A stretch of 55,517 bases of DNA from positions 1 to 55,517 of the IMG/VR virus record IMGVR_UViG_3300045988_099312; one strand, 5' to 3'. This document shows positions 1-55,517 of the stretch, in pieces. The stretch comes from a virus. Position 1 is the first letter of the stretch. The number at the start of each line of letters is the position of its first letter. The position numbers and the translations under genes were made by a program. The notes beneath the pieces are model-generated. The model had not been told where the DNA came from. It worked only from the letters and a program-made list of their open reading frames with translations, and did not search any database.

Positions 1-283
1 AAGAACGTTTCTCATGGAAAATGTATACGTCTGCTCAATGCGTTAAAACGGCGATTCTAGCGATTTCTGAAAATCCACCATACTCCACCCCATCCGATTA
101 AATTTAGGCGTTTCCGAAATCGAGGAAAACGTATCATGCAAAACTAGCATAGCAAAAACGTTATTTAAGTAAAGAAAATACTTTACGCAAATGGGGAAAT
201 GTGGTATGATATATACATAAGAGAGATAGAGAAAAACAAAGAAATCTCTCGGAAATCAAAGAAAATCGGAGGAAACAAAAATG
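1..283 (+). repeat. Cassette copy A, 3' part (continues from 55306-55400 across the junction): conserved spacer, promoter, leader hairpin, RBS and ATG
   Basis: Near-identical to 36789-37177 and 50523-50911 when aligned by eye. Confidence 0.9.
182..210 (+). promoter_or_regulatory. SigmaA-type promoter of cassette A
   Basis: TTTACG (182-187), 17-nt spacer, extended -10 TGgTATGAT (202-210). Followed by leader hairpin GAGAGAT 221-227 / ATCTCTC 244-250 and RBS GGAGGAAAC. Confidence 0.7.
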
Positions 284-568
284 ACAAAAGCAGAAATGAA
301 AGAAATCGTGAGAAAAGGTATTGCAAAACTTAACGCATACTATGAAGCCGAAAACTATCTCGATAAGCACGAAGACGAAATGGACAAGGATAGTTACTAT
401 GCGGTAAAAATTAAATTTCAACGAGACGAAAGCCGTATCGATGGGATGATTCATGCGTTTGAGATGGTTGCCAATTATGACTTGATTTCGTATGATGATG
501 TACAAAACCTAATCGATGAGAGAAGACTTAAAGTTCTCAAGGCAATCGTAGATGATCGCATCAAATGA
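281..568 (+). CDS. Hypothetical protein (95 aa), first gene after cassette A
   Basis: ORF track entry. RBS GGAGGAAAC upstream of the ATG. The first 20 nt (MTKAEM) are shared with the gene at 37175. Confidence 0.8.
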   Translation: MTKAEMKEIVRKGIAKLNAYYEAENYLDKHEDEMDKDSYYAVKIKFQRDESRIDGMIHAFEMVANYDLISYDDVQNLIDERRLKVLKAIVDDRIK

Positions 569-650
569 TTGAATATGCAAGAAATTGGTTCTGTGGGGGC
601 GTAAGCCCCCAAGACCATTTATCATAATGATTGTTGTGGAGGAAATAAAA

Positions 651-791
651 ATGGCTAAAATCTATGCTCGAAAGAATGAATATGCTGAATGGGAATTGGT
701 TGGGACATTCTCTGCTTTCAATGGAGATGCAGTGCTTAGAAGATACCGTAAGCACTTTCCTTCATATAAGTTTAAAATGATTTATGGATAA
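651..791 (+). CDS. Hypothetical small protein (46 aa)
   Basis: Internal ATG of ORF 585-791, preceded by GTGGAGGAA with a 6-nt spacing. Confidence 0.6.
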   Translation: MAKIYARKNEYAEWELVGTFSAFNGDAVLRRYRKHFPSYKFKMIYG

Positions 792-936
792 TTCCATGAA
801 TGGTAGAAAAATAGTAGGTGTATTACGGGAAATTCCTGTGCTACAATTATAGTAGCCATTGAGCAAGAGGCGTTCGCTACTTGTTCATCTTCCCAAGGCT
901 ATGCCCACCATAAAACGGTGGGCATTCTCATAATAA

Positions 937-999
937 GCCCGAATAGCTTACGGAAAAGCGAGGCGAAAGTCTAAATGTGGTTCAACTCCACTCCGGGTA
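937..999 (+). ncRNA. tRNA-like element lacking an anticodon loop (GAAA-capped hairpin in its place)
   Basis: Acceptor-like pairing 937-943/992-998 with one mismatch. D-arm GCTT/AAGC. Hairpin AGGC-GAAA-GTCT at 961-972. T-arm GTGG-TTCAACT-CCAC at 977-991. Confidence 0.3.
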
Positions 1000-1056
1000 T
1001 AGTTCGGTGTCGGGTTATATTTTCTCCAATTTTTCTTTGACCTGATACTGAAATAT

Positions 1057-1145
1057 GGAAGCGTACCCAAGAGGTCAAAGGGAACTGTCTTGAAAACAGA
1101 GAGCTGGGGAACCGGGCGTAGGTTCGAATCCTACCGCTTCCGCCA
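1057..1145 (+). tRNA. tRNA-Ser (anticodon UGA), class II, CCA encoded
   Basis: Hand-folded cloverleaf. Acceptor GGAAGCG/CGCTTCC, anticodon loop CTTGAAA, long variable arm, T-loop GGTTCGAATCC. Confidence 0.85.
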
Positions 1146-1146
1146 T

Positions 1147-1238
1147 GGATACATGACCGAGTAGTCGAAGGTGCTTGCCTGCTAAGCAAGAAGCGGATTT
1201 TAAGCCGCTCGTAGGTGCAAATCCTACTGTATCCGCCA
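1147..1238 (+). tRNA. tRNA-Ser (anticodon GCU), class II, CCA encoded
   Basis: Acceptor GGATACA/TGTATCC, anticodon arm CTTGC-CTGCTAA-GCAAG, long variable arm, T-arm GTAGG-TGCAAAT-CCTAC. Confidence 0.85.
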
Positions 1239-1344
1239 ATAGCCTACCCAAGTGGCTTAAAATATAGGGGCGTATCCTAACCGCATGGGAGCGCGTAACA
1301 TCGTTGCGGTATCACTCCATGTAGCAATAACTACATGGAATTAT

Positions 1345-1418
1345 AGGGGGTTCGCCAAGAGGTAAGGCACAGGAATTTGACTCCTGCATCGATGGTTCGA
1401 TTCCATCACTCCCTGCCA
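1345..1418 (+). tRNA. tRNA-Gln (anticodon UUG), CCA encoded
   Basis: Acceptor AGGGGGT/ACTCCCT, anticodon arm CAGGA-ATTTGAC-TCCTG, T-arm GATGG-TTCGATT-CCATC. Confidence 0.85.
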
Positions 1419-2181
1419 ATGGCTGCCGAAAAGGCAACACTCTCCGGGGGCGAGTATAAATGACTCCCACCAGCTCCGCACAACATGCCATGGCAAAAAT
1501 GTAGCGTGCGGCTGACAACATGTCATCAGTATAAAGGACAGAGCGCAATCCACCGCGATAGAGTGGCGTGCTAAAGTTTCCTTACGAAAATGGAAGGATG
1601 GTTCGGAGCACCTTAAAAGTGTCCGGTGCGCGCTACACCTACGAAAAAGCGTGTCCCTGCATGCATGGGACGGTACTAGTGCTGTTTCTAAGGCTCTAAA
1701 CAGGGGGTTCCACTTACCGGAGTGGTGAGTTATCGTTAAGCTCATGCACAGAAAAACGGCGTTTCTTCCTTCGGGTCTAACATAAAAAGAAAAATACTCT
1801 GCTGCGGAGTGTTGGAGCAGTCGTGGATGCTAAAAGTTCCCAACGTTAGGGGAAGCAACAGTGTGAACACGCTCTCAACTAATTCTAAAGCGAACTTTTG
1901 CTGGGTTCACATGTGCCGGACGTACTATCGGGTTATCGTACTCATGAAGTGTAGCCGTCATTGGGAAAAACTAGGCTGCGCCGCTTAAATGTTTCTTGGC
2001 AAAGGAAAGTTAGCTCTGCGCTTGTGCAAGCGTGGAGCGCATATGTGGGTGAAATCGGCTAACTACCCGTTTCACCCTTTACATGAGCAAAAGAGGGGCG
2101 ACGACCTGTTTTGCTCGGCATGAAGATTCGGTTTCCTCCGAATGATAAGTGCAAGGTGAGCCACGAGCTTGCCTTGCATAT
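1419..2181 (+). ncRNA. Candidate large structured non-coding RNA (763 nt) between tRNA-Gln and tRNA-Lys; class unassigned, GOLLD/ROOL-like context
   Basis: No + strand ORF of 60 aa or more. The only tracked ORFs are antisense and cross tRNA genes. Many stable helices (coordinates in the findings). Flanked directly by tRNA genes. Confidence 0.5.
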
Positions 2182-2255
2182 GGGTTTGTAGCTCAGTTGG
2201 ATAGAGCGGCGGTTTCTTAAACCGTGCGTCGGGGGTTCAAGTCCTCCCAAACCCA
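2182..2255 (+). tRNA. tRNA-Lys (anticodon CUU)
   Basis: Acceptor GGGTTTG/CAAACCC, D-arm GCTC-AGTTGGATA-GAGC, anticodon loop TTCTTAA, T-loop TTCAAGT. CCA is not encoded. Confidence 0.85.
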
Positions 2256-2267
2256 CAATGCGTCTTT

Positions 2268-2343
2268 GGGGATATAGCTTAAATGGTAAAGCAAGTGGCT
2301 CATAACCGCTTCGATGTGGGTTCAAGTCCTGCTGTCCCCACCA
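2268..2343 (+). tRNA. tRNA-Met/Ile2 type (anticodon CAU), CCA encoded
   Basis: Acceptor GGGGATA/TGTCCCC, anticodon arm AGTGG-CTCATAA-CCGCT, T-loop TTCAAGT. Confidence 0.8.
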
Positions 2344-2378
2344 TTTTCGTAGTATCGCGAAAATGGTTTACAATCCAT

Positions 2379-2461
2379 GGGCGGCTATCCAAGCGGCTAA
2401 AGGACAGACCGTAAGTCTGAGTCAAAAGACTTCGCTAGTTCAAATCTAGCGCCGCCCACCA
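2379..2461 (+). tRNA. Class II tRNA, nominally Tyr (anticodon GUA), with a non-canonical anticodon loop CCGUAAG (C33)
   Basis: Acceptor GGGCGGC/GCCGCCC, 3-bp D-stem, anticodon stem ACAGA/TCTGA (4 bp plus an A-A mismatch), variable arm GTC-AAAA-GAC, T-arm GCTAG-TTCAAAT-CTAGC, CCA encoded. Confidence 0.6.
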
Positions 2462-2546
2462 TGTATGCGACTAGGGAGTATAGAGTAGCCAACCGCAAAT
2501 TTGCGGTCAAAAGACTTCGCTAGTTCAAATCTAGTGCTGCCCACCA
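2462..2546 (+). pseudogene. tRNA remnant: duplicated 3' half of the preceding tRNA joined to a non-matching 5' part
   Basis: 2506-2546 repeats 2421-2461 with 2 mismatches (variable arm, T-arm, acceptor 3' strand, CCA). The upstream sequence cannot pair with the acceptor 3' strand. It contains the palindrome CCGCAAATTTGCGG. Confidence 0.5.
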
Positions 2547-2659
2547 ATGTAAATGAGTGTAAGGTTTCTCCACTGGAGAGGGACTGATCCACCGTTTACA
2601 ACTCCCTTAATGTTTGCCTCTTATGTATTCATGATGAGTGTACATTAGAGGCACTGCAT

Positions 2660-2730
2660 GGTTAGGTAGTTTAATGGTAAAACTGGCGACCTGAAATCGC
2701 CAAATGATGGTTCAAATCCACCCCTAACCC
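2660..2730 (+). tRNA. Class I tRNA with atypical anticodon loop CCUGAAA (C33; nominal anticodon UGA); identity uncertain
   Basis: Acceptor GGTTAGG/CCTAACC, D-arm GTTT-AATGGTA-AAAC, anticodon stem GGCGA/TCGCC, 4-nt variable loop, T-arm GATGG-TTCAAAT-CCACC with one mismatch. CCA is not encoded. Confidence 0.55.
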
Positions 2731-2889
2731 CAGCGGGATAGCATCCATGTGAAACCGCATTACAACTTAACACCTGCCTTGTAACAAAGCATAAGTCGAT
2801 ATGTTGTGCCTAATACTTTTATCTTATGTTTTTTGCTGCTAAACCAATGATTCTTGGATGTCGGAAAACAGGGCAGGTCAATAACAATC

Positions 2890-2919
2890 CCTACAGCTAA
2901 ACGCTGTAGGATTTTTTTT
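2890..2919 (+). terminator. Rho-independent terminator closing the RNA island
   Basis: 8-bp stem CCTACAGC / GCTGTAGG, loop TAAAC, then a run of 8 T. Confidence 0.75.
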
Positions 2920-2960
2920 ACTCTGACTTGGATCAGAGATGAACCTTGGGAGGGATGCTT

Positions 2961-3560
2961 ATGGCTGAAAAGAAAATTGAAGTGGTGCGAATGAGGGTTG
3001 GCGATATTCAAGTCGGTTTTGGGAACCCGAGAAGAATAAAAAAGAATAAACGGGACGATCTGCAAAAGTCACTTGATACGTTTGGAGACTTTGGACTCAT
3101 TCTTATTGATGAAGAAAATAACGTGATTGCCGGAAATCAAAGGGTTTCAATTCTTCGGGAAGAAAGCCCTGACACCGAGGTTCTTTGCAAGCGATTGATT
3201 GGGTATACAAAGTCTGAACTGAAAGCAATCAATATCAAAGCTAATACACATGCTGGCGAATGGGATTTGGATATGCTTGCTGACTGGACTGCTGACATCA
3301 ACATTGACCTTGGTTTCGAGAATGAGACTGCCGCCAAAGAGCTACAGGAAAGAAAAATCAAAGAAATGGAGCTGATCCATTACGAAAAGTACGATTATGT
3401 AATGATCGTATGCAAAAACACCTTCGATTATGAAGAACTCATTTCTCGACTTGGCATCGAAGGCGCAAGGGTAAGAACTACTAACAAGCGAACGATAAAA
3501 GCTAGAGCTGTATGGTTCGACAAGGTTCGAGACAAACTTTTTGGTAAAGAGAAAGCCTAG
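2961..3560 (+). CDS. ParB/sulfiredoxin-like N-terminal domain protein (199 aa)
   Basis: RBS GGGAGGGA. The pattern VGDIQVGFGNPRR...LQKSLDTFGDFGLILID...VIAGNQRV matches the ParB N-terminal (ParBc) signature. The C-terminal half is not recognised. Confidence 0.7.
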   Translation: MAEKKIEVVRMRVGDIQVGFGNPRRIKKNKRDDLQKSLDTFGDFGLILIDEENNVIAGNQRVSILREESPDTEVLCKRLIGYTKSELKAINIKANTHAGEWDLDMLADWTADINIDLGFENETAAKELQERKIKEMELIHYEKYDYVMIVCKNTFDYEELISRLGIEGARVRTTNKRTIKARAVWFDKVRDKLFGKEKA

Positions 3561-3570
3561 GAGGAAGAAA

Positions 3571-4638
3571 ATGGAGAAGTATAATGTGTTATTTACTGCT
3601 TGCTGTGGCTGGCCCACGTGTGGGACGATTGATGCGTTGAAAAAGAGTAAAGACTATGATTTTCACGTTATCGGTGTCGATTGCAATCCCTATACTGCTG
3701 CATTGAATTATGTTGATGAATTATATAAAGTTCCTCGCTATGACGATGAGGATTATATTTCCAAACTCATTCAGATTTGTGTTGAGAAGCATGTTGATGT
3801 TGTTGTTCCTTTGATTAGCGATGAAATCAATGTTTTGTGTGAACATGAGAAAATGTTTAGCGATGTTGGGGTGAAACTTGCATTGACGCATAATCATGAG
3901 AAACTTAAAATTGCCAATAATAAAATACGGCTTCAAAAATATCTTGAAAAGAACAAAATACATGTAATGCCTAAAACGATTGTTGTTGATCGAGAAAACA
4001 TTGAGTCTGCACTGAACGAACTTGGGTATCCTGAAAAACCTGTATGCTTGAAACGGACAGATGGATGCGGGGCATCAGGATTCAGAATTATTGATGATGA
4101 AATGGCTAGAAAGGCTGTGTTTGCGAAGTCCAGAAATTTGCGAGCAAATAAATACGTTTCCAAAGCACAAATGATGGATGCCATTGATATTCTCGATCAT
4201 GACTTCATGCTTCAAGAATTTCTGCCAGGGCAAGAATTTAGTGTTATTTGCCTTGCTGACAAGGGGCGTACATTATATTCAATTACGCACAGGAACTTAA
4301 GAATGGATTTTGCAACCACGACATACTGCGAGCTTACTGATTTTCCTGAAGCTAATGAAATTGTACGGAAAATCAATGCGCTGCTAGAACTTGATGGAAA
4401 TATCGGCTTTGATTTCATCCATGATGAAAAGGGCGGAATTAAGCTGTTAGAAATTAACCCTCGAATTTCTGCTACCGTGTCACTTGCTGCGAAAGCCGGA
4501 GTAAACCTTGTTGAACTTGGCGTTTTACATGCTCTTGGTAAAGAAATTCCTACAGACCTCAAACCTGAATATGGAATGAGATTGTTCCGAAACTATGGAA
4601 CGCTTTATGAGAAGGAAGGGATTCCTTGTGGTCGATAA
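3571..4638 (+). CDS. ATP-grasp family carboxylate-amine ligase-like enzyme (355 aa)
   Basis: RBS TAGGAGGAAG. N-terminal Rossmann-like pre-ATP-grasp region, central 'KPVCLKRTDGCGASGFRII' and 'LLEINPRISATV' motifs typical of the ATP-grasp fold. Confidence 0.75.
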   Translation: MEKYNVLFTACCGWPTCGTIDALKKSKDYDFHVIGVDCNPYTAALNYVDELYKVPRYDDEDYISKLIQICVEKHVDVVVPLISDEINVLCEHEKMFSDVGVKLALTHNHEKLKIANNKIRLQKYLEKNKIHVMPKTIVVDRENIESALNELGYPEKPVCLKRTDGCGASGFRIIDDEMARKAVFAKSRNLRANKYVSKAQMMDAIDILDHDFMLQEFLPGQEFSVICLADKGRTLYSITHRNLRMDFATTTYCELTDFPEANEIVRKINALLELDGNIGFDFIHDEKGGIKLLEINPRISATVSLAAKAGVNLVELGVLHALGKEIPTDLKPEYGMRLFRNYGTLYEKEGIPCGR

Positions 4639-5350
4639 TGAAATCACTATTGGCGTTTATATACCGTCTGTTGGGAGAGCAGAACGAGGAATGATCACAG
4701 GGAAACTCTTTGAGTCTCCAAAACACATTGTTCGTAAGTCCCAAGAACAAGAGTATAAGAAGATGGGATTTATCAATGTCATTGGGGTCGAAGATAACGA
4801 AATTGATGGATATGGAGATGTTTTTAATTGGATTGTCGAGAATGCCAAAGAGGACATCATAGTCATTGCTGATGATGACATAAAGGCGTTCAGTTATCTA
4901 CTTGAAAGAGCTTATCGAATTGAAGATGTTGAGACTGTTCAGGCAGAATTTGAACGAATTGGTCAAATCCTATACGACCTTGACATTGGACTGGCATATG
5001 GGCCTGCTACTCCTGCATGGTACAACTATACGTGCGAGTTCGCTTTCTTCGGCATCCCCGGAGCTTTCAAGGTTATCAATAGGAAGGCACTCAAGGCAAA
5101 GATGGATAGTGAGCTTCCTAGGTGTACTGATATTGATTTTGTGTTGCAGGAGCTTTTGTTGAACCGTATTACGCTTAGTGTAAAATGGTTGGTTGATTCG
5201 CCATATGAAGATTCGACTACAAGCACATCTGGATCAACTTATAACGCCAAAGGAATACAGCAAGCCGTTGAAATCATGAAAGCAAGATGGGGAAAATACT
5301 TCTCGTACAACATGAAGAAAAACATTCCGCGCATTCGAGTTCAACGATAA
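4595..5350 (+). CDS. Hypothetical protein, possibly a GT-A-like glycosyltransferase (about 240-251 aa)
   Basis: ORF track entry. The start is uncertain: ATG 4595 or 4607, or GTG 4628 preceded by GGAAGGGA. An N-terminal 'IGVYIPSVGR' strand and a 'VIADDD' acidic motif about 90 aa in are reminiscent of GT-A nucleotide-sugar transferases. Confidence 0.4.
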   Translation: MERFMRRKGFLVVDNEITIGVYIPSVGRAERGMITGKLFESPKHIVRKSQEQEYKKMGFINVIGVEDNEIDGYGDVFNWIVENAKEDIIVIADDDIKAFSYLLERAYRIEDVETVQAEFERIGQILYDLDIGLAYGPATPAWYNYTCEFAFFGIPGAFKVINRKALKAKMDSELPRCTDIDFVLQELLLNRITLSVKWLVDSPYEDSTTSTSGSTYNAKGIQQAVEIMKARWGKYFSYNMKKNIPRIRVQR

Positions 5351-5379
5351 ATAGCATATGCAGTATTGCAAATATCCGT

Positions 5380-5408
5380 TTGCACAATATGTCATACTAT
5401 TGTATAAT
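5380..5408 (+). promoter_or_regulatory. Internal sigmaA-type promoter
   Basis: TTGCAC (5380-5385), 17-nt spacer, TATAAT (5403-5408), in the 116-bp AT-rich gap before the 5467 gene. Confidence 0.65.
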
Positions 5409-5466
5409 ATAAGTATACAAATTAAGCATAAAATGTATGCTTGTTATTTACAGTGGGAGGACTAAA

Positions 5467-6165
5467 ATGGCTTACAAAATTACAACACCCGGTGGATATG
5501 ATTTATTCGTCATGTCAAGTATGCTTCAGAAAGCGATTCGTAGAGCGGACATTGATCACGCTGCGTTCGCTGCAAAAGAACTTAGGGGAAGGCATTCCAC
5601 ATACTTATGGAAGAGGCTTCTCGTTATTTCAGCTGAAGATTGCTTCGGGATTATGACGAAAGAGATAATCGCGCTAAAACAGGCAGAGGATTTAGTAAAA
5701 GGGAATAATAAAGGATACGATGTTGACTCTATTTTCCTTGGTAAAGCCATCCTACTTTTGTGTATGGCTAGAAAGAATCGCGATGCTTGTTATATTTGCT
5801 GCAACTTTATGAATTACGACCGAACATTAAATCCTGATGAAATTCCCGGAGAAATTGATGTTGATGAATCGACCCTTGGTGTTGATGGTATTCCCGATTG
5901 GGTATTTGACATTCATACTCGAGAAGGATGGAAAAGAGGGAAGACTGACATTGATATGATTATCGACGAGCAGAAAGCACTTAAACCACAACAACCATCT
6001 TTGTTCGACGAAGCTAGTTGGGGAAATTATGAAGAGAAATATCTTTCTAAGCGCAGACCTTATAATGAGGTGCGAAAAATAAGAAAGTTTATGGAAGGCA
6101 AGGAAAACGATCCAACTCATAACGGTAAGGATTTAGTTGTTCCGAAACCGATTTGGGAAAAATGA
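5467..6165 (+). CDS. Standalone RarA/MgsA C-terminal-domain-like protein (232 aa), no AAA+ module
   Basis: RBS GGGAGGA. 'YDLFVMSSMLQKAIRRADIDHAAF...YLWKRLLVISAEDCFG...ILLLCMARKNRDA' follows the MgsA_C helical-domain pattern. No Walker A motif is present. Confidence 0.55.
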   Translation: MAYKITTPGGYDLFVMSSMLQKAIRRADIDHAAFAAKELRGRHSTYLWKRLLVISAEDCFGIMTKEIIALKQAEDLVKGNNKGYDVDSIFLGKAILLLCMARKNRDACYICCNFMNYDRTLNPDEIPGEIDVDESTLGVDGIPDWVFDIHTREGWKRGKTDIDMIIDEQKALKPQQPSLFDEASWGNYEEKYLSKRRPYNEVRKIRKFMEGKENDPTHNGKDLVVPKPIWEK

Positions 6166-6168
6166 TTG

Positions 6169-6199
6169 CAGGGAGGGCTAAATGCTCTCCCTGTTTTTA
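6169..6199 (+). terminator. Rho-independent terminator or attenuator
   Basis: Stem CAGGGAG (6169-6175) / CTCCCTG (6187-6193), followed by TTTTTAT. Confidence 0.6.
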
Positions 6200-6219
6200 T
6201 ACCATGTGAGGGAAGAAAA

Positions 6220-7401
6220 ATGAATTGTTGCGAAGATAGGTATGCACACTATGTGCTCTATGAGTCCATCGTTAGGCAAAATGTAATAGACATCATTGAT
6301 GCATTCAAAAGAAGATATTCCAATTTTGCATTGTCCTATAGCGTAAAGACGAACTACGTAAAAAGGGTTCAAGAAATCGTAAAAGAAGAAGGCGGATTAG
6401 CCGAGGTTGTTTCTCCGTTTGAATACGATTATGCGAGACTTACATTTGAAAGTAACCAAATCATTTACAATGGTCCAATTCCATCGAAAAAAAAATACTT
6501 CGCAGCTCGAAATGGAAGCATCGTGAATGTTGACAACATTGATGAGTTAAAGGCAATTATTCAGGAAGCTAAAAATGATAGATTGACTGAGCCCATCGGG
6601 ATTGGACTTCGCGTCACGTTTAATGTTGGGAACAAGATAGTGTCCCGATTTGGATTCTCTGTGGATGATGGAGATACTCGTGATTTTGATAGAGCAATAA
6701 ATATCATTAGGGAAAGCAAAGTATGCTATCTTGCTGGATTTCATTGCCATATTGGGGCTGGCAGACCTGTAAAATATTGGACTACGAAAGCCAGGAAAAT
6801 GTCTGAACTTGCTCACAAATATTACGATGATGGCGTTCGTTATATTGATTTAGGTGGAGGCATGTTTGGGCATATGATTGAACCTCTTCGGAATCAGTTT
6901 GATGACTATGAAGGTGACTTCGATGAATACGCAAAAACTGTTTCCGAAGAAATAAAGAAGTATTTTCCTCAAGAGCAAGTGAAACTCATTATTGAACCTG
7001 GAACTGCCATCGTTGGGGATGCTATGGAACTCGAAGCACACGTAACGTCCATCAAGAAACATAATGAGCAATGGTATATTACGCTTGACTGTGCAGGAAC
7101 TGATTTAGGGTTTGTTTGTGAGGTCAAGGATTTGCCTATTTCTATTTTAAGAACTGGGGCAGAGGAAAGTGTTTCTGTTGAGCATGGGATAATGGTCGGG
7201 AACACATGCCTTGAATTTGATCGCATCAAAAAAAACTATTGTGGTGAAATTGGAGTTGGAGATACTGTTATTTTCCCTAATGTTGGAGCGTACTCTATTA
7301 ACAATGCAAGACAATTTATCACACCACGATTAGGCGTATATGATGTCAGAGGGAATGAGATACAAAGATCAGAGACGCCAAGAGACATGTTTATTTTCTG
7401 A
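6220..7401 (+). CDS. PLP-dependent group IV (Orn/DAP/Arg-type) decarboxylase (393 aa)
   Basis: RBS GAGGGAAG. 'YSVKTNY' (PLP-lysine motif), 'YIDLGGGMFG' (glycine loop), 'EPGTAIVGD' and 'GNTCLEFD' match the alanine-racemase-fold decarboxylase signatures. Confidence 0.8.
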   Translation: MNCCEDRYAHYVLYESIVRQNVIDIIDAFKRRYSNFALSYSVKTNYVKRVQEIVKEEGGLAEVVSPFEYDYARLTFESNQIIYNGPIPSKKKYFAARNGSIVNVDNIDELKAIIQEAKNDRLTEPIGIGLRVTFNVGNKIVSRFGFSVDDGDTRDFDRAINIIRESKVCYLAGFHCHIGAGRPVKYWTTKARKMSELAHKYYDDGVRYIDLGGGMFGHMIEPLRNQFDDYEGDFDEYAKTVSEEIKKYFPQEQVKLIIEPGTAIVGDAMELEAHVTSIKKHNEQWYITLDCAGTDLGFVCEVKDLPISILRTGAEESVSVEHGIMVGNTCLEFDRIKKNYCGEIGVGDTVIFPNVGAYSINNARQFITPRLGVYDVRGNEIQRSETPRDMFIF

Positions 7402-7420
7402 TTGATTTGGAGAAAAGAAA

Positions 7421-8545
7421 ATGGAAAAGAAATATGATTACCTCGTCGTCGGCGCTGGATTGTTTGGATCAGTCTTTGCAAGACAGGCAACCAATTCCGG
7501 GAAAAGGGTTCTTGTTATCGAGAGAGAAAAAAATGCTGGTGGTGCATTGAGATGTAGTCAGAAGGAGGGCATCACAGTTCATGCACATGGCGCTCACATT
7601 TTCCACACTGACAGTGAAACGGTATGGAACTATGTAAACCGATATACCTCGTTCATACCTTACAGACATATCGTCGTTGCCCGATGTGGAGATTTCCTGT
7701 ATGAGCTTCCGTTTAACATCAATACCTTTTATCAAGTGTATGGTGTAATCAATCCCAAAGAAGTCAGAGAAATGATTGACACGTTTGGTGCTGAAAATGT
7801 AGATGATTCGACGGTAGAGGGATTCTCCATCAGAAGGCTCGGAACGAAAATGTACGAGACTTTGATTAAAGGTTACACGGAAAAGCAATGGGGGCGTTCA
7901 TGCAAAGAGCTTCCTGCATCGTTGATTGGGAGATTGCCTATTCGCATGTCTTTTGATAACGGATATTTCGCTGACAAGTATCAAGGCATCCCAAAGTCAA
8001 AGGATGGGTATAATGAATTGATCCATAACCTCTTGAACGGGATTGAGGTTAAATATGGGTATGATTGTTTCCACGGGTATAGTGACCCTCTTATAAAGAA
8101 AGCAAAGAAGGTTATTTGTACTGGATCGATTGATGAGTATTTTAATTACTGCTTTGGGGCAATGGCTTACAGAAGCCTATGCCACAGTCACCATATTTAT
8201 GATATTGGGGATTATCAGGGGACTGCTGTAGTGAATTACACATCAAAGGGAATAGCACATACGCGAGTTATCGAGCATAAGCACTTCCGCCCCGATATAA
8301 ATGTTTCAGGAACGATTGTAACATTCGAGTATCCTCTTGAATGGGAGCCTGGCTTACCCCGGTATTATCCAATCAACAATCATGGAAACATGAAGCTATA
8401 TTCGCTGTATGAAGCCCTTGCCAAGAAGGAAGCACCAAATACGATATTCGGAGGGAGGCTCGGGACGTATCGGTATCTCGATATGGATGATACGGTAGCC
8501 GCAGCACTCCAGTTAGCAGATAGAGAACTGAAAGGTGGTGATTAA
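7421..8545 (+). CDS. glf: UDP-galactopyranose mutase (374 aa)
   Basis: N-terminal FAD fold 'YDYLVVGAGLFGSVFA'. 'GGALR...HAHGAHIFHT', 'YTEKQWG' and 'GRLGTYRYLDMD' are characteristic Glf motifs. Confidence 0.85.
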   Translation: MEKKYDYLVVGAGLFGSVFARQATNSGKRVLVIEREKNAGGALRCSQKEGITVHAHGAHIFHTDSETVWNYVNRYTSFIPYRHIVVARCGDFLYELPFNINTFYQVYGVINPKEVREMIDTFGAENVDDSTVEGFSIRRLGTKMYETLIKGYTEKQWGRSCKELPASLIGRLPIRMSFDNGYFADKYQGIPKSKDGYNELIHNLLNGIEVKYGYDCFHGYSDPLIKKAKKVICTGSIDEYFNYCFGAMAYRSLCHSHHIYDIGDYQGTAVVNYTSKGIAHTRVIEHKHFRPDINVSGTIVTFEYPLEWEPGLPRYYPINNHGNMKLYSLYEALAKKEAPNTIFGGRLGTYRYLDMDDTVAAALQLADRELKGGD

Positions 8546-8548
8546 AGA

Positions 8549-9268
8549 ATGAGTGAGTCTGATGATAACGTTGAGAAAGAGAATGAGCGAGAAAAGTCGT
8601 TCAACATTATAGCCAAAGAGCTTTTATCAAAAAAGGTATTCGGTGATAATAACCAAAAAAACCTCGAACGATTCGGTATCGCAAAGGAAGAGCAGAACTA
8701 CAGAACTGCCATTATTGTTCGTCTGCTAGAGAAAGCAGTAACCCAAATAGACATACAGTCTATCAAAGCCTTAAGAGAGCTTGTCGATGGGGAAAAAACG
8801 TTCGATGAGGTTATAGCATCTACGAGTGCTAGAAAGGGTAAAGTAGTAAGACCTATCAAAAAAACACCGACCGACGAGGAATTGGCTGAAGCCCTTGAAA
8901 ACAGCGGCGGTGTTCAAATGAATGCAGTGAAGTACCTACGAGACAACTTTGGCTATATATATTCGCAGCAAGCCATCTCAAAGAGAATGCAGAAGAACCC
9001 CAAGCTAAGGGAATCTGCTGGGATTGGCGTAGAGAAGATGACCGACTTCGTTGAAACAAAATTATTTGAAGCCATCGAAGAAGGGAAACTTCCGGCTATA
9101 TTCTTTTATCTCAAATGTAAGGGAAAGAAACGAGGGTATGTAGAAAAGGTCATTGTCAATGGTGATATGAATCTGAATGTTAAAGAAAATTCAGCAATCC
9201 ACCTATCAGACGAAGATCTGCAGAAGGCAGTGGATGCATTGCTCGAAAAGGATGGTATGAATGAATGA
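8549..9268 (+). CDS. terS: Terminase small subunit (239 aa), putative
   Basis: Lies immediately upstream of the large terminase and overlaps it. HTH-like segment 'NAVKYLRDNFGYIYSQQAISKRM'. Confidence 0.6.
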   Translation: MSESDDNVEKENEREKSFNIIAKELLSKKVFGDNNQKNLERFGIAKEEQNYRTAIIVRLLEKAVTQIDIQSIKALRELVDGEKTFDEVIASTSARKGKVVRPIKKTPTDEELAEALENSGGVQMNAVKYLRDNFGYIYSQQAISKRMQKNPKLRESAGIGVEKMTDFVETKLFEAIEEGKLPAIFFYLKCKGKKRGYVEKVIVNGDMNLNVKENSAIHLSDEDLQKAVDALLEKDGMNE

Positions 9269-10673
9269 GCTTGAGCAAGCGCGATTCGATCTGTATACCG
9301 AAGCTGCTAGAAGATCATTATGGTATTATTGCAGGATAAAAAATCCAAAGTTTTACAGAAGTGATAGAGTCTTTCTGAAAGCTATGTGTGACACCATGCA
9401 GGACTTCCTTACATCGACTAAAAAGGTGCTTGTTATCAACATGCCACCCAGACATGGGAAGAGCTTTACTGCTTCCCATTTTGTCGAATGGATGCTCGGG
9501 AAAGACAGAACCAAAAAGATAATGCTTGGTTCGTACAATGAATCTTTGTCTATGCGTTTTTCGAAACTCGTTAGAAACGATATTAGCGAAATTAAGGGTG
9601 ATCAAAGCAAGATTGTATATAGTGACATATTCCCCGACACTAGAATCAGTAGGGGCGATGGTGCGATGAACCTTTGGAGCCTTGAGGGTTCGTATAACAA
9701 TTACCTTGCCACATCTCCGGGAGGCACAGCCACTGGGTTTGGTGCAGACCTTCTTTGTATCGATGATTTAATCAAGTCATCATCAGAAGCCTATAGCGAA
9801 ACTGCCAAAGATAGTCAATGGGATTGGTTTACGAATACCATGCTGTCACGACTAGAAGAAGGTGGAAAGATTATCGTTATTATGACACGGTGGGCAAGCG
9901 ATGACCTTGCAGGAAGGGTACTTGATTATTTCAAGCCTGAACAGATTGAACATATCAATTACACCGCTGTTCAAAAAGACGGATCGATGCTATGTGAGTC
10001 CATCCTATCGAAAGAAAGTTGTGACCAAAAGAAGCGACTCATGGGACTGGACATTTGGTCAGCTAACTATCAGCAAGAACCTATCGACATCAAAGGGCGT
10101 TTATATACATCGTTTAAAACCTATACGGATGTACCTAGAGACATGGCTGGCTATCCGTTGTTTACCTCAATCAAATCCTACTGCGATACTGCCGACGAAG
10201 GCAGCGACTACCTTTGTAATATCATCTATGGCGTTTACGAAAACGATGCTTATGTTTTAGATGTTTTATACACGCAGAAGCCCATGGAATACACAGAGAG
10301 CGAGACGGCAAAACGCCTCGCTTCTTTTAATGTCCGAATAGCCGACATTGAATCAAACAACGGTGGACGAGGTTTTGCGAGGGCTGTAGAGAAGCAACTC
10401 AAACAGTCTTATCACTACCATCGGTGTAAGATTTGTTGGTTTCATCAAGGTGAAAACAAAAGGGCAAGGATACTGTCTAATAGTACGGCTGTTATGGATC
10501 ATATTTTCTTTCCTGCCAACTGGCAAGACAAGTGGACGGAGTTCTACGACCACCTCCACAAGTTCCAACGGGAAGGGAAAAACGCCCACGATGACGCAGA
10601 GGATGCACTGACTGGTGTTATTGAAAAAATGAACCGGACAGGCATAAAAATCAACCCAATTATTTTGAGATAG
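9261..10673 (+). CDS. terL: Terminase large subunit (470 aa)
   Basis: Walker A-like 'PPRHGKSF', Walker B-like 'LLCIDDL', the 'VIMTRWASDDL' motif and a C-terminal nuclease half with acidic residues. Confidence 0.85.
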   Translation: MNELEQARFDLYTEAARRSLWYYCRIKNPKFYRSDRVFLKAMCDTMQDFLTSTKKVLVINMPPRHGKSFTASHFVEWMLGKDRTKKIMLGSYNESLSMRFSKLVRNDISEIKGDQSKIVYSDIFPDTRISRGDGAMNLWSLEGSYNNYLATSPGGTATGFGADLLCIDDLIKSSSEAYSETAKDSQWDWFTNTMLSRLEEGGKIIVIMTRWASDDLAGRVLDYFKPEQIEHINYTAVQKDGSMLCESILSKESCDQKKRLMGLDIWSANYQQEPIDIKGRLYTSFKTYTDVPRDMAGYPLFTSIKSYCDTADEGSDYLCNIIYGVYENDAYVLDVLYTQKPMEYTESETAKRLASFNVRIADIESNNGGRGFARAVEKQLKQSYHYHRCKICWFHQGENKRARILSNSTAVMDHIFFPANWQDKWTEFYDHLHKFQREGKNAHDDAEDALTGVIEKMNRTGIKINPIILR

Positions 10674-10691
10674 AGAAACAGGGGTGAGAAA

Positions 10692-12155
10692 GTGAAAATT
10701 CGATTTGACATTTTGTCTCGATGGACTAAACCGGGAAAGGATGGCGCAAGGATTGAAAAGTATCAAATCCCGGACACGATTGGCAAGCCTGATTTCAGCA
10801 GGAAGCAGAAAATGGCAATGGATGAATGCTTTGCCCCTGTACGGACATTGCTTTCGCACACGATAGAGGGAATATCAGAGGAAGGGTTGCCGTCATTCCC
10901 CGGATACACGATGCTAACTGGATTGTCCCAAAATCCACTCATTCGAAGCGGCGTTGAGATGAGAGCCAAAGAGATGACCCGTAAGTGGGGGGAAGTGGTT
11001 AGGACAGGGGATAATGCCAATGAAGATAATGATTCGATCAATGAAATCACACGGGCATTGGTAAAGTTCAAGGTCAAGAAGCTATTCCGAATGGCAGCTG
11101 AAAAGAACGGATACCTCGGAGGCTGCCTCCTTTTTATTGATACAGGAGAAGAAACTAGCGAGCTGGTTAATCCGCTTATATTCGATGCTAGGACGTTCCC
11201 TATTGGTTCACTGAAAGGCTTTAAGTTAATAGATCCATATACGGTTTATCCCGGTGTATATAACGCTACTAACCCATTATCACAAAACTACTATAAGCCG
11301 TCGGTATGGTATGTTCAGGGCGTTCCCGTACACTCAAGCAGATTCCTATTCTTCCGAGAAAGCGAGATGGAAGATATGCTGAAACCTGCTTACAACTTTT
11401 TTGGCATGTCATTGTCACAAAAGGTTCTTGATGCAGTCAGTCACTACACCGCAGACAGGGAGAGCGCAAGCAAGCTTCTGAAAAAGGTTAGTCTCGTCAT
11501 TTTGAAAACTGACATGCAGGATGTTTTGACTGGTGGTGGCGACCTTGATCTGAAAAACCGTTGTCAGTATTTCGTGAACAACTGGGACTACGAAGGAATG
11601 GCTGTTATCGATAAAGATACCGAAGATATGGCTATCTTTAATAACACCCTTTCTGGGGTTATCGATATTGTAAGGCAAGCAATGGAATACGTTGCTGCCA
11701 TGTTCAACGAACCTGCCACGAAGATGTGGGGCATGTCACCTGCTGGATTTAATGCCACTGGCGAAAGCGACATGAAGAACCACTACGACAACATAGCATC
11801 CCTTCAAGAGCAGATGTTCAGCGATAACATGCAAAAGATTCTTGAAGTCATTCAGCTTAATCTTTATGGGAGTATTGATAGCGATATTGAGTTCAAATTT
11901 GCACCGTTGTCAGATGAAGCTGACATGGCACAAGCGAACACAAACAAAGTCAAAGCTGAAACTGATTCGATCTATGCAAGTCTCGGTGTAGTTGGAGCAG
12001 ATGAAATCAGAAATAAGCTCATTCAAGATAAGAATAGCGGATATGACGATTTAGTAGCTTATGACACGCCGCTTGATCCATCAAAAATTCCTGAACCTGA
12101 TATTGAGGGGTATAGTCCCGAAGAGCAAGAGGCGATGAAAAATGGAAAGGGATAA
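10692..12155 (+). CDS. Portal protein (487 aa)
   Basis: GTG start after AGGGGTGAG. Size and position directly after terL. DUF1073-type portal-like pattern. Confidence 0.75.
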   Translation: MKIRFDILSRWTKPGKDGARIEKYQIPDTIGKPDFSRKQKMAMDECFAPVRTLLSHTIEGISEEGLPSFPGYTMLTGLSQNPLIRSGVEMRAKEMTRKWGEVVRTGDNANEDNDSINEITRALVKFKVKKLFRMAAEKNGYLGGCLLFIDTGEETSELVNPLIFDARTFPIGSLKGFKLIDPYTVYPGVYNATNPLSQNYYKPSVWYVQGVPVHSSRFLFFRESEMEDMLKPAYNFFGMSLSQKVLDAVSHYTADRESASKLLKKVSLVILKTDMQDVLTGGGDLDLKNRCQYFVNNWDYEGMAVIDKDTEDMAIFNNTLSGVIDIVRQAMEYVAAMFNEPATKMWGMSPAGFNATGESDMKNHYDNIASLQEQMFSDNMQKILEVIQLNLYGSIDSDIEFKFAPLSDEADMAQANTNKVKAETDSIYASLGVVGADEIRNKLIQDKNSGYDDLVAYDTPLDPSKIPEPDIEGYSPEEQEAMKNGKG

Positions 12156-12954
12156 ACGGCGCATCGGACGAACGGCACCCGATTTGGCTACCGAAATTCA
12201 TATGAGGCGAAAGATGCAAGCACTGGTTCGAGCAATGTATAAGGACATTATCGAGCAGGTCAAGCCTGAATATGAGAAGCGTATAGCTATGGATAGCAGA
12301 AATTCTCATATGGCTATGGACGGACTTGATAGACGGTTTATCATTCGTCTTATGAAAAAGTCAAGAATGAAATGGTATCCAAAGTTTGATGAGTTGTCGA
12401 AAGAGCTTGCCCAATGGATGTCAAGAAAGACGTATCGAAGGGCTGACAAGATTATTCTCCAAAAACTGGATGAGTACGGATTCACCGTTCACCGAAATGT
12501 TGAGGAAGGGTATCAAAAAGCAGTCTTAAAGGAAGCAGTCAAAGATAGCGTAGACCTTTGGCACACGTTACCGCAGTATGCTGCCGCACAAGCTCAAACG
12601 ACCATCATGAACGCATACGCCAAAGGTAGAGATATAGGATACCTTACGGAGCAGCTTTCTGATATGGCAGAGATTAGCGCAGAACGGGCGGCACTCATTG
12701 CAAGAGATCAGATGAATAAGACCACCCAAACCATGGCTATTGCTAACGCAAAGTCATATGGCTTGCAAAAGGGTAGATGGATTCACGTCGCAGGAGAACA
12801 CTCAAGCAGGAACACGCATGTTGATTTTGACGGCGAATTGTTTGATCTTGATACAGGTCTGTATGATTCTGACGTAGGTGAATATGTAAAGCCGGGAGAA
12901 CTCATTTATTGTAACTGCCAATTTGTTCCGGTGATTCCTGGCTTTGAGGAATGA
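12142..12954 (+). CDS. Head morphogenesis protein, Mu F / SPP1 gp7 family (270 aa)
   Basis: C-terminal '[23 protein letters not shown]...[14 protein letters not shown]' matches the Mu-F-like minor head protein signature. Follows the portal gene. Confidence 0.75.
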
Positions 12955-12970
12955 GAAAGGGGGTGAAACA

Positions 12971-14152
12971 ATGAACGAAAAGGCAAAAATCATTTTTGAT
13001 GCCGAACCAAAAATGAGAACAATTGACAGCAACGGCTATATGCATGTTAAGCTCACTCCTATTTCTAAGGCTTGCGTAAACCCTTACCTTGGATCAGAAA
13101 TTCCGGATGGGGAAGCGCATGGGTGTAAGCCCGATGAAATTTACTACGCACTTCGAGACCCGGATGAACTTAAAAAGGCAACAGACACATTCAACGGCTT
13201 GCCGCTGTTAATGGATCACCACGAAATCAATGCCGATAATCCTGCCAAGCAATTTCAAGTGGGAAGTACAGGGACGGATGCTGTATTCGATGGGAAGTAT
13301 TTAAAAAATAGCTTATCAATCACAGATTCAGAAGCTATCAAAGCTATCGAAGATGGAAGTGCAAAGGAAATCTCTTGTGCATATGCCTATGATGCAGATT
13401 TCACACCGGGTGAGTTCGAAGGTGTTCCTTATGATTTCGTCATAAGAAACATCAGAGGAAACCACGTGGCACTTGTCGCAGAAGGAAGAGCTGGTCATGA
13501 TGTGAAAGTTGCTGATAGTATTTCAAAAGTAAAGGAGAAACTGGAAATGGAAAAAAAGAAAGCAGAAGAAAAGAAGAAGTCACAACAAAAAGCCATGGAC
13601 GAAAACACCGTCCCGGAAACTAACGAAGTTCCTACTCCTGCGCCGGGAGAAGATGAAATTCCGGAAGGCGTAGAAAGACAGGAAGCGCCAAAGAGCAATG
13701 ACGAACCTCAAAAGACAGAAGATTCAGACGAAGAAGTCAAGATCAACACTGACTCCGATGATTACAAAGCTGGATATGCCGCTGGGCTGAAAGCTAGTCA
13801 AGATACTGGTGGTGAAAAGCAGGTGGACAAAATCACTGGTGATAGTCTTGAGAAGGTTAAAGAGAAAGCAAAGATGGAAGCCATTGAACACGTTCGCAAA
13901 CTTAGCAAAGCAGCTAAAGAATGTGAATTTGCTATCGGTCGCCAAGACGCTCTTGCTTTTGATAGTGCTACCGACATTTATGAACTTGCACTCAAGCAAA
14001 AGGGATTTGATACTTCCAAGTATCCAAAAGAAGCCTATGCATCTATGGTGGCAGTTCTCGGGAAGCAGGAAAATAAAGGTATTGCAAACGATAGCAATAT
14101 TCCGGCAGTTGATGAAGAGCTTCCGGATACGCTCAAGGGCTATCTCGATTAA
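12971..14152 (+). CDS. Scaffold / prohead-core protein (DUF2213-like N-terminus, acidic and Lys-rich C-terminal half)
   Basis: RBS AAGGGGGTGA. Lies between the head-morphogenesis and capsid genes. Has a low-complexity EK-rich centre. Confidence 0.6.
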
Positions 14153-14171
14153 CATTACAGGAGGTTAATTT

Positions 14172-14648
14172 ATGGCAGTCGAATTTCAAAAAACTATCAA
14201 CGCGGATATTGCGCGTGGTATTCCCGGTGCTTTTGCAAGCATCAATCCGCATGTATCCACTCCGAAGGGATATATCGCAGGTAAAGACGTCGGTATCGGT
14301 ACATTCGTATGGACTACCGATGATTTTACGGTAGAGAACACTGGCACTGGTACTCCGCTCGGATTCGTCCACCGTGTCAATGCCTATACCTTCCAAAACA
14401 TCACTCAAGGGGCATCCGATAAAGTCCCGGAAGGTCAAGCAGTAGACGTTCTTGTCGCAGGTGATTTCTTCGCTCTCACCGCAGCACAAGCTACTAGAGG
14501 TCAAAAGGTATTCGCCAAGACCACCGACGGCACGATTGTACCGGGCAATAAGGGCGCAACTGTAGAAGATGCAGTCGAAACGAACTTTTATTTTGCCGAA
14601 GATGTTAAGGCTGGCGAAGTCGGCATTATCACTAGCGTAGCTATTTAA
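14172..14648 (+). CDS. Auxiliary capsid / head decoration protein (158 aa), putative
   Basis: RBS AGGAGG. Lies immediately upstream of the major capsid gene. Confidence 0.45.
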   Translation: MAVEFQKTINADIARGIPGAFASINPHVSTPKGYIAGKDVGIGTFVWTTDDFTVENTGTGTPLGFVHRVNAYTFQNITQGASDKVPEGQAVDVLVAGDFFALTAAQATRGQKVFAKTTDGTIVPGNKGATVEDAVETNFYFAEDVKAGEVGIITSVAI

Positions 14649-14665
14649 TCAGGAGGTTAAGCCAT

Positions 14666-15679
14666 ATGAATGATTTCCAAAAGCTGAAAAATAAAGGCAT
14701 TATCTTTGATTCAGCGAAACATTTTATCACCGAAAAGAACCGTGCACAACTTGCACAGGATGCAGCACTCACTACTCCGGCTAACAGCGGTATTCCGGGG
14801 ATCTTCACAAACTACCTTGATTCAAAGATTATTGATATTCTTCTTGCCCCACGCAATGCAAGACAGATTTTCCCAGAAACCAAGAAGGGCGATTGGACTA
14901 CAGATTATGCGGTATTCCGTACTGTTGAACCTGTCGGAAGCGTAACTCCGTACACTGATTACGGCAATGGCGCTTCTGCTGATACGAATGTCGCTTACCC
15001 GACCCGTCAGCAGTATGTAGGACAAACCACTATTAAGTACGGCGACCTCGAGCAGGAACGTTCTGCACGCGCCATGATTGACCTTGTGTCTCAAAAGCAG
15101 ACCGCAGCTGCTACCGTCATTGACATTGCGGCTAATAAAATCGATCTTCTCGGTATTGAGGGCATGTCTATTTATGGTCTGATTAACGAGCCGAACATTC
15201 CGGCAGCACTTACTCCGGAGTCTGTAGGTGGCAAGACTGCATGGAGCGACAAGTCCACTAAAGACATCTATAATGATATTCTGAAACTCTTTAAACAGAT
15301 TATCACCGCATCCAAGGGTCTTATCAATCAGACTGATGCCTTCGTCCTTGCAGTTGCTCCTGGCACTGCCGTGGAACTGGGAAAAGCAACTGACTACAAT
15401 GTTTCCGTATGGGACATGGTGAAGAAGTATTCCCCGAATGTAGACATCGTAACCCTGCCGGAACTTGCATCAGCAACTTCCGGGGATGCAGTCATGCTTA
15501 TTGCAAAACAGGTTCAGGGACTTCCTACCGCAGAACTCGGTTATTCCGAAAAGATGCGTGCAATGCGACTGATTCCGCATTCTTCTTACTATGAACAGAA
15601 ATTTGCATTCGGTTCATACGGTGCAATTCTTTATAGACCGTTCGCTATTGCCAAGATGACTGGCGTTAGCTCAACTTGA
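14666..15679 (+). CDS. Major capsid protein (337 aa)
   Basis: RBS AGGAGG. Size and position fit. Followed by a strong terminator. DUF2184/encapsulin-like capsid pattern. Confidence 0.75.
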   Translation: MNDFQKLKNKGIIFDSAKHFITEKNRAQLAQDAALTTPANSGIPGIFTNYLDSKIIDILLAPRNARQIFPETKKGDWTTDYAVFRTVEPVGSVTPYTDYGNGASADTNVAYPTRQQYVGQTTIKYGDLEQERSARAMIDLVSQKQTAAATVIDIAANKIDLLGIEGMSIYGLINEPNIPAALTPESVGGKTAWSDKSTKDIYNDILKLFKQIITASKGLINQTDAFVLAVAPGTAVELGKATDYNVSVWDMVKKYSPNVDIVTLPELASATSGDAVMLIAKQVQGLPTAELGYSEKMRAMRLIPHSSYYEQKFAFGSYGAILYRPFAIAKMTGVSST

Positions 15680-15711
15680 TTTTTATTTAATGTTTTCACA
15701 AATGTAGAAGC

Positions 15712-15743
15712 AAGGGACTACACAGGTAGTCCCTTATTTTTCT
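15712..15743 (+). terminator. Rho-independent terminator after the capsid gene
   Basis: 10-bp stem AAGGGACTAC / GTAGTCCCTT, loop ACAG, then ATTTTTCT. Confidence 0.8.
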
Positions 15744-15766
15744 GCATATAGCACTCGGAGGAGAAA

Positions 15767-16255
15767 ATGGCATACAGAAAAAAGACACAGGAAGTAAAAG
15801 AAGAAACCGTGGTTACACCCGACGTTGTTTCTAGTGAAGAAGTTGAAACTCAAGTTATTAACACGAACGAAAAAGCCAAAAAGGTTATTAAAGAGAATGT
15901 AGCCGGAGAAACTGTTATGGTTGCATACAACGGTGTTCATTCTCAAGTGTTTGATGTTCCGTGCAAGGGTCAGATTAAGAGAGTGGTCATCAAAGGGAAT
16001 AATGCCGATCTGATTGGCAAACCGAAGGGTGAACTCTATGCAGGAGGCTATGGGCTTACACAGGTGGATAAAGAGGCGTGGGACTGGATTTCCAAAACCT
16101 ATAAAAACTGGCCTCCGATTAAAAATGGGCTCATGTTCGCTTCTACATCAGCAAAAGTGGCAGATGCTGCACAAGAAAGAGCAGACCTTCGGAATGGCTA
16201 TGAACCGCTTGAACGGCAATGCATTCGTGGTGTAGAAGAAAAAGGAACTACCTAA
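15767..16255 (+). CDS. Hypothetical virion-module protein (162 aa)
   Basis: RBS GGAGGAG. ORF track entry. Confidence 0.7.
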   Translation: MAYRKKTQEVKEETVVTPDVVSSEEVETQVINTNEKAKKVIKENVAGETVMVAYNGVHSQVFDVPCKGQIKRVVIKGNNADLIGKPKGELYAGGYGLTQVDKEAWDWISKTYKNWPPIKNGLMFASTSAKVADAAQERADLRNGYEPLERQCIRGVEEKGTT

Positions 16256-16256
16256 G

Positions 16257-16649
16257 ATGAACGGCGTTGTTGAATTTGATGTAGAGGACTTTAAGAAAAC
16301 TCATCCCGAAATGAATAATGTGGATGATGATATTCTTTCGTCCTTGTTTGGAAATGCCTGTCTGCTACTAGACAATACAGAAAATTCAAGAGTGCAAGGT
16401 TTGAACGAAAGAAAGCTGCTACTATACCTGCTTATTCTTCACCTCTACTACCTTTCGGAAAGAGGGGGACAGGCGGTTGGACTCATGACAGGTGCAAGCG
16501 AAGGGAATGTATCAGCTTCATTTGCTGGACTGAATAACGCGAACTGGTATCAACAAACTCAATGGGGCGCATTGTACTGGCAAGCGACAGCAAAGTATAG
16601 GAGAGGAGTGAGGTATATTGCTCCAAGTCGTAACCGTTCGCCGTGGTAA
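16257..16649 (+). CDS. Head-tail adaptor (DUF4054-like), putative
   Basis: 130 aa. Position in the connector block. N-terminal 'F..F...P.......DDIL' pattern. Confidence 0.5.
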   Translation: MNGVVEFDVEDFKKTHPEMNNVDDDILSSLFGNACLLLDNTENSRVQGLNERKLLLYLLILHLYYLSERGGQAVGLMTGASEGNVSASFAGLNNANWYQQTQWGALYWQATAKYRRGVRYIAPSRNRSPW

Positions 16650-17112
16650 GGTGCTAGACAAATATCTCAAGAAAATAGCTCAAATTAGAACTGGGGCAAA
16701 AGTTGGTATCTTAAATGGAGCTACCTACCCTGATGGGTTAAGCGTTGCTACCGTTGCGTATATCAATGAAAACGGGGAAATGGGCAATCCGCGTAGACCG
16801 TTTATGCACCGCACAATGGAACAAAATGGCGAGAAATGGGTCAAGGGCATCAAGAGTACATTCAATGGAAATTTTAGCGAAGCGAACGTTATTAAAGCGT
16901 ATGATTTTGCCGGACAAGTCGCGAAGGCTGACATGATAAACACCATAAAAAAATGGTCGCCCGATGATCCACGCCCCAATGCACCTGCAACGATAGCTGC
17001 CAAAGCGCGTAAGGCACGCAGCGGAAAAGGAACCACAGGAATAGACCCTAACCGGGTACTTATCGATACAACGACGATGATTCAGTCTATTGATTATGAG
17101 GTAGTCAAATGA
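16618..17112 (+). CDS. Head closure / HK97 gp10-like connector protein, putative
   Basis: TTG start after GGAGTGAGG. 164 aa in the connector block. Confidence 0.5.
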   Translation: MLQVVTVRRGKVLDKYLKKIAQIRTGAKVGILNGATYPDGLSVATVAYINENGEMGNPRRPFMHRTMEQNGEKWVKGIKSTFNGNFSEANVIKAYDFAGQVAKADMINTIKKWSPDDPRPNAPATIAAKARKARSGKGTTGIDPNRVLIDTTTMIQSIDYEVVK

Positions 17113-17537
17113 ATTTACATCACATTGTCAGAGGCATCATACAGACCGTACACAAGGATGAACCATGCTACCTGATACAAGCGATTGGTCAATCGAATGT
17201 TAAGGGCATCGTTACTCCTGTTTACAAGAAACCTTTTAAGATACTTGCACAAATTCAGCCTGCCGGAAGCGAGACATTGCAAATGCTGGAAACGTTCAAT
17301 GTCGGTGGTGAATCCATGCAAGCTTTCCTCTATTCAGATCCCACCTTACCCGTGGCAAGCGTCAATCGCTTACCGCTAACTCGAGGGGGAGATATTGTTA
17401 AGAGGAAGGATGGAACATTTTGGCTCGTCACTGCTGTATTGTCGGACTGGACAGAAGAGGGGTGGGCGTGCGTTGCAATCACACGTCAGACAAGTCATCC
17501 AGACTTCTCGAATAGCGATTGGGGGGATTCAGATTGA
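17109..17537 (+). CDS. Tail completion / connector protein, putative (142 aa)
   Basis: ATGA overlap with the upstream gene. ORF track entry. Confidence 0.5.
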   Translation: MNLHHIVRGIIQTVHKDEPCYLIQAIGQSNVKGIVTPVYKKPFKILAQIQPAGSETLQMLETFNVGGESMQAFLYSDPTLPVASVNRLPLTRGGDIVKRKDGTFWLVTAVLSDWTEEGWACVAITRQTSHPDFSNSDWGDSD

Positions 17538-18109
17538 TACTAGAGCTAATCAATGATTTTCTTCTCACGTTCACTGACATCAAGCAGGAGGTCATATTTC
17601 AGGGCTATCAAAATTGTATTGCCATGCCTCCGAATAATGATGGCTTCTGCGTCTTGTCCATTATGGAAATTAAGAGAAACGGCACGAACGTAGAGAGCAA
17701 TTCCGAAAGCGAAAGAAGCATAAAGAAGCTCATTAGTTATGGGATTGATATTGATTTTATCGGTGATAACGACTTAGAGCAAAGAGAGCTTGCCTCTCGT
17801 GTTGAGGCGTTGTGCTGGTCAGATCATATCGGGGCTTTCTTCAAAGAACGAAATGCATCTATGCAATATGCCGCAGGCGTTCAAGATGTTCCGTATCTTG
17901 ATGAAGACAAGCATTTCCTTCATCGCTATCGCATCCGGCTCTATGTTTCTACGTGGGAAGAAATATCGGTCAATGAGACAACTGCTAAAGAGGTTGTTAT
18001 CGACCATTCAATCCACGGCAAAAAGCCGGACGATACAGGCGAAGCAGACAAGACATATTACAAGGAAGGCATAGAAAATATTGATGTTGACCACAAAGGA
18101 GGTACATAA
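17519..18109 (+). CDS. Tail-terminator-like protein, putative (about 191-196 aa)
   Basis: TTG start at 17519, or TTG 17534 after GGGGGGA. Lies directly upstream of the sheath gene. Confidence 0.5.
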   Translation: MGGFRLILELINDFLLTFTDIKQEVIFQGYQNCIAMPPNNDGFCVLSIMEIKRNGTNVESNSESERSIKKLISYGIDIDFIGDNDLEQRELASRVEALCWSDHIGAFFKERNASMQYAAGVQDVPYLDEDKHFLHRYRIRLYVSTWEEISVNETTAKEVVIDHSIHGKKPDDTGEADKTYYKEGIENIDVDHKGGT

Positions 18110-19581
18110 TGTCAATTCCCGCAAGTAAAATTGTGAATATTACGTCACGAGTTATTAACGCAGGTGGCAACGAACTTGAAATGGCAGGGTTGCTTCTTAC
18201 AAAGAACCCACTTTGCACATTCCCGAACGTCCAAAAATTCACTAGTGCAAATGCCGTAGGCAGATATTTTGGCATGGAAAGCTATGAGTACAAAGTAGCG
18301 GCAAAATATTTTCTTGGCTATAGCAACTCTTTTAAAAAGCCTGCCACTATCTACTTTGCGCGTGCGGTCACTGAACCCATTGCAGCATGCCTTATTGGCG
18401 GTTCAATTCAGTCTCTTGAAACACTTAAAAAGATTACAAAAGGAAGTATCACAATCAGCATTGACGGCACAGAAAGAGCCGTTAGTGATTTAAACCTTTC
18501 TACTGCATCCACCGAAAGTGAGATGGCACAGGCTATTGAAGCAAAGCTAACCGGGACGTCTGTATCTTTTAACAGCAACCTTAATGCGTTTATTGTTACG
18601 TCCAAGAGTACAGGAAAGGAAAGCAAAATTAGTTTTGCAAGTGGCACAGATGCAGATGTACTTGGGCTGACAGAAAGCACGGGAGCAACGCTTTCCGAGG
18701 GTAGCGATGCCCTTGATCCATCCGCTCTCATGAAATCCGTTACTAACTCCACTACGAATTGGGCTACCTTTACCACTATTTACAAAGCTACCGCCGATGA
18801 AATTATCGGATTGGCGTCATGGTCAAATGCACAGGATGTTGATTATCTTTTCTGCCCATGGACGGATGACCAAGCTGATACGCTCCCGACAAACAAATCA
18901 AACCTTCCCAACAAACTTCGCTCGCTCGACCTTGAAGGGGTAACTCTCACCTATGGTGATCCATTCTACGCAATTCTTCCAATGGCATTTGCTGCAAGCA
19001 TTGACTGGAACAGAGAAAACGGACTTCCCACTTTTAAATTTAAATCCCAAAGCGGACTCGCTGCCAACGTCATGGACGAAACTACCGCCGACAGACTCAA
19101 AGAGCTTCACATGAATTTCTATGGACGCTATGCAACTCGCGCAGATGATTTTACTATTTTCGCCGAGGGTGCAATGACTGGTGGCAACTATGATTACATT
19201 GACGCATACCTTGGCATGGTATGGCTCAAAAATTCATTGCAGCTTGCTTGCATGACTGGATTCACTGGCGTTAGCGCAGTACCGTACACAGAATCGGGCT
19301 ATGCACTGATTCGAGCATGGTTCACGGATGTCATTGAGCAAGCGAAGCTGAACGGCGTCATTCGCGCAGGTGTCACTTTGAATGAGTTGCAGAAGTCTCA
19401 ACTTCTGAATGAAATCGGAGAGGACAAATCAGACACCATCAACACAGACGGATATTATCTGCTTGTCACAGACCCGGGGGCGCAGGCTAGACAGAATAGA
19501 GAGTCCCCGACTATTGGGCTTTGGTATACATACGGCGGAGCGGTTCACAAGCTCGACGTTCCTGTCACGATGATTAAATAA
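18109..19581 (+). CDS. Tail sheath protein (490 aa)
   Basis: RBS GGAGG. Size and position before the tube, chaperone and tape-measure genes. DUF3383-type sheath-like N-terminus. Confidence 0.7.
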   Translation: MSIPASKIVNITSRVINAGGNELEMAGLLLTKNPLCTFPNVQKFTSANAVGRYFGMESYEYKVAAKYFLGYSNSFKKPATIYFARAVTEPIAACLIGGSIQSLETLKKITKGSITISIDGTERAVSDLNLSTASTESEMAQAIEAKLTGTSVSFNSNLNAFIVTSKSTGKESKISFASGTDADVLGLTESTGATLSEGSDALDPSALMKSVTNSTTNWATFTTIYKATADEIIGLASWSNAQDVDYLFCPWTDDQADTLPTNKSNLPNKLRSLDLEGVTLTYGDPFYAILPMAFAASIDWNRENGLPTFKFKSQSGLAANVMDETTADRLKELHMNFYGRYATRADDFTIFAEGAMTGGNYDYIDAYLGMVWLKNSLQLACMTGFTGVSAVPYTESGYALIRAWFTDVIEQAKLNGVIRAGVTLNELQKSQLLNEIGEDKSDTINTDGYYLLVTDPGAQARQNRESPTIGLWYTYGGAVHKLDVPVTMIK

Positions 19582-19594
19582 TTAGGAGGTCACA

Positions 19595-20020
19595 ATGGCT
19601 AATAGAGACATTACAAGTGCAAACAGTAAAATTATCTTAACTTGCCCAGAACTGTATCCAATCGGCGTAGAGCTGCAACAGTTTTCTACCGACCAATCCA
19701 TCACACAGGGAGACGAGGAAATGGCAAGTGATCGCATCGGTGTAGACGGAAAGATGGTAGCTGGCTGGGTACCAACGATTAAGAGCGTAACTATCGCTCT
19801 CGAGGCATCTTCTCCGTCTGCTTCTGTTTTTGATACGATCTACAAACACTCAAAATCAGCTCACAAAGTTTACTGGCTTAACCTTATTGTCACTGTACCG
19901 TCCCTCGGAAAAGTGATTGTTTACAAGAACGGCGTACTGAAAAACTGGAAGCTCATGCCGGATCACAAGCAGGTACTTGACCCAATCAATGCCGTTATTG
20001 ATTTTGAAAGCGTGGAATAA
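19595..20020 (+). CDS. Tail tube protein (141 aa)
   Basis: RBS AGGAGG. Lies directly after the sheath gene. Confidence 0.65.
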   Translation: MANRDITSANSKIILTCPELYPIGVELQQFSTDQSITQGDEEMASDRIGVDGKMVAGWVPTIKSVTIALEASSPSASVFDTIYKHSKSAHKVYWLNLIVTVPSLGKVIVYKNGVLKNWKLMPDHKQVLDPINAVIDFESVE

Positions 20021-20021
20021 C

Positions 20022-20543
20022 ATGAGAAAAGAAGTAAAAATACATATTCAAGACGAAGAGCGTGACCTTCTGTTTGTTATTAAACAGATGCCTGCACTGC
20101 AACTGGAACGATTCATCAATCGGGCTGTTATTCTTTTGGCTCGTTCATACGGAGCAAAGCTCACTAATGTGTCTGCCAATGCAATTTCCAATCTACAGTC
20201 ACTTCTAAAATCGCCACAGATTGAAAATTTGGCATCAGGCAGCGATTTCCACGCGAAGATAGTACAACTTATAGGTCAACTCGATTATGACGCAGTAGAG
20301 CCGCTTTACAACGAATTGCTTTCGTGCTGCAAGCTCATTCCGGATCAATCCAATCAGCTTATGACTATGGAGCTGTCTCCAACGGTTATTGATGCGAACA
20401 TCGAGAACCCAATGACACTTTATAGACTTCGAATTGAAGCCGCAAAGGTCAATTTCGGTTTTTTTCAGAACGTCATGAACTCCCGCGAACCTGCAGCGAA
20501 AGCGGTTACGTTCAAGAAGGTTACAAAAACGTCTCAACGCTAA
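20022..20543 (+). CDS. Tail assembly chaperone (G-like, 173 aa)
   Basis: Lies between the tube and tape-measure genes. Contains a U7 slippery run near its 3' end. Confidence 0.65.
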   Translation: MRKEVKIHIQDEERDLLFVIKQMPALQLERFINRAVILLARSYGAKLTNVSANAISNLQSLLKSPQIENLASGSDFHAKIVQLIGQLDYDAVEPLYNELLSCCKLIPDQSNQLMTMELSPTVIDANIENPMTLYRLRIEAAKVNFGFFQNVMNSREPAAKAVTFKKVTKTSQR

Positions 20544-20692
20544 CAGGCGTTGTCATTAGTCAGAAGTTCGCCACGCTGTATGAACTGGAGACAGTCTACA
20601 GCTACAGCGACCTTTTGGATTTATATGAGATAGCTTACATTAACAGTATCAACGAAGAGCGAGCATACAAGGCGGTGAAAAATGGCAGATAG
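20459..20692 (+). other. Predicted -1 programmed frameshift extension of the chaperone (G-T-like product)
   Basis: TTTTTTT at 20459-20465 sits in X XXY YYZ register. The -1 frame is open from 20438 to the TAG at 20690-20692 and encodes '...LYELETVYSYSDLLDLYEIAYINSINEERAYKAVK'. There is no start codon or RBS of its own. Confidence 0.6.
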
Positions 20693-22382
20693 CATAGTGG
20701 AAAGGCTTTTTATTTATGTTGGGTTGAATACAAAAGCCGTAGACAAAGGACTTACACAGTTAAGTTCTAAACTTGATGGCGGTCTTAAAAAGATTATCAA
20801 GAGCGTTGCTGCTCCTGCTATGACCGCCTTCGCTGGCGTTATGTCCGGGCAGTTTGTTTCGGATATGATTGCTGGTGCAAAGCAAGCAGCAAAATTCGGT
20901 TCATTCCTCGGCATGAGTACAGAAGAAATGAGTGCATGGGCTGATACCGCGCAATCTATGGGGATCCAGTTAGAGGATTTAGTTAATGCATTTTCAAAGG
21001 TTGGTGCAAGTGCTTCAAACTCCCTCAAGACTGGAACTGGCTCATTTGCCGAGCTTGTGCAGAATGGTGTAATCGATAGTTTGACTGATGCCGACGGAAA
21101 GCTCAAAAGTACGGAAGAACTTGTCCTCGAATTGTCCGATGTTTTGAAAAACATGAACCCCGGTGAAGCTACTGCTCTTGCAAGATCGGTAGGTATTCGA
21201 AACGTCGGTCAAATAGCCATGCTTCGAAGGGGTAGAACAGAACTTGAACGGACTGTAGCGTCCATGAAAAAGCAAGGCGCTTACACTGATGAGGATGCTA
21301 AGAAATCTAAAGAGTTTTCGAAATCCTTAATGGCTGTATCAAGAGCTATCCGAAACCTGCTACTACCTGTTTTTCGTCTGATCCTTCCTCTTATGTCCAA
21401 TGCGGCGAAAGGATTTGCGTTCTTGTCAAAGCATATACGGGCATTTTATCCACTGCTTTCCGCATTGGCTATTGCTGCTATTATTTCTTTGCGAAACGTT
21501 GCTAAAGCCGCGGCTGTCTCATTTGCAACGATGGTGAAAACGAACCCTGTCATGGCGGCACTCCTCGCTTTGGCGCTCTTGATTGGACTTTTGTATGATG
21601 ACTACAAAGCATTTCAAAAAGGCGCAGAAAATTCAGCGTTCCCCGGCTTGTGGAAATCAGTCACAGAAGTTAAAGACGGCATAGCCGTTTTAAAAGAGGA
21701 ATATGTCAAGTTTGGGAAAGCTGCTTTAGGCGCGGCAACAATGCTTTACGCCTCATTCAAACTTTACAAAATGGGCGTATGGATTTTGAACAGTGCTTTT
21801 GGAAAGCTCATTGCTCGAGTGATTCAGCTCGGCGCTTCTGCACTAATCGCAATAGGTCCGATTGGCTGGGCTATTATGGCAGTTGTCGCTGTCTGTGCTG
21901 TCCTGTATGCGTATTGGGATGAATTATCCGCTTTTATGCAAAGCGCATGGGAAACGCTATGCACTGCCATTTCTGCATGGTGGAACTCCGTATGCCAAGG
22001 CGTGATGGACTGGTGGAACTCTACATGTGAATCAATTACAGGCGCATGGGACAGTGCGACAAGCTCGATTACATCTATTTGGAACTCCATTATATCCGCT
22101 CTCACAAGCGCATGGGATGGATTCGTAAGCACGCTTGAAACTGCTTTCGCATGGATTTCTTCAAAATTTTCATGGCTTACAAACGGACTCGGAAAGCTCA
22201 AAGGATTATTGCCGTCATTGTCATCCGGGATTCAAATGCTGAACAGCACAAGTGGAAATTCGTACAACTCCACAAGTGAAAGCTCGCAGACAAATAATTT
22301 TTATGTCCAAGGAAGCATGGATAGAGATACCGCAGACTCGATCAGCGCGCAAATAAACACAAATAGTCAGAATTTTGGATAG
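20682..22382 (+). CDS. Tape measure protein (566 aa)
   Basis: Position after the chaperone. Has a hydrophobic central segment and a W-rich repeat region 'WWNS...WWNS...W'. Confidence 0.8.
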   Translation: MADSIVERLFIYVGLNTKAVDKGLTQLSSKLDGGLKKIIKSVAAPAMTAFAGVMSGQFVSDMIAGAKQAAKFGSFLGMSTEEMSAWADTAQSMGIQLEDLVNAFSKVGASASNSLKTGTGSFAELVQNGVIDSLTDADGKLKSTEELVLELSDVLKNMNPGEATALARSVGIRNVGQIAMLRRGRTELERTVASMKKQGAYTDEDAKKSKEFSKSLMAVSRAIRNLLLPVFRLILPLMSNAAKGFAFLSKHIRAFYPLLSALAIAAIISLRNVAKAAAVSFATMVKTNPVMAALLALALLIGLLYDDYKAFQKGAENSAFPGLWKSVTEVKDGIAVLKEEYVKFGKAALGAATMLYASFKLYKMGVWILNSAFGKLIARVIQLGASALIAIGPIGWAIMAVVAVCAVLYAYWDELSAFMQSAWETLCTAISAWWNSVCQGVMDWWNSTCESITGAWDSATSSITSIWNSIISALTSAWDGFVSTLETAFAWISSKFSWLTNGLGKLKGLLPSLSSGIQMLNSTSGNSYNSTSESSQTNNFYVQGSMDRDTADSISAQINTNSQNFG

Positions 22383-22393
22383 GGGGGATTTGA

Positions 22394-23059
22394 GTGTCCT
22401 TAATCAGTAGCATTATTAGTCCGGAATATAGAGTTCAGCAGTGGATGATTGCTGATGAAAGAGGAAATTCAGTCCTTCCCATTAAATCCATTCTTTCACT
22501 CTCTGCTACGTCAGGGGGATCAGTTGTGTCAGACGCAATCGAGGAAGGCAGCTTTACGGCATACAATAAAACATCCGAACCTCTCGAACTTAACATGGAA
22601 ATTGGGTTTGAAGGCGAAGATTGGGAGTTGAACCATGCCCTAACATCACTTACGGAACTAAAAGAAAGCGTAGCTACCTTTTCGATTGTTACTCCGTACC
22701 ACGAGTACGAGAATATGACGCTTGAAAATTACGACTACGAAATGAAAACGGAAAACGGGCTTGGGGCGTTGATTGCCAACTGTACATTTAAGGAAATCCG
22801 CGAAGTTAAGCCCGCCTATAGTCAGGTGGATGCAAGTACGATTCAGCAGAATCAGGATGAAAACAGGGCAGCGCAAAGCGAAAGCATATCGATTGATGAT
22901 TGCTCTGATGCTAGTGATTCATCGGTTTCGGATGGCGGACAGGTTTCTTCTTCTACCCCCACAGGTGATGAAGGAACGGCTGCCGAAGAAGATAATCGAA
23001 GCGTATTGAAAACAGCAGAAGATGCTGGTACAGAAATTTTAGGAGGGTTCTTTTCATGA
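22394..23059 (+). CDS. Tail / baseplate hub-associated protein (221 aa)
   Basis: GTG start after GGGGGG. Follows the tape measure gene. Acidic, Ser-rich C-terminus. Confidence 0.55.
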   Translation: MSLISSIISPEYRVQQWMIADERGNSVLPIKSILSLSATSGGSVVSDAIEEGSFTAYNKTSEPLELNMEIGFEGEDWELNHALTSLTELKESVATFSIVTPYHEYENMTLENYDYEMKTENGLGALIANCTFKEIREVKPAYSQVDASTIQQNQDENRAAQSESISIDDCSDASDSSVSDGGQVSSSTPTGDEGTAAEEDNRSVLKTAEDAGTEILGGFFS

Positions 23060-23355
23060 TACGAAAAATACCTCTAAAGGCTATTCCTAATCAGCGGTTC
23101 AATGTAGTATTAAACGACCAAAACTGTACGATTCACCTTTTTCAGCGAGGCGATTATCTTTATATGGATTTCGCTGTAGATGACAAGATGATACGCACTG
23201 GGGCGATATGTCTGTCCGCTACTTCGATACTTGCTTACCCGACGCCGTATTTTAATGGGTATCTGTTTTTTACAGACGTTAAGCGAAAAAACAAAGAACC
23301 GAACTATGCGGAACTAGGCAGTCGGTTCATTCTTTGCTATACGGATGGTACGTGA
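23056..23355 (+). CDS. Small baseplate-module protein (99 aa)
   Basis: ATGA overlap with the upstream gene. ORF track entry. Confidence 0.6.
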   Translation: MIRKIPLKAIPNQRFNVVLNDQNCTIHLFQRGDYLYMDFAVDDKMIRTGAICLSATSILAYPTPYFNGYLFFTDVKRKNKEPNYAELGSRFILCYTDGT

Positions 23356-24221
23356 CTATGTTTTGGAAAAAAGCTATTAAAGTGACTATCGCGCTCGCAG
23401 AAGGGACATTCGATAGTAGAGGAAATAACGAAATCACACTTCCTCCGGTTCCCATCCATATCACTATGGATAAGACTGGGGGTGATGAACTACCGAAATG
23501 CTCCATCGAAGCAAAAAATCTCAAACTCAATTTAATGGAGCAGCTTACGGTTCTGTCTTTCCGTCAGTTACAAACATACAACAATGTAATTAAGGTTATG
23601 GCAGGTGAAGAAGGGCGCGATCTTGATCTTGTGTTTCAGGGGGAAATCGTTAGCGCGATTCCTGTTTTTTCAACCGATGGCGATGTTACGTTTAAGATAG
23701 AAGCCGCAAGTGGTTACTATCCCTTGCAAAAGTCTACGCCACCTGTCAGCGTACAAGGTGAGACGACGATCGAATATCTCATGAAGCAGTTCGCTACAGA
23801 AGCTGGGTATGCCCTTGAAAATAAAGGGGTAACGGGAAGCGTGAGTAACTGCGTATTTGCAGGAACGCCCATTGTGAAGGCTAGACTGCTTGCAAAGCAA
23901 ACTGGAATTGACCTTCTCATAGACAATGGAAAATTTGTTATTCTTCCGTCATACAAAGACAACCGGGAATGTATTATTCCGCTCATTAGTAAAGATACTG
24001 GACTCATCGGATACCCGTCATTCACGAATGATGGGATTGAGTGTGAATGTCTTTTTAATTCTCTGATTGAAATAGGCGGATTGATTAAACTTGAAAGCAT
24101 AGTTCCGAAGGCTACCGGAGTTTGGCGAGTAACAAAAATTCATCATGATTTAGAGGCATACAATTCGAGCGGCGGAAACTGGCATACAAAAATTGATGCT
24201 GTATGGAGGGCAGACTCATGA
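23334..24221 (+). CDS. Baseplate hub protein (Mu gpP / P2 gpD-like position), about 288-295 aa
   Basis: TTG 23334 or ATG 23358. Lies immediately upstream of the spike gene. Confidence 0.55.
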   Translation: MLYGWYVTMFWKKAIKVTIALAEGTFDSRGNNEITLPPVPIHITMDKTGGDELPKCSIEAKNLKLNLMEQLTVLSFRQLQTYNNVIKVMAGEEGRDLDLVFQGEIVSAIPVFSTDGDVTFKIEAASGYYPLQKSTPPVSVQGETTIEYLMKQFATEAGYALENKGVTGSVSNCVFAGTPIVKARLLAKQTGIDLLIDNGKFVILPSYKDNRECIIPLISKDTGLIGYPSFTNDGIECECLFNSLIEIGGLIKLESIVPKATGVWRVTKIHHDLEAYNSSGGNWHTKIDAVWRADS

Positions 24222-24817
24222 ATGATGATAAAGCGGTACAAGGAAAGCGATCTCCGTATACGAATAAAAGTGCAGGGAACGCCATCGGCTTTCTCATTCA
24301 GCAAGCCCTTTCCCAAATGTCTATCGCCGTCCCTGTCAAGGTGCAAGCGGTATATACAGGAGAAACTACTGGCTATGTTGATGTTCTTCCCCTTGTCGGT
24401 ACGGTGAATGGTAAGGGCGAGTTCGTGAAGCCTGTCACGCTTTACCATCTTCCATACGCACGAGTGCAAGGTGGCAATGCTGCTTTGATTATTGATCCCG
24501 TTGTTGGTGACAAGGGACTTGCAGTATTTACTGATGCCGATACGTCTTGTGTAACCGCAGAAAGCGATGAACCACAGAAGCCCGGAAGTTACCGCAGGTT
24601 TTCACAATCAGACGGTTTTTATGTTGGTGGATTTCTGAATCGAAAGCCTGCCACCTACGTAGAACTCAAACAGGATAACACGATGGTTATCAACGCAACG
24701 AGTGGAGTAACAATCAACGGCGATGTGCATGTCAATGGTGATGTAATCGCAGGCGGTATCAGCTTGCAAAATCACACTCATACAGGCGTGCATGGAGAGA
24801 CGAGCAAAGCACACTAA
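24218..24817 (+). CDS. Baseplate central spike (gpV / Mu gp45 family)
   Basis: RBS GGAGGG. C-terminal 'ISLQNHTHTGVHGETSKAH' metal-binding HxH motif typical of gpV-like spikes. Confidence 0.75.
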   Translation: MNDDKAVQGKRSPYTNKSAGNAIGFLIQQALSQMSIAVPVKVQAVYTGETTGYVDVLPLVGTVNGKGEFVKPVTLYHLPYARVQGGNAALIIDPVVGDKGLAVFTDADTSCVTAESDEPQKPGSYRRFSQSDGFYVGGFLNRKPATYVELKQDNTMVINATSGVTINGDVHVNGDVIAGGISLQNHTHTGVHGETSKAH

Positions 24818-24882
24818 AAGTAGTACAGTGAATTTCAAAAAGCGGAAAGTTGAATAGAATCGCAAGACGGGTGGTGAGAATT

Positions 24883-25236
24883 ATGCAGACGTTACTCTTG
24901 AATGACGCATGGGATATTGAGGTTGACAAAGCAGGAAACATAGCAACAACCACGGGCTCATATGCCACCGCACAAACTGCCGCCAATGCCATACGACTTT
25001 TCACGAATGATGCTTATTTCGATCGAACAAAAGGGATACCGCACTTTGATGTGGAGCTTGGCAAGCCATATAAAATTTCGCAATCAGTCTTGATAAACAG
25101 AATTTATAAGACTTGCATGGCGGTTGAAGGCGTGAGGGATTGCAAGGTATCTCTTGACTTTGATGAAAACAAAAGAATTATAGGTGGGATGGTCTATGTG
25201 ACTGATAGCGAGCAGACTGTTTCGGTTGAAATCTAG
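24883..25236 (+). CDS. Baseplate wedge protein (gpW / gp25-like position, 117 aa)
   Basis: RBS GGTGGTGAG. Lies between the spike and baseplate J genes. Confidence 0.55.
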   Translation: MQTLLLNDAWDIEVDKAGNIATTTGSYATAQTAANAIRLFTNDAYFDRTKGIPHFDVELGKPYKISQSVLINRIYKTCMAVEGVRDCKVSLDFDENKRIIGGMVYVTDSEQTVSVEI

Positions 25237-25247
25237 GAGGTGAAACA

Positions 25248-26456
25248 ATGGCTCTTGTGTTTGACCCGAAAACGGGTGTCACGGTCGAAGATACTGCCGT
25301 CGTCAGAAAGCGAATTGCAAGCGACTGGAAAAAGGCGTTTAACGTCAGCGAAGGAAGTCCCGAGCTTGTGACTGATCCTGAAACACCTGCCGGGCAGCTT
25401 ATAGATGGACAGACCGCTCTTGTAAGTCAGAAGGATAATGACTTGCTAAGGCTTGCAAATGGGTTTAATCCCAAAACTGCGACAGGCGTTTTTCAAGACG
25501 CATTAGCTCAGATTTATTTTTTGCAAAGACAGGTTGCTCAACCAACCTACGTCACATGTCAATGTCGAGGACTGTATGGCACGGTGATTCCCTACGGTGC
25601 AGTCGTGCAGGATGTCAATGGGAATACATTTTACAATACTACGGCAGCTGTTATCCCGTCAGAAGGGATAGTGGAGTGCGTATTCCGCTGCTCCGTTTAT
25701 GGGGCTGTAGAAGTCGGAGTAAAAGCCGTGAACACTATTATTACCGTTATACCGGGATGGGATACAGTATCAAACAACGCGGCAGGTGCCACGGGGCGAG
25801 ATGTAGAAACGCAATCCGAATTTGAGACAAGGCGCTATGAAAGCGTATCCAAAAACGCGCACGGCACAGCCGAAAGCGTTGAGGGAACAGTTGCTAACCT
25901 TAGCGGCGTTATTGCGTGCGCTTGCGAACAAAATCGCGGAGATGTATCTATAGTAAGAAAAGGGGTAACTATACCGCCTCACTCTATCTACCTTTCTGTT
26001 TATGGTGGAAATCCGGATCAGATCGGCATGGCTATCCACATGAAGCTCGGTGGGGGATGCGGCTTCGCTGGAAATACGAAAGTAACTATTAAAGACCCGA
26101 CCGTCGGAAGTAACCATGATTATTATTATGAGATTCCGGAAACAGTTCCCTTCGGTATCAAAATATCTATGGTCAAGACGCCTCAAACATCAGCTACATT
26201 TGAGAATGACATTCGAAGCGCATTGGTTAAAAATTTTGAGGGACAGGAAGCAGAGCATGGCAGAGTAAAGATGGGACAAACTGTTTATGCCAGTCGCTTT
26301 TATAAGTCCGTTATTCTTGCAGGCGTAGAGAACTTACAAACCATCAAAATTAAATTTCCTGCGGCAAGCGGAACGTATAGCGATAAACTGGAAATACCGC
26401 TCGACAAGCTCCCTACGCTTGCGAAGGAGAATATCGAAATTGAGGTGATTTCATGA
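25248..26456 (+). CDS. Baseplate J-like protein (402 aa)
   Basis: RBS AGGAGGTG. Size and position fit. Baseplate_J-like pattern. Confidence 0.7.
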   Translation: MALVFDPKTGVTVEDTAVVRKRIASDWKKAFNVSEGSPELVTDPETPAGQLIDGQTALVSQKDNDLLRLANGFNPKTATGVFQDALAQIYFLQRQVAQPTYVTCQCRGLYGTVIPYGAVVQDVNGNTFYNTTAAVIPSEGIVECVFRCSVYGAVEVGVKAVNTIITVIPGWDTVSNNAAGATGRDVETQSEFETRRYESVSKNAHGTAESVEGTVANLSGVIACACEQNRGDVSIVRKGVTIPPHSIYLSVYGGNPDQIGMAIHMKLGGGCGFAGNTKVTIKDPTVGSNHDYYYEIPETVPFGIKISMVKTPQTSATFENDIRSALVKNFEGQEAEHGRVKMGQTVYASRFYKSVILAGVENLQTIKIKFPAASGTYSDKLEIPLDKLPTLAKENIEIEVIS

Positions 26457-27103
26457 ATTTTCTTGCAAAGACAGACGTTCGAGCGAATCCCGACATTCGA
26501 GAAGAACCGCAGAACTACATCCAGTCGCAATATTCGCACAGTGTCACGATATGCCGACTCCTTGAAAAGTTTCGCAATGAAATTTCTCCTACAGCAGATA
26601 TTCGCCTGTTTATTGACAACGTGATGCGCCTTGATACAGCGGTTGGAAAAGGATTGGATGTACTGGGGCGCATTATCGGAATCGAGCGCACGCTTTCTTT
26701 TAAAGATCAATCCTTTACCCTGAATGATGACTTATACCGCAGTCTCTTAAAGTACAAAGCTCTTGCAAACATTACGGATACAAGTCTTGCCACGCTGAAT
26801 AAGATGACAAGTATTCTTTTCCCAAATGATGATATAAAAGTCTATGCCATTATTCATGAGGGCGAAGAGGACGGAAAGCACTACAACAAATATCCGATGC
26901 ATGTACGATGGTACACGAATAAAGACCTGACAACAGAAGAAAAAGCCACCTTTCAAGCAGGCGGCTTGCTGACGCTGAACGCAGGTGTCGGATGGGAATT
27001 TCTTGCTATTGACGAAAGCTCTATATTTGGTTTTTTAGGAAGCGGTTTGCAGCCCTTTGACTGCGGACGCTTTTTTAATTCTAGCGAGGTGATGACAGAA
27101 TGA
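26453..27103 (+). CDS. Baseplate / tail-fibre base protein (DUF2612-like, 216 aa)
   Basis: ATGA overlap. Follows baseplate J. N-terminal 'YIQSQYSHSVTICRLL' pattern. Confidence 0.55.
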   Translation: MNFLAKTDVRANPDIREEPQNYIQSQYSHSVTICRLLEKFRNEISPTADIRLFIDNVMRLDTAVGKGLDVLGRIIGIERTLSFKDQSFTLNDDLYRSLLKYKALANITDTSLATLNKMTSILFPNDDIKVYAIIHEGEEDGKHYNKYPMHVRWYTNKDLTTEEKATFQAGGLLTLNAGVGWEFLAIDESSIFGFLGSGLQPFDCGRFFNSSEVMTE

Positions 27104-28002
27104 AACCTACACAGCCCACTCTCATTCCTATGCCGTTTGCACAGAATGGGAATAAAAACACCATTCCGGAGAATGGTACGGAAGGGAAGGGTGACGCCAG
27201 TTTTTCACTCGGCTTTCCGCAAATCACAGAGACGCCACTTTCGATTGGAGGACTACCGCCGTCCCGAAAGGATTTTAACGGTATTTTTAACCTTCTCAGT
27301 ATGTTTGCTTTCTTCGGGCAGAGCGGTGGCAAATTCGCATGGTCAAACAAATTGAACTATGCGCCACCTGCCGTTATTTACCATAACGGAGTTCTTTGGT
27401 GGTGCGTGAAAGAAAACGGCACGGATACCGCCGTGAAAGAACCTGGTACAGATAATTCGTATTGGGTCACACTTGTGGAATATCTTCACCAAAATGCTAA
27501 AACACTCGGCTTAAAAGTTGGCGGTGGTGGTGTACCGATTGGAACGATTATTATTTGGGGCTATGCAAAGAATCCATCAGAGGACTATGGCGTGTGGCTT
27601 GATTGCGATGGGCGGAACGTTTCGAATTATCCGAACCTTGTGGCTGCTATTGGCTCTACAACTATCCCGGACTATAGAGGGCTATTTCTGCGAGGGCAAG
27701 GGTCACAGACCGTTGATGGTACAGTCCATACCTCTCCGGCAGTTGGAACTAAGCAAGGGGACGCTATACGAAATATTACAGGTCAGTTTTGCGTTGATGA
27801 TTTTGTTGCGGCTGGAGGCTATAATAGCGCTGCGCCGCCAAAAGGAGCTTTTGAAGTTGGAAATTATGTAAACTACGATGCTAAATCTCACGGAGGAGAC
27901 GGAAGACTGCTGATGTTCGATGCCTCGCGTGTAGTTCCTACGGCAAATGAGAACCGCCCTGTAAATGCGACGGTACGTTTTTTGATTAAAGCAGATGATT
28001 AG
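27100..28002 (+). CDS. Short tail fibre with phage tail-collar domain (300 aa)
   Basis: 'GTIIIWGY...GVWLDCDGRNVSNYPNLVAAIGSTTIPDYRGLFLRGQG' matches the tail-collar domain signature. Confidence 0.75.
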   Translation: MKPTQPTLIPMPFAQNGNKNTIPENGTEGKGDASFSLGFPQITETPLSIGGLPPSRKDFNGIFNLLSMFAFFGQSGGKFAWSNKLNYAPPAVIYHNGVLWWCVKENGTDTAVKEPGTDNSYWVTLVEYLHQNAKTLGLKVGGGGVPIGTIIIWGYAKNPSEDYGVWLDCDGRNVSNYPNLVAAIGSTTIPDYRGLFLRGQGSQTVDGTVHTSPAVGTKQGDAIRNITGQFCVDDFVAAGGYNSAAPPKGAFEVGNYVNYDAKSHGGDGRLLMFDASRVVPTANENRPVNATVRFLIKADD

Positions 28003-28012
28003 GAGGAGTAGT

Positions 28013-28888
28013 ATGTGGAAATATGTAAATCCTGGATATGGTGAGTTGCTGGATGAAAACAAAGCCGCAACAGTTCAAGATATAACAAAAAATCCTACAA
28101 ATAGAGTGAGTATAAACAATTCTTCCGGAATTTGTGTTTTGTTTCCGGGGCTGCAAGAAGTATTTTTGAAATTTGATTTATATACTATTAGTTCAACTAG
28201 AAGTTCACTTTGGTACGTTTTATTGGGTGACGGTAACAACTATTGCGGACTTACTGATAATACTTATGCCGATTCATCTTGCGCCGTAAGAATTAACAAT
28301 GAGGATGAAACTAAGTACAATTATTTTGACGAACGCAAAGTAGCTACATTTTTTATTCATGTAAAAAGTGGTCAAAACGGAATGCTCGAAGCGTACATCA
28401 ATGGTTCTTTAATAAAAGCATATAGCGGAAATATTAAATGTTCTAGCTTTAAGCACTTGAAAATATATACTAAACAGGATCGGACATATATCAGTAACAT
28501 CATTATTTCGGATCAAGACATTCGTGACGAGAGCGTTCTTGTTGTCCCCCTTGGTGAACCGACTGGTACATGGAGCGGCATTTCTGATGGCGAAGCGAAA
28601 GCAACCGAAGCGGATCAAGTGCTTACTCAATCTCTCAAAATCAATGATATTAAAAATACCGTTGGTACAGATACCGTGACTTCTGTCAGCGTAGCCGCAT
28701 ATGACATTCGCTATGACGGTGAGAAGGTAAATTCTATGGAAGCATCCATTACGAAAGATGGCTCAAATCTCACGAGTGCGACAAAATCCATTACGAATAA
28801 TGCGATTACGCCCGTTACATTTATGAAAAATATGACAATCGATAATTTAGCAAATACATCCGTCTCATTCAAAGCAAAGAAGGTGTAA
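28013..28888 (+). CDS. Tail-fibre-associated protein (291 aa), function unknown
   Basis: RBS AGGAGGAG. Lies between two fibre genes. Confidence 0.6.
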   Translation: MWKYVNPGYGELLDENKAATVQDITKNPTNRVSINNSSGICVLFPGLQEVFLKFDLYTISSTRSSLWYVLLGDGNNYCGLTDNTYADSSCAVRINNEDETKYNYFDERKVATFFIHVKSGQNGMLEAYINGSLIKAYSGNIKCSSFKHLKIYTKQDRTYISNIIISDQDIRDESVLVVPLGEPTGTWSGISDGEAKATEADQVLTQSLKINDIKNTVGTDTVTSVSVAAYDIRYDGEKVNSMEASITKDGSNLTSATKSITNNAITPVTFMKNMTIDNLANTSVSFKAKKV

Positions 28889-28891
28889 CAT

Positions 28892-31189
28892 ATGGCTGAT
28901 GAAACGCAAGTAACAACAGAAGAGCAAAGAAACTCTCCTGGCATTGCTTTTATCACCCATGGGAACTTGAAGCACGACCCGCCGCTCCACGCTTTTATCA
29001 CCCATGGGAACTTGAAGCACGACCCGCCGCTCCACGCTTTTATCACATATGCCAAAGGGGTAGATACTGACGGAGAAGGAGAAATTTCGACTCAACTTCT
29101 TAATTTTTCTGCTTCCGCGAAGAAAGAAAACAACAAAACCACCATTGCTATTTCATGGAATTTGAACGGTTTGCATCATGCAGTGATTCGTATTAAGAAG
29201 GTTCAGGCTGAAGCCGATAACGAAGTGGATTGGTCAGGCGTTGAGGTGGCGGATACGCTCACGATGGGTCAGGGGGTTACGTCTACAGAGTATGATGGAG
29301 CGCAAGAAGGGTACAAATATCAGCTAGAAGGCGTTGGCGTAGATGTATTCGGTGATACGTCCGAAGCGGCAAATACGCCGAAAGAAGAGGTGTTTATAGC
29401 GAAAGCTGTAGAGCCTAATCCCAATCCTAAACCTGAACCTGATCCTAGCCCTGAACAGCCAACGGAGAAACTTTTTGAATTTCACTATGTTCCCGATGAA
29501 GGCGTACTGCCGGGGCTGATTTTTGAGCAGCAGACCGAAGACGTTATCAACGATATCGGGAATTATGCGTATTTTGCACAGAAAACGGCATCGAAAGCGC
29601 TTAAAACTGGGCTTGAAGCAAGCGAAGCGGCGCGAACTGCGTTGAATGCAGCGCAGAACGCACAGTCTACAGCTGACCGTGCTACTGAACTTGGCAATAC
29701 CGGAATTAGCAAGGCTAACGCTGCACAAGAGACCGCAGATAAAGCACTGAAAAAAGCAGAAGCGAATGAAGTCAGTATCGCCGCCAACTCTTCTTCTATC
29801 GCGACACTCCAAAACACAGTCAACGGACAGCAAACACAGCTTGATTGGAATTTAACGAATATCAGCGGATTGAAAAAGCAGGTTGCGGAGAACAAGCAAA
29901 GCATTGAGGAAAACTCCAAAGGAATTAGTCAGTGCATGATGACTATACAAGAAAGTCAAGCATACACTACAACGGATAAGACGGATGCCAATGATTTAAC
30001 CGATTACGGTAGAATCTATCTTCCAAATGCTCTTTTGCATTGTCCTAGCGGAGTTACTTATCCAGTTCTTTTGGATGTCGTTCCGTCTTATTTTGGGGAT
30101 TCGGAAATAGATGATGTAGTGGTTCAACGAGTTGTTGACGCAAACGGAGTTTCGTTTTATCGTCTTGCTACTGAGGAGACAGCAGATGCTACGATAACAT
30201 ACAACTTCGGCGATTGGAAGTCTATTGATACTCGCTATTTGAAACTGACTGGCGGCACCGTAACAGGGCAGACTACCTTCTCGGGCAAGCTTACTGCAAG
30301 CGGAGAGACAAGCGTGCCGACGCCATCAACGGAAAACAACTCAAAGACCATCGCTAATACCGAATTTGTTCATGGCGTGGTAAGTAATTTAGTTAACGGC
30401 GCGCCGAACGCATTAGACACATTGCAAGAGCTTGCAACCGCACTGGGAAACGACCCTAATTTTTCGACTACCGTCTTAAACAAGATAGGCGAGAAAGAAA
30501 GCAAGACAGATGCACAAATAGAGTACAAGAAATTACAGGATGCAATTCCGACGAAGATATCTCAATTGCCGAATGATAGCGGATACCAGAAAACGGCTGA
30601 AATCCCCGTTGCGTCGCAGACGCAGAATGGGTACATGAGTAAGGATGACAAGGTAAAGTTGGATAGATTGACGGGAGATGATACAAGTGTTATAAATTAC
30701 GTCAAGTCCGTTACAGAATCGAACGGTAAGTTAACCGTTACAAAAGGTGGGGGAGATAGCACTATTATCAATTTAATAGACACATTTTACCCCATCGGTA
30801 CTGTGTATATATCTGCTGACAAGACCAAAACAAAAGCGGACTTTCCATTCATGACACATGGCACATGGGAAGAAGTACCTGCTAACCTTTGCTTGCAGAC
30901 AGGAAATGCAAGTGAAGCAGGAACACAGAGAAGTGCAGGATTACCAAATATTACAGGTCAAGTTTCTACTGGTGCTAGAAAAATGGATGAATCTTATGAG
31001 CTGCTAAGTGAAGGAGCATTGTATATCTCTAAATATGGCGTAAATAGGTCTGCTTATAAGGATGGAAGCAATACAAGAGCACATCAGATAGTATCTTTAG
31101 ATGCTTCTCGCTCCAATCAAATATACGGTGCATCCGATACAGTTCAACCCCCTGCATACATAGTAAGAGCTTGGGTGAGGACGGCATAG
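28892..31189 (+). CDS. Long tail fibre (765 aa)
   Basis: His-rich tandem repeat, PNPNPKPEPDP linker, Ala/Gln-rich coiled coil, 'APNALDTLQELATALGNDPNF' and 'QTQNGYMSKDDKVKLD' fibre-repeat motifs, and a collar-like C-terminus. Confidence 0.8.
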   Translation: MADETQVTTEEQRNSPGIAFITHGNLKHDPPLHAFITHGNLKHDPPLHAFITYAKGVDTDGEGEISTQLLNFSASAKKENNKTTIAISWNLNGLHHAVIRIKKVQAEADNEVDWSGVEVADTLTMGQGVTSTEYDGAQEGYKYQLEGVGVDVFGDTSEAANTPKEEVFIAKAVEPNPNPKPEPDPSPEQPTEKLFEFHYVPDEGVLPGLIFEQQTEDVINDIGNYAYFAQKTASKALKTGLEASEAARTALNAAQNAQSTADRATELGNTGISKANAAQETADKALKKAEANEVSIAANSSSIATLQNTVNGQQTQLDWNLTNISGLKKQVAENKQSIEENSKGISQCMMTIQESQAYTTTDKTDANDLTDYGRIYLPNALLHCPSGVTYPVLLDVVPSYFGDSEIDDVVVQRVVDANGVSFYRLATEETADATITYNFGDWKSIDTRYLKLTGGTVTGQTTFSGKLTASGETSVPTPSTENNSKTIANTEFVHGVVSNLVNGAPNALDTLQELATALGNDPNFSTTVLNKIGEKESKTDAQIEYKKLQDAIPTKISQLPNDSGYQKTAEIPVASQTQNGYMSKDDKVKLDRLTGDDTSVINYVKSVTESNGKLTVTKGGGDSTIINLIDTFYPIGTVYISADKTKTKADFPFMTHGTWEEVPANLCLQTGNASEAGTQRSAGLPNITGQVSTGARKMDESYELLSEGALYISKYGVNRSAYKDGSNTRAHQIVSLDASRSNQIYGASDTVQPPAYIVRAWVRTA
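28946..29047 (+). repeat. Exact 45-bp tandem repeat (2 full units plus about 11 nt) inside the fibre gene
   Basis: 28946-28990 equals 28991-29035, encoding AFITHGNLKHDPPLH twice. A third unit starts at 29036. Confidence 0.95.
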
Positions 31190-31285
31190 CAAAGAAAGGA
31201 GATAATTCATGAGCCATCAGAAAATTGCAAAAGACGAGTCTCAAATTTAATGGTGTGAAAATTTCTTAATATATAGGGGGTTAAT

Positions 31286-31732
31286 ATGCTTACCGCAAGA
31301 GAATACCTTAAAAGAACTAACGACAACTTAAAAACATGTGAGTCGTATAATGTTATCTATGAATACTTAGATGGTTTGACTTTAGACACGAAAGACCCTA
31401 AAGCAAAGCGCATGTTGCTTAAACTCCATGAGTTAGACTACGGTCCTTACTTCGATACCGATATCGCTGTGGACGCGGTGTCTCATATGGAAAACGTGGA
31501 TGGTACGACTGGGGCGCACTGGGAATTTGCAGAGGTGGAAGAAGAAGCTAAGAAGCGTCACATTGATAGACCAGCAGATTTGTACTATGCAATTAACATG
31601 TTGTATAGTGACCTCGCTAACGTTTTAGGTAAAGACCCTGAAAAATATATCGCAGTGGCTAAAGCTCTCTACTGGGATGACCCCGATATGCCAGAAGGCA
31701 AACTGTTCAAGCAGTACGTAGCCACCATCTAA
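31286..31732 (+). CDS. Hypothetical protein (148 aa)
   Basis: RBS AGGGGG. ORF track entry. Confidence 0.7.
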   Translation: MLTAREYLKRTNDNLKTCESYNVIYEYLDGLTLDTKDPKAKRMLLKLHELDYGPYFDTDIAVDAVSHMENVDGTTGAHWEFAEVEEEAKKRHIDRPADLYYAINMLYSDLANVLGKDPEKYIAVAKALYWDDPDMPEGKLFKQYVATI

Positions 31733-31813
31733 TTTATGATGTTAAATTCAAGGAGATAACATAATAAGAATTTTGGGGCTGACATCGTAAACAGCAGAAA
31801 GAAGGTTATTAAA

Positions 31814-32059
31814 ATGCGTGAATATCGAAGGGTCGTAAAAGACTGGCTTCGAGCGGTAGACAGGGAAGAGCTGAATGCTGTTTTGAAGTCAGCAATTTTT
31901 ACGCCTGACGAGCTGGAATATATTAAGATGAGAATTATAGAAGGTAAGAGCTTTAAGCTCATAGCAATCGATAGCGGAATATCAAGAAGTGGCATGGCTA
32001 AAATTGCTGACCGTGTTGCAATGAAGATATACAAAGCTATCTCAAAATACCGCATGTAA
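31814..32059 (+). CDS. Small sigma-70 region-4-like HTH protein (81 aa)
   Basis: 'ELEYIKMRIIEGKSFKLIAIDSGISRSGMAKIADRV' resembles a sigma region-4 / LuxR-type HTH. Confidence 0.5.
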   Translation: MREYRRVVKDWLRAVDREELNAVLKSAIFTPDELEYIKMRIIEGKSFKLIAIDSGISRSGMAKIADRVAMKIYKAISKYRM

Positions 32060-32184
32060 GAATGTATAGCAGGATACACAATTTGTACATTTCATGAGGA
32101 GTATTTTGGCATAATATGGCAAAATCATGTACACCTTTTCTTTTCCCTTTTGTCGTATGATACAGGCAGAAGGGAGGAGATAGG

Positions 32185-32637
32185 ATGTATGGTTTAGATT
32201 ATCCGTACTATGGTGCAGTGCCGCAGATGCAAGCACGCTTAAATCAGTTGGAGGGCTATCAAGCACAGCAATTACAGGCGCAACAACAGATGCAGCAACA
32301 GGTATCTCCGCTTCGAGGAAGAACCGTTACATGCGTTGAAGAAGTGAAGGCGGCGCAGGTTATGCTTGATGGGACGGCTGCCTATTTTCCTTCCCCATCC
32401 GAAGGCAGAATTTACGAAAAATCAATAGATTTAAATGGAAATCCTGTCTATAAAATCTATGAACTGTCTAAAAAGCCTATCAAGAATCCCGTGGAATCGC
32501 TGGAAGAGAAGGTAAATGAATTGGAATTGATGGTTCGGGAATTACAAGGAAGGAGTGCAGAAAATGAATCCAATGCAACTGATCGGAATGCTAAAGCAAG
32601 CACAAAACCCCATGGCGATGTTAAGCAACATGGCTAA
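32185..32637 (+). CDS. Gln-rich hypothetical protein (150 aa; 3' end uncertain)
   Basis: RBS GGGAGGAG. The last 70-80 nt overlap the next gene in another frame. Confidence 0.6.
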   Translation: MYGLDYPYYGAVPQMQARLNQLEGYQAQQLQAQQQMQQQVSPLRGRTVTCVEEVKAAQVMLDGTAAYFPSPSEGRIYEKSIDLNGNPVYKIYELSKKPIKNPVESLEEKVNELELMVRELQGRSAENESNATDRNAKASTKPHGDVKQHG

Positions 32638-32788
32638 TAGCAATCCGCTGATGGGACGGGCTATGCAGATGGGGAAAGGTAAAAGTGATGATGAGTTAAA
32701 GGTCATCGCACAGAACTTGGCTCGACAACGTGGCATGAACGAAAAGCAGTTTTCAGACTTCCTTTCTTCTTTTGGCTTAAACCTCTAG
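32564..32788 (+). CDS. Hypothetical Met/Asn-rich small protein (74 aa)
   Basis: ATG preceded by AAGGAG. Internal start of ORF 32555-32788. Confidence 0.55.
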   Translation: MNPMQLIGMLKQAQNPMAMLSNMANSNPLMGRAMQMGKGKSDDELKVIAQNLARQRGMNEKQFSDFLSSFGLNL

Positions 32789-32821
32789 CTAGGGTTTTAT
32801 ATATCAAGTTTTGAAGGAGGT

Positions 32822-33502
32822 ATGAAAATGGAAGGTAATGAAGGTATTGCCCCGGTTTGGAACCTGAACGAAAAAGGTGGAAACGGATGGGGCGACAGCT
32901 GCGGCATGTGGTTTATGTGGATTATCGTTATTTTCGCCTTGATGGGCGGTGGCGGCTGGGGTGGCTTTGGAAATCGCGCCGGACTGACACAGGCAGAGAT
33001 GCAGGCAGGTTTTAATCACCAAGACGAAATGGGGCAGATTCGTGGAATTGGCTACGGGCTTTCTGATGCAACCTTTTCTCTCAACACTACTATGCTCCAA
33101 GGGCAAGCCGGTATTGAAAAAACCGTTATGCAAGGGAATTATGCCCTCGGTAGTCAGCTTGCAGAGAATAGATTTTCGCAACAGCAATGCTGCTGCGAAA
33201 CTAACCGCAATATTGACAGCGTTAAGGCAGAAAACTATAAGAATACATGCACTATTACAAGTGCTATTCACGAAGAAGCAGAGAAGACTCGTGCTCTGAT
33301 TACTGCAAACACGATTCAGGAACTTCGCGACAAACTGGCAGACCGTGACCGCGATCTCCAGTCCGCAACGTTCAATCTGTCTCAAGTGATGCAGAGCGCC
33401 GCACTGGTTAATCAGCTTCGTCCGTACCCGACTCCGGCGTACATCACAGCAAGCCCTTATCAGGCAATTACAGGTGGCGGCGGTACTACGCCTACGACCT
33501 GA
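32822..33502 (+). CDS. Membrane protein with a Gly/Trp-rich N-terminus and a CCC motif (about 224-226 aa)
   Basis: RBS GAAGGAGG. ATG 32822 or 32828. TM segment 'MWFMWIIVIFALMGGGGWGGFG'. Followed by a terminator. Confidence 0.7.
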   Translation: MKMEGNEGIAPVWNLNEKGGNGWGDSCGMWFMWIIVIFALMGGGGWGGFGNRAGLTQAEMQAGFNHQDEMGQIRGIGYGLSDATFSLNTTMLQGQAGIEKTVMQGNYALGSQLAENRFSQQQCCCETNRNIDSVKAENYKNTCTITSAIHEEAEKTRALITANTIQELRDKLADRDRDLQSATFNLSQVMQSAALVNQLRPYPTPAYITASPYQAITGGGGTTPTT

Positions 33503-33528
33503 TGTAGCGTAGATACACATGATTAAAA

Positions 33529-33557
33529 ACGTCCTATCAATCGATAGGGCGTTTTTA
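33529..33557 (+). terminator. Rho-independent terminator
   Basis: 10-bp stem ACGTCCTATC / GATAGGGCGT, then TTTTTATTTT. Confidence 0.8.
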
Positions 33558-33574
33558 TTTTATGAGGTGAAATT

Positions 33575-33877
33575 ATGGATGGAATTTTACATGGGTTTAT
33601 TATACAGGCACTTTTAACGGCGGCTTCTTTTGCCGTTGGCTATCTTTGGAATAAGTCAAAAGCACTGTCCGACCGACAGCAAGCAATTGAAAAAGGGACT
33701 CGTGCGCTTCTGAAAATCGAACTTCGCAAAGTTCACCGCGAGTCAAAATCCAGAGGGTTTATTACATACGAGGATGAATCCATCGCCGAGGAAGTATACG
33801 AAGCGTATCATGCACTGGGCGGTAACGGGCAGGGAACAGCGATGCTAAAAGATCTTCGTGATTTGGAGACAAAGTAG
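33575..33877 (+). CDS. Single-pass membrane protein of the lysis cassette (100 aa), holin-associated
   Basis: RBS GAGGTG. N-terminal TM 'GFIIQALLTAASFAVGYLW'. Lies immediately upstream of the holin and amidase genes. Confidence 0.5.
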   Translation: MDGILHGFIIQALLTAASFAVGYLWNKSKALSDRQQAIEKGTRALLKIELRKVHRESKSRGFITYEDESIAEEVYEAYHALGGNGQGTAMLKDLRDLETK

Positions 33878-34225
33878 ATGGTTGAACAATTAACAAAAAA
33901 GGCAATGAGCTTTATAAATTCAAAGGCGCGAACGAGCATGAGGGTGGTTTACATCTATGGCGGCTGTCTTTTGTCCCTTGTACTTCTGAATGTCATCGCA
34001 TGGCTTTATATGTGGTATCTGACGGACGTTCCTGACATTGACAAGCTGCTTCGCATTACGGATGAGCTTTCTAAGCCGTCCGTTGTTGCTGCCGTCACGT
34101 TTGTTTCCGTGTTTTGCGTAAACAAAAATCATGATGGACGCCCCGATGCTGCAGAAGTGTTAGCAAAGCGAGGCGGTACAGGCACACCACCCATGCCGTT
34201 GAATAGAAGGGATGATGCTAAATGA
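33878..34225 (+). CDS. Holin, putative (115 aa)
   Basis: Two hydrophobic segments and a charged C-terminus. Overlaps the endolysin start (ATGA). Confidence 0.55.
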   Translation: MVEQLTKKAMSFINSKARTSMRVVYIYGGCLLSLVLLNVIAWLYMWYLTDVPDIDKLLRITDELSKPSVVAAVTFVSVFCVNKNHDGRPDAAEVLAKRGGTGTPPMPLNRRDDAK

Positions 34226-34770
34226 GTATAGAAGAAATTGAAAATCAACTAAAGAAAGCTAGACCATCGTTTTATAGATATCCGTTTCCAGTGCAGGTTT
34301 ATTTACACTGGACAGCAGGACATCGCTACACTACGTTTAGCGATTATCACTATTGCATTGACGGAGACGGGGAAATCATAAACACTAGACCGCTGACAGA
34401 GACACCTGCTGCGACATGGCAGAGAAACGAAGGAAGTATAGCTATTGCATTGTGTGCATGTTATGAAGCGGAAGCGTATTTCGACAGCGAGGGTGGATTG
34501 TATGCACGATTAGGAGAAGAAGCTCCTACAGATGAACAAATCGAATCCCTTGCTATGCTGATGGCAAAAATTGCTAAAGTGTTTGACATTCCGATTGATA
34601 GTGAGCATTTCCTTACACACGCCGAAGTTGCGATGATAGACGGTTATGACCTTGAATCAGATGATCCTGACAAAAGATGGGATTTAGCTGTACTGCACGA
34701 TGATGATACATGGATGAGTGGGGGAGACACGCTCCGCGGAAAAGCGCAATGGTACTTGGAAAGCGATTAA
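34222..34770 (+). CDS. Endolysin, N-acetylmuramoyl-L-alanine amidase (Amidase_2/PGRP-like), 182 aa
   Basis: The 'HWTAGH...', 'NEGSIAIALCAC' and '...FLTHAEVA' pattern is consistent with a zinc amidase fold. Position in the lysis cassette. Confidence 0.6.
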   Translation: MSIEEIENQLKKARPSFYRYPFPVQVYLHWTAGHRYTTFSDYHYCIDGDGEIINTRPLTETPAATWQRNEGSIAIALCACYEAEAYFDSEGGLYARLGEEAPTDEQIESLAMLMAKIAKVFDIPIDSEHFLTHAEVAMIDGYDLESDDPDKRWDLAVLHDDDTWMSGGDTLRGKAQWYLESD

Positions 34771-34894
34771 ATTGGTTTACAGGCGTCCTAGCTGGCTAAT
34801 GTGTAATTTATCAAAAAGAGCTAGGAGACGCCTATATGACCCTAAATTCGCAAAATTTCAACGGATTACAGTTAAGGAAAGGTGTGAATCATGG

Positions 34895-35365
34895 ATGGGT
34901 GGAAATCTCGCAAGGTTCATAACTTGCTTGATTCTGTGTTTATTTTTATCGGCGTTCTTGTCATTGCCTACTTCTTATGCGCAGGAACAAACGTATACGA
35001 TAACGGAAACACAGTTGACCGAGCTCGAGAATACGTACAAAACGAAGGAAAGCAGATTGATGACGCTCGAAACGAAGCTGAACGTGCTGACTCAAAACTC
35101 GACCGAGCAGGAGAAAGCATTGAGCGAGGCATTGGAGCAGTTGAACGAAGCAAAGAATCTGCTGACAGAAGCAAGGCAGAACTTGAGGAATGTAAACGTC
35201 TCATTGACGAATGCAAAAGCGACAATCGCAAAATTGGAGGAATCCTTAACGAGGTTAGAGCAACAGGTAAAGACGTTGCAACATCAGCGCAATCTCGCTA
35301 AGCGGCAAAGAAATGTATGGTGTTTTGTTGCCGGATCACTCGCAATTTACGAAGCAACGAATTGA
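34895..35365 (+). CDS. Secreted or membrane coiled-coil protein (156 aa): signal peptide, Leu-heptad coiled coil, C-terminal hydrophobic tail
   Basis: 'MGGNLARFITCLILCLFLSAFLSLPTSYA|QEQ' has an AXA-type site. The ORF ends 6 nt before a terminator. A competing ORF starts at 34891 in another frame. Confidence 0.5.
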   Translation: MGGNLARFITCLILCLFLSAFLSLPTSYAQEQTYTITETQLTELENTYKTKESRLMTLETKLNVLTQNSTEQEKALSEALEQLNEAKNLLTEARQNLRNVNVSLTNAKATIAKLEESLTRLEQQVKTLQHQRNLAKRQRNVWCFVAGSLAIYEATN

Positions 35366-35371
35366 TTTTAA

Positions 35372-35399
35372 GGGGCTAGGAAACTAGCCCTCTTTTTTT
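35372..35399 (+). terminator. Rho-independent terminator ending the late/lysis operon
   Basis: Stem GGGCTAG / CTAGCCC, loop GAAA, then TCTTTTTTT. Confidence 0.8.
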
Positions 35400-35414
35400 A
35401 TTGCCGCAATAAAA

Positions 35415-35781
35415 CCCACGGAAATTCCCCGGAAGTTCCGTTGGATGTTCCTACGGAAAATCCATGGAAATTCCAGCGGAATTGTATAAATGAATCAATT
35501 TAAAGATTATATTTATTCGATATATTCAATTCCGCGGGAAAATCCATGGAAATTCCACACTATTTCCGCAGGAAAATCCGTGGAAATTCCGCACGTAAAA
35601 AGTTCCTGATTTTTGGGTTTCACAAAACTAAAAAAATGTATGAAAAAATATTGTGTAATAAATATTCTTATTATTGAATAGAACCTCGCGAATTTTGATA
35701 ATAAGATATATAAATATTCAATTCCGCAGGAAAATCCATGGAAAATCGTTGGAAATTCCGTGGAACTTCCGCAGGAATGCG
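35415..35781. repeat. Three clusters of about 11-bp phased iterons (core GGAAAnTCC, often the palindrome GGAAATTCC) flanking AT-rich DNA
   Basis: Clusters at 35417-35483 (6 units), 35528-35595 (about 6 units) and 35719-35781 (about 6 units). A 123-bp AT-rich spacer lies at 35596-35718. Confidence 0.85.
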
Positions 35782-35915
35782 TTTGACCATACCATAACCA
35801 AAAAAAATATATATAAATAATATATAATGGTCAAAGCATCTTAGCCGGATCAAAAAAGGAATGGCATTCGCTACTACTTTTTGCTAGAATAAAAAAGAAG
35901 AGGGGGAACGATTAA

Positions 35916-36296
35916 ATGAAAACTAAACTAAAAATACTGATTTCCATTGCTTCGCTTCTTTTGGTAACTACAAATGCGTCTGCTTTTCAGATGGAAAAGA
36001 ACGGGCATGTTGTTCCGCTTTTTAAAGGCTATGAAATTAGTTTCGAATATTTTAAGAAGGTGATGAATGTAAAATGTCCGCATGACGGAGGACTTTCTTC
36101 TTTCTCTGTCGCTGGAAAACAGGTATCTCTAATCCGAACAACGGATACATGTCCTCACGTACCAGTTGTAACGTCGCCTGTGCTTACAATTTATCAAGAT
36201 GATATACCTTTCTTAATTGCCGATGACTATTGTGCATGGAAAAAGGGTGCAAAGAACTCTGCATTTCCCGAAATCTGGGAGCGATATGCTAAATAA
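35916..36296 (+). CDS. Secreted small protein (126 aa), moron-like
   Basis: RBS GAGGGGGA. Signal peptide 'MKTKLKILISIASLLLVTTNASA'. Has its own terminator. Confidence 0.75.
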   Translation: MKTKLKILISIASLLLVTTNASAFQMEKNGHVVPLFKGYEISFEYFKKVMNVKCPHDGGLSSFSVAGKQVSLIRTTDTCPHVPVVTSPVLTIYQDDIPFLIADDYCAWKKGAKNSAFPEIWERYAK

Positions 36297-36298
36297 CC

Positions 36299-36326
36299 AC
36301 TCCCACCATGCGTGGGAGTTTTTTTA
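36299..36326 (+). terminator. Rho-independent terminator
   Basis: 8-bp stem ACTCCCAC / GTGGGAGT followed by TTTTTTTAT. Confidence 0.8.
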
Positions 36327-36461
36327 TTGCAAATGTAAACCAGTTAGCGCATAATTCCGATTAAAAGTATAGTATACTAATTATTTCAATGAGGGGGTGA
36401 TGCAGATGGTTTATGTATGATTGCATGATATTGTGAGTTGTCTATAAAAGAAGGTAAAAGA

Positions 36462-36737
36462 ATGGAAGCGTCATCATCACATTCAAAAAGCGCAAGCGAT
36501 TATTTTATCGATTATGTTAATTCTGTTGAATGTAAGAAGAGATATTCTGAAGAAGTCATTTTGGTGACAGATGAATTTAAGAAAAAGACGTATGGTCTTA
36601 CCCAAGCTGATGATCTAATTGAATCTATGCTTGATGCTGCTGTCGAGTATGAGCGCAGCGGATTTATAGCAGGATTTGACTATGCCTGCGGTATGATCAG
36701 AGCCATTTTGTTTGCAGGGGTTGATAAAAATTATTAA
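36462..36737 (+). CDS. Hypothetical protein (91 aa)
   Basis: ATG after GAAGGTAAAAG. Possible promoter TTGCAT (36421-36426), 16-nt spacer, TATAAA. Confidence 0.6.
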   Translation: MEASSSHSKSASDYFIDYVNSVECKKRYSEEVILVTDEFKKKTYGLTQADDLIESMLDAAVEYERSGFIAGFDYACGMIRAILFAGVDKNY

Positions 36738-36788
36738 CCAAACTAATGAACTGAATTTTTCCTTTTTATACATATCCCATAAAGTTAT

Positions 36789-37177
36789 CATATAGCGATT
36801 TTTGGCATAAAGACCGAAAATCGCTATATTTGCATTTATTTGGTTTTACAGCGTTTCCCGAAGTTCAGCATATAACCAATCAAAAATCACGCAAGAACGT
36901 TTCTCATGGAAAATGTATACGCCTGTTCAATGCATTAAAATGGCGATTCTAGCGATTCCTGAAAATCCACTATACTCCACCCCATCCGATTAAATTTAGG
37001 CGTTTCCGAAACTGAGAAAAATGTATCATGCAAAACTAGCATAGCAAAATCGCCATTTAAGTAAAGAAAATACTTTACGTAAATGGGAAAACGTGGTATG
37101 ATATATACATAAGAGAGATACAGAGAAAAACAAAGAAATCTCTCGGAAATGAAAGAAAATCGGAGGAAACAAAAATG
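36789..37177 (+). repeat. Cassette copy B (terminator, conserved spacer, promoter, leader, RBS, ATG)
   Basis: Aligns along its whole length with 50523-50911 and with 55306-55400 plus 1-283. Terminator stem TAGCGATTTTTGG / CCGAAAATCGCTA at 36793-36826. Confidence 0.9.
37074..37102 (+). promoter_or_regulatory. SigmaA-type promoter of cassette B
   Basis: TTTACG, 17-nt spacer, TGgTATGAT. Confidence 0.7.
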
Positions 37178-37513
37178 ACTAAAGCAGAAATGAATGTAGA
37201 GTTAGCTCGTGTGTTAGCATCAAAAACCAACCGCCCAAGTCGAAGAGACGAAAGCGTCAGTAGGATTCTTGAAAGCCTACCAAAGGGAGCAAAAATTCTT
37301 TTCACGGAAGCCCGTGATATTTATGAATGGGATAGAATTAAAGATGATATTGGGGAGTATGAAGAAAATGAACTGAATTTTCTCTCCAGCGTTATGACAA
37401 AAGTGTATGGAACTATTTGGATGACTTATGATGAAAACATCAATAAAAAGGTTCTGATTGATATGAGCTTTTCCTCCGAACCTGGTGATGCATTATCCAT
37501 TGTGATTCTGTAA
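37175..37513 (+). CDS. Hypothetical protein (112 aa), single gene driven by cassette B
   Basis: RBS GGAGGAAAC. Convergent with the integrase gene. Confidence 0.75.
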   Translation: MTKAEMNVELARVLASKTNRPSRRDESVSRILESLPKGAKILFTEARDIYEWDRIKDDIGEYEENELNFLSSVMTKVYGTIWMTYDENINKKVLIDMSFSSEPGDALSIVIL

Positions 37514-37515
37514 AA

Positions 37516-37548
37516 TGAAAAAGAGGGGGCTACGCCCCTTCTTTTTTT
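37516..37548. terminator. Bidirectional rho-independent terminator between convergent genes
   Basis: A-run, stem GAGGGGGC / GCCCCTTC, T-run. Confidence 0.75.
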
Positions 37549-39235
37549 ACCATATGAACGTCTGTTTCAGACCGTTTCTAAGAGTGAGTGACTTAATTCG
37601 CCCGTCTTTGACAATGATAGAATCGATTATGCTGACAAAGAACTCATGCAGGACGGAAGGGCTTATTGTTTTCGCCAAGCGTTCATAACTCACAAAATTC
37701 CGATCTCCCAACTTCTTCGCTATAATGAACTCGCTTGCACGTCTAATAAAGTCTTCGTCTGAAATGGAAGTGCTGACGCTTGCGGTTTTAAAGGATGATA
37801 TTTCTTCATTGACTTCTTCCAGCGCGTCCGTGATGCACTTCTTTTGAACTACAAATTCTGTATCTGAAATTGCATCTTCTGAATACAAATAGATTTTTGT
37901 CAGCCGTTCCAAGGCACGCTCCTGCTTTCTCTTTTTCGCTTTTAATGCCGCCAACTTATTTTTCGTTGTTGATCCATCCCTTGCCACTATATTGTCACCG
38001 TAGATTTTTTGAATCCCCGTCAATGCCTTGATTGCATCATAGATCCTTTGCAGGTCTACTGGATTGATTGACTTGATGTAACTAAAAACGAAGCCGCGAA
38101 GAAGGATTTTTGAAAGCTCTGCCGTTGAATGAATATTGGTGCGTTGCTGCTGGGCATGAAGGAGGTTCACGATGTAGTTGATGATAAAATCGCCCAGTGT
38201 TAAATCTGTGACTGATTTGTTTTTGCACCTTTCGTCTGATGTTCTCCTTGTTGGACAAAGGTATCGTCCAAACTTCCATCCTTTTTTGCTCGTTACTGTT
38301 GATGTGTATCTTCTCCCACATTCCGAACAATAGATAAGACCGCCAAAGACATGCACATTGTTTTTTGTGATGTAAATATTATGAGCCGTTATTAGTCGTC
38401 TGTTTTCTTTTAGTTGAGCAATTACTTTTTCTTTTTGCTCTTCTGATATGATTCGCGGATGATGATTTTCTACTGTTATCCATTCGGATTCTGCTTTTGG
38501 TCTTTGCCTGTCGCCTTCCTTGCGAGTGTTATAACGATATGATCCGCAGTACCAAACGTTCGTCAGAATGATTCGCAACGAGTTTGGCGACCAGTCATTT
38601 TCGTATCTTGATTTGTAACCTAGTGAATTCAGTTTTTTGGCGGTTGATACTAAAGAGTTCGTTTGTTCGTAAGTGTCATGAATCAAATGGACAATGGCAG
38701 CTTCCTCTTCGTTGATTGAGAATGTCATTGATTTTTCGTCATAATCATAACCGTATGGGATTCGTCCGCCATTCCACTGCCCGCTTGCGGCTCGTGAAAT
38801 CATGGTCGCAGTTACTCGCTCAGATGTCATGTTTCTCTCAAGTTCGGCAAAGACGAGAATAATTTTTAACATCGCTTCGCCCATCGCGGTAGAGGTGTCG
38901 AATTGCTCGTTCTTTGAAACAAACGTAACGCCTAAAGACTTTAGCTCCTCGTACATTCCTGCAAAGTCAAGTAGATTGCGACTGATACGGTCAATTTTCC
39001 AAACCAGTACATGAGTAAAAAAACCACTTCGTATTAGGGACATCATTTCCTTAAATTTTGGGCGTTCCATGTTTTTTCCAGAGTATCCAGCGTCTTCGAA
39101 TATTGAATAGTTTTCCGTATGAAGCATTAACTTCGCATAAGAAATTAAATCTTTACGTTGCATTGGCAAAGAATCCTTGTCTATCTGATGTGTCGTTGAA
39201 ACTCGAATATAGATGGCTACCCTTGGATCAGTCAT
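37547..39235 (-). CDS. int: Large serine recombinase (integrase), 562 aa
   Basis: N-terminal resolvase catalytic domain 'VAIYIRVSTTHQ', a recombinase domain, and a Cys-rich zinc-ribbon segment 'CSECGRRY...CPTRR...C'. Confidence 0.9.
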   Translation of the reverse strand: MTDPRVAIYIRVSTTHQIDKDSLPMQRKDLISYAKLMLHTENYSIFEDAGYSGKNMERPKFKEMMSLIRSGFFTHVLVWKIDRISRNLLDFAGMYEELKSLGVTFVSKNEQFDTSTAMGEAMLKIILVFAELERNMTSERVTATMISRAASGQWNGGRIPYGYDYDEKSMTFSINEEEAAIVHLIHDTYEQTNSLVSTAKKLNSLGYKSRYENDWSPNSLRIILTNVWYCGSYRYNTRKEGDRQRPKAESEWITVENHHPRIISEEQKEKVIAQLKENRRLITAHNIYITKNNVHVFGGLIYCSECGRRYTSTVTSKKGWKFGRYLCPTRRTSDERCKNKSVTDLTLGDFIINYIVNLLHAQQQRTNIHSTAELSKILLRGFVFSYIKSINPVDLQRIYDAIKALTGIQKIYGDNIVARDGSTTKNKLAALKAKKRKQERALERLTKIYLYSEDAISDTEFVVQKKCITDALEEVNEEISSFKTASVSTSISDEDFIRRASEFIIAKKLGDRNFVSYERLAKTISPSVLHEFFVSIIDSIIVKDGRIKSLTLRNGLKQTFIW

Positions 39236-39265
39236 GGATTCTTACACCTCTTTTGAAATTAACCT

Positions 39266-39625
39266 TTATGATATGTACTGCTTGCTCGATTTATCGATTG
39301 ACTGGGCAATTTTGAAATCGATGAATGCTAAAACTTCCTGCTGAACCTCTACCGGGAGCTTGTGAAACTTCTTAATCAGAATTTTGTCTCGACCTGTTGC
39401 GAATGGAATTGGATAATTTTTCGACTCCATGCCCGTTACTAAGTAATCGAGTGAGACGTTAAAATATTTTGCTATTTCAGTTAGAGTATTTACCTTTGGT
39501 GTACCTCTTCCCTTTTTCCAATCTGAAATACTTGTGTGTGAAATTGCAAGGTCAGAAGTCAGCTTCAATGCTGTTATATTTCGCTCTGACATTAAATCTA
39601 GCACTCGCTCAATGATTGGGGACAT
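39266..39625 (-). CDS. XRE-family CI-like repressor (119 aa)
   Basis: ATG at 39625 preceded by GGAGGT. HTH 'ITALKLTSDLAISHTSISDWKKGRGTPKVNTLTEIAKYFNVSLDYL'. Lies 30 bp upstream of int on the same strand. Confidence 0.8.
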   Translation of the reverse strand: MSPIIERVLDLMSERNITALKLTSDLAISHTSISDWKKGRGTPKVNTLTEIAKYFNVSLDYLVTGMESKNYPIPFATGRDKILIKKFHKLPVEVQQEVLAFIDFKIAQSIDKSSKQYIS

Positions 39626-39813
39626 ATACGATACCTCCACTTTGGAGTTAGCCATAATATACTTGCAAATTATGGTAAACTCCGCTATAATAAGAATATA
39701 CATAAAAGCCATAATAATTACGAAAACACCGAAAATAAGCACAAATGTTACCGTAAATATTATAGCACAAATGTATAAGAGAGTTGAGGAATCGTAGGAA
39801 AGGAGATGATTTT
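39626..39813. promoter_or_regulatory. Divergent lysis/lysogeny switch region
   Basis: The + strand carries TTGCAA (39663-39668), 17-nt spacer, TATAAT (39686-39691). The - strand carries an extended -10 TGcTATAAT (complement of 39759-39767). Direct repeat GCACAAATGT at 39739-39748 and 39765-39774. Confidence 0.6.
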
Positions 39814-40017
39814 ATGGGAAATTCTGAATTGACATGGAGTCAAAGTGCTCGTATTGCCATGATTAAGAAGGGGATTACAACTGGAGAACTCGCCGAAATG
39901 GTTAAGCGTTCTCGACCGTATGTATCTAACATCATTAACGGAAGAGTGTTTTCTCCTGCAACGAACAAGCTGATCTCAGATATTTTGGATATCGAATATA
40001 AGGGCGGTGGCTATTGA
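39814..40017 (+). CDS. Cro-like HTH regulator (67 aa)
   Basis: RBS AAGGAG. 'ITTGELAEMVKRSRPYVSNIINGR' HTH. Divergent from the repressor gene. Confidence 0.75.
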   Translation: MGNSELTWSQSARIAMIKKGITTGELAEMVKRSRPYVSNIINGRVFSPATNKLISDILDIEYKGGGY

Positions 40018-40175
40018 TGAAAGAGAGGATAGTCGAATACTTAAAAGAAGAATTTGGAATTGAGACAGAGGAAGACTTCGAAAAGGTTGCTTCTGAATTT
40101 CATGGTGTTGACATATCAATTCTTGGAGGTGATTGTAGTGCTTCTGAATCGAATCAGATGGAGAAATGTGGCTAA
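40017..40175 (+). CDS. Possible small acidic protein (52 aa)
   Basis: ATGA overlap with the cro-like stop. Below the ORF-track size cutoff. Overlaps the next gene's GTG start by 38 nt. Confidence 0.3.
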   Translation: MKERIVEYLKEEFGIETEEDFEKVASEFHGVDISILGGDCSASESNQMEKCG

Positions 40176-40764
40176 ACTGCTTATTGTTGTTACTGGTGCC
40201 GCCGTATGCATTAGCTATGCGTGTGGGAAGACTTATGACTGTTATAGTCAAACCTCTTCGAAAGAGATGATTGTTGCCTCGCACGTTCAGGAAGAAGGAT
40301 TTAAAGAATATGAAATCCCCGAAGCATTTGCTTCCGAAGGTGGGAAAATGGATCTTCATACCCAAAGGCGTACATGGTACGCTTGCCATGCATACCACGT
40401 TTCCTATCCTCTTGTCCTTGCTGTTATTGAAGCAGAAAGTGGCTATAAGGCAGAGGCTAGGAATAATCTAGCAGGAGCGATTGGATACATGCAGATTGTT
40501 CCGGGCTGGCATCAAGCGCGCATTTCTCGAATGAACGCAGACATCGAAGAAATTCCGATTGACAACATTCTAGTTGGTATAGATTATATTGCCGAATTGC
40601 AGAAACATTGCGACGATCCCAATTATCTGTTGATGGCATACAACATGGGGCTTTCTGAAGCTACACGCCAATGGCTTTTAGGAGTACACTCAACCGAATA
40701 TAGCCGCTATGTCATTAGACGCTCTAAGGAAATTACAAAGGAGCTTGATGGGGCGTACATATAA
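40138..40764 (+). CDS. Membrane-anchored lytic transglycosylase (SLT domain), 208 aa
   Basis: GTG after GGAGG. N-terminal TM 'VAKLLIVVTGAAVCISYA'. The 'VIEAESGYK...AIGYMQIVP...MAYNMG' pattern matches the SLT catalytic signature. Confidence 0.7.
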   Translation: MLLNRIRWRNVAKLLIVVTGAAVCISYACGKTYDCYSQTSSKEMIVASHVQEEGFKEYEIPEAFASEGGKMDLHTQRRTWYACHAYHVSYPLVLAVIEAESGYKAEARNNLAGAIGYMQIVPGWHQARISRMNADIEEIPIDNILVGIDYIAELQKHCDDPNYLLMAYNMGLSEATRQWLLGVHSTEYSRYVIRRSKEITKELDGAYI

Positions 40765-40836
40765 TTTTTTTTGAAACGAAGTTTGGAAACAGCCATAAAT
40801 ACAAATGGTGTTATGGTTTATTCCGCTGGAGGAGAT

Positions 40837-41067
40837 ATGTGTGACATTTGTTTATCTAATCCACATTTGCCGCAGTGTCCATATGCGCCCGAGCCAAAGG
40901 GGGTTTATGAATGCTCCGTTTGTGGTGAACCAATTCGTGACGGGGACAAGTACGTTGACGGGCTTGGTGGATGTATTTGTGCCGATTGTATCGACGAAAT
41001 GAGTGTCAGTGAGTTCATGGAGCTTACTGGTGAGGATTTCAAGATAGCGAGGGAAGAGAATGAATAA
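40837..41067 (+). CDS. Cys-rich zinc-ribbon-like small protein (76 aa; may start upstream at 40771)
   Basis: ATG after GGAGGAG. Cys pairs CDIC...C, CSVCG and CICADC. Confidence 0.6.
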   Translation: MCDICLSNPHLPQCPYAPEPKGVYECSVCGEPIRDGDKYVDGLGGCICADCIDEMSVSEFMELTGEDFKIAREENE

Positions 41068-41923
41068 CGTACAAGTAGCGAACACTGCAGTTAATACTTT
41101 AAATGCTGTTAAAAACTCAATGACTTTGCCCGAAGTGAGATCTCGGTTTGAACAGGCTTTGGGGGATAGAGCGTCACAGTTTATGCTGTCGATTATCAAT
41201 GCTGTTTCTAATAATTCATCATTAGCACGATGCAATCCAAACTCCATCATGGCTGCTGCTATGGTGGCTGCAAGTATCGATTTGCCAGTTGATCCAAACC
41301 TTGGATTTTCCGCGTTAGTTCCGTACAAGGGGATATGCCAATTTCAAATGATGTATAAGGGGTTTGTACAACTCGCTATACGGACTGGCGCATACGAGCG
41401 AATGGGTTCTGCGGAAGTGTATGCAGATGAGTTGAAAAGGTACAATCCGATAACTGGAGAGTGCTTATTTGTTGATGACTTCTCACAATGTAGTGACCGA
41501 AAAAACAAGAATCAAAACAAAGTAATTGGATACTATGCATGGTTCAGATTGAAATCCGGGTTTACAAAAGAGCTGTATATGTCAAAAGATGAAGTCATTG
41601 CTCATGCGAAAAAGTATTCGAGTGCTTATAGGGCGGATCTTAATACAGGAAGCTATTCTAGCCAATGGACCGTCAATTTTGACACTATGGCGAAGAAGAC
41701 TGTGCTGAAACTTTTGCTATCTCGATGGGGTGTATTGTCTATTAAACTTCAGAAAGCGATTGAGGAAGACCAAAAAACGTTTAACGAAAATGGAACCTCT
41801 TCTTACGGGGATAATCAACCCGATTCCGATTGTTCTCGCATTCGGGTTCAAGAGCCGTGCTTCTTGAAATCAAAGGCTATAAGTGCGTCTAAGAAAGAGA
41901 ATGCAAGAGGGAACCGAAAATAG
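41060..41923 (+). CDS. recT: RecT-family single-strand annealing protein (287 aa)
   Basis: 'SIINAVSNNSSLARCNPNSIMAAAMVAASIDLPVDPNLGFSALVPYKG...MYKGFVQLAIRTG' matches the RecT pattern. Confidence 0.8.
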   Translation: MNNVQVANTAVNTLNAVKNSMTLPEVRSRFEQALGDRASQFMLSIINAVSNNSSLARCNPNSIMAAAMVAASIDLPVDPNLGFSALVPYKGICQFQMMYKGFVQLAIRTGAYERMGSAEVYADELKRYNPITGECLFVDDFSQCSDRKNKNQNKVIGYYAWFRLKSGFTKELYMSKDEVIAHAKKYSSAYRADLNTGSYSSQWTVNFDTMAKKTVLKLLLSRWGVLSIKLQKAIEEDQKTFNENGTSSYGDNQPDSDCSRIRVQEPCFLKSKAISASKKENARGNRK

Positions 41924-41948
41924 TTGGTTGAACTGGAGGAATTTTACC

Positions 41949-42743
41949 ATGATGCTTACAGAGGAAAACTATTATAGTACCGCAGCCAATAAAGAATATA
42001 TGAGCGTATCGCAATATAAAGATTTTGTTGGGGTGCCTGGTCATGTTGGTTGCGAGTTCTGCGCGATGCAGAAAATGAATGGTAATTGGTCTGATGGCAT
42101 GAATAATGCAATGATGATTGGATCTTACGTTGACCACTATTATGAAGGAACTCTCGAACCGTTCAAAGCGGAGCATCCTGAAATTTTTAAGAAGGACGGT
42201 ACGCTAAAGGCAGAGTTCGTGAAAGCTGAATCGGTTATTAACCGAATCAACAAAGATGAATATTTCCTGAAATATCTTGCAGGAGATAAACAGGCTATTA
42301 TGACGGCAAACCTCTTTGGAACGCCTTGGAAAATTAAGATGGATAGCTATTTTGAAGGGGCGGCTATTGTTGACTTAAAGGTAATGCAGTCAATTCGTGA
42401 TTTGTACTACGCCAAAGATTATGGACGAATGGATTTCATTCGATATTGGGGATACGACATTCAGGGGGCTGTTTATCAAGCTGTCGTAGAGAAGAATACA
42501 GGAAAGAAGCTCCCGTTTTATATTGCTGCGGCATCGAAGGAGTACGAGCCTGACATACAAATCATACAGGTAACACAGAATTATCTTGATGCGGCACTTG
42601 CTGGTGTTGAAGCGAACATAGATCGAGTTCTTGCGGTTAAGCGAGGCAACATAGAACCTCAACCGTGCAGTGTTTGTCCGTGCTGTAGGCATTATAAGAG
42701 GCTCACTTTTCCTATCGGCATCGACGACATTATCGGTTCGTAG
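41949..42743 (+). CDS. PD-(D/E)XK exonuclease (Cas4/RecB-like) partner of RecT
   Basis: RBS GGAGGA. 'AAIVDLKV' D-x-K motif. C-terminal Cys cluster 'CSVCPCCRHY'. Confidence 0.65.
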   Translation: MMLTEENYYSTAANKEYMSVSQYKDFVGVPGHVGCEFCAMQKMNGNWSDGMNNAMMIGSYVDHYYEGTLEPFKAEHPEIFKKDGTLKAEFVKAESVINRINKDEYFLKYLAGDKQAIMTANLFGTPWKIKMDSYFEGAAIVDLKVMQSIRDLYYAKDYGRMDFIRYWGYDIQGAVYQAVVEKNTGKKLPFYIAAASKEYEPDIQIIQVTQNYLDAALAGVEANIDRVLAVKRGNIEPQPCSVCPCCRHYKRLTFPIGIDDIIGS

Positions 42744-42751
42744 GAGGAAAG

Positions 42752-43474
42752 ATGGCATGGATAGCTATACATGAAACAATTCTAACCGGAAAGCTCCGCA
42801 TGTTGTCCAAAGAAGCTGGAGTCAGTCAAGATGAAGCACTGGGAATACTTGTCAGGCTTTGGTTGTGGGCAATTAACAATGCAGATGAATTTGGGAATTT
42901 AACTGGTGCTGATCTGGATGACATTGCTGACGTGCTTACCGTTGGATTGTCAAAAGGAATAGACCCGGTGAATATTGTTGATGCACTTATTGCTACAAAC
43001 TGGATTGAAAATAGTAGTGAAAAGCTCAAGATCCACAACTGGGATATTTGGCAAGAACAATGGTATAAAGTTTTGTCTCGGCGCAAAAGAGATAGAGAAC
43101 GGAAGGCATCGCAAAAGACTTGTGTTAGCACTGAAGTAAAGAGTGTTGACGTAACGCAAAGGGAAAAGAAGGGAAGAATCGAATATCCTGAAAAATTCGA
43201 AGAGTTTTGGGAAAAGTATCCACGCAAAGTTGGTAAGGGAGAGGCGTACAAGTGTTATAAGGCTCGTATCGCAGACGGTTGGAATCCCGACGTGCTTATT
43301 GAAGCTGCTGAAACGTATGCTGAGCAAGTGAAAAAAATGCACACTGAGGCGATGTATGTTAAGCATCCAAAAACGTTTTTATCTGCGACGACTCCGTTTG
43401 CTGATTACATTAGGAAGAAGGAAGTACAGTCCGATGTTACTGACGAGAGTGATCCATTTGGGGATTGGAGATGA
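42752..43474 (+). CDS. Replisome organiser / DnaD-like replication initiation protein (240 aa)
   Basis: N-terminal phage replisome-organiser pattern 'LGILVRLWLWAINNAD'. C-terminal 'FEEFWEKYPRKVGKGEAYKCY' motif. Confidence 0.6.
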   Translation: MAWIAIHETILTGKLRMLSKEAGVSQDEALGILVRLWLWAINNADEFGNLTGADLDDIADVLTVGLSKGIDPVNIVDALIATNWIENSSEKLKIHNWDIWQEQWYKVLSRRKRDRERKASQKTCVSTEVKSVDVTQREKKGRIEYPEKFEEFWEKYPRKVGKGEAYKCYKARIADGWNPDVLIEAAETYAEQVKKMHTEAMYVKHPKTFLSATTPFADYIRKKEVQSDVTDESDPFGDWR

Positions 43475-44262
43475 TTGCAATGGAACTGAAAAGATGCCCC
43501 GTGTGTGGAGGCTTTCTTGAACGGGTCGTAAAATTTCCTGTTATGGATGGAACCAAAATCATGGTTGAAAAGGTTGTTCCGGTTATGTGTCGGTGTCAGC
43601 TAGAGAAGGAAGCTAAAGCTGAACAAAAGGCAAAATACGAACGGGAAATGCGTGTTGTCGGTCGGCTAAAAAAAGAGTCGTTGCTAGATGCTAGACTTGC
43701 CAATGCTAGCCTTCGGCAATACAAACGTAATGGTGGAAACGATTTTGGGTATGTTGTTGCCGAAAGGTATATTTCAAAGTTTTCCGAACTGAAAAAGAGG
43801 GGGCAGGGGCTTCTCTTTTGGGGCGATGTCGGCACCGGAAAAAGCTATACGGCTGCTGCCATTGCTAATTCGTTGCTTGAACGGCGCATCCCTGTCATTA
43901 TGACCTCTTTGATTAAGATACTATCTCAGGCAGGAAGTGTAGGTGTAAGTGAGGACACTATCAGGAATCTTAACCGACCCGATCTGCTCATCTTAGACGA
44001 TTTTGGCGCAGAGAGAAACACTGATTATGCCATTGAGAATGTGTACAACATTATTGACAGCCGCTATCGAAGCGGAAAGCCACTCATCCTCACAACAAAC
44101 CTCACGCTTGAAGAAATGAAACGAACAGACGACAGACGGTATCAGCGTATTTACGATCGTATTTTCTCTATGTGCTTTCCTGTCAGATTTACAGGAGAGA
44201 GCTTCAGAAAGGTATCGGCAGTCCAGAGGTTTGATGAGATGAAAGAGATAATGAAAGGGTGA
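43465..44262 (+). CDS. DnaC/IstB-like AAA+ helicase loader (265 aa)
   Basis: Walker A 'GDVGTGKSYTAAA', Walker B 'LLILDDFGAE', N-terminal CPVCGG zinc ribbon. Confidence 0.8.
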   Translation: MEMIAMELKRCPVCGGFLERVVKFPVMDGTKIMVEKVVPVMCRCQLEKEAKAEQKAKYEREMRVVGRLKKESLLDARLANASLRQYKRNGGNDFGYVVAERYISKFSELKKRGQGLLFWGDVGTGKSYTAAAIANSLLERRIPVIMTSLIKILSQAGSVGVSEDTIRNLNRPDLLILDDFGAERNTDYAIENVYNIIDSRYRSGKPLILTTNLTLEEMKRTDDRRYQRIYDRIFSMCFPVRFTGESFRKVSAVQRFDEMKEIMKG

Positions 44263-44267
44263 TTGAA

Positions 44268-44471
44268 ATGTATGACAAGGTAAGAGATGACACATGTGAT
44301 GACGAAATTCGTATTCCGAGAGGCTTATTCTATGCTATTGTTCATGGGTTAAAGAAAGGAGCAAAAAATAGCGAAAAAATAAACCCTGAATTTGGTCGCG
44401 GACTGACCTTTGCTACAGATGTATTGAAGGGATTTGTTGAAGAACATGGAGAATTTGTATGTCAGAAATAA
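44268..44471 (+). CDS. Hypothetical protein (67 aa)
   Basis: ORF track 44259-44471. ATG 44268 after AAAGGGTGA. Confidence 0.55.
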   Translation: MYDKVRDDTCDDEIRIPRGLFYAIVHGLKKGAKNSEKINPEFGRGLTFATDVLKGFVEEHGEFVCQK

Positions 44472-44887
44472 ATTCGTTTTTTATCGCTGGCGAAGTACAA
44501 GCTAAGCAAAGACCTAAATTTAATGGGCGCTTTGCTTATACTCCGAAAGAAACAGTGTCGTATGAAAATCTAGTCAAGCTCCAGTATCAAGCGCAATGCG
44601 GAAACTATAGATACCCTGATGACGTTCCGCTTATTGTTGCAATCTTCGCGCATATTGAACCACCGCAATCAGCGTCCAATATCAAAAAAACTCGGATGCT
44701 AAATCAAGCGGAATATCCACTCAAAAAACCTGATGTGGATAATGTCGCAAAGATCATACTGGATGCACTAAACGGCATTGCGTATAGAGATGACAAGCAG
44801 GTAGTAACATTGATTGTTAAAAAGTCATATGCCGGAGAAAGCGGTGTGGGCGTAACTATTTCAGAGGTGGAGGTAAAAAATGAGTGA
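44459..44887 (+). CDS. rusA: RusA-family Holliday junction resolvase (142 aa)
   Basis: 'KKPDVDNVAKIILDALNGIAYRDDKQV' is the canonical RusA motif. Confidence 0.8.
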   Translation: MSEINSFFIAGEVQAKQRPKFNGRFAYTPKETVSYENLVKLQYQAQCGNYRYPDDVPLIVAIFAHIEPPQSASNIKKTRMLNQAEYPLKKPDVDNVAKIILDALNGIAYRDDKQVVTLIVKKSYAGESGVGVTISEVEVKNE

Positions 44888-45326
44888 GTTCAAGATTGGC
44901 ACCAGAGTGGAATGTAAAGCATTTGGCAAAGGAACAGTAATTGGATATGACGAGACTGATACGTCATATTACATCAAAGTACGATTTGACAACAGAAGAA
45001 CCGTTAACTGCTCAAAAGATGGGTATATTGAATTTACTAAAAATTGTCCACCGTACACGGTCAAGGCTATAACCGAAGAATGTAAAACGGATAAAATCAA
45101 CCCAAACTATTACAAAGGGGACATCGAATGTATCGAAGCTATCAAGGCTAGTATGACATGCGAAGAATATAGGGGGTTTTTGAAAGGACAGGTCATGAAA
45201 TACACATGGCGATACAGAGAGAAGGGCGGTGTTGTCGATTTACAAAAGGCAGGGTGGTATCTCGACAAGCTCGTAAAAGAGCAGTCTCTTGACGAAGTAC
45301 GGCATATGCCCGTGAATGAAAAATGA
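44880..45326 (+). CDS. DUF3310-like protein (148 aa)
   Basis: 'INPNYYKGDIECIEAIKA...GFLKGQVMKYTWRYREKGG..DLQKAGWYLDKL' matches the DUF3310 pattern. Confidence 0.65.
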   Translation: MSEFKIGTRVECKAFGKGTVIGYDETDTSYYIKVRFDNRRTVNCSKDGYIEFTKNCPPYTVKAITEECKTDKINPNYYKGDIECIEAIKASMTCEEYRGFLKGQVMKYTWRYREKGGVVDLQKAGWYLDKLVKEQSLDEVRHMPVNEK

Positions 45327-45874
45327 AGTGGAATAAAGTAAACCGCTATTGTTTCACTCCTGCTCGACAGTATGGATATACAGCAGTTTCGTTAGAGTTG
45401 ATTACGCCCAACGACAAGATGGATGAACTAAAGAATCTACTCGAATCCGACAAGTGCATAGTGGAAGCTAGAAAGTTAAAAATCAAGCGATCGCTATCGG
45501 CAAATGCTTATTGCTGGGTTGTGTGTGATGCATTGGCAAAAGTGCTACATTCGACAAAAGAGGACGTATATCGGACGGCAATACGAAATGTTGGCGTATG
45601 GGACACGATAGCGGTCAAGCCGTTTGCTTACGACTCTTTCCGCAGGAAATGGGAAAGCCACGGAATCGGGTGGTGCGTTGACATAGAAAGCAGACATCGG
45701 GACTATTGGGAGATCCGAGTTTATACAGGTTCGAGCTTATACACGAAAGAGCAAATGTCCCGACTGCTTGAGTGGTTAGTTGACGAAGCGGAACGGGAAC
45801 ACTTAGATGTAAAAACGCCGGAAGAAAGGAAGAAGCTCATTGATGAGTGGGAAAGAGAACGTTATGAAGATTGA
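45323..45874 (+). CDS. Hypothetical protein (183 aa), NinB/HNHc_6-like at pattern level
   Basis: 'KRSLSANAYCWVVCDALAKVL' resembles motifs of phage NinB/putative-HNHc proteins. This is weak evidence. Confidence 0.35.
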   Translation: MKWNKVNRYCFTPARQYGYTAVSLELITPNDKMDELKNLLESDKCIVEARKLKIKRSLSANAYCWVVCDALAKVLHSTKEDVYRTAIRNVGVWDTIAVKPFAYDSFRRKWESHGIGWCVDIESRHRDYWEIRVYTGSSLYTKEQMSRLLEWLVDEAEREHLDVKTPEERKKLIDEWERERYED

Positions 45875-46244
45875 GAAGGAAGAACGAATTAGGCTTACTC
45901 CTGCCGGATATAAAGCAATTTGCGCCATGGTTGACAGAAGAGCAAGCCGTGACGGTTATCCTCGGTGTGAGTGGTGCGGCAAATCTATCGGGAAAATGGA
46001 TCACCACCACATTCGCTATCGTTCGGAGTACGGCAGCGACACTCTTGAGAACCTAATCCTTCTGTGTCGAGATTGTCATGACGTGTATGCACACGGAAAG
46101 AAAAAGCACCTCTACCAAAAGGATTTTATTGACTACAGAATGAATACTGAACCCATCAAGACGTGGAATATCGTTCATCAGAATGAAGCGCAAGCTATCT
46201 ATAAGAGGTACGCTAAACGAGGGTGTAAAGATGGAAAAGAATGA
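45864..46244 (+). CDS. HNH endonuclease (126 aa)
   Basis: 'CEWCGK...HHHIRYRSEYGSDTLENLILLCRDCHDVYAH' HNH motif. Confidence 0.8.
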   Translation: MKIEKEERIRLTPAGYKAICAMVDRRASRDGYPRCEWCGKSIGKMDHHHIRYRSEYGSDTLENLILLCRDCHDVYAHGKKKHLYQKDFIDYRMNTEPIKTWNIVHQNEAQAIYKRYAKRGCKDGKE

Positions 46245-46518
46245 AATTGAGTTTGTGAATGGCAGAAGAGTGTTACCTGCTGGGTTTGATGTAGAGAAAG
46301 CAGAAAGAGCCATTGATTTTTTTCTCAGTGCGTCTACATCCAGAACGTACATTACATTCAGCACATTGGCGGGGCGATACTTGATGCTCTATGTAACTTT
46401 GTACAGTGGAAGCACAGCGAGATGGCGCTTGTGTGAGTTGCTTGGCGTTGATCCTGGAGATAGGTCAACTTTAAAAAACTGGTGTAAAAGAAGAGCTGTT
46501 GCGCGCGATGAAATGTAA
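46231..46518 (+). CDS. Hypothetical protein (95 aa)
   Basis: Internal ATG of ORF 46183-46518 that overlaps the HNH gene's stop. Confidence 0.55.
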   Translation: MEKNEIEFVNGRRVLPAGFDVEKAERAIDFFLSASTSRTYITFSTLAGRYLMLYVTLYSGSTARWRLCELLGVDPGDRSTLKNWCKRRAVARDEM

Positions 46519-46533
46519 AAGGAGGAAACTTAA

Positions 46534-46755
46534 ATGAATATCATCATCGGAAGCGATATGTATTTGTGCCACCCGAAAGTTATTAAGTTTGCAAAAGTTG
46601 GACTGTTTAGACAGACCGTCCTCATGGTGGATGGAAATGTCGTCAAGAAATACAAAAACGAAGAGGAATTAAAAAAGGACAAGGATCTACTTTCGTTCAC
46701 TATCGGATTGTCTGAACCTGTTTGCGTTCTCAAAGGAGAAAATGAAAATGAATAA
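46534..46755 (+). CDS. Hypothetical protein (73 aa)
   Basis: RBS AAGGAGGAAAC. ORF track entry. Confidence 0.7.
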   Translation: MNIIIGSDMYLCHPKVIKFAKVGLFRQTVLMVDGNVVKKYKNEEELKKDKDLLSFTIGLSEPVCVLKGENENE

Positions 46756-47212
46756 TGTAAAAAATGTTGGCGAAGGCAGATTCTTCAAGGCCGTAAAAGG
46801 TTGCCCGTTTGTTGTCCGACTGCCTGAACGCAGCACAAAATATTCTGCTGGGTATGATTTCTTCTGCCCGTATCCAGTTGTAATCGCGCCGGGACAGACG
46901 ATCAAAATCAAAACATGGGTAAAAGCTCGCTTCCCCCGAGGTGAGTTTCTGATGATTTGCGATCGCTCGTCGTTTGGAATTAAGAAGCATCTTACAATTC
47001 CAAATGGGGTAGGCATTATTGATAGTGATTATTACGGAAATGAAAATAACGATGGCAATATCATTGCTGCGCTGTATAACTTCGGGCAAGAACCAGTACA
47101 GATTAACACTGGAGACAAGGTGTGCCAGGGTATCTTTATTTCGTTCAAGGTCACAGATGACGATACAGCAACTGGTGAACGTACTGGCGGAGTAGGAAGT
47201 ACCGGAAAATGA
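46742..47212 (+). CDS. dut: dUTP pyrophosphatase (156 aa)
   Basis: 'AGYDF', 'RSSFG', 'GVGIIDSDYYGN' and a C-terminal 'GERTGGVGSTGK' are trimeric dUTPase motifs. Confidence 0.85.
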   Translation: MKMNNVKNVGEGRFFKAVKGCPFVVRLPERSTKYSAGYDFFCPYPVVIAPGQTIKIKTWVKARFPRGEFLMICDRSSFGIKKHLTIPNGVGIIDSDYYGNENNDGNIIAALYNFGQEPVQINTGDKVCQGIFISFKVTDDDTATGERTGGVGSTGK

Positions 47213-47302
47213 AAGAAAAAAATTTGGAGAAGTATCAAAAGTGTATTTATGGGTTCTGTGTTTTTTCATGGCTTGCGATGATGCAGGATTGAGAGGTTGA
47301 AG

Positions 47303-47737
47303 ATGAAACTTAGAGAATTAGTGAACAAAATTGATAACGATATAGTTTTATGGATAGTTAGAGCTCCGGACACTAACGTTCTGTTCAAAAGAAAGCACCC
47401 TTTTGACGTTATTCCAGAGAATGTGCTTTGCATGGAAGTCGGAACGTTTTTCCCTAGTTACAACAGAATGTATATAGAAGTAAAAAGAAATGCCGGAAAT
47501 GGTAGCTTTAGAGAACTGCTTAACCATCTCAATAATTACGATTGTATCGACGTGTACGTCGTTAACCGTGACGGCGCGAAAGAAAAGGTATATTCTGACC
47601 AAGCTGTACTTCGCACCAATGAAGAATATGACAATTATCTAGTAAAAAGAATTAGCCCTCATGAGTCTGAATGGGGCGATAAAATCGAAATAGAGATAGA
47701 GCCGCGCGAAGAGGAAGATACGCAGGAGGGAAAATAA
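47303..47737 (+). CDS. Hypothetical protein, member 1 of the MKL-ELL small-protein family (144 aa)
   Basis: RBS GAGAGG. N-terminal 'MKLRELVNKI', C-terminal 'IEIEIE'. Confidence 0.65.
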   Translation: MKLRELVNKIDNDIVLWIVRAPDTNVLFKRKHPFDVIPENVLCMEVGTFFPSYNRMYIEVKRNAGNGSFRELLNHLNNYDCIDVYVVNRDGAKEKVYSDQAVLRTNEEYDNYLVKRISPHESEWGDKIEIEIEPREEEDTQEGK

Positions 47738-48010
47738 ATGAAACTGATTGATTTGCTTAGCTACATTCCTGATGAATGTAAAATCTGTCTTTCGAGTCTC
47801 GGAGAGCAGCGACACGGAGTTATCGATTATAAATATGACGCTATTGCACGCTTTGCATACCGGTATAAGCTCACTAGAGATCAGGTAAAAAACATGGATG
47901 TAAGCAGTATTTATCCATGTGCGTGCGTACAGTGTAGTGAAGAATACGTGTTTAAGAACGATATTCCCTCGCTCTACGTCAAGCCACAAATTATTATAGA
48001 AATTGAGTAA
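47738..48010 (+). CDS. Hypothetical protein, family member 2 (90 aa)
   Basis: 'MKLIDLLSYIP...IIIEIE'. Abuts the previous gene (TAAATG). Confidence 0.65.
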   Translation: MKLIDLLSYIPDECKICLSSLGEQRHGVIDYKYDAIARFAYRYKLTRDQVKNMDVSSIYPCACVQCSEEYVFKNDIPSLYVKPQIIIEIE

Positions 48011-48051
48011 TATGCCAAGAAGTTGAAAGAATTAGGGGAATGTGAAAGTGA

Positions 48052-48213
48052 ATGACACTTAAAGAACTCTTGGAGTGGGCAGAAAAGAATGACTGCTTAG
48101 ATTGTGACATGTGTGTACAGTACAGAGACGATGGGGGCTTGTATCATGGAAGGGACTATGATATTTATCCGACACTGGAAGAGACTAATTCTAAAAAGGT
48201 TGTCGTACTGTAG
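48052..48213 (+). CDS. Small protein with a related N-terminus (53 aa)
   Basis: 'MTLKELLEWAEKNDCLDCDMC...'. Below the ORF-track size cutoff. Translated by hand. Confidence 0.4.
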   Translation: MTLKELLEWAEKNDCLDCDMCVQYRDDGGLYHGRDYDIYPTLEETNSKKVVVL

Positions 48214-48227
48214 GAAAGGAGAACACA

Positions 48228-48506
48228 ATGAAACTTAAAGAACTTTTGGAAGTGATCCCCGAAAATTATGAAATTGGTCTTGCAGATTTTGATAAAGACA
48301 ACGGCATTATTGTTTACGGCACGAAAGAGGATGCCATTCAGAAATTTGCTGAAAAAGAAAAGTTTATCAAAGAGCAGGTCGAGGGCATGAATGTCATCGC
48401 AATTCATCCGGGAGCTACAGCATATCTACCCACTGGTGTAAAGTTGTTTGGTGATGATATGGTTGATGTTCATATTAAGACCCAGCTCACGATTGAAATT
48501 GTATAA
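48228..48506 (+). CDS. Hypothetical protein, family member 3 (92 aa)
   Basis: RBS AGGAAAGGAG. 'MKLKELLEVIP...LTIEIV'. Confidence 0.7.
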   Translation: MKLKELLEVIPENYEIGLADFDKDNGIIVYGTKEDAIQKFAEKEKFIKEQVEGMNVIAIHPGATAYLPTGVKLFGDDMVDVHIKTQLTIEIV

Positions 48507-48518
48507 GGAGGAACAAAA

Positions 48519-48806
48519 ATGGATGATGTAACATAGATTATTGATGACTTTCGTAGGGTGTGCAAGAAAGTTCAGCCTGATCTTAATGTCCACGATGGGT
48601 CTATCACAGCAATTTACAAGAGAAATTCTTTTGAAGACTTATGGGAAGCTATCGGAGAACTGTATTATACACTTGTAGCTTTCCATATTCCGACAAAGTA
48701 TCTCAATATTGATGTTGCATACCATACTGTAAAGATCAAACTTGACTACAAGGGTCTTAAAGTATTGTTTCCTGCTTATCCCGAAGAAGAAGGAGAAAAC
48801 AGATGA
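48519..48806 (+). CDS. ORF with an in-frame TAG at codon 6 (48534-48536): leader peptide plus GTG restart, pseudogene, or amber read-through
   Basis: A strong RBS AAGGAGGAAC sits 4 nt before ATG 48519. The ORF-track entry 48558-48806 is in the same frame. No RBS precedes GTG 48558. Confidence 0.45.
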
Positions 48807-49099
48807 ATAAGGACATAGTGGCATGTTATGGTATAGCAGCGCATTGCGGCATCGCGAAAGAAGAAGCCGCTGAACTCATCCATGCGATTTCAAAGTGGGA
48901 ACGAGCAACACTACCGGGATACTACGAGGCGGACACAACGCCAGCGGAAGCGAAAGAGAATCTCATTTAGGCGGTGGCGGACTGTCAGAACTCACTGGAC
49001 AGCCTTGTTTGTAGACTTGGACTTGATAAGTCTGCAATCAAGCAGAAAATCAAGGAAGCCGATGAAAGGGCAGAGCGTCTTTATGGGAGAAAGAATTGA
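48803..49099 (+). CDS. ORF with an in-frame TAG at codon 56 (48968-48970): pseudogene or amber read-through
   Basis: ATGA overlap with the upstream gene. Hand translation: MNKDIVACYGIAAHCGIAKEEAAELIHAISKWERATLPGYYEADTTPAEAKENLI*AVADCQNSLDSLVCRLGLDKSAIKQKIKEADERAERLYGRKN. Confidence 0.45.
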
Positions 49100-49173
49100 T
49101 AACGATGCAATAAAGACGATAAGTATCTTGCTTAGAATAAATGAAATATATAAAGAAAGGAGGAAACAATAAA

Positions 49174-49410
49174 TTGATTACGATAATGAGAAAAGGAAAT
49201 CAAGCGGTACAAATTACAACTGCGAAGTCTGCGGATCTACACCGTGCCATTGAATATATCACGCTTGTAATAGTTGCGGACAAGCATGGACGATTTATGT
49301 TACAAGCAAACGAACAGTATTCGGAAAGTAAAGATACCGATGCAATTAGGAATCATAAGAGCATTATTAAACGTTACAAGCTGCAAGGGTTCAAGGTAAC
49401 GGAAAATTAA
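49174..49410 (+). CDS. Hypothetical protein (about 74-78 aa)
   Basis: RBS AAGGAGGAA. TTG 49174 or ATG 49186 within ORF 49141-49410. Confidence 0.6.
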   Translation: MITIMRKGNQAVQITTAKSADLHRAIEYITLVIVADKHGRFMLQANEQYSESKDTDAIRNHKSIIKRYKLQGFKVTEN

Positions 49411-49434
49411 AAATAGTTAATGTGGAGGCTTAAA

Positions 49435-49917
49435 ATGGACACGATTGAAATCTTAGGAAATTTAACAAAAGACCCTGACGTAAGGGCTACAAAGACTGGC
49501 GGCTGCATGGTTAGGTTTAGTGTTGGATCAAATCGCAAATATCAGGACAGAGCAACTGGGGAAATGAAAGAGGTAGCTAGTTTTATTCCGTGCGTTATTT
49601 GGAATGAGTTGGCAGAGTCAGCGGCGAATTATTTAAAAAAGGGAAAGCGCGTATATATTAAGGGACGTTGGGAAAGCCGAAAGTATCAAGATAAAAACGG
49701 GCAGGATAAATATATTACGGAAATTGTTGTTAATTTCATTGCTTTACCGCTTCCTGTCAATTATCAAAAGCATGGGCAAGGACAGCCGCAGAAACAACAG
49801 TGGAACAATGGTCAAAACTATGGACAACAGCAGAGTGGCTCATTCGGTCAGTTTGGACAGGCAAAACCGGAAGGAAATTATCAACCGCAGTACCCGGATC
49901 AGGACATCCCATTTTGA
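49435..49917 (+). CDS. ssb: Single-stranded DNA-binding protein (160 aa)
   Basis: OB-fold N-terminus, Gln/Gly-rich linker and the canonical acidic tail '...DQDIPF'. Confidence 0.85.
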   Translation: MDTIEILGNLTKDPDVRATKTGGCMVRFSVGSNRKYQDRATGEMKEVASFIPCVIWNELAESAANYLKKGKRVYIKGRWESRKYQDKNGQDKYITEIVVNFIALPLPVNYQKHGQGQPQKQQWNNGQNYGQQQSGSFGQFGQAKPEGNYQPQYPDQDIPF

Positions 49918-49933
49918 GTAATGGAGGAAACCG

Positions 49934-50503
49934 ATGGAGAAAGAAGTACGAACGCTGGGCGATGTAGAACTCACAATCACGGTGGAAAAAATACTGGAAC
50001 TTGCAAAAGAAGTTGCTAAAACTACCGTTGATGAGATAAACGAACTGGAAGAGAAAAAAAGAGAGCTTTACAGTCCGCAAAAAGCAGCAAAGAAAATGCT
50101 TTCAGATTATCGTAGGTTAAAACGAGTGGCAACACATGAAATTCAACCGACAAAAGAGGAAGCTATTAGTTTGCAATGGGAATACTTACGTGAACTGATG
50201 GGAAATCCCGATGAAAAAATGTATGCCGAAAATATTGCTTATATCACTGAACGGAAATTGCAATATAACAGGTACAAAGTCCAAAAGATTGAAAAGGCGT
50301 TTCGTTTGTATAAACAGGAATGTAATGAAAATGGGAGTGATGAAGCATTGCGTAGATGTCGGATTATTCAGCAGATGTATTTTGACAATGGACACCCGTC
50401 TGTTGCAGAGATAGCAAAAGCCGAACATGTAACCGATAAGGCGATTTACAAAGACATGGGGAATGCTTACAAAGTCATTGCCGCCTATTTGTCCGCATTG
50501 TGA
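49934..50503 (+). CDS. ArpU/RinA-like sigma region-4-type transcriptional activator (189 aa), putative
   Basis: RBS GGAGGAAAC. C-terminal HTH 'PSVAEIAKAEHVTDKAIYKDMGNAYKVIA'. It is the last gene of the early module, just before cassette C. Confidence 0.5.
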   Translation: MEKEVRTLGDVELTITVEKILELAKEVAKTTVDEINELEEKKRELYSPQKAAKKMLSDYRRLKRVATHEIQPTKEEAISLQWEYLRELMGNPDEKMYAENIAYITERKLQYNRYKVQKIEKAFRLYKQECNENGSDEALRRCRIIQQMYFDNGHPSVAEIAKAEHVTDKAIYKDMGNAYKVIAAYLSAL

Positions 50504-50522
50504 ATCAGTGACATAAAGTTAT

Positions 50523-50911
50523 TACATAGCGATTTTTGGAAGAAAAGCCGAAAATCGCTATATTTGCGTTTATTTGGCTTTTCTAGCGTTTCCCGAGGTT
50601 CAGCATATAACCAATCAAAAATAACGCAAGAACGTTTCTCATGGAAAATGTATACGTCTGCTCAATGCATTAAAATGGCGATTTTAGCGATTTTTGAAAA
50701 TCCCCTATACACCACCACATCCGATGAAATTTAGGCGTTTCCGAAATCAAGGAAAACGTATCATGCAAAATAGCATAGCAAAATCGCCATTTAAGTAAAG
50801 AAAATACTTTACACAAATGAGGAAATGTGGTATGATATATACATAAGAGAGATACAGAGAAAAACAAAGAAATCTCTCGGAAATGAAAGAAAATCGGAGG
50901 AAACAAAAATG
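50523..50911 (+). repeat. Cassette copy C (terminator, conserved spacer, promoter, leader, RBS, ATG)
   Basis: Aligns with copies A and B. Terminator stem at 50527-50560. Confidence 0.9.
50808..50836 (+). promoter_or_regulatory. SigmaA-type promoter of cassette C
   Basis: TTTACA, 17-nt spacer, TGgTATGAT. Confidence 0.7.
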
Positions 50912-51346
50912 GAGAATACATTTGAAAAAGCATATCAAGAATATAAGAACTTTGACAAAGCCTTCGAGGAGGCAAGCGCCAAGGGCGATGAGATCGGGAT
51001 GGAAAAAGGACGCGAGGAATACAGAGTTTGGAAAAAGCGCTACGAAGAAAAAGGCTCGGTGTTCGCATTCATCTACAGCGAATACGAAGAGTCCCGGAAC
51101 AATGGAAACGAAGATCTGAATTTCCATAACTTCATTGACAAGACCGAAAGCTGCATCGCCTGCCTCAAGGAAAACGGAGTGAAGCGCTTCACCTTTTCCT
51201 CCGGCTGGACGGAAGCGATCGGAAATGCATGGGAACTACAGAAAGCCGGATGCCGAATGGTTGGAATGAAAGAGGTTAAGGGAAAAACTGACCCATGGAG
51301 CGGAAAACAGGAAATTCTTCCTGCTTTGGTTTTGGAAATCAACTGA
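50909..51346 (+). CDS. Hypothetical protein (145 aa), first gene after cassette C
   Basis: RBS GGAGGAAAC. Internal ATG of ORF 50825-51346. Confidence 0.75.
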   Translation: MENTFEKAYQEYKNFDKAFEEASAKGDEIGMEKGREEYRVWKKRYEEKGSVFAFIYSEYEESRNNGNEDLNFHNFIDKTESCIACLKENGVKRFTFSSGWTEAIGNAWELQKAGCRMVGMKEVKGKTDPWSGKQEILPALVLEIN

Positions 51347-51378
51347 TGAAATAGTTAGTAAATAACAGGAGGCACAAC

Positions 51379-51648
51379 ATGAAATTTCTTAATAAAAAAG
51401 AAGAGGCACTTTTTGAAAGGTTTTTAGCTCGAAATTTCGCGAGTCCCGAAGAAACCCGTAGGTTATACGCATGGATAGATGTACTTAAGACACGAGAAGG
51501 AAAATGGGAGCGTATGATTATCGAATTTGCTACAGAAGGACAGTTTACGAAAATCCCTAATGCAGCGGAAAAGGTAAACAATGCTAGAGAAGCAATTCGT
51601 GATGCATATGCAAAAATCAGAACCATCAAAGAGAAATTAAAAAAGTAA
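51379..51648 (+). CDS. Hypothetical protein (89 aa)
   Basis: RBS AGGAGG. ORF track entry. Confidence 0.7.
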   Translation: MKFLNKKEEALFERFLARNFASPEETRRLYAWIDVLKTREGKWERMIIEFATEGQFTKIPNAAEKVNNAREAIRDAYAKIRTIKEKLKK

Positions 51649-51687
51649 TCAACGCAAGTGATGAGCTGGATAAGAGGAGGAAACAAA

Positions 51688-51912
51688 ATGACTGTAAGTG
51701 AGCTTTTTAGAAATGTAATTCCGAACCTTGATACCGGAAGGATTTTGGTCTTTAAAAATCAAAATGGAGAAGAGAAATTCAATGACATCTTAGGCAAAAT
51801 GCCATGGTGGATTTATAACGATTACAGGAATGAAAAGGTTGTCATGTTTAAAATCTACGGAGCAACAGAAAAGCAAGCCGAATACTATGTAATTATCGCG
51901 AAGGAGGACTAA
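51688..51912 (+). CDS. Hypothetical protein (74 aa)
   Basis: RBS AGAGGAGGAAAC. Confidence 0.7.
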   Translation: MTVSELFRNVIPNLDTGRILVFKNQNGEEKFNDILGKMPWWIYNDYRNEKVVMFKIYGATEKQAEYYVIIAKED

Positions 51913-52128
51913 GTGTTTACTGTAAAAATTATGACGTCTGGAGCGGCATTCAGAGATGATTCGAGTGGACAGGTGGATGCAAGTGGGAACTACCCACTTG
52001 ATCCTAGTGCATGCGAAATCCGAAGATTGCTAAGGCTGATTTCGCAAAATCTTGAAGAAGGTTATACTGGCGGAATTGCCTTTGATTACAACGGAAACAA
52101 AGTCGGGGAATGGAAATTGGAGGACTAA
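51913..52128 (+). CDS. Hypothetical protein (71 aa)
   Basis: GTG start after AAGGAGGA. Confidence 0.65.
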   Translation: MFTVKIMTSGAAFRDDSSGQVDASGNYPLDPSACEIRRLLRLISQNLEEGYTGGIAFDYNGNKVGEWKLED

Positions 52129-52130
52129 AA

Positions 52131-52517
52131 ATGTACGACCCGTTTACAAATGACCAAGACAGAGTATGGGATATGCTGCTGGATTTGGAAAATGATAATG
52201 AAATTGCGGAAATTGCTGGCGAAGCAACAGAACATGGGAGCGACGTGTATTTCTTTCGAACCCATGAAATTGATTACATCATGAGAGATGTAAACAATGA
52301 TTTCCTAAGCCTTGCGGAGGCTATAAGCCGGTCAATAGATGAGCATAAGTTTTCTCTTGGGTGTGAATGGCAAGCCTATGCATCGCTGAATAATAGATTT
52401 TCTTCCAGTGACGAGCTGGATGAGTTGATGTTTCCTTGGAAAGAGGAAATTATTCAAGGAATTTTAATGGATTCGTATCTAATGGAAAGAGTCGGGTTTA
52501 CGGAGGAACAGGAATGA
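52131..52517 (+). CDS. Strongly acidic hypothetical protein (128 aa; about 31 D/E versus about 8 K/R)
   Basis: RBS TGGAGGA. Composition counted by hand. Confidence 0.7.
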   Translation: MYDPFTNDQDRVWDMLLDLENDNEIAEIAGEATEHGSDVYFFRTHEIDYIMRDVNNDFLSLAEAISRSIDEHKFSLGCEWQAYASLNNRFSSSDELDELMFPWKEEIIQGILMDSYLMERVGFTEEQE

Positions 52518-52831
52518 GAAGATACAGGATTTTAAAAACAGAGATAATCGAAGATGGACACGGGGTAGCTATTCAGTTTGAGACTGAAGGTGAAATTCAC
52601 AATCTGTTTTGGCAATGCGGATACGATGGAAAAGGAGGACTGTTTCGAATCCGCGATAATGATTTTAACGCTTGCGATTATTGGTTTTGGCTGGACGATA
52701 GCGAGAATTGGTGTCCTGATTCATTCTTGCCGGATGCAGACGAATGTGAAAAATATGACTTAATTGAAGATATTGCTGCATGTGCTATCCCCGCTATTGG
52801 ATCGAGTGCAGACGATGTGTGGGCAAGATAA
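52514..52831 (+). CDS. Acidic hypothetical protein (105 aa)
   Basis: RBS GGAGGAA. ATGA overlap. Confidence 0.7.
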   Translation: MRRYRILKTEIIEDGHGVAIQFETEGEIHNLFWQCGYDGKGGLFRIRDNDFNACDYWFWLDDSENWCPDSFLPDADECEKYDLIEDIAACAIPAIGSSADDVWAR

Positions 52832-52846
52832 ACTGAGGAAAGCAGA

Positions 52847-53257
52847 ATGAAAATCACGAGAGAACAAATCGAAGCATGGAATAAGAAGTGTGGCAATGGG
52901 TTCAAGGTGAACTCACGGCAGGCAATTTTGTGGGGGCAAAAATGTCTCCACAAGTACATTCGAACTCGCACAGAATACGTTTTAGAGGTATCAATCGAAT
53001 GGCGAACAGAAAGAGACATATGGGGACAAAAATTGGTATATCCTGTTCTTTGGTTTAATGAATGGCATGAAGAAGGTGATTTAATGTCAAGCACGCTTGG
53101 AATGGGATACGAAGTGAAATTGCAAGAGGATGGAATAGGGAGAAAAAATTTTAACTACATTCTTCGGTTATCAAATGCTGATGACGGACTAAAGGATGAG
53201 CAACTGCTCCAGCTGTTTTATAAATTATCTCGAGAAAAGGAGCTTCGTTATGTATAA
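52847..53257 (+). CDS. Hypothetical protein (136 aa)
   Basis: RBS GAGGAAAG. ORF track entry. Confidence 0.7.
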   Translation: MKITREQIEAWNKKCGNGFKVNSRQAILWGQKCLHKYIRTRTEYVLEVSIEWRTERDIWGQKLVYPVLWFNEWHEEGDLMSSTLGMGYEVKLQEDGIGRKNFNYILRLSNADDGLKDEQLLQLFYKLSREKELRYV

Positions 53258-53438
53258 ACGTAAGACAAAGGATGTGTATATTATTCGGGGCAGATATTTA
53301 GGGATGCCGGAGGAAGATATTGATACCGCAGATACGTTTAAAGAGGCTAGGTATCTAAAGGGGGAGTATGAACTTGCCTTTGGTACTGACTGGAATCTTT
53401 ACATAGAAAAAAGGAGGGAGAAAATTGGATGTGTTTGA
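53250..53438 (+). CDS. Hypothetical protein (62 aa)
   Basis: RBS AAAAGGAG. Internal ATG of ORF 53196-53438. Confidence 0.6.
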   Translation: MYKRKTKDVYIIRGRYLGMPEEDIDTADTFKEARYLKGEYELAFGTDWNLYIEKRREKIGCV

Positions 53439-53721
53439 AAAGTTTATGAATCCACCTGATTCTCCGTACACTAGGTATCGAGGTATTGGATTCACGCCGG
53501 ATCAGTTTATTAAAATGACGAATGAATACAAAAAGTGTTTCACGTACTATTGCGAGTGCTTGATAACACAGAACGGACTTGTGTTTCTAGCTTCTCCGTC
53601 ACATAGCATTGAAGCAGAACGCTTAAAAAAACATGGGTATCATGGGTTAGTCCTGGTTTGGTATGATGGCATCTGCCATGACCCTGACGATACGTCAAAA
53701 AATGACGAAGGCGCAGGTTGA
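53425..53721 (+). CDS. Hypothetical protein (98 aa)
   Basis: TTG start after AAGGAGGGA. Confidence 0.65.
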   Translation: MDVFEKFMNPPDSPYTRYRGIGFTPDQFIKMTNEYKKCFTYYCECLITQNGLVFLASPSHSIEAERLKKHGYHGLVLVWYDGICHDPDDTSKNDEGAG

Positions 53722-54266
53722 TGCTGTTAAAAAGCTCATTGGCGGCTATTGGATTAAGTTATGGCGATGAATATGATCCGTTTAATTTCAGCACCAAAAA
53801 ACTTGCAAATACACTTGTTAGCCGTGGGGTAAGTAGCGGAGAGGCAAATTTTCTTGTCGGAGCGCGTGTTGGTAAGACAATCACGGCAAGTATAAAGTGG
53901 TGGCAACAGGCGCAGCGTTATCACTGGTTTGACATTGTAATGAGCCAGGGCTTAATGCATTGCGTGGCGAAACGCAACTGGACATTTGCAGAAGGGACAC
54001 CGAAAGAAGTAATAGAGGCGTTTGAGAATAGAGTAAATGAATTTTATGATGCACTGCGAAAGAAAGAAACGGTAGATAAAAACGTATTGATCTATAGCGT
54101 GCCAGTGGGTTTGGAAGAGCGAGCGCGTGTAAATACCAATTATTTGCAGCTAATGAACATGTACAAGCAGAGAAAAAATCACGCGCTGCCGGAATGGAAA
54201 GAGTTTTGCAGAGTGGTAGAAACACTACCGAAAATGAAAGGCTTTTTAAAGGCAATAGGAGAGTAA
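53718..54266 (+). CDS. Divergent ThyX-like (flavin-dependent thymidylate synthase fold) protein, 182 aa, with a degenerate catalytic motif
   Basis: 'ASIKWWQQAQRYHWFDIVMSQ' aligns by eye with the ThyX '[24 protein letters not shown]' motif. 'VPVGLEERARVNTNYLQLMNMYKQRKNHALPEWKE' aligns with '[34 protein letters not shown]'. Confidence 0.45.
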   Translation: MMLLKSSLAAIGLSYGDEYDPFNFSTKKLANTLVSRGVSSGEANFLVGARVGKTITASIKWWQQAQRYHWFDIVMSQGLMHCVAKRNWTFAEGTPKEVIEAFENRVNEFYDALRKKETVDKNVLIYSVPVGLEERARVNTNYLQLMNMYKQRKNHALPEWKEFCRVVETLPKMKGFLKAIGE

Positions 54267-54268
54267 AA

Positions 54269-54706
54269 ATGTACAGAAATGAAAAAGACTGCTTATGCAA
54301 CTTGCTTGATTGTGGAATTGATGACCTAGAAATAATTAAAGACTGCAAGTATGATCTTCGCGAACTCGTTAATAGATATATCACGTATGAAGAAGCAATG
54401 CCTGATATAAATGGGTTGATTGAAGAGATTTTTTTTAAAGGATGGGATGCTTTAGACAAAGTAGTGTGGAAAGAATTAAAGCGTCTTAGGCTAAATGGCA
54501 TCAATGAAAATGAGTCACCGCTAAAAGAAATTGGATCTTTGTGTGCATACGCTGACATTCGTTATGAGGCTAATTGTTTCGTTCCATACATCAGATTTGT
54601 AGGGAATGAAAAATTATGGCGGCGTTATTTTCAAAAGGAGATTGAAAAAGTCGAGAATGATATGGGATTCAAGATTCAGCATAGCGACGAGTTCATCGGA
54701 AGATAA
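54269..54706 (+). CDS. Hypothetical protein (145 aa), paralogue of the next gene
   Basis: RBS TAGGAGAG. Motifs shared with the 54722 gene: 'C.LL.C...D...I..CKY..REL', 'E.EMGFKI.HS.EFI'. Confidence 0.7.
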   Translation: MYRNEKDCLCNLLDCGIDDLEIIKDCKYDLRELVNRYITYEEAMPDINGLIEEIFFKGWDALDKVVWKELKRLRLNGINENESPLKEIGSLCAYADIRYEANCFVPYIRFVGNEKLWRRYFQKEIEKVENDMGFKIQHSDEFIGR

Positions 54707-54721
54707 AGGGAGGAAATAGCT

Positions 54722-55204
54722 ATGAATCAAAATGAAGATATTATTTGTGGCTTGCTAAATTGCAAGGTTGAAGATATTAGCTATATTCGCAATTGCAAAT
54801 ATAGCATTCGTGAACTGGCAGAGTGGGCATTTTATCAAAATGCGTACCCGGCAGACCTTAAAGACATTTGTGATGAAATATTCAAAAGAGGACTGGTTGA
54901 TCTTCACAATATTCAGCAAAAAAAATATGCTGAACTCAAAACTAAACATGATCCATGCTCACGTTACGTCAGGAAATTATGGTCGTTCAAGGATATTTCT
55001 TATGAAACGGATTGCAAAAGCCCCCATATCTATTTTGTAAAAAACGAGGATGACTGGAGAGCTTTCTTCAATGATGAGATTGAAAGAGTGGAAGGTGAGA
55101 TGGGATTCAAGATTGGACATAGTGAGGAATTTATTAAAGGGCAAGAAGCACTGGAAGAAGAGCAGAGAGAAGCAATGATAGACGTACTTGGCTGCCATGT
55201 ATGA
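54722..55204 (+). CDS. Hypothetical protein (160 aa), paralogue of the previous gene
   Basis: RBS AGGGAGGAAA. ORF track entry. Confidence 0.7.
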   Translation: MNQNEDIICGLLNCKVEDISYIRNCKYSIRELAEWAFYQNAYPADLKDICDEIFKRGLVDLHNIQQKKYAELKTKHDPCSRYVRKLWSFKDISYETDCKSPHIYFVKNEDDWRAFFNDEIERVEGEMGFKIGHSEEFIKGQEALEEEQREAMIDVLGCHV

Positions 55205-55227
55205 GAGAACACATACTCCTTGCTACA

Positions 55228-55265
55228 AGACTTGCTGGATCATCAGCAGGTCTTTTTGTTTTATG
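55228..55265 (+). terminator. Rho-independent terminator
   Basis: 10-bp stem AGACTTGCTG / CAGCAGGTCT with one G-U pair, then TTTTGTTTT. Confidence 0.75.
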
Positions 55266-55305
55266 ATGAGGATAACGATCAGTGATATAGATGCATTACA
55301 TAGCG

Positions 55306-55517
55306 ATTTTTGGCATAAAGACCGAAAATCGCTATATTTGCATTTATTTGGTTTTACAGCGTTTCCCGATGTTCAGCATATAACCAATCAAAAATCATGC
55401 AAGAACGTTTCTCATGGAAAATGTATACGTCTGCTCAATGCGTTAAAACGGCGATTCTAGCGATTTCTGAAAATCCACCATACTCCACCCCATCCGATTA
55501 AATTTAGGCGTTTCCGA
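55306..55517 (+). repeat. Cassette copy A, 5' part (terminator hairpin 55301-55334 plus the start of the conserved spacer); 55401-55517 duplicates 1-117
   Basis: Aligns with 36789-36990 and 50523-50730. Confidence 0.9.

Follow-up and report, generated by a model that had tools for sequence, protein, structure and literature searches.

A 763-nt gap separates two tRNA genes of a phage tRNA array, and the question is what, if anything, it encodes. The gap (1419 to 2181) was studied in the window, which is the whole 55,517-nt stretch of IMG/VR record IMGVR_UViG_3300045988_099312. ARAGORN and Rfam both placed tRNA-Gln(UUG), with an encoded CCA, at 1345 to 1418 and tRNA-Lys(CUU) at 2182 to 2256, each on the + strand, which confirmed the 5′ and 3′ boundaries given in an initial annotation of this DNA. 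The segment between them has the same orientation as the tRNAs and lies within one terminator-closed unit. The intrinsic terminator that the annotation had put at the end of the array (2890 to 2919, + strand) was recovered as a stem at 2890 to 2910 (8 bp, 5 of them G-C) followed by the T-run ATTTTTTTT, and a search for an internal terminator within the array found none. The array had also been placed downstream of a "cassette-A" promoter. This placement was not confirmed: only weak sigma-70-like sites were seen, far upstream (182 to 210 and 468 to 496), no more than in shuffled sequences.

On the other side of tRNA-Gln, a 106-nt spacer (1239 to 1344, + strand) follows tRNA-Ser(GCU). It contains a perfect 8-bp hairpin (1317 to 1324 paired with 1331 to 1338), and its 5′ end is like the start of tRNA-Ser, with a direct repeat, D9, between 1241 to 1255 and 1060 to 1074. 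Its nucleotide diversity among the copies described below was 1.75%, and its local fold reached z scores of only −0.9 to −1.8.

The segment is carried by a portable tRNA cassette

Blastn blocks common to divergent phages delimited a portable tRNA cassette (1055 to about 2897, + strand), which starts with the first tRNA-Ser and closes with the terminator. The blocks covered 1055 to 2897 or 1055 to 2881, with 95.5 to 97.8% identity, in L101 to L106, L225, L229, L231, and L232. In the carriers, the TerL/portal DNA was just 84 to 89% identical and the flanks were unrelated, while the cassette was 95 to 98% identical. Copies of the segment were recovered through protein searches that started from the spurious antisense ORF; retrieval anchored on neighbors, namely the upstream 95-aa gene and 80 ParB-like loci, gave one additional copy only. 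Conservation in related phages, a check that the initial annotation had proposed, was thereby established: the segment was kept at full length in 14 copies with 94 to 99% identity, measuring 761 to 768 nt in all 14, without a large indel. The neighboring tRNA genes had fared differently. tRNA-Lys was intact in 4 of the 14 copies and decayed in 10; its anticodon arm was missing in most copies, leaving a tRNA-like remnant (12-nt deletion in L001, L099, and L100), which in L001 still scored 46 bits as a tRNA. A tRNA-Ser was missing from one cassette copy.

The carriers of the cassette are temperate phages that infect gut Clostridia. Copies occur in human-gut samples, among them Hadza ERZ4560332, SRR25477807, ERR7131176, and the IMG 3300045988 set. 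TerL was nearest to that of Clostridioides/Clostridium phages, and L101 is a prophage copy, located beside spoIID, ruvAB, and queA. The array lies close to the packaging module, with a ParB_N-domain gene always adjacent. A distant homologue was sought in GenBank phages, about 220 related loci, and GTDB genomes, and none was found; since all copies were at least 94% identical, the family is very narrow. The host search in GTDB genomes returned a single match, to a Rhodobacter MAG, which was a 20-mer shared by chance. No part of the segment is repeated elsewhere in the 55.5-kb window, and the idea of a DGR template or an antisense target was dropped for this reason. Among the window proteins scanned, no RNA-related partner (RT, Ro/TROVE, RtcB, or ligase) was found.

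The segment is G+C rich and non-coding

As the initial annotation had stated, the segment was richer in G+C (0.47 to 0.52, about 0.50) than the flanking coding DNA (0.34 to 0.42, about 0.39); the GC content of the phage is 0.39 to 0.42. Across 223 phage-array loci, array gaps with ORFs were AT rich, and ORF-free gaps tended to the GC content of the locus or above. The absence of a + strand ORF of 60 aa or more from the 763 nt was also borne out, the longest being 59 aa.

Could the segment nevertheless encode one or more small proteins? The + strand has ORFs of 43, 59, 44, and 33 aa and the − strand has ORFs of 134, 78, and 42 aa, of which gene callers have predicted the 134-aa one in public assemblies. 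However, in copies that are 96 to 98% identical, the 59-, 44-, and 33-aa ORFs had premature stops (L001, L099, and L100), and the 134-aa ORF was frameshifted (L099 and L098). Among near-identical relatives, stops or frameshifts interrupted every ORF of at least 33 aa except for the 43-aa frame, and this sole intact frame showed 4 non-synonymous and 0 synonymous changes. The antisense ORFs extend through tRNA-Gln, no Pfam-like signal was present, and homologues were limited to near-identical DNA. We regard a protein-coding role as extremely improbable; the segment from 1419 to 2181 is non-coding. A side observation is that its annotation in public assemblies is wrong: a hypothetical protein of 134 aa is called there, on the opposite strand.

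The segment does not match GOLLD, ROOL, or another Rfam family

The initial annotation had proposed that the segment might belong to the GOLLD or ROOL class, and its length of about 760 nt, phage origin, and tRNA-array position do fit the descriptions of these RNAs (PMC12286853). Many GOLLD members exceed 800 nt; these RNAs are encoded by phages or prophages within or next to tRNA islands and in some cases contain embedded tRNAs. GOLLD has no known function and forms a homo-oligomeric nanocage (14-mer) from RNA alone (PMC12286853). ROOL (Rumen-Originating, Ornate, Large) RNAs occur in Firmicutes phages and prophages, often near tRNA islands, and are non-essential and without a known protein partner (PMC12286853).

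The covariance-model check that had been suggested was run, and the models for GOLLD, ROOL, OLE, raiA, introns, RNase P, and tmRNA were all negative in the segment. At the gathering threshold, the Rfam 15 models gave tRNA matches only in the whole window, and at E ≤ 10 with permissive filters nothing relevant appeared in 780 to 2960 or 1400 to 2200. Group I/II introns, RNase P, 6S, OLE, raiA, and HEARO had no match at E ≤ 10. The best non-tRNA match among the 4,227 families scanned was "uup" (17 bits, E = 1.4), on hairpin H1 (see below). In sister phage arrays, the same tool did detect HDV-like ribozymes and tmRNA, so the negative result for GOLLD and ROOL was not a failure of the tool. The segment resembles GOLLD in its large size, its niche in a phage tRNA array, its co-orientation with the tRNAs, and the single terminator. 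It differs in that the universally conserved 3′ domain of GOLLD was not detected, its own 3′ part consists of five simple hairpins, its 5′ part has no demonstrable ornate structure, and its distribution is very narrow. ROOL shares with it the occurrence in a gut Firmicute phage or prophage, inside a tRNA array; the covariation-supported multi-pseudoknot architecture of ROOL has no demonstrated counterpart in the segment. A divergent member of either class is thus also extremely improbable.

Near-invariant blocks alternate with hypervariable hairpins

The segment begins with a hypervariable hairpin (1419 to 1440, loop GAAAA, stem about 1422 to 1427/1433 to 1438) with a nucleotide diversity of 11%. 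Its pair 1423/1437 is C.A, U.G, U-A, or C-G depending on the copy, and other pairs are broken in some copies. It is followed by a conserved, non-coding 5′ core (1441 to 1860, GC about 0.50), which was nearly invariant in the 14 copies (diversity of 1.0%); in L232, the 1577 to 1596 hairpin varied only in its loop. A hypervariable patch (1861 to 1975, diversity of 10%) comes next; in the L101/L102 lineage it diverges by about 25% and carries small indels. Within this patch, hairpin A (1861 to 1868/1905 to 1912) was kept (G.U to A-U) despite its rewritten interior, and a small helix at about 1934 to 1937/1944 to 1947 had one compensatory pair (G-C to A-U). A 20-mer scan of IMG/VR for a donor of the L101 variable patch found nothing.

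The blocks 1441 to 1860 (1.0%) and 2039 to 2181 (0.7%) matched the best tRNAs in conservation (0.3 to 2%, with tRNA-Gln at 0.3%), and hypervariable hairpins (10 to 14%) interrupted them. Between the window and L001, the 5′ part was 1.07% divergent, compared with 4.45% at the 4-fold sites of neighboring genes. This combination of near-invariant blocks and hypervariable hairpins is typical of structured RNAs. The more 3′ non-tRNA spacers of the cassette had a diversity of 3.8 to 7.2%, a contrast that may partly reflect mosaic ancestry because conservation is uniformly high over the 5′ half of the cassette, the 106-nt spacer included. The high identity could also reflect recent spread of the cassette.

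Demonstrable RNA folding is confined to the 3′ 200 nt

The 12 helices listed in the initial annotation were all fully complementary. Its description of the segment as hairpin dense was right for the 3′ end and failed for the rest. In 120-nt sliding windows, only the region 1981 to 2220 beat dinucleotide shuffles (z scores of −3.5, −5.1, and −2.9), whereas windows over 1441 to 1980 gave z scores of −1.1 to +0.8. Similarly, 11 hairpins were counted in 1981 to 2181 versus 4.8 ± 2.1 in shuffles (P = 0.013), with no excess in 1419 to 1980 (13 versus 9.6 ± 3.1). When the block 1441 to 1880 was folded whole, its z score was −0.87, and 20 of 100 shuffles folded equally well; the conserved 5′ core scored −0.87 on the + strand and −0.11 on the − strand. 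With 20 shuffles, the whole segment had a z score of −2.4 for the + strand, compared with −1.2 for the − strand. Given the lack of a fold or hairpin-count excess over shuffles, the helices between 1628 and 1912 are the chance yield of a sequence with 50% GC.

Five hairpins on the + strand make up the structured 3′ domain. H1 (2013 to 2038; 11 bp, loop GUGC) was the helix best supported by covariation, with two fully compensatory swaps (C-G to U-A and U-A to C-G) and four wobble-type changes, which would be mismatches if read on the − strand; one pair was broken in L099-type copies. H2 (2047 to 2077; 8 bp plus 3 bp, 8-nt loop CUAACUAC) lies in the 120-nt sliding window with the z score of −5.1 (2041 to 2160), and its pair 2051/2073 changed from G-C to G.U. 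H3 (2085 to 2116; 8 bp plus 3 bp, 8-nt loop GGCGACGA) has an architecture identical to that of H2, is invariant in all copies, and falls in a strongly structured sliding window. H4 (2126 to 2143; 6 bp, loop UUUCCU) is likewise invariant, and its complementarity was verified. H5 (2149 to 2179; 13 bp, loop CACGA) was present in both the MFE and centroid folds and ends 2 nt before tRNA-Lys; its pair 2160/2168 changed from G-C to G.U in L099-type copies.

Taking H1, H2, H5, and two neighboring helices together, 9 of the 11 variable base pairs kept pairing in every copy, and 3 of these 9 did so by double compensatory change, all in one lineage (L101/L102), so that the independent events are few. 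Eight cells changed on both sides were observed, a number reached in 0 of 500 shuffles. The wobble-mediated changes in H1, H2, and H5 keep pairing on the + strand only. The helices from 2013 to 2178 are therefore more than chance, and demonstrable RNA folding is confined to H1 to H5. The 5′ 560 nt are too invariant for covariation to appear there. Thus, of the new large RNA co-transcribed with tRNAs that had been proposed, the non-coding nature, the co-orientation, the maintenance in 14 copies, and the compensatory changes in the 3′ domain stood; support for an "ornate" fold extended only over the 3′ 200 nt and not over the first 560 nt. Five metagenome contigs seemed to carry a "shared H2 hairpin module," with apparently compensating stems in a covariance-model alignment; the candidate was rejected as a chance coding match, since these contigs carry the ESANYPFCT-coding stretch of ychF/Obg-type GTPase genes.

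Other RNAs occupy the slot after tRNA-Gln

A different RNA, which we call L048-type, lies directly between phage tRNA-Gln and tRNA-Met in at least 17 IMG/VR contigs. It is 615 to 725 nt long and ORF free, with a GC content of 0.51 to 0.55 and optional modules; its covariation is modest (5 double-change pairs, reached in 2 of 500 shuffles). The L048-type RNA is not a described family. Like the segment, it is large, free of ORFs, and about 50% GC, and it occupies the slot after tRNA-Gln; unlike the segment, it has a 5′-3′ closing helix. A common start, "CUCCG...GCACARCAKGCC", suggested homology between the two, which was rejected after nhmmer profile, k-mer, and covariance tests: they shared no more collinear k-mers than expected by chance, and a covariance model of the 3′ domain of the segment did not match the L048-type RNA. 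Additional unexplained ORF-free inserts were seen in L113, L192, and L126.

The same type of slot can also hold tmRNA, which is found directly downstream of phage tRNA-Gln in L153 and L201; five other arrays carry tmRNA as well. Phage tmRNA is co-transcribed and processed with tRNAs. The segment differs from tmRNA in being twice as long and in having no tRNA-like domain, CCA end, or credible tag reading frame. The tRNA cluster of phage T4 likewise includes stable non-tRNA RNAs with no known function (species 1 and 2, or rnaC and rnaD). These RNAs, of about 120 to 140 nt, are co-transcribed with the tRNAs and freed by tRNA-processing enzymes. Compared from description only, they are the closest mechanistic precedent for a "tRNA-punctuated" release, although they are far shorter than the segment and come from a virulent coliphage.

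A candidate large non-coding RNA and its alternatives

With a somewhat better than even chance, we consider 1419 to 2181 to be a lineage-specific large ncRNA of about 760 nt that belongs to no described family and resides within the portable tRNA cassette. As a candidate new large phage RNA, it is credible, although restricted to a narrow lineage. The cassette would be transcribed as one + strand unit, from an upstream promoter supplied by each phage to the terminator at 2890 to 2919. By analogy with tRNA processing, 3′ maturation of tRNA-Gln at its encoded CCA would create an RNA 5′ end near 1419, and an RNase P cut at the 5′ end of tRNA-Lys or its remnant would create the 3′ end at 2181. H1 to H5 may protect this end against exonucleases, serve as a platform for binding, or both. 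The 5′ core (1441 to 1860) is the likely functional part and would act in trans, through its sequence or a non-trivial tertiary fold. Because the slot after tRNA-Gln elsewhere holds tmRNA or a different large ncRNA, the core may target the machinery of translation or RNA surveillance while the phage grows.

It is fairly unlikely, though by no means far-fetched, that the segment is instead a hitch-hiking spacer, that is, inert DNA (e.g., an old insertion remnant) in a recently spread cassette, in which only the hairpins at the tRNA-Lys end matter, for processing or stability. The 5′ 560 nt gave no thermodynamic signal, the identity of at least 94% among all copies may be a matter of recency, phage tRNA arrays often contain long gaps without ORFs, and nearby non-tRNA DNA is conserved too (the 106-nt spacer at 1.75%; the leader, 792 to 1056, at 0% between the window and L001). 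However, inert DNA in a phage of 39 to 42% GC is expected to become AT rich and to be deleted, whereas the segment has a GC content of 0.50 over 763 nt and a length of 761 to 768 nt in 14 of 14 copies while adjacent tRNA genes decayed or were deleted. The mosaic of near-invariant blocks and hypervariable hairpins with stems kept also argues against inertness, as does the length, which far exceeds that of known tRNA processing spacers; we know of none near 763 nt.

An element acting as DNA, such as a site of cassette recombination or mobility, a signal for replication or packaging, or an array of protein-binding sites, is improbable. Its appeal lies in the sharp boundaries of the cassette, which recur in unrelated contexts (1055 and about 2890), in the conserved 5′ core without an RNA-fold signal, and in the proximity of the packaging module and the ever-present ParB_N-domain gene. 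Yet these boundaries coincide with the first tRNA and with the terminator rather than with the segment; no iterons or direct or inverted repeats other than the hairpins were found, no part was copied elsewhere in the genome, and the changes in H1, H2, and H5 that keep pairing on the + strand only, via G.U, are an RNA signature. Less probable still is that the segment consists of tRNA genes, decayed or non-canonical, or of a divergent tmRNA. The array does hold non-canonical tRNA-like elements, tmRNA fills the gap after tRNA-Gln in L153 and L201, and a + strand frame ending in ...GCAA-stop at 1986 to 1988 is faintly tag-like. Against this, the Rfam tRNA and tmRNA clan models found nothing in 1419 to 2181 at E ≤ 10 (the only tmRNA clan match, of 6 bits and 11 nt, lay outside the segment), and direct reading showed no tRNA-like domain or CCA at the ends of the segment. 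ARAGORN was negative for tmRNA by default, and its relaxed searches gave no credible tRNA or tmRNA in the segment, with one non-credible permuted call at the lowest threshold; the sole tRNA they added, at 2379 to 2461, lies outside it.

A large-RNA bay in phage tRNA arrays?

If the segment is a large ncRNA, a bolder proposal can be made, which we advance only tentatively and rather doubt as a whole. The slot after phage tRNA-Gln in gut Clostridia phages would be a "large-RNA bay" filled by unrelated RNAs (tmRNA, the L048-type RNA, the 763-nt RNA, and the inserts of L113, L192, and L126). The 763-nt RNA would found a new class, would, like tmRNA, act on host translation or RNA quality control or against tRNA-targeting defenses in lytic growth, and would be freed by RNase P with the degenerate tRNA-Lys as a 3′ signal. 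To our knowledge, GOLLD and ROOL are very large phage RNAs beside tRNAs for neither of which a function is known. If the proposal is true, the segment and the L048-type RNA would be the third and fourth unrelated large RNAs in this niche, positionally interchangeable with tmRNA, and the niche itself would need explaining, with its co-transcription and co-processing with tRNAs and its expression with late or packaging genes. They would also offer smaller and simpler test cases, such as the 200-nt five-hairpin domain and the 420-nt invariant core. A decayed tRNA-Lys stub beside a well-kept RNA suggests a bacterial analogue of tRNA-like 3′-end processing signals.

Outside the segment, a non-canonical tRNA-like element of the array lies at about 2379 to 2462 and was missed by default ARAGORN.

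Results

Position of the segment in a portable tRNA cassette

Six plus-strand tRNA genes were found with ARAGORN and Rfam within 1057-2731. The segment (1419-2181) lies between tRNA-Gln(UUG) (1345-1418, plus strand, CCA encoded) and tRNA-Lys(CUU) (2182-2256, plus strand), both of which were called by both tools. In this 763-nt gap, the longest plus-strand ORF is 59 aa, and the GC content is 0.47 to 0.52, compared with 0.34 to 0.42 in the surrounding coding DNA. The array is closed by its sole intrinsic terminator (2890-2910 plus a T-run), and all 12 helices listed in the initial annotation are complementary at the coordinates stated there. The raw observation made there was therefore correct. 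The tRNAs and the segment are held in one co-oriented, terminator-closed unit.

Next, other copies were sought. No similar sequence was found among GenBank phages. We screened 80 IMG/VR loci that encode relatives of the ParB-like protein found downstream; the segment was present in L001 alone (98.4% identical), and the upstream gene as a query led again to the L001 contig. A spurious antisense ORF (see below) was also used as a protein query, its matches being translations of homologous DNA; it gave L098, L099, and L100 and, via its cluster members, L101 and L102. L101, from a 379-kb Hadza gut contig, is a prophage copy: it is integrated in a Firmicute next to queA, ruvAB, and two spoIID genes. 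Exact-word scans added L103 to L106 from IMG/VR and L225, L229, L231, and L232 from metagenomes. In every copy, the homology block ran from 1055 (first tRNA) to 2881-2897 (terminator) at 95.5 to 97.8% identity, with flanks unrelated between phages, and the terminase-portal DNA, where common to the phages carrying the copies, was only 84 to 89% identical. Therefore, the segment belongs to a portable tRNA cassette.

Genes for a CI-like repressor and a large serine recombinase lie on the minus strand of the window (37547-39742), and a RecT/PDDEXK module is also present, indicating that the phage is temperate. Its terminase is closest to those of Clostridioides/Clostridium phages (about 60% amino acid identity). 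Right after the array, genes at 2961-8545 resemble a DNA-hypermodification cluster (ParB-like protein, PylC/Ter-type ATP-grasp, TET-associated glycosyltransferase-like protein, PLP-dependent decarboxylase, and UDP-galactopyranose mutase). Where the window has this ATP-grasp/glycosyltransferase/decarboxylase/mutase set, L101 and L102 have a 7-deazaguanine set (FolE, QueD, QueE, and QueC plus ParB_N).

The segment matches no known RNA family and is non-coding

When the 4227 models of Rfam 15 were run on the whole window at the gathering score, only tRNAs were found. Searches of 780-2960 and of 1400-2200 alone, at an E value of ≤10 with permissive filters, gave nothing relevant; the best non-tRNA match, over hairpin H1 in the 3' part of the segment, was to uup (17 bits, E = 1.4). 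ARAGORN with relaxed thresholds found no credible tRNA or tmRNA within the segment. In tRNA arrays from other phages, the same Rfam search did detect tmRNA (76 to 88 bits) as well as HDV-like ribozymes, so the negative result for the segment is informative. The initial annotation had proposed GOLLD or ROOL membership as one of two alternatives. In its size, its range of hosts, and its niche in the genome, the segment is comparable to these RNAs (PMC12286853), but the covariance-model scan suggested in that annotation, run with negative controls, gave no match. GOLLD, ROOL, tmRNA, an intron, RNase P, OLE, and raiA were thus ruled out, and no described family explains the segment.

Coding potential was judged by comparing near-identical copies. 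The 59-, 44-, and 33-aa plus-strand ORFs each had a premature stop in L001, L099, and L100, and a 134-aa antisense ORF that runs through tRNA-Gln was frameshifted in L099 and L098. The sole ORF intact in all copies (43 aa, GTG start) showed non-synonymous differences only. A protein-coding role was rejected on these grounds, and the comparison indicates that the segment is non-coding. In public assemblies, 1341-1745 (minus strand) is annotated as a hypothetical protein of 134 to 136 aa, with a cluster of 38 sequences; this antisense "protein," opposite tRNA-Gln and the RNA candidate, is a gene-calling artefact.

Structural signal is concentrated in the last 200 nt

The whole segment folded with a z score of -2.4 on the plus strand and -1.2 on the minus strand (20 shuffles). 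In 120-nt sliding windows, significant structure was found only in 1981-2220 (z = -3.5, -5.1, and -2.9), and the values over 1441-1980 ranged from -1.1 to +0.8. Folded as one piece, 1441-1880 gave a z score of -0.87 on the plus strand, where 20 of 100 shuffles equalled or exceeded its stability, and -0.11 on the minus strand. The number of hairpins exceeded that of shuffles only in 1981-2181 (11 versus 4.8 ± 2.1, P = 0.013), where five plus-strand hairpins follow one another: H1 (2013-2038), H2 (2047-2077), H3 (2085-2116), H4 (2126-2143), and H5 (2149-2179). The earlier description of the segment as hairpin-dense thus holds for its last 200 nt and not for its first 560 nt, and "ornate" structure is demonstrated for only a quarter of its length. 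Two similar modules, each a short hairpin after GCUAAA(A)G, occur in the conserved core at 1571-1597 (GCUAAAG-UUUCC-loop-GGAAG) and 1828-1856 (GCUAAAAG-UUCCC-loop-GGGAA); they may be repeats of one structural or binding motif.

We then examined compensatory changes among the copies. H1 had two complete swaps (C-G to U-A and U-A to C-G) and four wobble-type changes, H2 and H5 had one G-C to G.U change each, and a small helix in the variable patch had a G-C to A-U swap. Nine of the 11 variable pairs in H1, H2, H5, and two helices near them stayed paired in all copies. Eight cells were changed on both sides, a number matched by none of 500 shuffles (slid controls, 0 to 3), with all double changes coming from a single lineage. 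On the minus strand, the wobble changes would read as C.A mismatches; the folded molecule is therefore the plus-strand RNA. In the L101 lineage, the stem 1861-1868/1905-1912 was kept while its 36-nt interior was rewritten with indels, and in L232 the 1577-1596 hairpin kept its stem with a rewritten loop. The 5' core hardly varies between copies and so offers little variation by which to judge its structure.

Retention of the segment

The segment measured 761 to 768 nt in all 14 copies. tRNA-Lys was intact in only four of them (the window, L101, L102, and L103); in the other 10, a 12-nt deletion had removed the anticodon arm, leaving a tRNA-like stub (for example, L001 2060-2121, which scores 46 bits as a tRNA). 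One copy had also lost a tRNA-Ser. Nucleotide diversity was 1.0% in 1441-1860 and 0.7% in 2039-2181, so these blocks are conserved on a par with the best tRNAs (0.3 to 2%). Hypervariable hairpins interrupt the conserved sequence (1419-1440, 11%; 1861-1975, 10%; H1, 14%), and the non-tRNA spacers further 3' in the cassette showed 3.8 to 7.2%. When the window was compared with L001, divergence was 1.07% in the 5' part; in the neighbouring genes it was 4.45% at 4-fold degenerate sites and 0.50% at codon positions 1 and 2. The 5' half of the cassette was uniformly conserved, including the 106-nt spacer (1.75%), so recent spread or mosaic ancestry, and not selection, may account for part of the contrast. 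Taken together, a non-coding, plus-strand, partly structured element is retained in the cassette.

More distant homologues were also sought. None below 94% identity was found by nhmmer in about 220 phage-array loci, a covariance model of the 3' domain found no divergent one in about 1.9 Mb of such loci, and neither GTDB genomes nor a word from the L101 variable patch gave any. An H2 core with apparently "compensating" stems, seen in five contigs, was rejected as the ESANYPFCT-coding part of ychF/Obg-type GTPase genes. The 20-mer AATCGGCTAACTACCCGTTT in H2 (2053-2072) is identical to the ESANYPF-coding stretch of such genes in several metagenome contigs; we judged this match to be chance, and it yields misleading covariance-model hits.

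A recurrent slot after tRNA-Gln

IMG/VR was surveyed with a pattern scan and a tRNA-Gln-anchored scan. A second family, of at least 17 contigs, has an ORF-free insert of 615 to 725 nt (GC content, 0.51 to 0.55) between phage tRNA-Gln and tRNA-Met (L048 1354-2061, L084 3262-3928, L090 7898-8605, and at least 14 other IMG/VR loci). Its members are 80 to 95% identical to one another, with optional modules and a 5'-3' closing helix. Covariation was modest (5 double-change pairs, matched by 2 of 500 shuffles), and Rfam gave no match. Homology tests with the window's segment were negative, and a common family was rejected. tmRNA occupies the gap after tRNA-Gln in L153 (9102-9500) and L201 (2316-2783) and lies inside the tRNA arrays of L168, L176, L178, L186, and L215. 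HDV-like ribozymes of the Faecalibacterium prausnitzii type were found in L153, L168, L176, and L215, and unexplained ORF-free inserts follow tRNA-Gln in L113 (8955-9655), L192 (7638-8254), and L126 (1075-2264). Across 223 loci, inter-tRNA gaps holding ORFs were AT-rich, and ORF-free gaps were at or above the GC content of the locus.

Proposed origin of the RNA

The cassette would be transcribed from each phage's own upstream promoter, and tRNA maturation would free a transcript of about 760 nt. Processing of tRNA-Gln at its 3' side would set the 5' end of this RNA, and RNase P, cutting at the 5' end of tRNA-Lys, would set its 3' end; the tRNA-Lys stub may be kept precisely as a signal for this cut. 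The RNA end would be protected by the five 3' hairpins, and the invariant 420-nt core would do the work of the RNA in trans. tmRNA lies in the same slot in other phages, and GOLLD and ROOL share the niche (PMC12286853); by analogy with these, our guess is that the RNA targets the translation or RNA-surveillance machinery while the phage grows lytically. The proposal of a new large phage RNA stands insofar as the element is real, non-coding, retained, and outside described families, ornate structure being demonstrated for only a part of it. We rate the segment as a candidate among the large phage RNAs in tRNA islands. The narrow, shallow family of copies makes it less notable, and the recurrent "large-RNA slot," with a second, unrelated RNA family there, makes it more so.

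Other features of the array

At 2379-2462 lies a gene resembling tRNA-Tyr(GUA), with encoded CCA and a long variable arm; default ARAGORN and the Rfam tRNA model missed it because of its non-canonical anticodon loop (C at position 33), and in L106, L229, and L232 its equivalent was recognized as a normal tRNA-Tyr. The gene is followed by a partial duplicate of its own 3' half, 85 nt long (2463-2547; 41 nt at 95% identity), which is missing from some cassette copies. The third "tRNA-Ser(UGA)" (2660-2731) is only 72 nt long, without the long variable arm typical of bacterial serine tRNAs, and also has C at position 33, so its amino acid identity is uncertain. The leader ahead of the first tRNA (721-1056) shows strong structure (z = -2.6 to -3.7), and the window and L001 have it in 100% identical form; near 978-1008 it includes a tRNA-like T-arm/acceptor 3' half. 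The leader of the other cassette copies differs from this type and is hairpin-rich too.

What the first reader, a model, noticed from the sequence alone, without database searches (positions are those of the whole stretch)
2961..8545. Six-gene enzyme island next to the packaging genes: candidate novel DNA or virion hypermodification pathway
Seen in sequence, six co-oriented genes lie between the RNA island and terS:
- a ParB/Srx-like N-terminal-domain protein
- an ATP-grasp ligase
- a protein with GT-A-like 'IPSVGR' and 'ADDD' motifs
- a RarA/MgsA C-terminal-domain-only protein
- a group IV PLP decarboxylase (KTNY, GGGMFG, EPGT and CLEFD motifs)
- a clear UDP-galactopyranose mutase

The island has its own internal promoter (5380-5408) and a terminator or attenuator (6169-6199).

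Established knowledge: phage DNA hypermodification pathways combine glycosyltransferases, amino-acid-adding enzymes and PLP-dependent steps. Separately, some phages glycosylate their capsid and tail proteins. Glf makes UDP-galactofuranose.

Inference: the set is equipped to attach a galactofuranose and/or a ligated, then decarboxylated, amino-acid moiety to a macromolecule. Possible targets are genomic DNA (anti-restriction), virion proteins, or the host envelope (lysogenic conversion). I do not recognise this combination as a described system. No pyrimidine hydroxymethylase, TET/JBP or DNA kinase is evident, which weakens the DNA hypothesis. Membership of the ParB-like gene is uncertain, because ParB-like genes are common next to terminases.
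Basis: partly seen in the sequence, partly recalled or inferred. Interest (0 to 1): 0.8.

Follow-up and report, generated by a model that had tools for sequence, protein, structure and literature searches.

The report
Phage ParB-linked glycosylation gene module
The six genes are real and belong to a widespread, apparently undescribed phage gene module: a ParB-like protein, a DNA-type glycosyltransferase and a RarA-tail-like protein are always together, next to swappable sugar-tailoring enzymes, just before the DNA-packaging genes, and they most likely decorate phage DNA with unusual sugars.

Summary
Corrected coordinates:
- ParB-like: 2961-3560
- ATP-grasp: 3571-4638
- GT-A glycosyltransferase of the TAGT family: 4595-5350
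- RarA/MgsA C-terminal-only protein "P4": 5467-6165
- FslC-like PLP decarboxylase: 6220-7401
- UDP-galactopyranose mutase (Glf): 7421-8545

The promoter-like site (5379-5408) and the terminator-like hairpin (6168-6194) are also there.

Comparative analysis changes the picture. The invariant core is ParB + GT + P4: 57/58 dereplicated modules carry each partner. It always lies upstream of terminase, in phages and prophages of Bacillota, Bacteroidota, Spirochaetota and Actinomycetota. ATP-grasp, decarboxylase and Glf form one of several interchangeable tailoring cassettes. Others are PIG-L + WbqC, DegT + 4,6-dehydratase, UDP-glucose dehydrogenase, GNAT and Mur ligase.

A sigma-70-type promoter before P4 is conserved across loci.

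No TET/JBP or thymidylate-synthase homologue is present in the window or linked to the core.

Best reading (about 0.5): ParB-assisted, post-replicative glycosylation of phage DNA with an amine-decorated sugar. The acceptor is unknown. Virion glycosylation is the main rival. I found no description of this module in the literature I could search.

The parts
2890..2911 (.). Bidirectional terminator-like hairpin separating the tRNA island from the module
   Evidence: stem of 8-9 pairs followed by a T-run, on both strands
2961..3560 (+). P1: short ParB/Srx-like protein of 199 aa. It has an N-terminal ParB domain with GFGNPR and AGNQR motifs and a conserved C-terminal domain. No HTH was detected. 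Core member.
   Evidence: Co-occurs with the GT in 66/66 loci and 57/58 dereplicated modules.
3571..4638 (+). P2: ATP-grasp ligase (PylC-like N domain, ATPgrasp_Ter type). Member of an optional tailoring cassette.
   Evidence: Present in 23/58 modules and never together with WbqC.
4595..5350 (+). P3: GT-A glycosyltransferase, a divergent branch of the TAGT (TET-associated glycosyltransferase) family, with an invariant DDD motif. Catalytic core member.
5379..5408 (+). Sigma-70-type promoter-like site in the 116-bp gap between GT and P4. The equivalent gap in homologous loci carries TTGACN, 16-18 nt, TGnTACGAT/TAAGAT/TATAAT.
   Evidence: Strict motif in 86/169 unique upstream regions against 0.9% of random windows.
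5467..6165 (+). P4: protein homologous to the C-terminal half of RarA/MgsA, with no AAA+ domain, 232 aa, mostly helical. Core member.
   Evidence: Found with the GT in 71/72 loci and 57/58 modules.
6168..6199 (+). Intrinsic-terminator-like hairpin (11 pairs, 7 G-C) plus a T-run, directly after the P4 stop codon
   Evidence: A comparable hairpin follows P4 in 27/120 unique loci.
6220..7401 (+). P5: fold-type III PLP decarboxylase, closest to N-citrylornithine decarboxylase FslC. Optional cassette; present in 21 of the 23 modules that carry the ATP-grasp.
7421..8545 (+). P6: UDP-galactopyranose mutase (Glf). Optional; found only in modules that also have the ATP-grasp and the decarboxylase (12/58).
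8549..10673 (+). Packaging genes that always follow the module. The 239-aa product of 8549-9268 resembles the N-terminal extension of long TerLs. TerL itself is 9261-10673.

Best explanation
The locus is one variant of a conserved phage module. Its fixed core has three parts:
- a short ParB-like protein;
- a TAGT-family GT-A glycosyltransferase;
- a protein made of the C-terminal half of RarA/MgsA.

The core sits immediately upstream of the terminase genes.

Proposed mechanism (inferred):
1. Late in infection the glycosyltransferase transfers a nucleotide-activated sugar onto replicated phage dsDNA.
2. The ParB-like protein acts as the DNA-loading or activating partner, as shown for ParB-dependent phage thymine dioxygenases.
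3. The RarA-C-like protein acts as a second DNA- or partner-binding accessory. It is transcribed from its own host-type promoter.

The remaining genes are one of several interchangeable tailoring cassettes that set the chemistry of the adduct. In this window:
- Glf supplies UDP-galactofuranose.
- The ATP-grasp ligase joins a diamino or acidic amino acid to the sugar or adduct through an amide (or ester) bond.
- The FslC-like PLP decarboxylase then removes the free alpha-carboxylate and leaves an aminoalkyl (cationic) side chain.

Shown: gene identities, the fold of the GT, strict co-occurrence and synteny, phage-only context, and the conserved promoter.

Inferred: DNA as the acceptor, the roles of ParB and P4, the order of the steps, and the substrates.
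For: (1) The GT belongs with DNA glycosyltransferases.
- Pfam TAGT is the only GT family hit (21/27 members).
- Its model matches predicted phage TAGT-domain proteins and the T-even beta-glucosyl-HMC-alpha-glucosyltransferase at TMq 0.7-0.8. Generic GT-A structures in PDB reach about 0.5.

(2) Linkage is strict.
- Starting from the GT, ParB is present in 66/66 loci and P4 in 71/72.
- Each is present in 57/58 after dereplication at 90% identity.
- All 31 bacterial-genome loci carry the core.
- The trio persists in very divergent clades and in 68%-GC lytic Microbacterium phages.
- Minimal ParB-GT-P4 trios exist without any tailoring gene.

(3) ParB-like proteins have been shown experimentally to activate a DNA-modifying enzyme on dsDNA in phages, and they co-occur with GTs and terminases (PMC13229309). 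The ParB domain of P1 is as close to the ParB domains of phage ParB-methyltransferase fusions (phrog_498, 1.3e-19) as to stand-alone ParBs.

(4) The hosts span four phyla with unrelated envelopes. The packaging and capsid modules differ between loci: at least three TerL families and two portal families, plus loci that match none. DNA is the one macromolecule common to all these phages.

(5) All six proteins lack hydrophobic segments.

(6) The tailoring logic has precedents.
- The decarboxylase is closest to FslC.
- A phage Glf in a DNA-glycosylation cluster has been proposed for Rhizobium phage RL38J1 (PMC13326640).
- Diverse sugar-tailoring genes accompany phage DNA GTs (bioRxiv 2023.12.21.572611).
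Against: - No enzyme that makes a hydroxylated pyrimidine acceptor was found. There is no TET/JBP and no thymidylate-synthase homologue among the window ORFs scanned: + strand ORFs of at least 90 aa outside the structural block (about 12.1-31.2 kb), plus some shorter and - strand ones. None appears in the precomputed Pfam annotation of neighbourhoods.
- No additional conserved gene lies within 7 kb upstream. A ThyA homologue occurs only in L010 and L011.
- The authors of the GT survey consider GT contigs without such a partner less likely to act on DNA.
- No ParB-GT or GT-P4 fusion was found among 743 representatives.
- One clade of duplicated P4 sits next to a terminase without ParB or GT.
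- One module variant lacks P4.
- No virion DNA chemistry is available.
Confidence: 0.5

Rival explanations
1. Virion protein glycosylation. The GT, fed by the tailoring cassette, decorates capsid or tail proteins late in infection, as in some mycobacteriophages. ParB and P4 would have packaging-related roles of their own.
For: - The module sits at the head of the packaging and structural gene block in every locus.
- No base-activating enzyme was found.
- The cassettes resemble protein and cell-surface glycan pathways such as PseB/PseC and PglF/PglE: DegT plus Polysacc_synt_2 dehydratase.
Against: - The capsid, portal and terminase families differ widely among module-bearing phages, so no common protein acceptor is evident.
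- The GT is structurally nearer to DNA GTs than to other phage GTs. A Gordonia phage GT reaches only TMq 0.55.
- This reading does not explain the near-100% linkage to a ParB-like and a RarA-C-like protein.
Confidence: 0.2
2. Synteny without joint function. ParB and P4 are packaging or late-gene accessory proteins that flank a hot spot, and unrelated glycan-metabolism 'cargo' genes are inserted there.
For: - ParB-like genes are common next to terminases.
- P4 has its own promoter.
- P4 can occur next to a terminase without ParB or GT.
- One variant lacks P4.
- The P1 family (at least 1732 clusters) looks larger than the set of P3 relatives found (27), although the searches differ in sensitivity.
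Against: - The GT of this family was never seen without ParB when flank was available (66/66, with one exception in 58 dereplicated modules).
- The trio is kept through gene-order changes such as P4-ParB-GT in L159, GT-WbqC-P4 and GT-DC-P4.
- It is kept across four phyla and across unrelated structural modules.
- Both P1 homologues sampled at random carried the GT.
Confidence: 0.12
3. Synthesis of a soluble glyco-conjugate, such as a nucleotide- or nucleoside-linked or thiol-like metabolite, rather than modification of a polymer. GT + PIG-L deacetylase + ligase follows the bacillithiol and mycothiol logic. The ParB/Srx fold would bind the nucleotide substrate.
For: - The PIG-L protein is closest to BshB1.
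- Most modules (53/58) carry either an ATP-grasp or a WbqC, never both, consistent with a ligase step. PIG-L is present in 37/58.
- The best solved structural neighbour of the GT is a nucleoside-binding GT, AvpGT with Ara-A, TM 0.55.
Against: - TAGT relatives are much closer than AvpGT.
- The minimal trios have no ligase or deacetylase.
- Nothing explains the fixed position before the terminase or the RarA-C-like partner.
Confidence: 0.1
4. Modification of the host envelope (lysogenic conversion or superinfection exclusion) by altering teichoic acid, LPS or capsule sugars.
For: - The window is a temperate phage: serine recombinase at 37547-39235 (-) and a CI-like repressor.
- Glf and the amino-sugar enzymes are typical of cell-surface glycan loci.
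Against: - The module lies in the late and packaging region, not near the integrase.
- It also occurs in strictly lytic Microbacterium phages.
- All proteins are soluble, with no Gtr-like membrane partners.
- The same core occurs in hosts with Gram-positive, Gram-negative and spirochaete envelopes.
- No homologue was found in a cell-wall locus.
Confidence: 0.05

Closest known systems
Phage TET/5mYOX-associated DNA glycosylation clusters (TAGT-type GT-A enzymes; Burke et al. 2021, PMC8256090; bioRxiv 10.1101/2023.12.21.572611)
   Same: - GT-A glycosyltransferase of the TAGT family.
- Phage-encoded and often next to ParB and terminase genes.
- Accompanied by sugar-tailoring enzymes.
- Post-replicative logic that is compatible with temperate phages.
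   Different: - There is no C5-methyltransferase, 5mYOX/TET or thymidylate-synthase homologue to create the hydroxyl acceptor.
- A RarA-C-like protein is an obligatory third partner.
- The tailoring cassettes (ATP-grasp + FslC-like decarboxylase, PIG-L + WbqC) are not mentioned in the main text of the GT preprint and did not turn up in any paper search.
ParB-dependent phage thymine dioxygenases (O'Toole et al. 2026, PMC13229309)
   Same: A short ParB-like protein without a recognisable DNA-binding HTH is encoded next to a DNA-modifying enzyme and near a terminase. There, ParB is required for activity on dsDNA.
   Different: The partner enzyme here is a glycosyltransferase, not an Fe/2OG dioxygenase. 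None of the kinase, AADT or GATase thymidine-hypermodification genes is present. Sequence relatedness of P1 to the ParB176 class could not be tested because no sequences were available.
Glycosylated 5-hydroxycytosine pathways (RB69, DLP3, Rhizobium phage RL38J1; PMC13326640)
   Same: Phage-encoded nucleotide-sugar enzymes feed DNA glycosyltransferases. They include a UDP-galactopyranose mutase proposed to supply UDP-galactofuranose.
   Different: Those pathways start from 5-hydroxy-dCMP made by a ThyA homologue before replication. Here such a gene is absent (a ThyA homologue occurs only in L010 and L011).
Ligase and PLP-decarboxylase pairs in small-molecule biosynthesis: FslA/FslC (rhizoferrin), SbnE/SbnH, BtrJ/BtrK (butirosin). 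FslC from tool hits; the rest from my own knowledge.
   Same: An amino acid is first ligated through a side-chain group. A fold-type III decarboxylase then removes the alpha-carboxylate and leaves an amine. P5 is closest to FslC, and BtrJ is an ATP-grasp.
   Different: P5 is far below the FslC family cut-off (145 against 500 bits). The ligase is a PylC-like ATP-grasp, not an NIS synthetase. The context is a phage glycosylation module.
Bacillithiol and mycothiol pathways (GT, then PIG-L deacetylase, then ligase, then GNAT)
   Same: The commonest variants of the module carry GT + PIG-L (BshB1-like) + a putative ligase (WbqC or ATP-grasp), with or without GNAT. This suggests GlcNAc transfer, de-N-acetylation and re-acylation.
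   Different: The window's own variant lacks PIG-L. The GT family differs (TAGT GT-A against GT-B BshA/MshA). Nothing indicates a thiol product.
RarA/MgsA (replication-associated AAA+ protein)
   Same: P4 keeps the conserved motifs of the RarA C-terminal half: QKAIRR..D, SAED, ARKNRD and the later P..D.HT..G..GKT stretch.
   Different: It has no AAA+ ATPase module, is phage-encoded, and occurs as a single or tandem-duplicated domain. Its function is unknown.

Membership tests
TAGT (TET-associated glycosyltransferase, PF20691) | Sequence match to the family model at or above the gathering score | tested here: met
   27.8 bits against a cut-off of 27.5, E 2.9e-6, covering only the N-terminal half. 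21/27 family members match at E<=0.01 and no other GT family matches. This is a marginal, divergent branch.
TAGT (TET-associated glycosyltransferase, PF20691) | GT-A fold with a DxD motif, structurally close to known phage DNA GTs | tested here: met
   AF2 pLDDT 89. DDD 93-95 is invariant. TMq 0.67-0.81 to TAGT-domain phage proteins and 0.73 to beta-glucosyl-HMC-alpha-glucosyltransferase.
TAGT (TET-associated glycosyltransferase, PF20691) | Genomic association with a TET/JBP dioxygenase or a pyrimidine hydroxy(methyl)ase that makes the acceptor | tested here: not met
   None among the window ORFs scanned. None in the precomputed Pfam of neighbourhoods. No conserved extra family upstream.
TAGT (TET-associated glycosyltransferase, PF20691) | Glycosyl transfer to 5hmC or 5hmU in DNA | not testable with these tools
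   Needs biochemistry.
ParB/Srx superfamily (ParB_N, PF02195) | Match to the ParB N-terminal domain, including the GxxR box | tested here: met
   phrog_620 E 1.4e-20 and phrog_498 E 1.3e-19. The window protein has no Pfam hit at E<0.01, but its orthologue Gina gp88 (29% identity, E 3e-17) hits ParB_N at 3.3e-8. G59 and R62 of the AGNQR box are invariant and N60 nearly so; N23-P24-R25 are invariant and G22 nearly so.
Chromosome-segregation ParB | Central HTH DNA-binding domain, parS site and ParA partner | tested here: not met
   P1 has 199 aa and no HTH family hit. No ParA-like gene is in the window. parS was not searched.
ParB-dependent 5mYOX system (PMC13229309) | Adjacent Fe/2OG 5-methylpyrimidine dioxygenase | tested here: not met
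   No TET_JBP hit anywhere. The gene in the equivalent position (P4) is helical, not a jelly-roll.
RarA/MgsA | MgsA_C-type C-terminal region | tested here: met
   Family profile against the PDB C-terminal fragments 2r9g (E 0.002), 2qw6, 8g28, 3bge and 3ctd. Foldseek probability 0.99, but E about 0.5 and TMq about 0.33. No Pfam MgsA_C hit at E<0.01. The homology is real but distant.
RarA/MgsA | AAA+ ATPase domain with Walker motifs | tested here: not met
   The 232-aa protein starts at the C-terminal region and has no AAA hit. It is not a RarA.
ATP-grasp ligases | ATP-grasp domain models above cut-off | tested here: met
   PylC-like_N 77.9 against 27, ATPgrasp_Ter 76.7 against 29.1, ATP-grasp_3 51.8 against 23.2. 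The substrate is not assignable: every NCBIfam equivalog is far below its cut-off.
Fold-type III PLP decarboxylases (Orn/DAP/Arg); FslC subfamily | Family model, the PLP-lysine motif and the other signature motifs; FslC equivalog score | tested here: inconclusive
   Superfamily membership is met: Orn_Arg_deC_N 80.2 against 23.4, with the KTNY, GGGMFG, EPGT and CLEFD motifs in the sequence. FslC is the best hit, but at 145 bits against a cut-off of 500. 7kh2 has E 6.6e-33 against 6.3e-17 for DAP decarboxylase.
UDP-galactopyranose mutase (Glf) | Equivalog model score; FAD-binding N-terminus plus GLF domain | tested here: met
   TIGR00031 327.8 against 303.75. GLF 9.5e-66 plus NAD_binding_8. 4mo2 and 1i8t at E about 1e-105.
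Thymidine hypermodification clusters (5-HMUDK kinase + AADT/aGPT-Pplase) | P-loop DNA kinase and amino-acid:DNA transferase genes | tested here: not met
   No such Pfam hits in the window or in neighbourhoods.

The most novel reading that the evidence does not exclude
The ParB-like and RarA-C-like proteins load a TAGT-type glycosyltransferase onto ordinary dsDNA. The enzyme glycosylates a canonical base directly, with no hydroxymethyl or hydroxyl 'handle'. An example would be N-glycosylation of an exocyclic amine. The sugar is then aminoacylated and decarboxylated, or deacetylated and re-acylated. The result would be a family of cationic glyco-DNA modifications, diversified by cassette swapping, in gut and soil phages of at least four bacterial phyla.
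Probability: 0.18. Interest if true: 0.92.

Novelty: new variant of a known kind. Interest (0 to 1): 0.74.

Why it matters
If the module modifies DNA, it would be a handle-independent, or at least TET- and ThyA-independent, route to glycosylated phage DNA. ParB would be extended from a dioxygenase activator to a general loader of DNA-modifying enzymes. The orphan RarA C-terminal domain would gain a first functional context.

The module is common in human and animal gut prophages: 743 GT representatives at 50% identity, found in Oscillospiraceae, Lachnospiraceae, Faecalibacterium, Bacteroidales, Treponema and, in a more divergent form, Microbacterium phages. It could therefore affect restriction and CRISPR evasion, the sequencing and assembly of gut viromes, and phage-host range prediction.

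The interchangeable cassettes are a natural library of sugar- and amine-tailoring enzymes. Cultivable Microbacterium cluster EC phages make the question directly testable.

If the target turns out to be the virion, the module would be a widespread virion-glycosylation system with an unexplained dependence on ParB. That would also be new.

Tried and rejected
- No near-identical annotated phage exists (megablast). tblastn of the GT against GenBank phages found nothing.
- I looked for a hidden hydroxylase or hydroxymethylase by Pfam or PHROG scans of the window ORFs outside the virion structural block and by clustering all ORFs within 7 kb upstream of ParB in 99 unique loci. Only late regulators, RusA and replication genes recur. 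The weak ThyX-like hit at 53718-54266 is below cut-off and not conserved with the module.
- I looked for Rosetta-stone fusions of the GT with ParB or P4 among 743 representatives. The few long proteins are chimeras with unrelated sequence.
- P4 as a disguised dioxygenase or as an enzyme with a known fold: the AF2 model is helical, with no significant fold match beyond RarA C-terminal fragments.
- P4-only loci in a distant clade turned out to be false negatives of my HMM threshold, because the trio is present. Only the tandem-duplicated P0029 clade truly lacks ParB and GT.
- An exact-peptide scan with P0029 alone found nothing.
- In one search my 'Gina' queries were taken from the wrong record, so those G_* hits are disregarded.
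- The Iyer et al. 2013 paper could not be read, and the PNAS 2026 paper has no held supplements. P1 could therefore not be compared with ParB176.
- The small 5'-UTR hairpin upstream of P4 is not significant on its own (z = -1.65).
- Rfam finds only the tRNAs in 1-9300.

Full report
**1. Observation**

The interval 2946-8545 holds six co-oriented + strand ORFs with no competing long ORFs. They lie between a tRNA island (six tRNAs, 1057-2731) and the packaging genes: TerL at 9261-10673 and the portal gene from 10692.

- P1 is ParB-like. It hits phrog_620 at 1.4e-20 and the ParB domain of ParB-methyltransferase fusions, phrog_498, at 1.3e-19.
- P2 is an ATP-grasp ligase with a PylC-like N domain and an ATPgrasp_Ter C-terminal part.
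- P3 hits only the TAGT family among glycosyltransferases, at 27.8 bits against a cut-off of 27.5.
- P4 has no Pfam hit. A profile of its family finds the crystallised C-terminal fragments of RarA/MgsA-type ATPases: 2r9g, 2qw6, 8g28, 3bge and 3ctd.
- P5 is a fold-type III PLP decarboxylase.
- P6 is a bona fide UDP-galactopyranose mutase. It passes the NCBIfam equivalog cut-off and matches 4mo2 at E 1.9e-106.

Gene calls on near-identical contigs and homologue lengths place the true starts at 2961, 3571, 4595, 5467, 6220 and 7421.

The promoter-like site at 5379-5408 and the hairpin plus T-run at 6168-6199 are present.

**2. Genome context**

The window is a temperate tailed phage. It encodes:
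- a serine recombinase at 37547-39235 (-), a CI-like repressor and an amidase endolysin;
- RecT, DUF3799, a DnaC-like loader, RusA, HNH, dUTPase and SSB;
- a replication initiator.

I scanned the + strand ORFs of at least 90 aa outside the virion structural block (about 12.1-31.2 kb), plus selected shorter and - strand ORFs. I found no TET/JBP dioxygenase, no thymidylate-synthase homologue, no DNA kinase and no amino-acid:DNA transferase. The only related signal is a sub-threshold ThyX-like match at 53718-54266.

**3. The unit is a three-gene core plus cassettes**

The first clue came from GenBank phages. P4 homologues (about 40% identity) occur in 62 records, mostly Microbacterium cluster EC phages. 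In phage Gina the order is sigma factor, ParB-like, glycosyltransferase, UDP-glucose dehydrogenase, P4 homologue, and then, across the circular junction, terminase. Gina's ParB is 29% identical to P1 over both domains (E 3e-17). Its GT aligns with P3 around the DDD motif (E 1e-4).

I then fetched the following sets of loci:
- 80 IMG/VR loci through P4;
- 80 through the GT;
- 80 through a divergent P4 clade;
- 31 bacterial-genome loci through the GT;
- several metagenome contigs.

I annotated them with my own family HMMs.

Starting from the GT:
- ParB is present in 66 of 66 loci with enough upstream flank.
- P4 is present in 71 of 72 loci with enough downstream flank.
- After dereplicating the GT at 90% identity (58 clusters), ParB and P4 are each present in 57.

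The trio survives changes of gene order (P4-ParB-GT, GT-WbqC-P4, GT-DC-P4). It survives extreme sequence divergence. It also occurs alone as a minimal ParB-GT-P4 set.

The other genes vary (counts of 58 modules):

| Gene | Modules |
|---|---|
| ATP-grasp | 23 |
| Decarboxylase | 21 |
| Glf | 12 (always with the two above) |
| PIG-L deacetylase (BshB1-like) | 37 |
| WbqC-like | 30 |
| DegT aminotransferase | 13 |
| Polysacc_synt_2 dehydratase | 12 |

A SAM methyltransferase, GNAT, Mur ligase or UDP-glucose dehydrogenase occurs occasionally. ATP-grasp and WbqC never co-occur. This suggests that they fill the same (ligase) step.

The six-gene set in the window is therefore one recurrent variant, not the unit itself.

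**4. Phage association and host range**

All 31 genome loci have ParB and the GT, and P4 wherever the contig extends past the GT. Terminase and/or portal genes follow in 24 of them; the rest are cut short by contig ends or carry packaging genes that my models do not cover. None lies in a cell-wall polysaccharide locus.

The hosts named by the records are Oscillospiraceae, Lachnospiraceae, Acutalibacteraceae, Faecalibacterium, Peptostreptococcaceae, other Clostridia, Muribaculaceae, Prevotella, other Bacteroidales and Treponema. A further homologue lies in Selenomonas ruminantium, and the actinobacterial phages add another phylum.

A profile of the GT family finds 743 representatives (clusters at 50% identity) at E<=1e-3 and 231 at E<=1e-10.

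The packaging and capsid modules that follow the core differ. There are at least three TerL families and two portal families, and many loci match none. Capsid types also differ, for example PF09950 against SPP1-like.

**5. What the proteins say**

*The GT.* The model is confident (pLDDT 89). Against solved structures it gives only generic GT-A matches: AvpGT with Ara-A, WrtF, GpgS, TarP and SpsA, at TM about 0.5. Against predicted viral structures it matches TAGT-domain proteins and the T-even beta-glucosyl-HMC-alpha-glucosyltransferase at TMq 0.67-0.81. Within the GT-A fold it therefore belongs to the clade of phage DNA glycosyltransferases.

*P1.* It is a short ParB with conserved GFGNPR and AGNQR boxes and a conserved C-terminal domain (MELIHYEKYDYV..C...DY..L...LGI). 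No HTH was detected. This is the same overall layout reported for the ParB activators of phage thymine dioxygenases.

*P4.* The model has pLDDT 81 and is helical. It keeps the signature motifs of the RarA C-terminal half but has no ATPase. Some clades carry a tandem duplication of the domain.

*P5.* It is clearly closer to N-citrylornithine decarboxylase FslC than to DAP, ornithine or arginine decarboxylases: 7kh2 at E 6.6e-33 against 6.3e-17 for DAP decarboxylase, and NCBIfam FslC at 2e-42. Its relatives therefore decarboxylate an amino acid that has already been ligated through its side chain. This fits a ligase-then-decarboxylase sequence with the adjacent ATP-grasp.

None of the six proteins has a hydrophobic segment.

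**6. Regulation**

The gap of about 100 bp between the GT and P4 is conserved in length. It carries a near-consensus host-type promoter: TTGACA/T, 17 nt, often an extended -10 TGnTACGAT, TAAGAT or TATAAT.
- The strict pattern occurs in 86 of 169 unique upstream regions.
- It occurs in 0.9% of random windows of equal size from the same loci.

The window's TTTGCA-N18-TATAAT is a weaker member of this class. A terminator-like hairpin follows P4 in 27 of 120 unique loci, including this one.

ParB and the GT usually overlap and are probably translationally coupled. P4 heads a separate transcription unit. A sigma-like late regulator family often lies just upstream of ParB. Its homologue in the window is at 49934-50503.

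**7. Interpretation**

I rank DNA as the most likely acceptor (about 0.5), for four reasons:
- The GT clade points to DNA glycosyltransferases.
- The obligatory ParB-like partner has experimental precedent as an activator of a DNA-modifying enzyme on dsDNA, and is often fused to DNA methyltransferases in phages.
- The third partner derives from a replication-fork protein.
- The acceptor must be common to phages with unrelated capsids and hosts.

The main weakness is the lack of any enzyme that would make 5hmC, 5hmU or 5hoC. All characterised phage DNA GTs need one of these bases. Three possibilities follow:
- An unrecognised activity provides the acceptor.
- The GT acts directly on a canonical base. 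This is the most novel reading.
- The target is not DNA.

Virion glycosylation (about 0.2) explains the position and the glycan-type cassettes. It does not explain ParB, P4 or the lack of a shared protein acceptor. Pure synteny, a soluble glyco-conjugate and envelope modification are less likely, for the reasons given under the rival explanations.

**8. Literature**

Full-text searches found no description of a ParB-GT-RarA-C module, nor of ATP-grasp plus decarboxylase or PIG-L plus WbqC cassettes in phage DNA modification.

The closest work is:
- phage TET/GT clusters (PMC8256090);
- the survey showing that about 65% of phage GT contigs have no neighbouring base-modifying enzyme and remain unexplained (bioRxiv 2023.12.21.572611);
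- ParB-dependent T-dioxygenases (PMC13229309);
- glycosylated 5-hydroxycytosine, including a phage Glf (PMC13326640).

The Microbacterium paper only notes the glycosyltransferase and UDP-glucose dehydrogenase genes.

**9. Verdict**

The feature is a new variant of phage hypermodification and glycosylation systems. It has a well-defined, widely distributed three-gene core and an unresolved acceptor. It is directly testable in cultivable phages.

Noticed in passing
window 5350-5466, and the equivalent GT-P4 gaps in L003-L288: A near-consensus sigma-70 promoter, often with an extended -10 (TGnTACGAT), is conserved in front of the RarA-C-like gene in otherwise unrelated intergenic sequences: 51% of 169 unique regions against 0.9% background. 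P4 is therefore transcribed separately from ParB-GT, possibly on a different schedule.
   Followed up: partly
window 5409-5444, and the 5' UTRs of P4 in L012, L072, L073, L102, L106 and L124: A short hairpin lies between the -10 box and the ribosome-binding site of P4 in several sequence classes. In the window it is not significant on its own (z = -1.65).
   Followed up: partly
window 8549-9268: The gene called terS has no Pfam, PHROG or NCBIfam hit. It matches the N-terminal extension of the ~600-aa large terminases of related phages (local HMM, E 3.6e-14). It may be a split-off terminase N-domain rather than a classical small subunit.
   Followed up: partly
window 53718-54266: A 182-aa protein has a sub-threshold match to flavin-dependent thymidylate synthase ThyX (23.7 bits against a cut-off of 24.8; phrog_6721, unknown function). 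It lies a few kb upstream of the module if the genome is circularly permuted. It is not conserved with the module elsewhere.
   Followed up: partly
L009-L288 (58 dereplicated modules): ATP-grasp (23) and WbqC-like (30) genes are mutually exclusive and usually sit just upstream of the GT. This suggests that the uncharacterised WbqC family performs an analogous ligation step. Glf occurs only together with ATP-grasp + decarboxylase.
   Followed up: partly
P0012-P0033; L079-L088; L093 10001-11113: Some P4 homologues are tandem duplications of the RarA-C-like domain (370-407 aa). One such clade (L093, L094) sits next to a split terminase without ParB or GT, in a phage rich in Lar-like restriction-alleviation genes.
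   Followed up: partly
L010 2716-3621 and 5055-6371 (also L011): One module variant has a thymidylate-synthase homologue 3.4 kb upstream and a MurF-like Mur ligase directly upstream of ParB. It is the only locus seen with a candidate pyrimidine-modifying enzyme.
   Followed up: no
L173-L175 4190-5971: The P4-less module variant (Glf-PIG-L-ParB-DC-ATP-grasp-GT) lies about 3 kb downstream of a large C5 DNA methyltransferase and a PemK-like toxin gene. Related contigs carry a PAPS-reductase-like gene.
   Followed up: no
window 1419-2181: A 760-bp stretch inside the tRNA island is GC-richer than the rest of the phage, has no convincing ORF and has no Rfam match at gathering threshold.
   Followed up: no
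window 2890-2911: A bidirectional terminator-like hairpin sits between the last tRNA and the ParB gene.
   Followed up: no

Follow-up and report, generated by a model that had tools for sequence, protein, structure and literature searches.

The window analysed here is the whole 55,517-nt stretch of the IMG/VR virus record IMGVR_UViG_3300045988_099312. It belongs to a temperate phage that encodes a large serine recombinase and carries a CI/Cro switch; the candidate repressor is the CI/Xre-type HTH protein. A cassette is repeated in the window at 36778-37177 (copy A), at 50504-50911 (copy B), and at 55225-55517 continued at 1-283 (the wrap-around copy, made of the left part of a copy C' and the right part of a copy L). 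All cassette copies are direct repeats on the + strand. The pairwise identity of the three window copies was 90.8-92.8% over an alignment of about 400 nt, with BLAST E values of at most 1e-160. Homology starts 10-25 nt 5' of a hairpin and, as the initial annotation had stated, stops at or just past an ATG. Copies A, B, L, and C' share one order of parts: the hairpin and a T-rich tail, a spacer of about 250 nt, a promoter, a leader, an RBS, and the ATG. The features of the window are as follows.

1..283, + strand: right part of copy L, with the spacer end, the palindrome (163-192), the -35 (182-187), the extended -10 (202-210), the RBS (268-276), and the ATG (281)
281-568: first gene headed by copy L, with a 46-aa gene and six tRNAs (1057-2731) in the same block
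2890..2910, + strand: terminator 3' of the tRNA block, where transcription from copy L probably ends
36778..37177, + strand: complete cassette copy A, from about 12 nt 5' of the hairpin to the ATG of a lone 112-aa gene
36790..36829, + strand: terminator-like hairpin of copy A with a T-rich tail (ATATAGCGATTTTTGG-N8-CCGAAAATCGCTATAT), within which also lie two GCGATT motifs in inverted orientation and TTGGCA-17-TATATT, a weak match to a promoter
36830..37052, + strand: distal spacer of copy A, non-coding, lineage-specific, and missing from relatives
36942-36957 and 37048-37054: direct pair in the copy A spacer, GGCGATTCTAGCGATT and AATCGCC
37053..37086, no strand assigned: palindrome over the -35, a candidate operator (CCATTTAAGTAAAG / CTTTACGTAAATGG, 14-nt arms, 6-nt spacer)
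37074..37102, + strand: predicted sigma-70-type promoter, near-consensus (-35 TTTACG, 17-nt spacer, extended -10 TGGTATGAT)
37103..37177, + strand: leader of copy A, with ATATACATAA (37103-37112), a weak hairpin (37113-37144), the RBS GGAGGAAAC (37162-37170), and the ATG (37175)
37175-37513: lone 112-aa gene headed by copy A
37513..37545, no strand assigned: bidirectional GC-rich terminator that closes the copy A unit and separates the lone gene from the integrase gene convergent with it
39266-39627 and 39815-40017: CI and Cro, phage HTH proteins
41060-41923, + strand: phage RecT
41883-42743, + strand: PDDEXK exonuclease
49934-50503: 189-aa gene
50504..50911, + strand: complete cassette copy B, directly 3' of the stop of the 189-aa gene, ending at the ATG of a DUF7698 gene and heading twelve small genes
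50526-50561, 50808-50813, 50828-50836, and 50896-50904: hairpin, -35, extended -10, and RBS of copy B
50909-51346: DUF7698 gene
55225..55517, + strand: left part of copy C', with an extra upstream terminator (55227-55254), the hairpin (55298-55337), and the start of the spacer

The hairpin ATAGCGATTTTTGG-N8-CCGAAAATCGCTAT is stable in each copy (-20.6 kcal/mol, z = -5.3). Its stem has 14-16 pairs, five of them G-C, and its tail (ATATTTGCATTTATTTGG) is T-rich and interrupted. The single G-U pair in the stem suits an RNA of the + strand. Copies L and C' carry a more canonical terminator 45 nt upstream of the cassette hairpin. The spacer contains no credible ORF, in agreement with the initial annotation. 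An indel in copy B shifts every frame of its approximately 250 nt, and all changes between A and C in the only ATG-ORF (6/6) are non-synonymous. A protein-coding spacer was rejected on these two grounds. In copy C', the two arms of the -35 palindrome match without a fault.

At the sequence level, TTTAC(G/A)-17-TGGTATGAT, the RBS GGAGGAAAC, and the ATG are present in every copy, which agrees with the near-consensus extended -10 promoter described before. The number of promoter-like sites in the region was not above the shuffle expectation. A leader hairpin had also been listed as part of the cassette. This hairpin is weak (-7.3 kcal/mol, z = -1.9, with an equally good fold in 10 of 200 shuffles), broken in the natural copy on contig L039, and missing in relatives, and it was rejected as a conserved element. 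The first codons ATGAC(T/A)AAAGCAGAAATGAA (MTKAEM), assigned earlier to "A and B", are common to the copy at 36789 and the wrap-around copy, and the copy at 50523 begins with MENTFEK.

The transcription units are delimited by the terminators at 2890-2910, 37513-37545, and 55227-55254. Copy L had been placed before a tRNA/modification/late block. It does head the tRNA unit, but because the terminator at 2890-2910 follows the tRNAs, copy L need not drive the modification and late genes. The cassettes head accessory blocks, and the structural genes need not depend on them. The first genes after the cassettes gave no Pfam or PHROG function. Behind B and C', the blocks consist of consecutive small genes without annotation, and the first genes behind L and C' are distant paralogues. 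The 189-aa protein next to copy B had been called ArpU-like; this label has no Pfam support and was rejected.

The ends of the window overlap by 117 nt (55401..55517 is identical to 1-117 on the + strand). The longest identical run between L and C' is 121 nt, and in every other pair of copies it is at most 85 nt. Positions 1-119 of the window correspond to positions 3-121 of this run, and the last 119 nt of the window correspond to its positions 1-119. An assembler working at k=119 emits exactly such ends for a path between two branching nodes. Since the window ends are the last and first 119-mers of the run shared by L and C', the window is a k=119 contig bounded by a repeat. The terminal overlap means that both alternative flanks were in the sample, and it does not imply a circle. 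A sister contig carries the name k119_9646.

An 86.4-kb ENA scaffold was 100% identical to window positions 39934-55517 and 1-10568. This scaffold places L at one side of the window sequence and C' at the other, so the natural element has four long copies and one short copy. On the side of gene 281-568, there is a full copy L, preceded by the host genes ruvCAB, spoIID, and queA. The left part of copy L in the natural prophage thus adjoins attL and host queA, not gene 54722-55204. On the other side, gene 54722-55204 is followed at its 3' end by copy C', which heads eight small genes, then by a short cassette (copy D), which heads a split 68-aa gene and RadC, and then by host tgt. Here, copy C' has another promoter-proximal part than in the window and leads into a 104-aa gene. 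With the canonical terminator just upstream of each included, L and C' are direct repeats of 466 nt with 95.7% identity.

In naive strains of the same Dialister-like host, whose QueA shares 77% identity with the D. pneumosintes protein, the gap between queA and tgt is 54 nt. Comparison of attB, attL, and attR with these naive queA-tgt sites gave the core GATGC(C/T)ATGTTTTT, located in the last codons of queA, and a prophage length of about 60.2 kb. The attP core was not found in the window sequence. The junction of queA, cassette L, and gene 281 was present in three independent assemblies. No contig was found that joins gene 54722-55204 via a cassette to gene 281-568, and the sole read-through contig enters the block of the 104-aa gene.

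These results show that the wrap-around "third copy" is a composite of two genomic copies, L and C'. The three near-identical repeats reported at first are real as repeats, but the third is a chimera. Three copies in a 55-kb circular phage is the picture given by the assembly; the window is a repeat-bounded contig and no closed genome. About 4 kb is absent from the window; it includes attP, one more cassette, the eight small genes, RadC, and the gene of an HTH protein encoded upstream of copy D. The cassette repeat caused the false circular closure by the assembler and so hid these 4 kb, including attP. Reading the window as a complete genome would give a wrong size, a wrong attP search, and a wrong lifestyle call. 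A real 55.4-kb deletion circle with exactly the window sequence may coexist. Integration by homologous recombination into a resident remnant was considered and rejected, because it needs an integrase phage without attP and the relatives carry attP directly upstream of the L-position cassette.

Relatives in IMG/VR were compared with the window (189-aa protein 78%, RecT 71%, and lone-gene homologue 86-89% identical). They have no hairpin and no spacer, and keep only the promoter-leader-RBS unit of about 100 nt. Each of their contigs contains at least 2-4 copies of this unit, with TTTACA-17-TAATAT and ATATATACAACAAAGGAAATAGTTAGTAAATAACAGGAGGAAAC..ATG. Every copy stands behind its own, different terminator, and the homology again ends at the ATG. 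The copies occupy positions equivalent to A, B, and L, and the L-position copy directly follows the attP core. The columns shared by the window and the relatives are CTTTAC (-35), the -10, the following ATATATACA, and the stretch GGAGGAAAC..ATG. The promoter kept at the same positions in related phages indicates that it is the conserved core. On this comparison, the promoter-proximal 150-185 nt or so is best described as the conserved core of the cassette, and the hairpin and the 250-nt distal spacer as lineage-specific additions. The shared regulatory unit proposed in the initial annotation therefore finds support insofar as several units are headed by one and the same promoter, leader, and RBS, which recur at equivalent positions in relatives; conservation extends to this part but not to the hairpin and spacer.

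Within the window lineage, copy-to-copy identity was 88-96% in the distal part and 91-96% in the proximal part, and A, B, L, and C' differ mutually at 4-10% of positions. The two lineages differ in cassette sequence, and the copies are homogenised within each. Natural L-position copies on contigs L039 and L043 carry B-type or C'-type patches. Gene conversion is the best explanation of how the copies are kept alike, to judge from these sequence patterns. Copy D has only the proximal part (86-91% identity) and its own terminator. Its upstream 235 nt had 38% identity to the spacer in global alignment, with a local score of z ~4.6. The decay of copy D indicates that the distal part can degrade while the proximal part persists.

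Searches for the cassette elsewhere gave few matches. No GenBank phage matched it in blastn (distant mode). Scans of IMG/VR with three cassette patterns returned one close relative only, whose contig ends inside copy A. Exact 25-mers of the cassette were absent from the genome and metagenome contig collections searched. Among 135 host and related-phage loci (1.3 Mb), the hairpin-spacer segment was not found outside this lineage. A search with the integrase among 185k genomes found only relatives with at most 33% identity, so no prophage context was available from there. The same search in IMG/VR found one 56% relative, which has no cassettes.

Contig L031, assembled at k=119 from another sample, runs from the 189-aa gene through a B::C' cassette into the 104-aa block. 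Its cassette joins the left part of B to the right part of C'. All informative sites upstream were B-type (39/39) and the next 11 were C'-type; three sites at the very 3' end scored as B-type again, which was read as an effect of the alignment end. The crossover lies inside a 64-nt identical run of promoter and leader, and the 4.8-kb block between B and C' is removed. The 64-nt run is shorter than k=119, and L031 is thus not a k-mer chimera. It comes from a short-read metagenome assembly, and carry-over from a smaller k in an iterative assembler may have played a part.

The DUF7698 gene provides a second case. Its product has 82% amino acid identity between the lineages, and the gene is led by a cassette in both. 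In the window it follows the 189-aa gene, whereas in contig L004 it is found 5.4 kb upstream; apart from this, the genomes are collinear. In addition, the direct repeats C' and L flank the 4-kb block that starts with the 104-aa gene and ends with RadC. The sequence comparison thus points to the cassettes as recombination points, with the module differences between relatives bounded by them. The idea of a substrate for recombination or module shuffling, raised at first from the repeats, is borne out by the L031 crossover, the relocation of DUF7698, and the mosaic copies.

We believe that the locus is best explained as a composite terminator/promoter cassette that heads accessory blocks and serves as a recombination site in a temperate prophage, about 60 kb long, of a Dialister-like host. 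From the sequence evidence, we give this reading a probability of roughly 0.7. The hairpin would close the upstream unit by termination. The near-consensus promoter of the host sigma-70 type, together with the common leader and RBS, would fire to open the next unit. As direct repeats, the cassettes would be sites of homologous recombination at which gene blocks are deleted, moved, or exchanged, and the phage RecT and exonuclease probably assist recombination between them. One repressor would silence all copies in the lysogen, for which the palindrome over the -35 is the best candidate site, and a protein may also bind the GCGATT motifs of the spacer. The near-consensus promoter of copy L lies at the prophage edge beside queA and must be silent in the lysogen, from which we infer repression. 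Five units with one promoter, leader, and RBS would offer a handle on how a prophage silences strong sigma-70 promoters. The function of the 250-nt spacer is left unexplained by this composite-cassette model.

A link between the cassettes and the CI/Cro switch was also considered. The 10-mer ATATACATAA just past the -10 has four occurrences in the genome, and all four are at cassette promoters and the CI/Cro switch. The 9-mer ATAAGAGAG also links the cassette promoters to this switch in the window. In the related lineage, no 8-mer was common to the switch and the cassette, and the -35 palindrome, the GCGATT motifs, and ATATACATAA were not conserved. A shared CI operator via ATATACATAA or ATAAGAGAG is therefore offered only as a lead.

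The hairpin palindrome and the spacer could mainly be a multi-site DNA-binding platform, through which one regulator switches all promoters, as MrpR does with SPBRE. We hold this view tentatively, as a possibility that falls well short of even odds, and it is compatible with the composite cassette. Fourteen of the 19 RGCGATTYY sites in 55.4 kb lie inside the three cassettes, which make up about 2% of the sequence, with 4-5 sites per copy in both orientations. As the cassettes are mutual duplicates, however, the motif counts of one copy are not independent of those of another. Copy D adds two further RGCGATT sites within its decayed spacer, against about 0.06 expected. The hairpin arms form 13-nt inverted repeats with centres 21 bp apart, and a palindrome with 14-nt arms spans the -35 in all long copies and in D. 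A precedent exists in SPBRE, where one repressor site is found at about ten prophage promoters (PMC10516654). On the other side, the related lineage keeps the same promoter without the GCGATT motifs and the palindrome, no motif is convincingly common with the CI/Cro switch, and the G-U pair in the hairpin favours a role as + strand RNA. No candidate binding protein was identified.

A bolder version regards the long cassette as a device for gene capture and co-regulation, and we consider it unlikely. A phage protein recruited by the hairpin and the GCGATT array would silence all accessory operons in the lysogen and also direct RecT-type recombination to the cassettes. If this were true, the cassette-led blocks, even the attP-bearing block between C' and L, could be gained, lost, and swapped as units in an integron-like manner, although no integron integrase takes part. 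A phage that had lost the C'-L block would then be an attP-less, non-integrating form, whose sequence is exactly that of the window.

Alternatively, the spacer may encode a structured RNA, either a small RNA or a cis leader (for example, for processive antitermination), made from the hairpin-internal site or from the minus strand. An RNA had been suggested in the initial annotation, and we now regard it as very unlikely. The site TTGGCA-17-TATATT, a 10/12 match, lies inside the hairpin of A and C', but it is degraded in L (TTGGGC) and missing in D. No promoter-like site was found in the cassette on the minus strand. Compared with shuffled sequence, the entire cassette gave a more stable fold (z = -4.5, + strand; z = -3.5, - strand), but most of this score comes from the terminator-like hairpin. 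One covarying pair on the + strand is AU in two copies, GC in two, and GU in one; it is the only compensatory pair among 56 predicted on the + strand, against 0 of 71 on the - strand, and several pairs are broken. The spacer had no Rfam match at the gathering score or at E values up to 5. It is also missing in relatives and decayed in D.

Still less probable is a small non-autonomous mobile element, consisting of the hairpin and the spacer, inserted upstream of existing promoters. The left boundary is fairly sharp, with the homology beginning shortly before the hairpin, and the relatives have the promoters without the hairpin-spacer segment. However, no terminal inverted repeats or target duplications were present at the cassette boundaries, and the right boundary is the start codon. 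No copies of the segment were found outside this phage lineage in GenBank phages, IMG/VR, the 135 loci, or the contig collections, and copy D resembles an old full-length cassette with a decayed distal part. The last alternative, an assembly artefact that copied one intergenic region to several places, would account for the third window copy, which is indeed an assembler-made join, and can otherwise be dismissed: A, B, L, and C' show the mutual differences given above, each is flanked by unique sequence on both sides, copy A is 100% identical in the independent contigs L044 and L045, and the copies recur in independent assemblies of different samples (IMG/VR L001, ENA scaffold_134, L031, L039, L040, and L045).

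Three known systems are comparable with the composite cassette. In Cluster K mycobacteriophages, the start-associated sequences SAS and extended SAS are conserved directly 5' of many start codons in one orientation (Pope et al. 2011, PMC3203893). About half of them have an upstream imperfect 17-bp inverted repeat, they stand at equivalent genes across phages, and their function is unknown, with a role in translation initiation suspected (PMC3203893). The cassette is similar in being a repeated conserved sequence that abuts start codons and is kept at equivalent genes of related phages. It differs in length, as the SAS is short and the cassette is about ten times longer, with a full promoter and terminator.

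About ten prophage promoters of SPbeta carry the repeated element SPBRE, to which the master repressor MrpR binds (Kohm et al. 2023, PMC10516654). It lets one repressor silence many units in the lysogen, with genes mostly of unknown function (PMC10516654). The same one-repressor logic is proposed for the cassettes by analogy. SPBRE is a 15-bp motif, whereas the cassette has 390 nt and includes promoter, leader, and RBS, and no MrpR-like protein was identified in the cassette phage.

By analogy, the best reading of the cassettes is that they resemble the PeSL (promoter-early stem-loop) cassettes of T4-type phages, here in a temperate phage. In a PeSL, the interval from a stop to the next ATG holds a terminator of the stem-loop type, an early promoter for sigma-70, and an SD (Arbiol et al. 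2010, PMC2839356; Comeau et al. 2014, PMC4122927). PeSLs are repeated, adjoin ORFans, and mediate indels and mini-circles by homologous recombination (PMC2839356, PMC4122927). Both elements have a stem-loop of the terminator kind (in the cassette a putative one), an AT-rich stretch, a sigma-70-type promoter sequence, and a Shine-Dalgarno sequence in the same order. Both occur as multiple direct copies in one orientation before small genes without assigned function. Breakpoints of insertions, deletions, and replacements fall within the elements, and the crossover lies between the -10 and the ATG in both. Thus, at the sequence level, the cassettes agree with PeSLs in unit order, several copies per genome in one orientation, variable neighbour genes, and breakpoints inside the elements.

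The two are not homologous. PeSL stems are GGGG...CCCC, and the cassette stem is AT-rich (TAGCGATTTTTGG). PeSLs belong to lytic T4-type myoviruses, whereas the cassettes belong to a temperate phage with a serine recombinase and a Negativicutes host. The cassette has 390-466 nt against about 100 nt, owing to the 250-nt spacer that PeSLs lack, and it is present in 5 copies against dozens. With the sequence features shared and the homology and phage type not, the cassette would work like a PeSL without being one by descent. Cassette shuffling was previously described in lytic T4-type phages, and the present locus is clearly analogous, here in a temperate phage whose host is a gut bacterium of the Negativicutes. 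The natural recombinants and the signs of concerted evolution suggest that the mechanism is general.

The prophage was inserted in the last codons of queA, and the reading frame was restored, with LR* becoming LK*. The region of integration was found at two of the other loci compared, L034 and L029:

L034:9480-9560 and L029:19850-19960, attP and integration region, absent from the window

The core of the attP region, GGGGATGCCATGTTTTT, is flanked by the dyad arms TTCATTCA...TGAATGAA. The sole integrase gene (37547-39235) encodes a large serine recombinase. It is located in the middle of the prophage, where it adjoins CI, approximately 20 kb away from the attP region. A 163-nt palindromic insertion was observed in the queA-tgt spacer of one naive host strain, which carries no prophage at this site (L048:9030-9200). 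This insertion, with the direct repeat TTAAGGAAACGCTGA on either side, looks like a small MITE-type element.

The tail gene of 765 aa (28892-31189) contains a perfect 45-nt tandem duplication at 28946-29035. The sister contig k119_9646 is shorter than the window by exactly 45 nt, and the offset arises somewhere in 10568-31547; thus, the copy number of the repeat is probably polymorphic. Four genes were located ahead of the terminase:

3541-8545, four-gene cluster, putative DNA modification

Their products are an ATP-grasp enzyme, a TET-associated-glycosyltransferase-like protein, a PLP-dependent decarboxylase and a UDP-galactopyranose mutase, and the cluster is probably a DNA hypermodification module.

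Five copies of an approximately 34-nt iteron with the core TTCCGCGGGAAAATCCATGGAAATTC were present at 35394-35747. The array is placed in a 550-nt gap without genes, between the lysis region and the gene at 35916-36296, and could be an origin of replication, a partition site or the target of a regulator. Within the tRNA block, two 41-nt repeats of 95% identity (2421-2461 and 2506-2546) resemble tRNA 3' halves with CCACCA ends; neither ARAGORN nor Rfam made a call on this pair.

The 189-aa protein encoded directly upstream of cassette copy B (49934-50503) was described as ArpU-like in the initial annotation; it matched no Pfam family. Its sole match was phrog_1558, of unknown function. A further gene lies just upstream of the short cassette copy D:

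L029:18093-18512, HTH gene (product of 123-139 aa) in the block that the window lacks

This gene has the consensus promoter TTGACT-17-TGnTATAAT, and its product may be an extra regulator. The gene downstream of copy D (L029:18876-19077) is split into two 34-aa ORFs. Because the relative L012 has a single 68-aa protein at this position, the split gene is probably a pseudogene.
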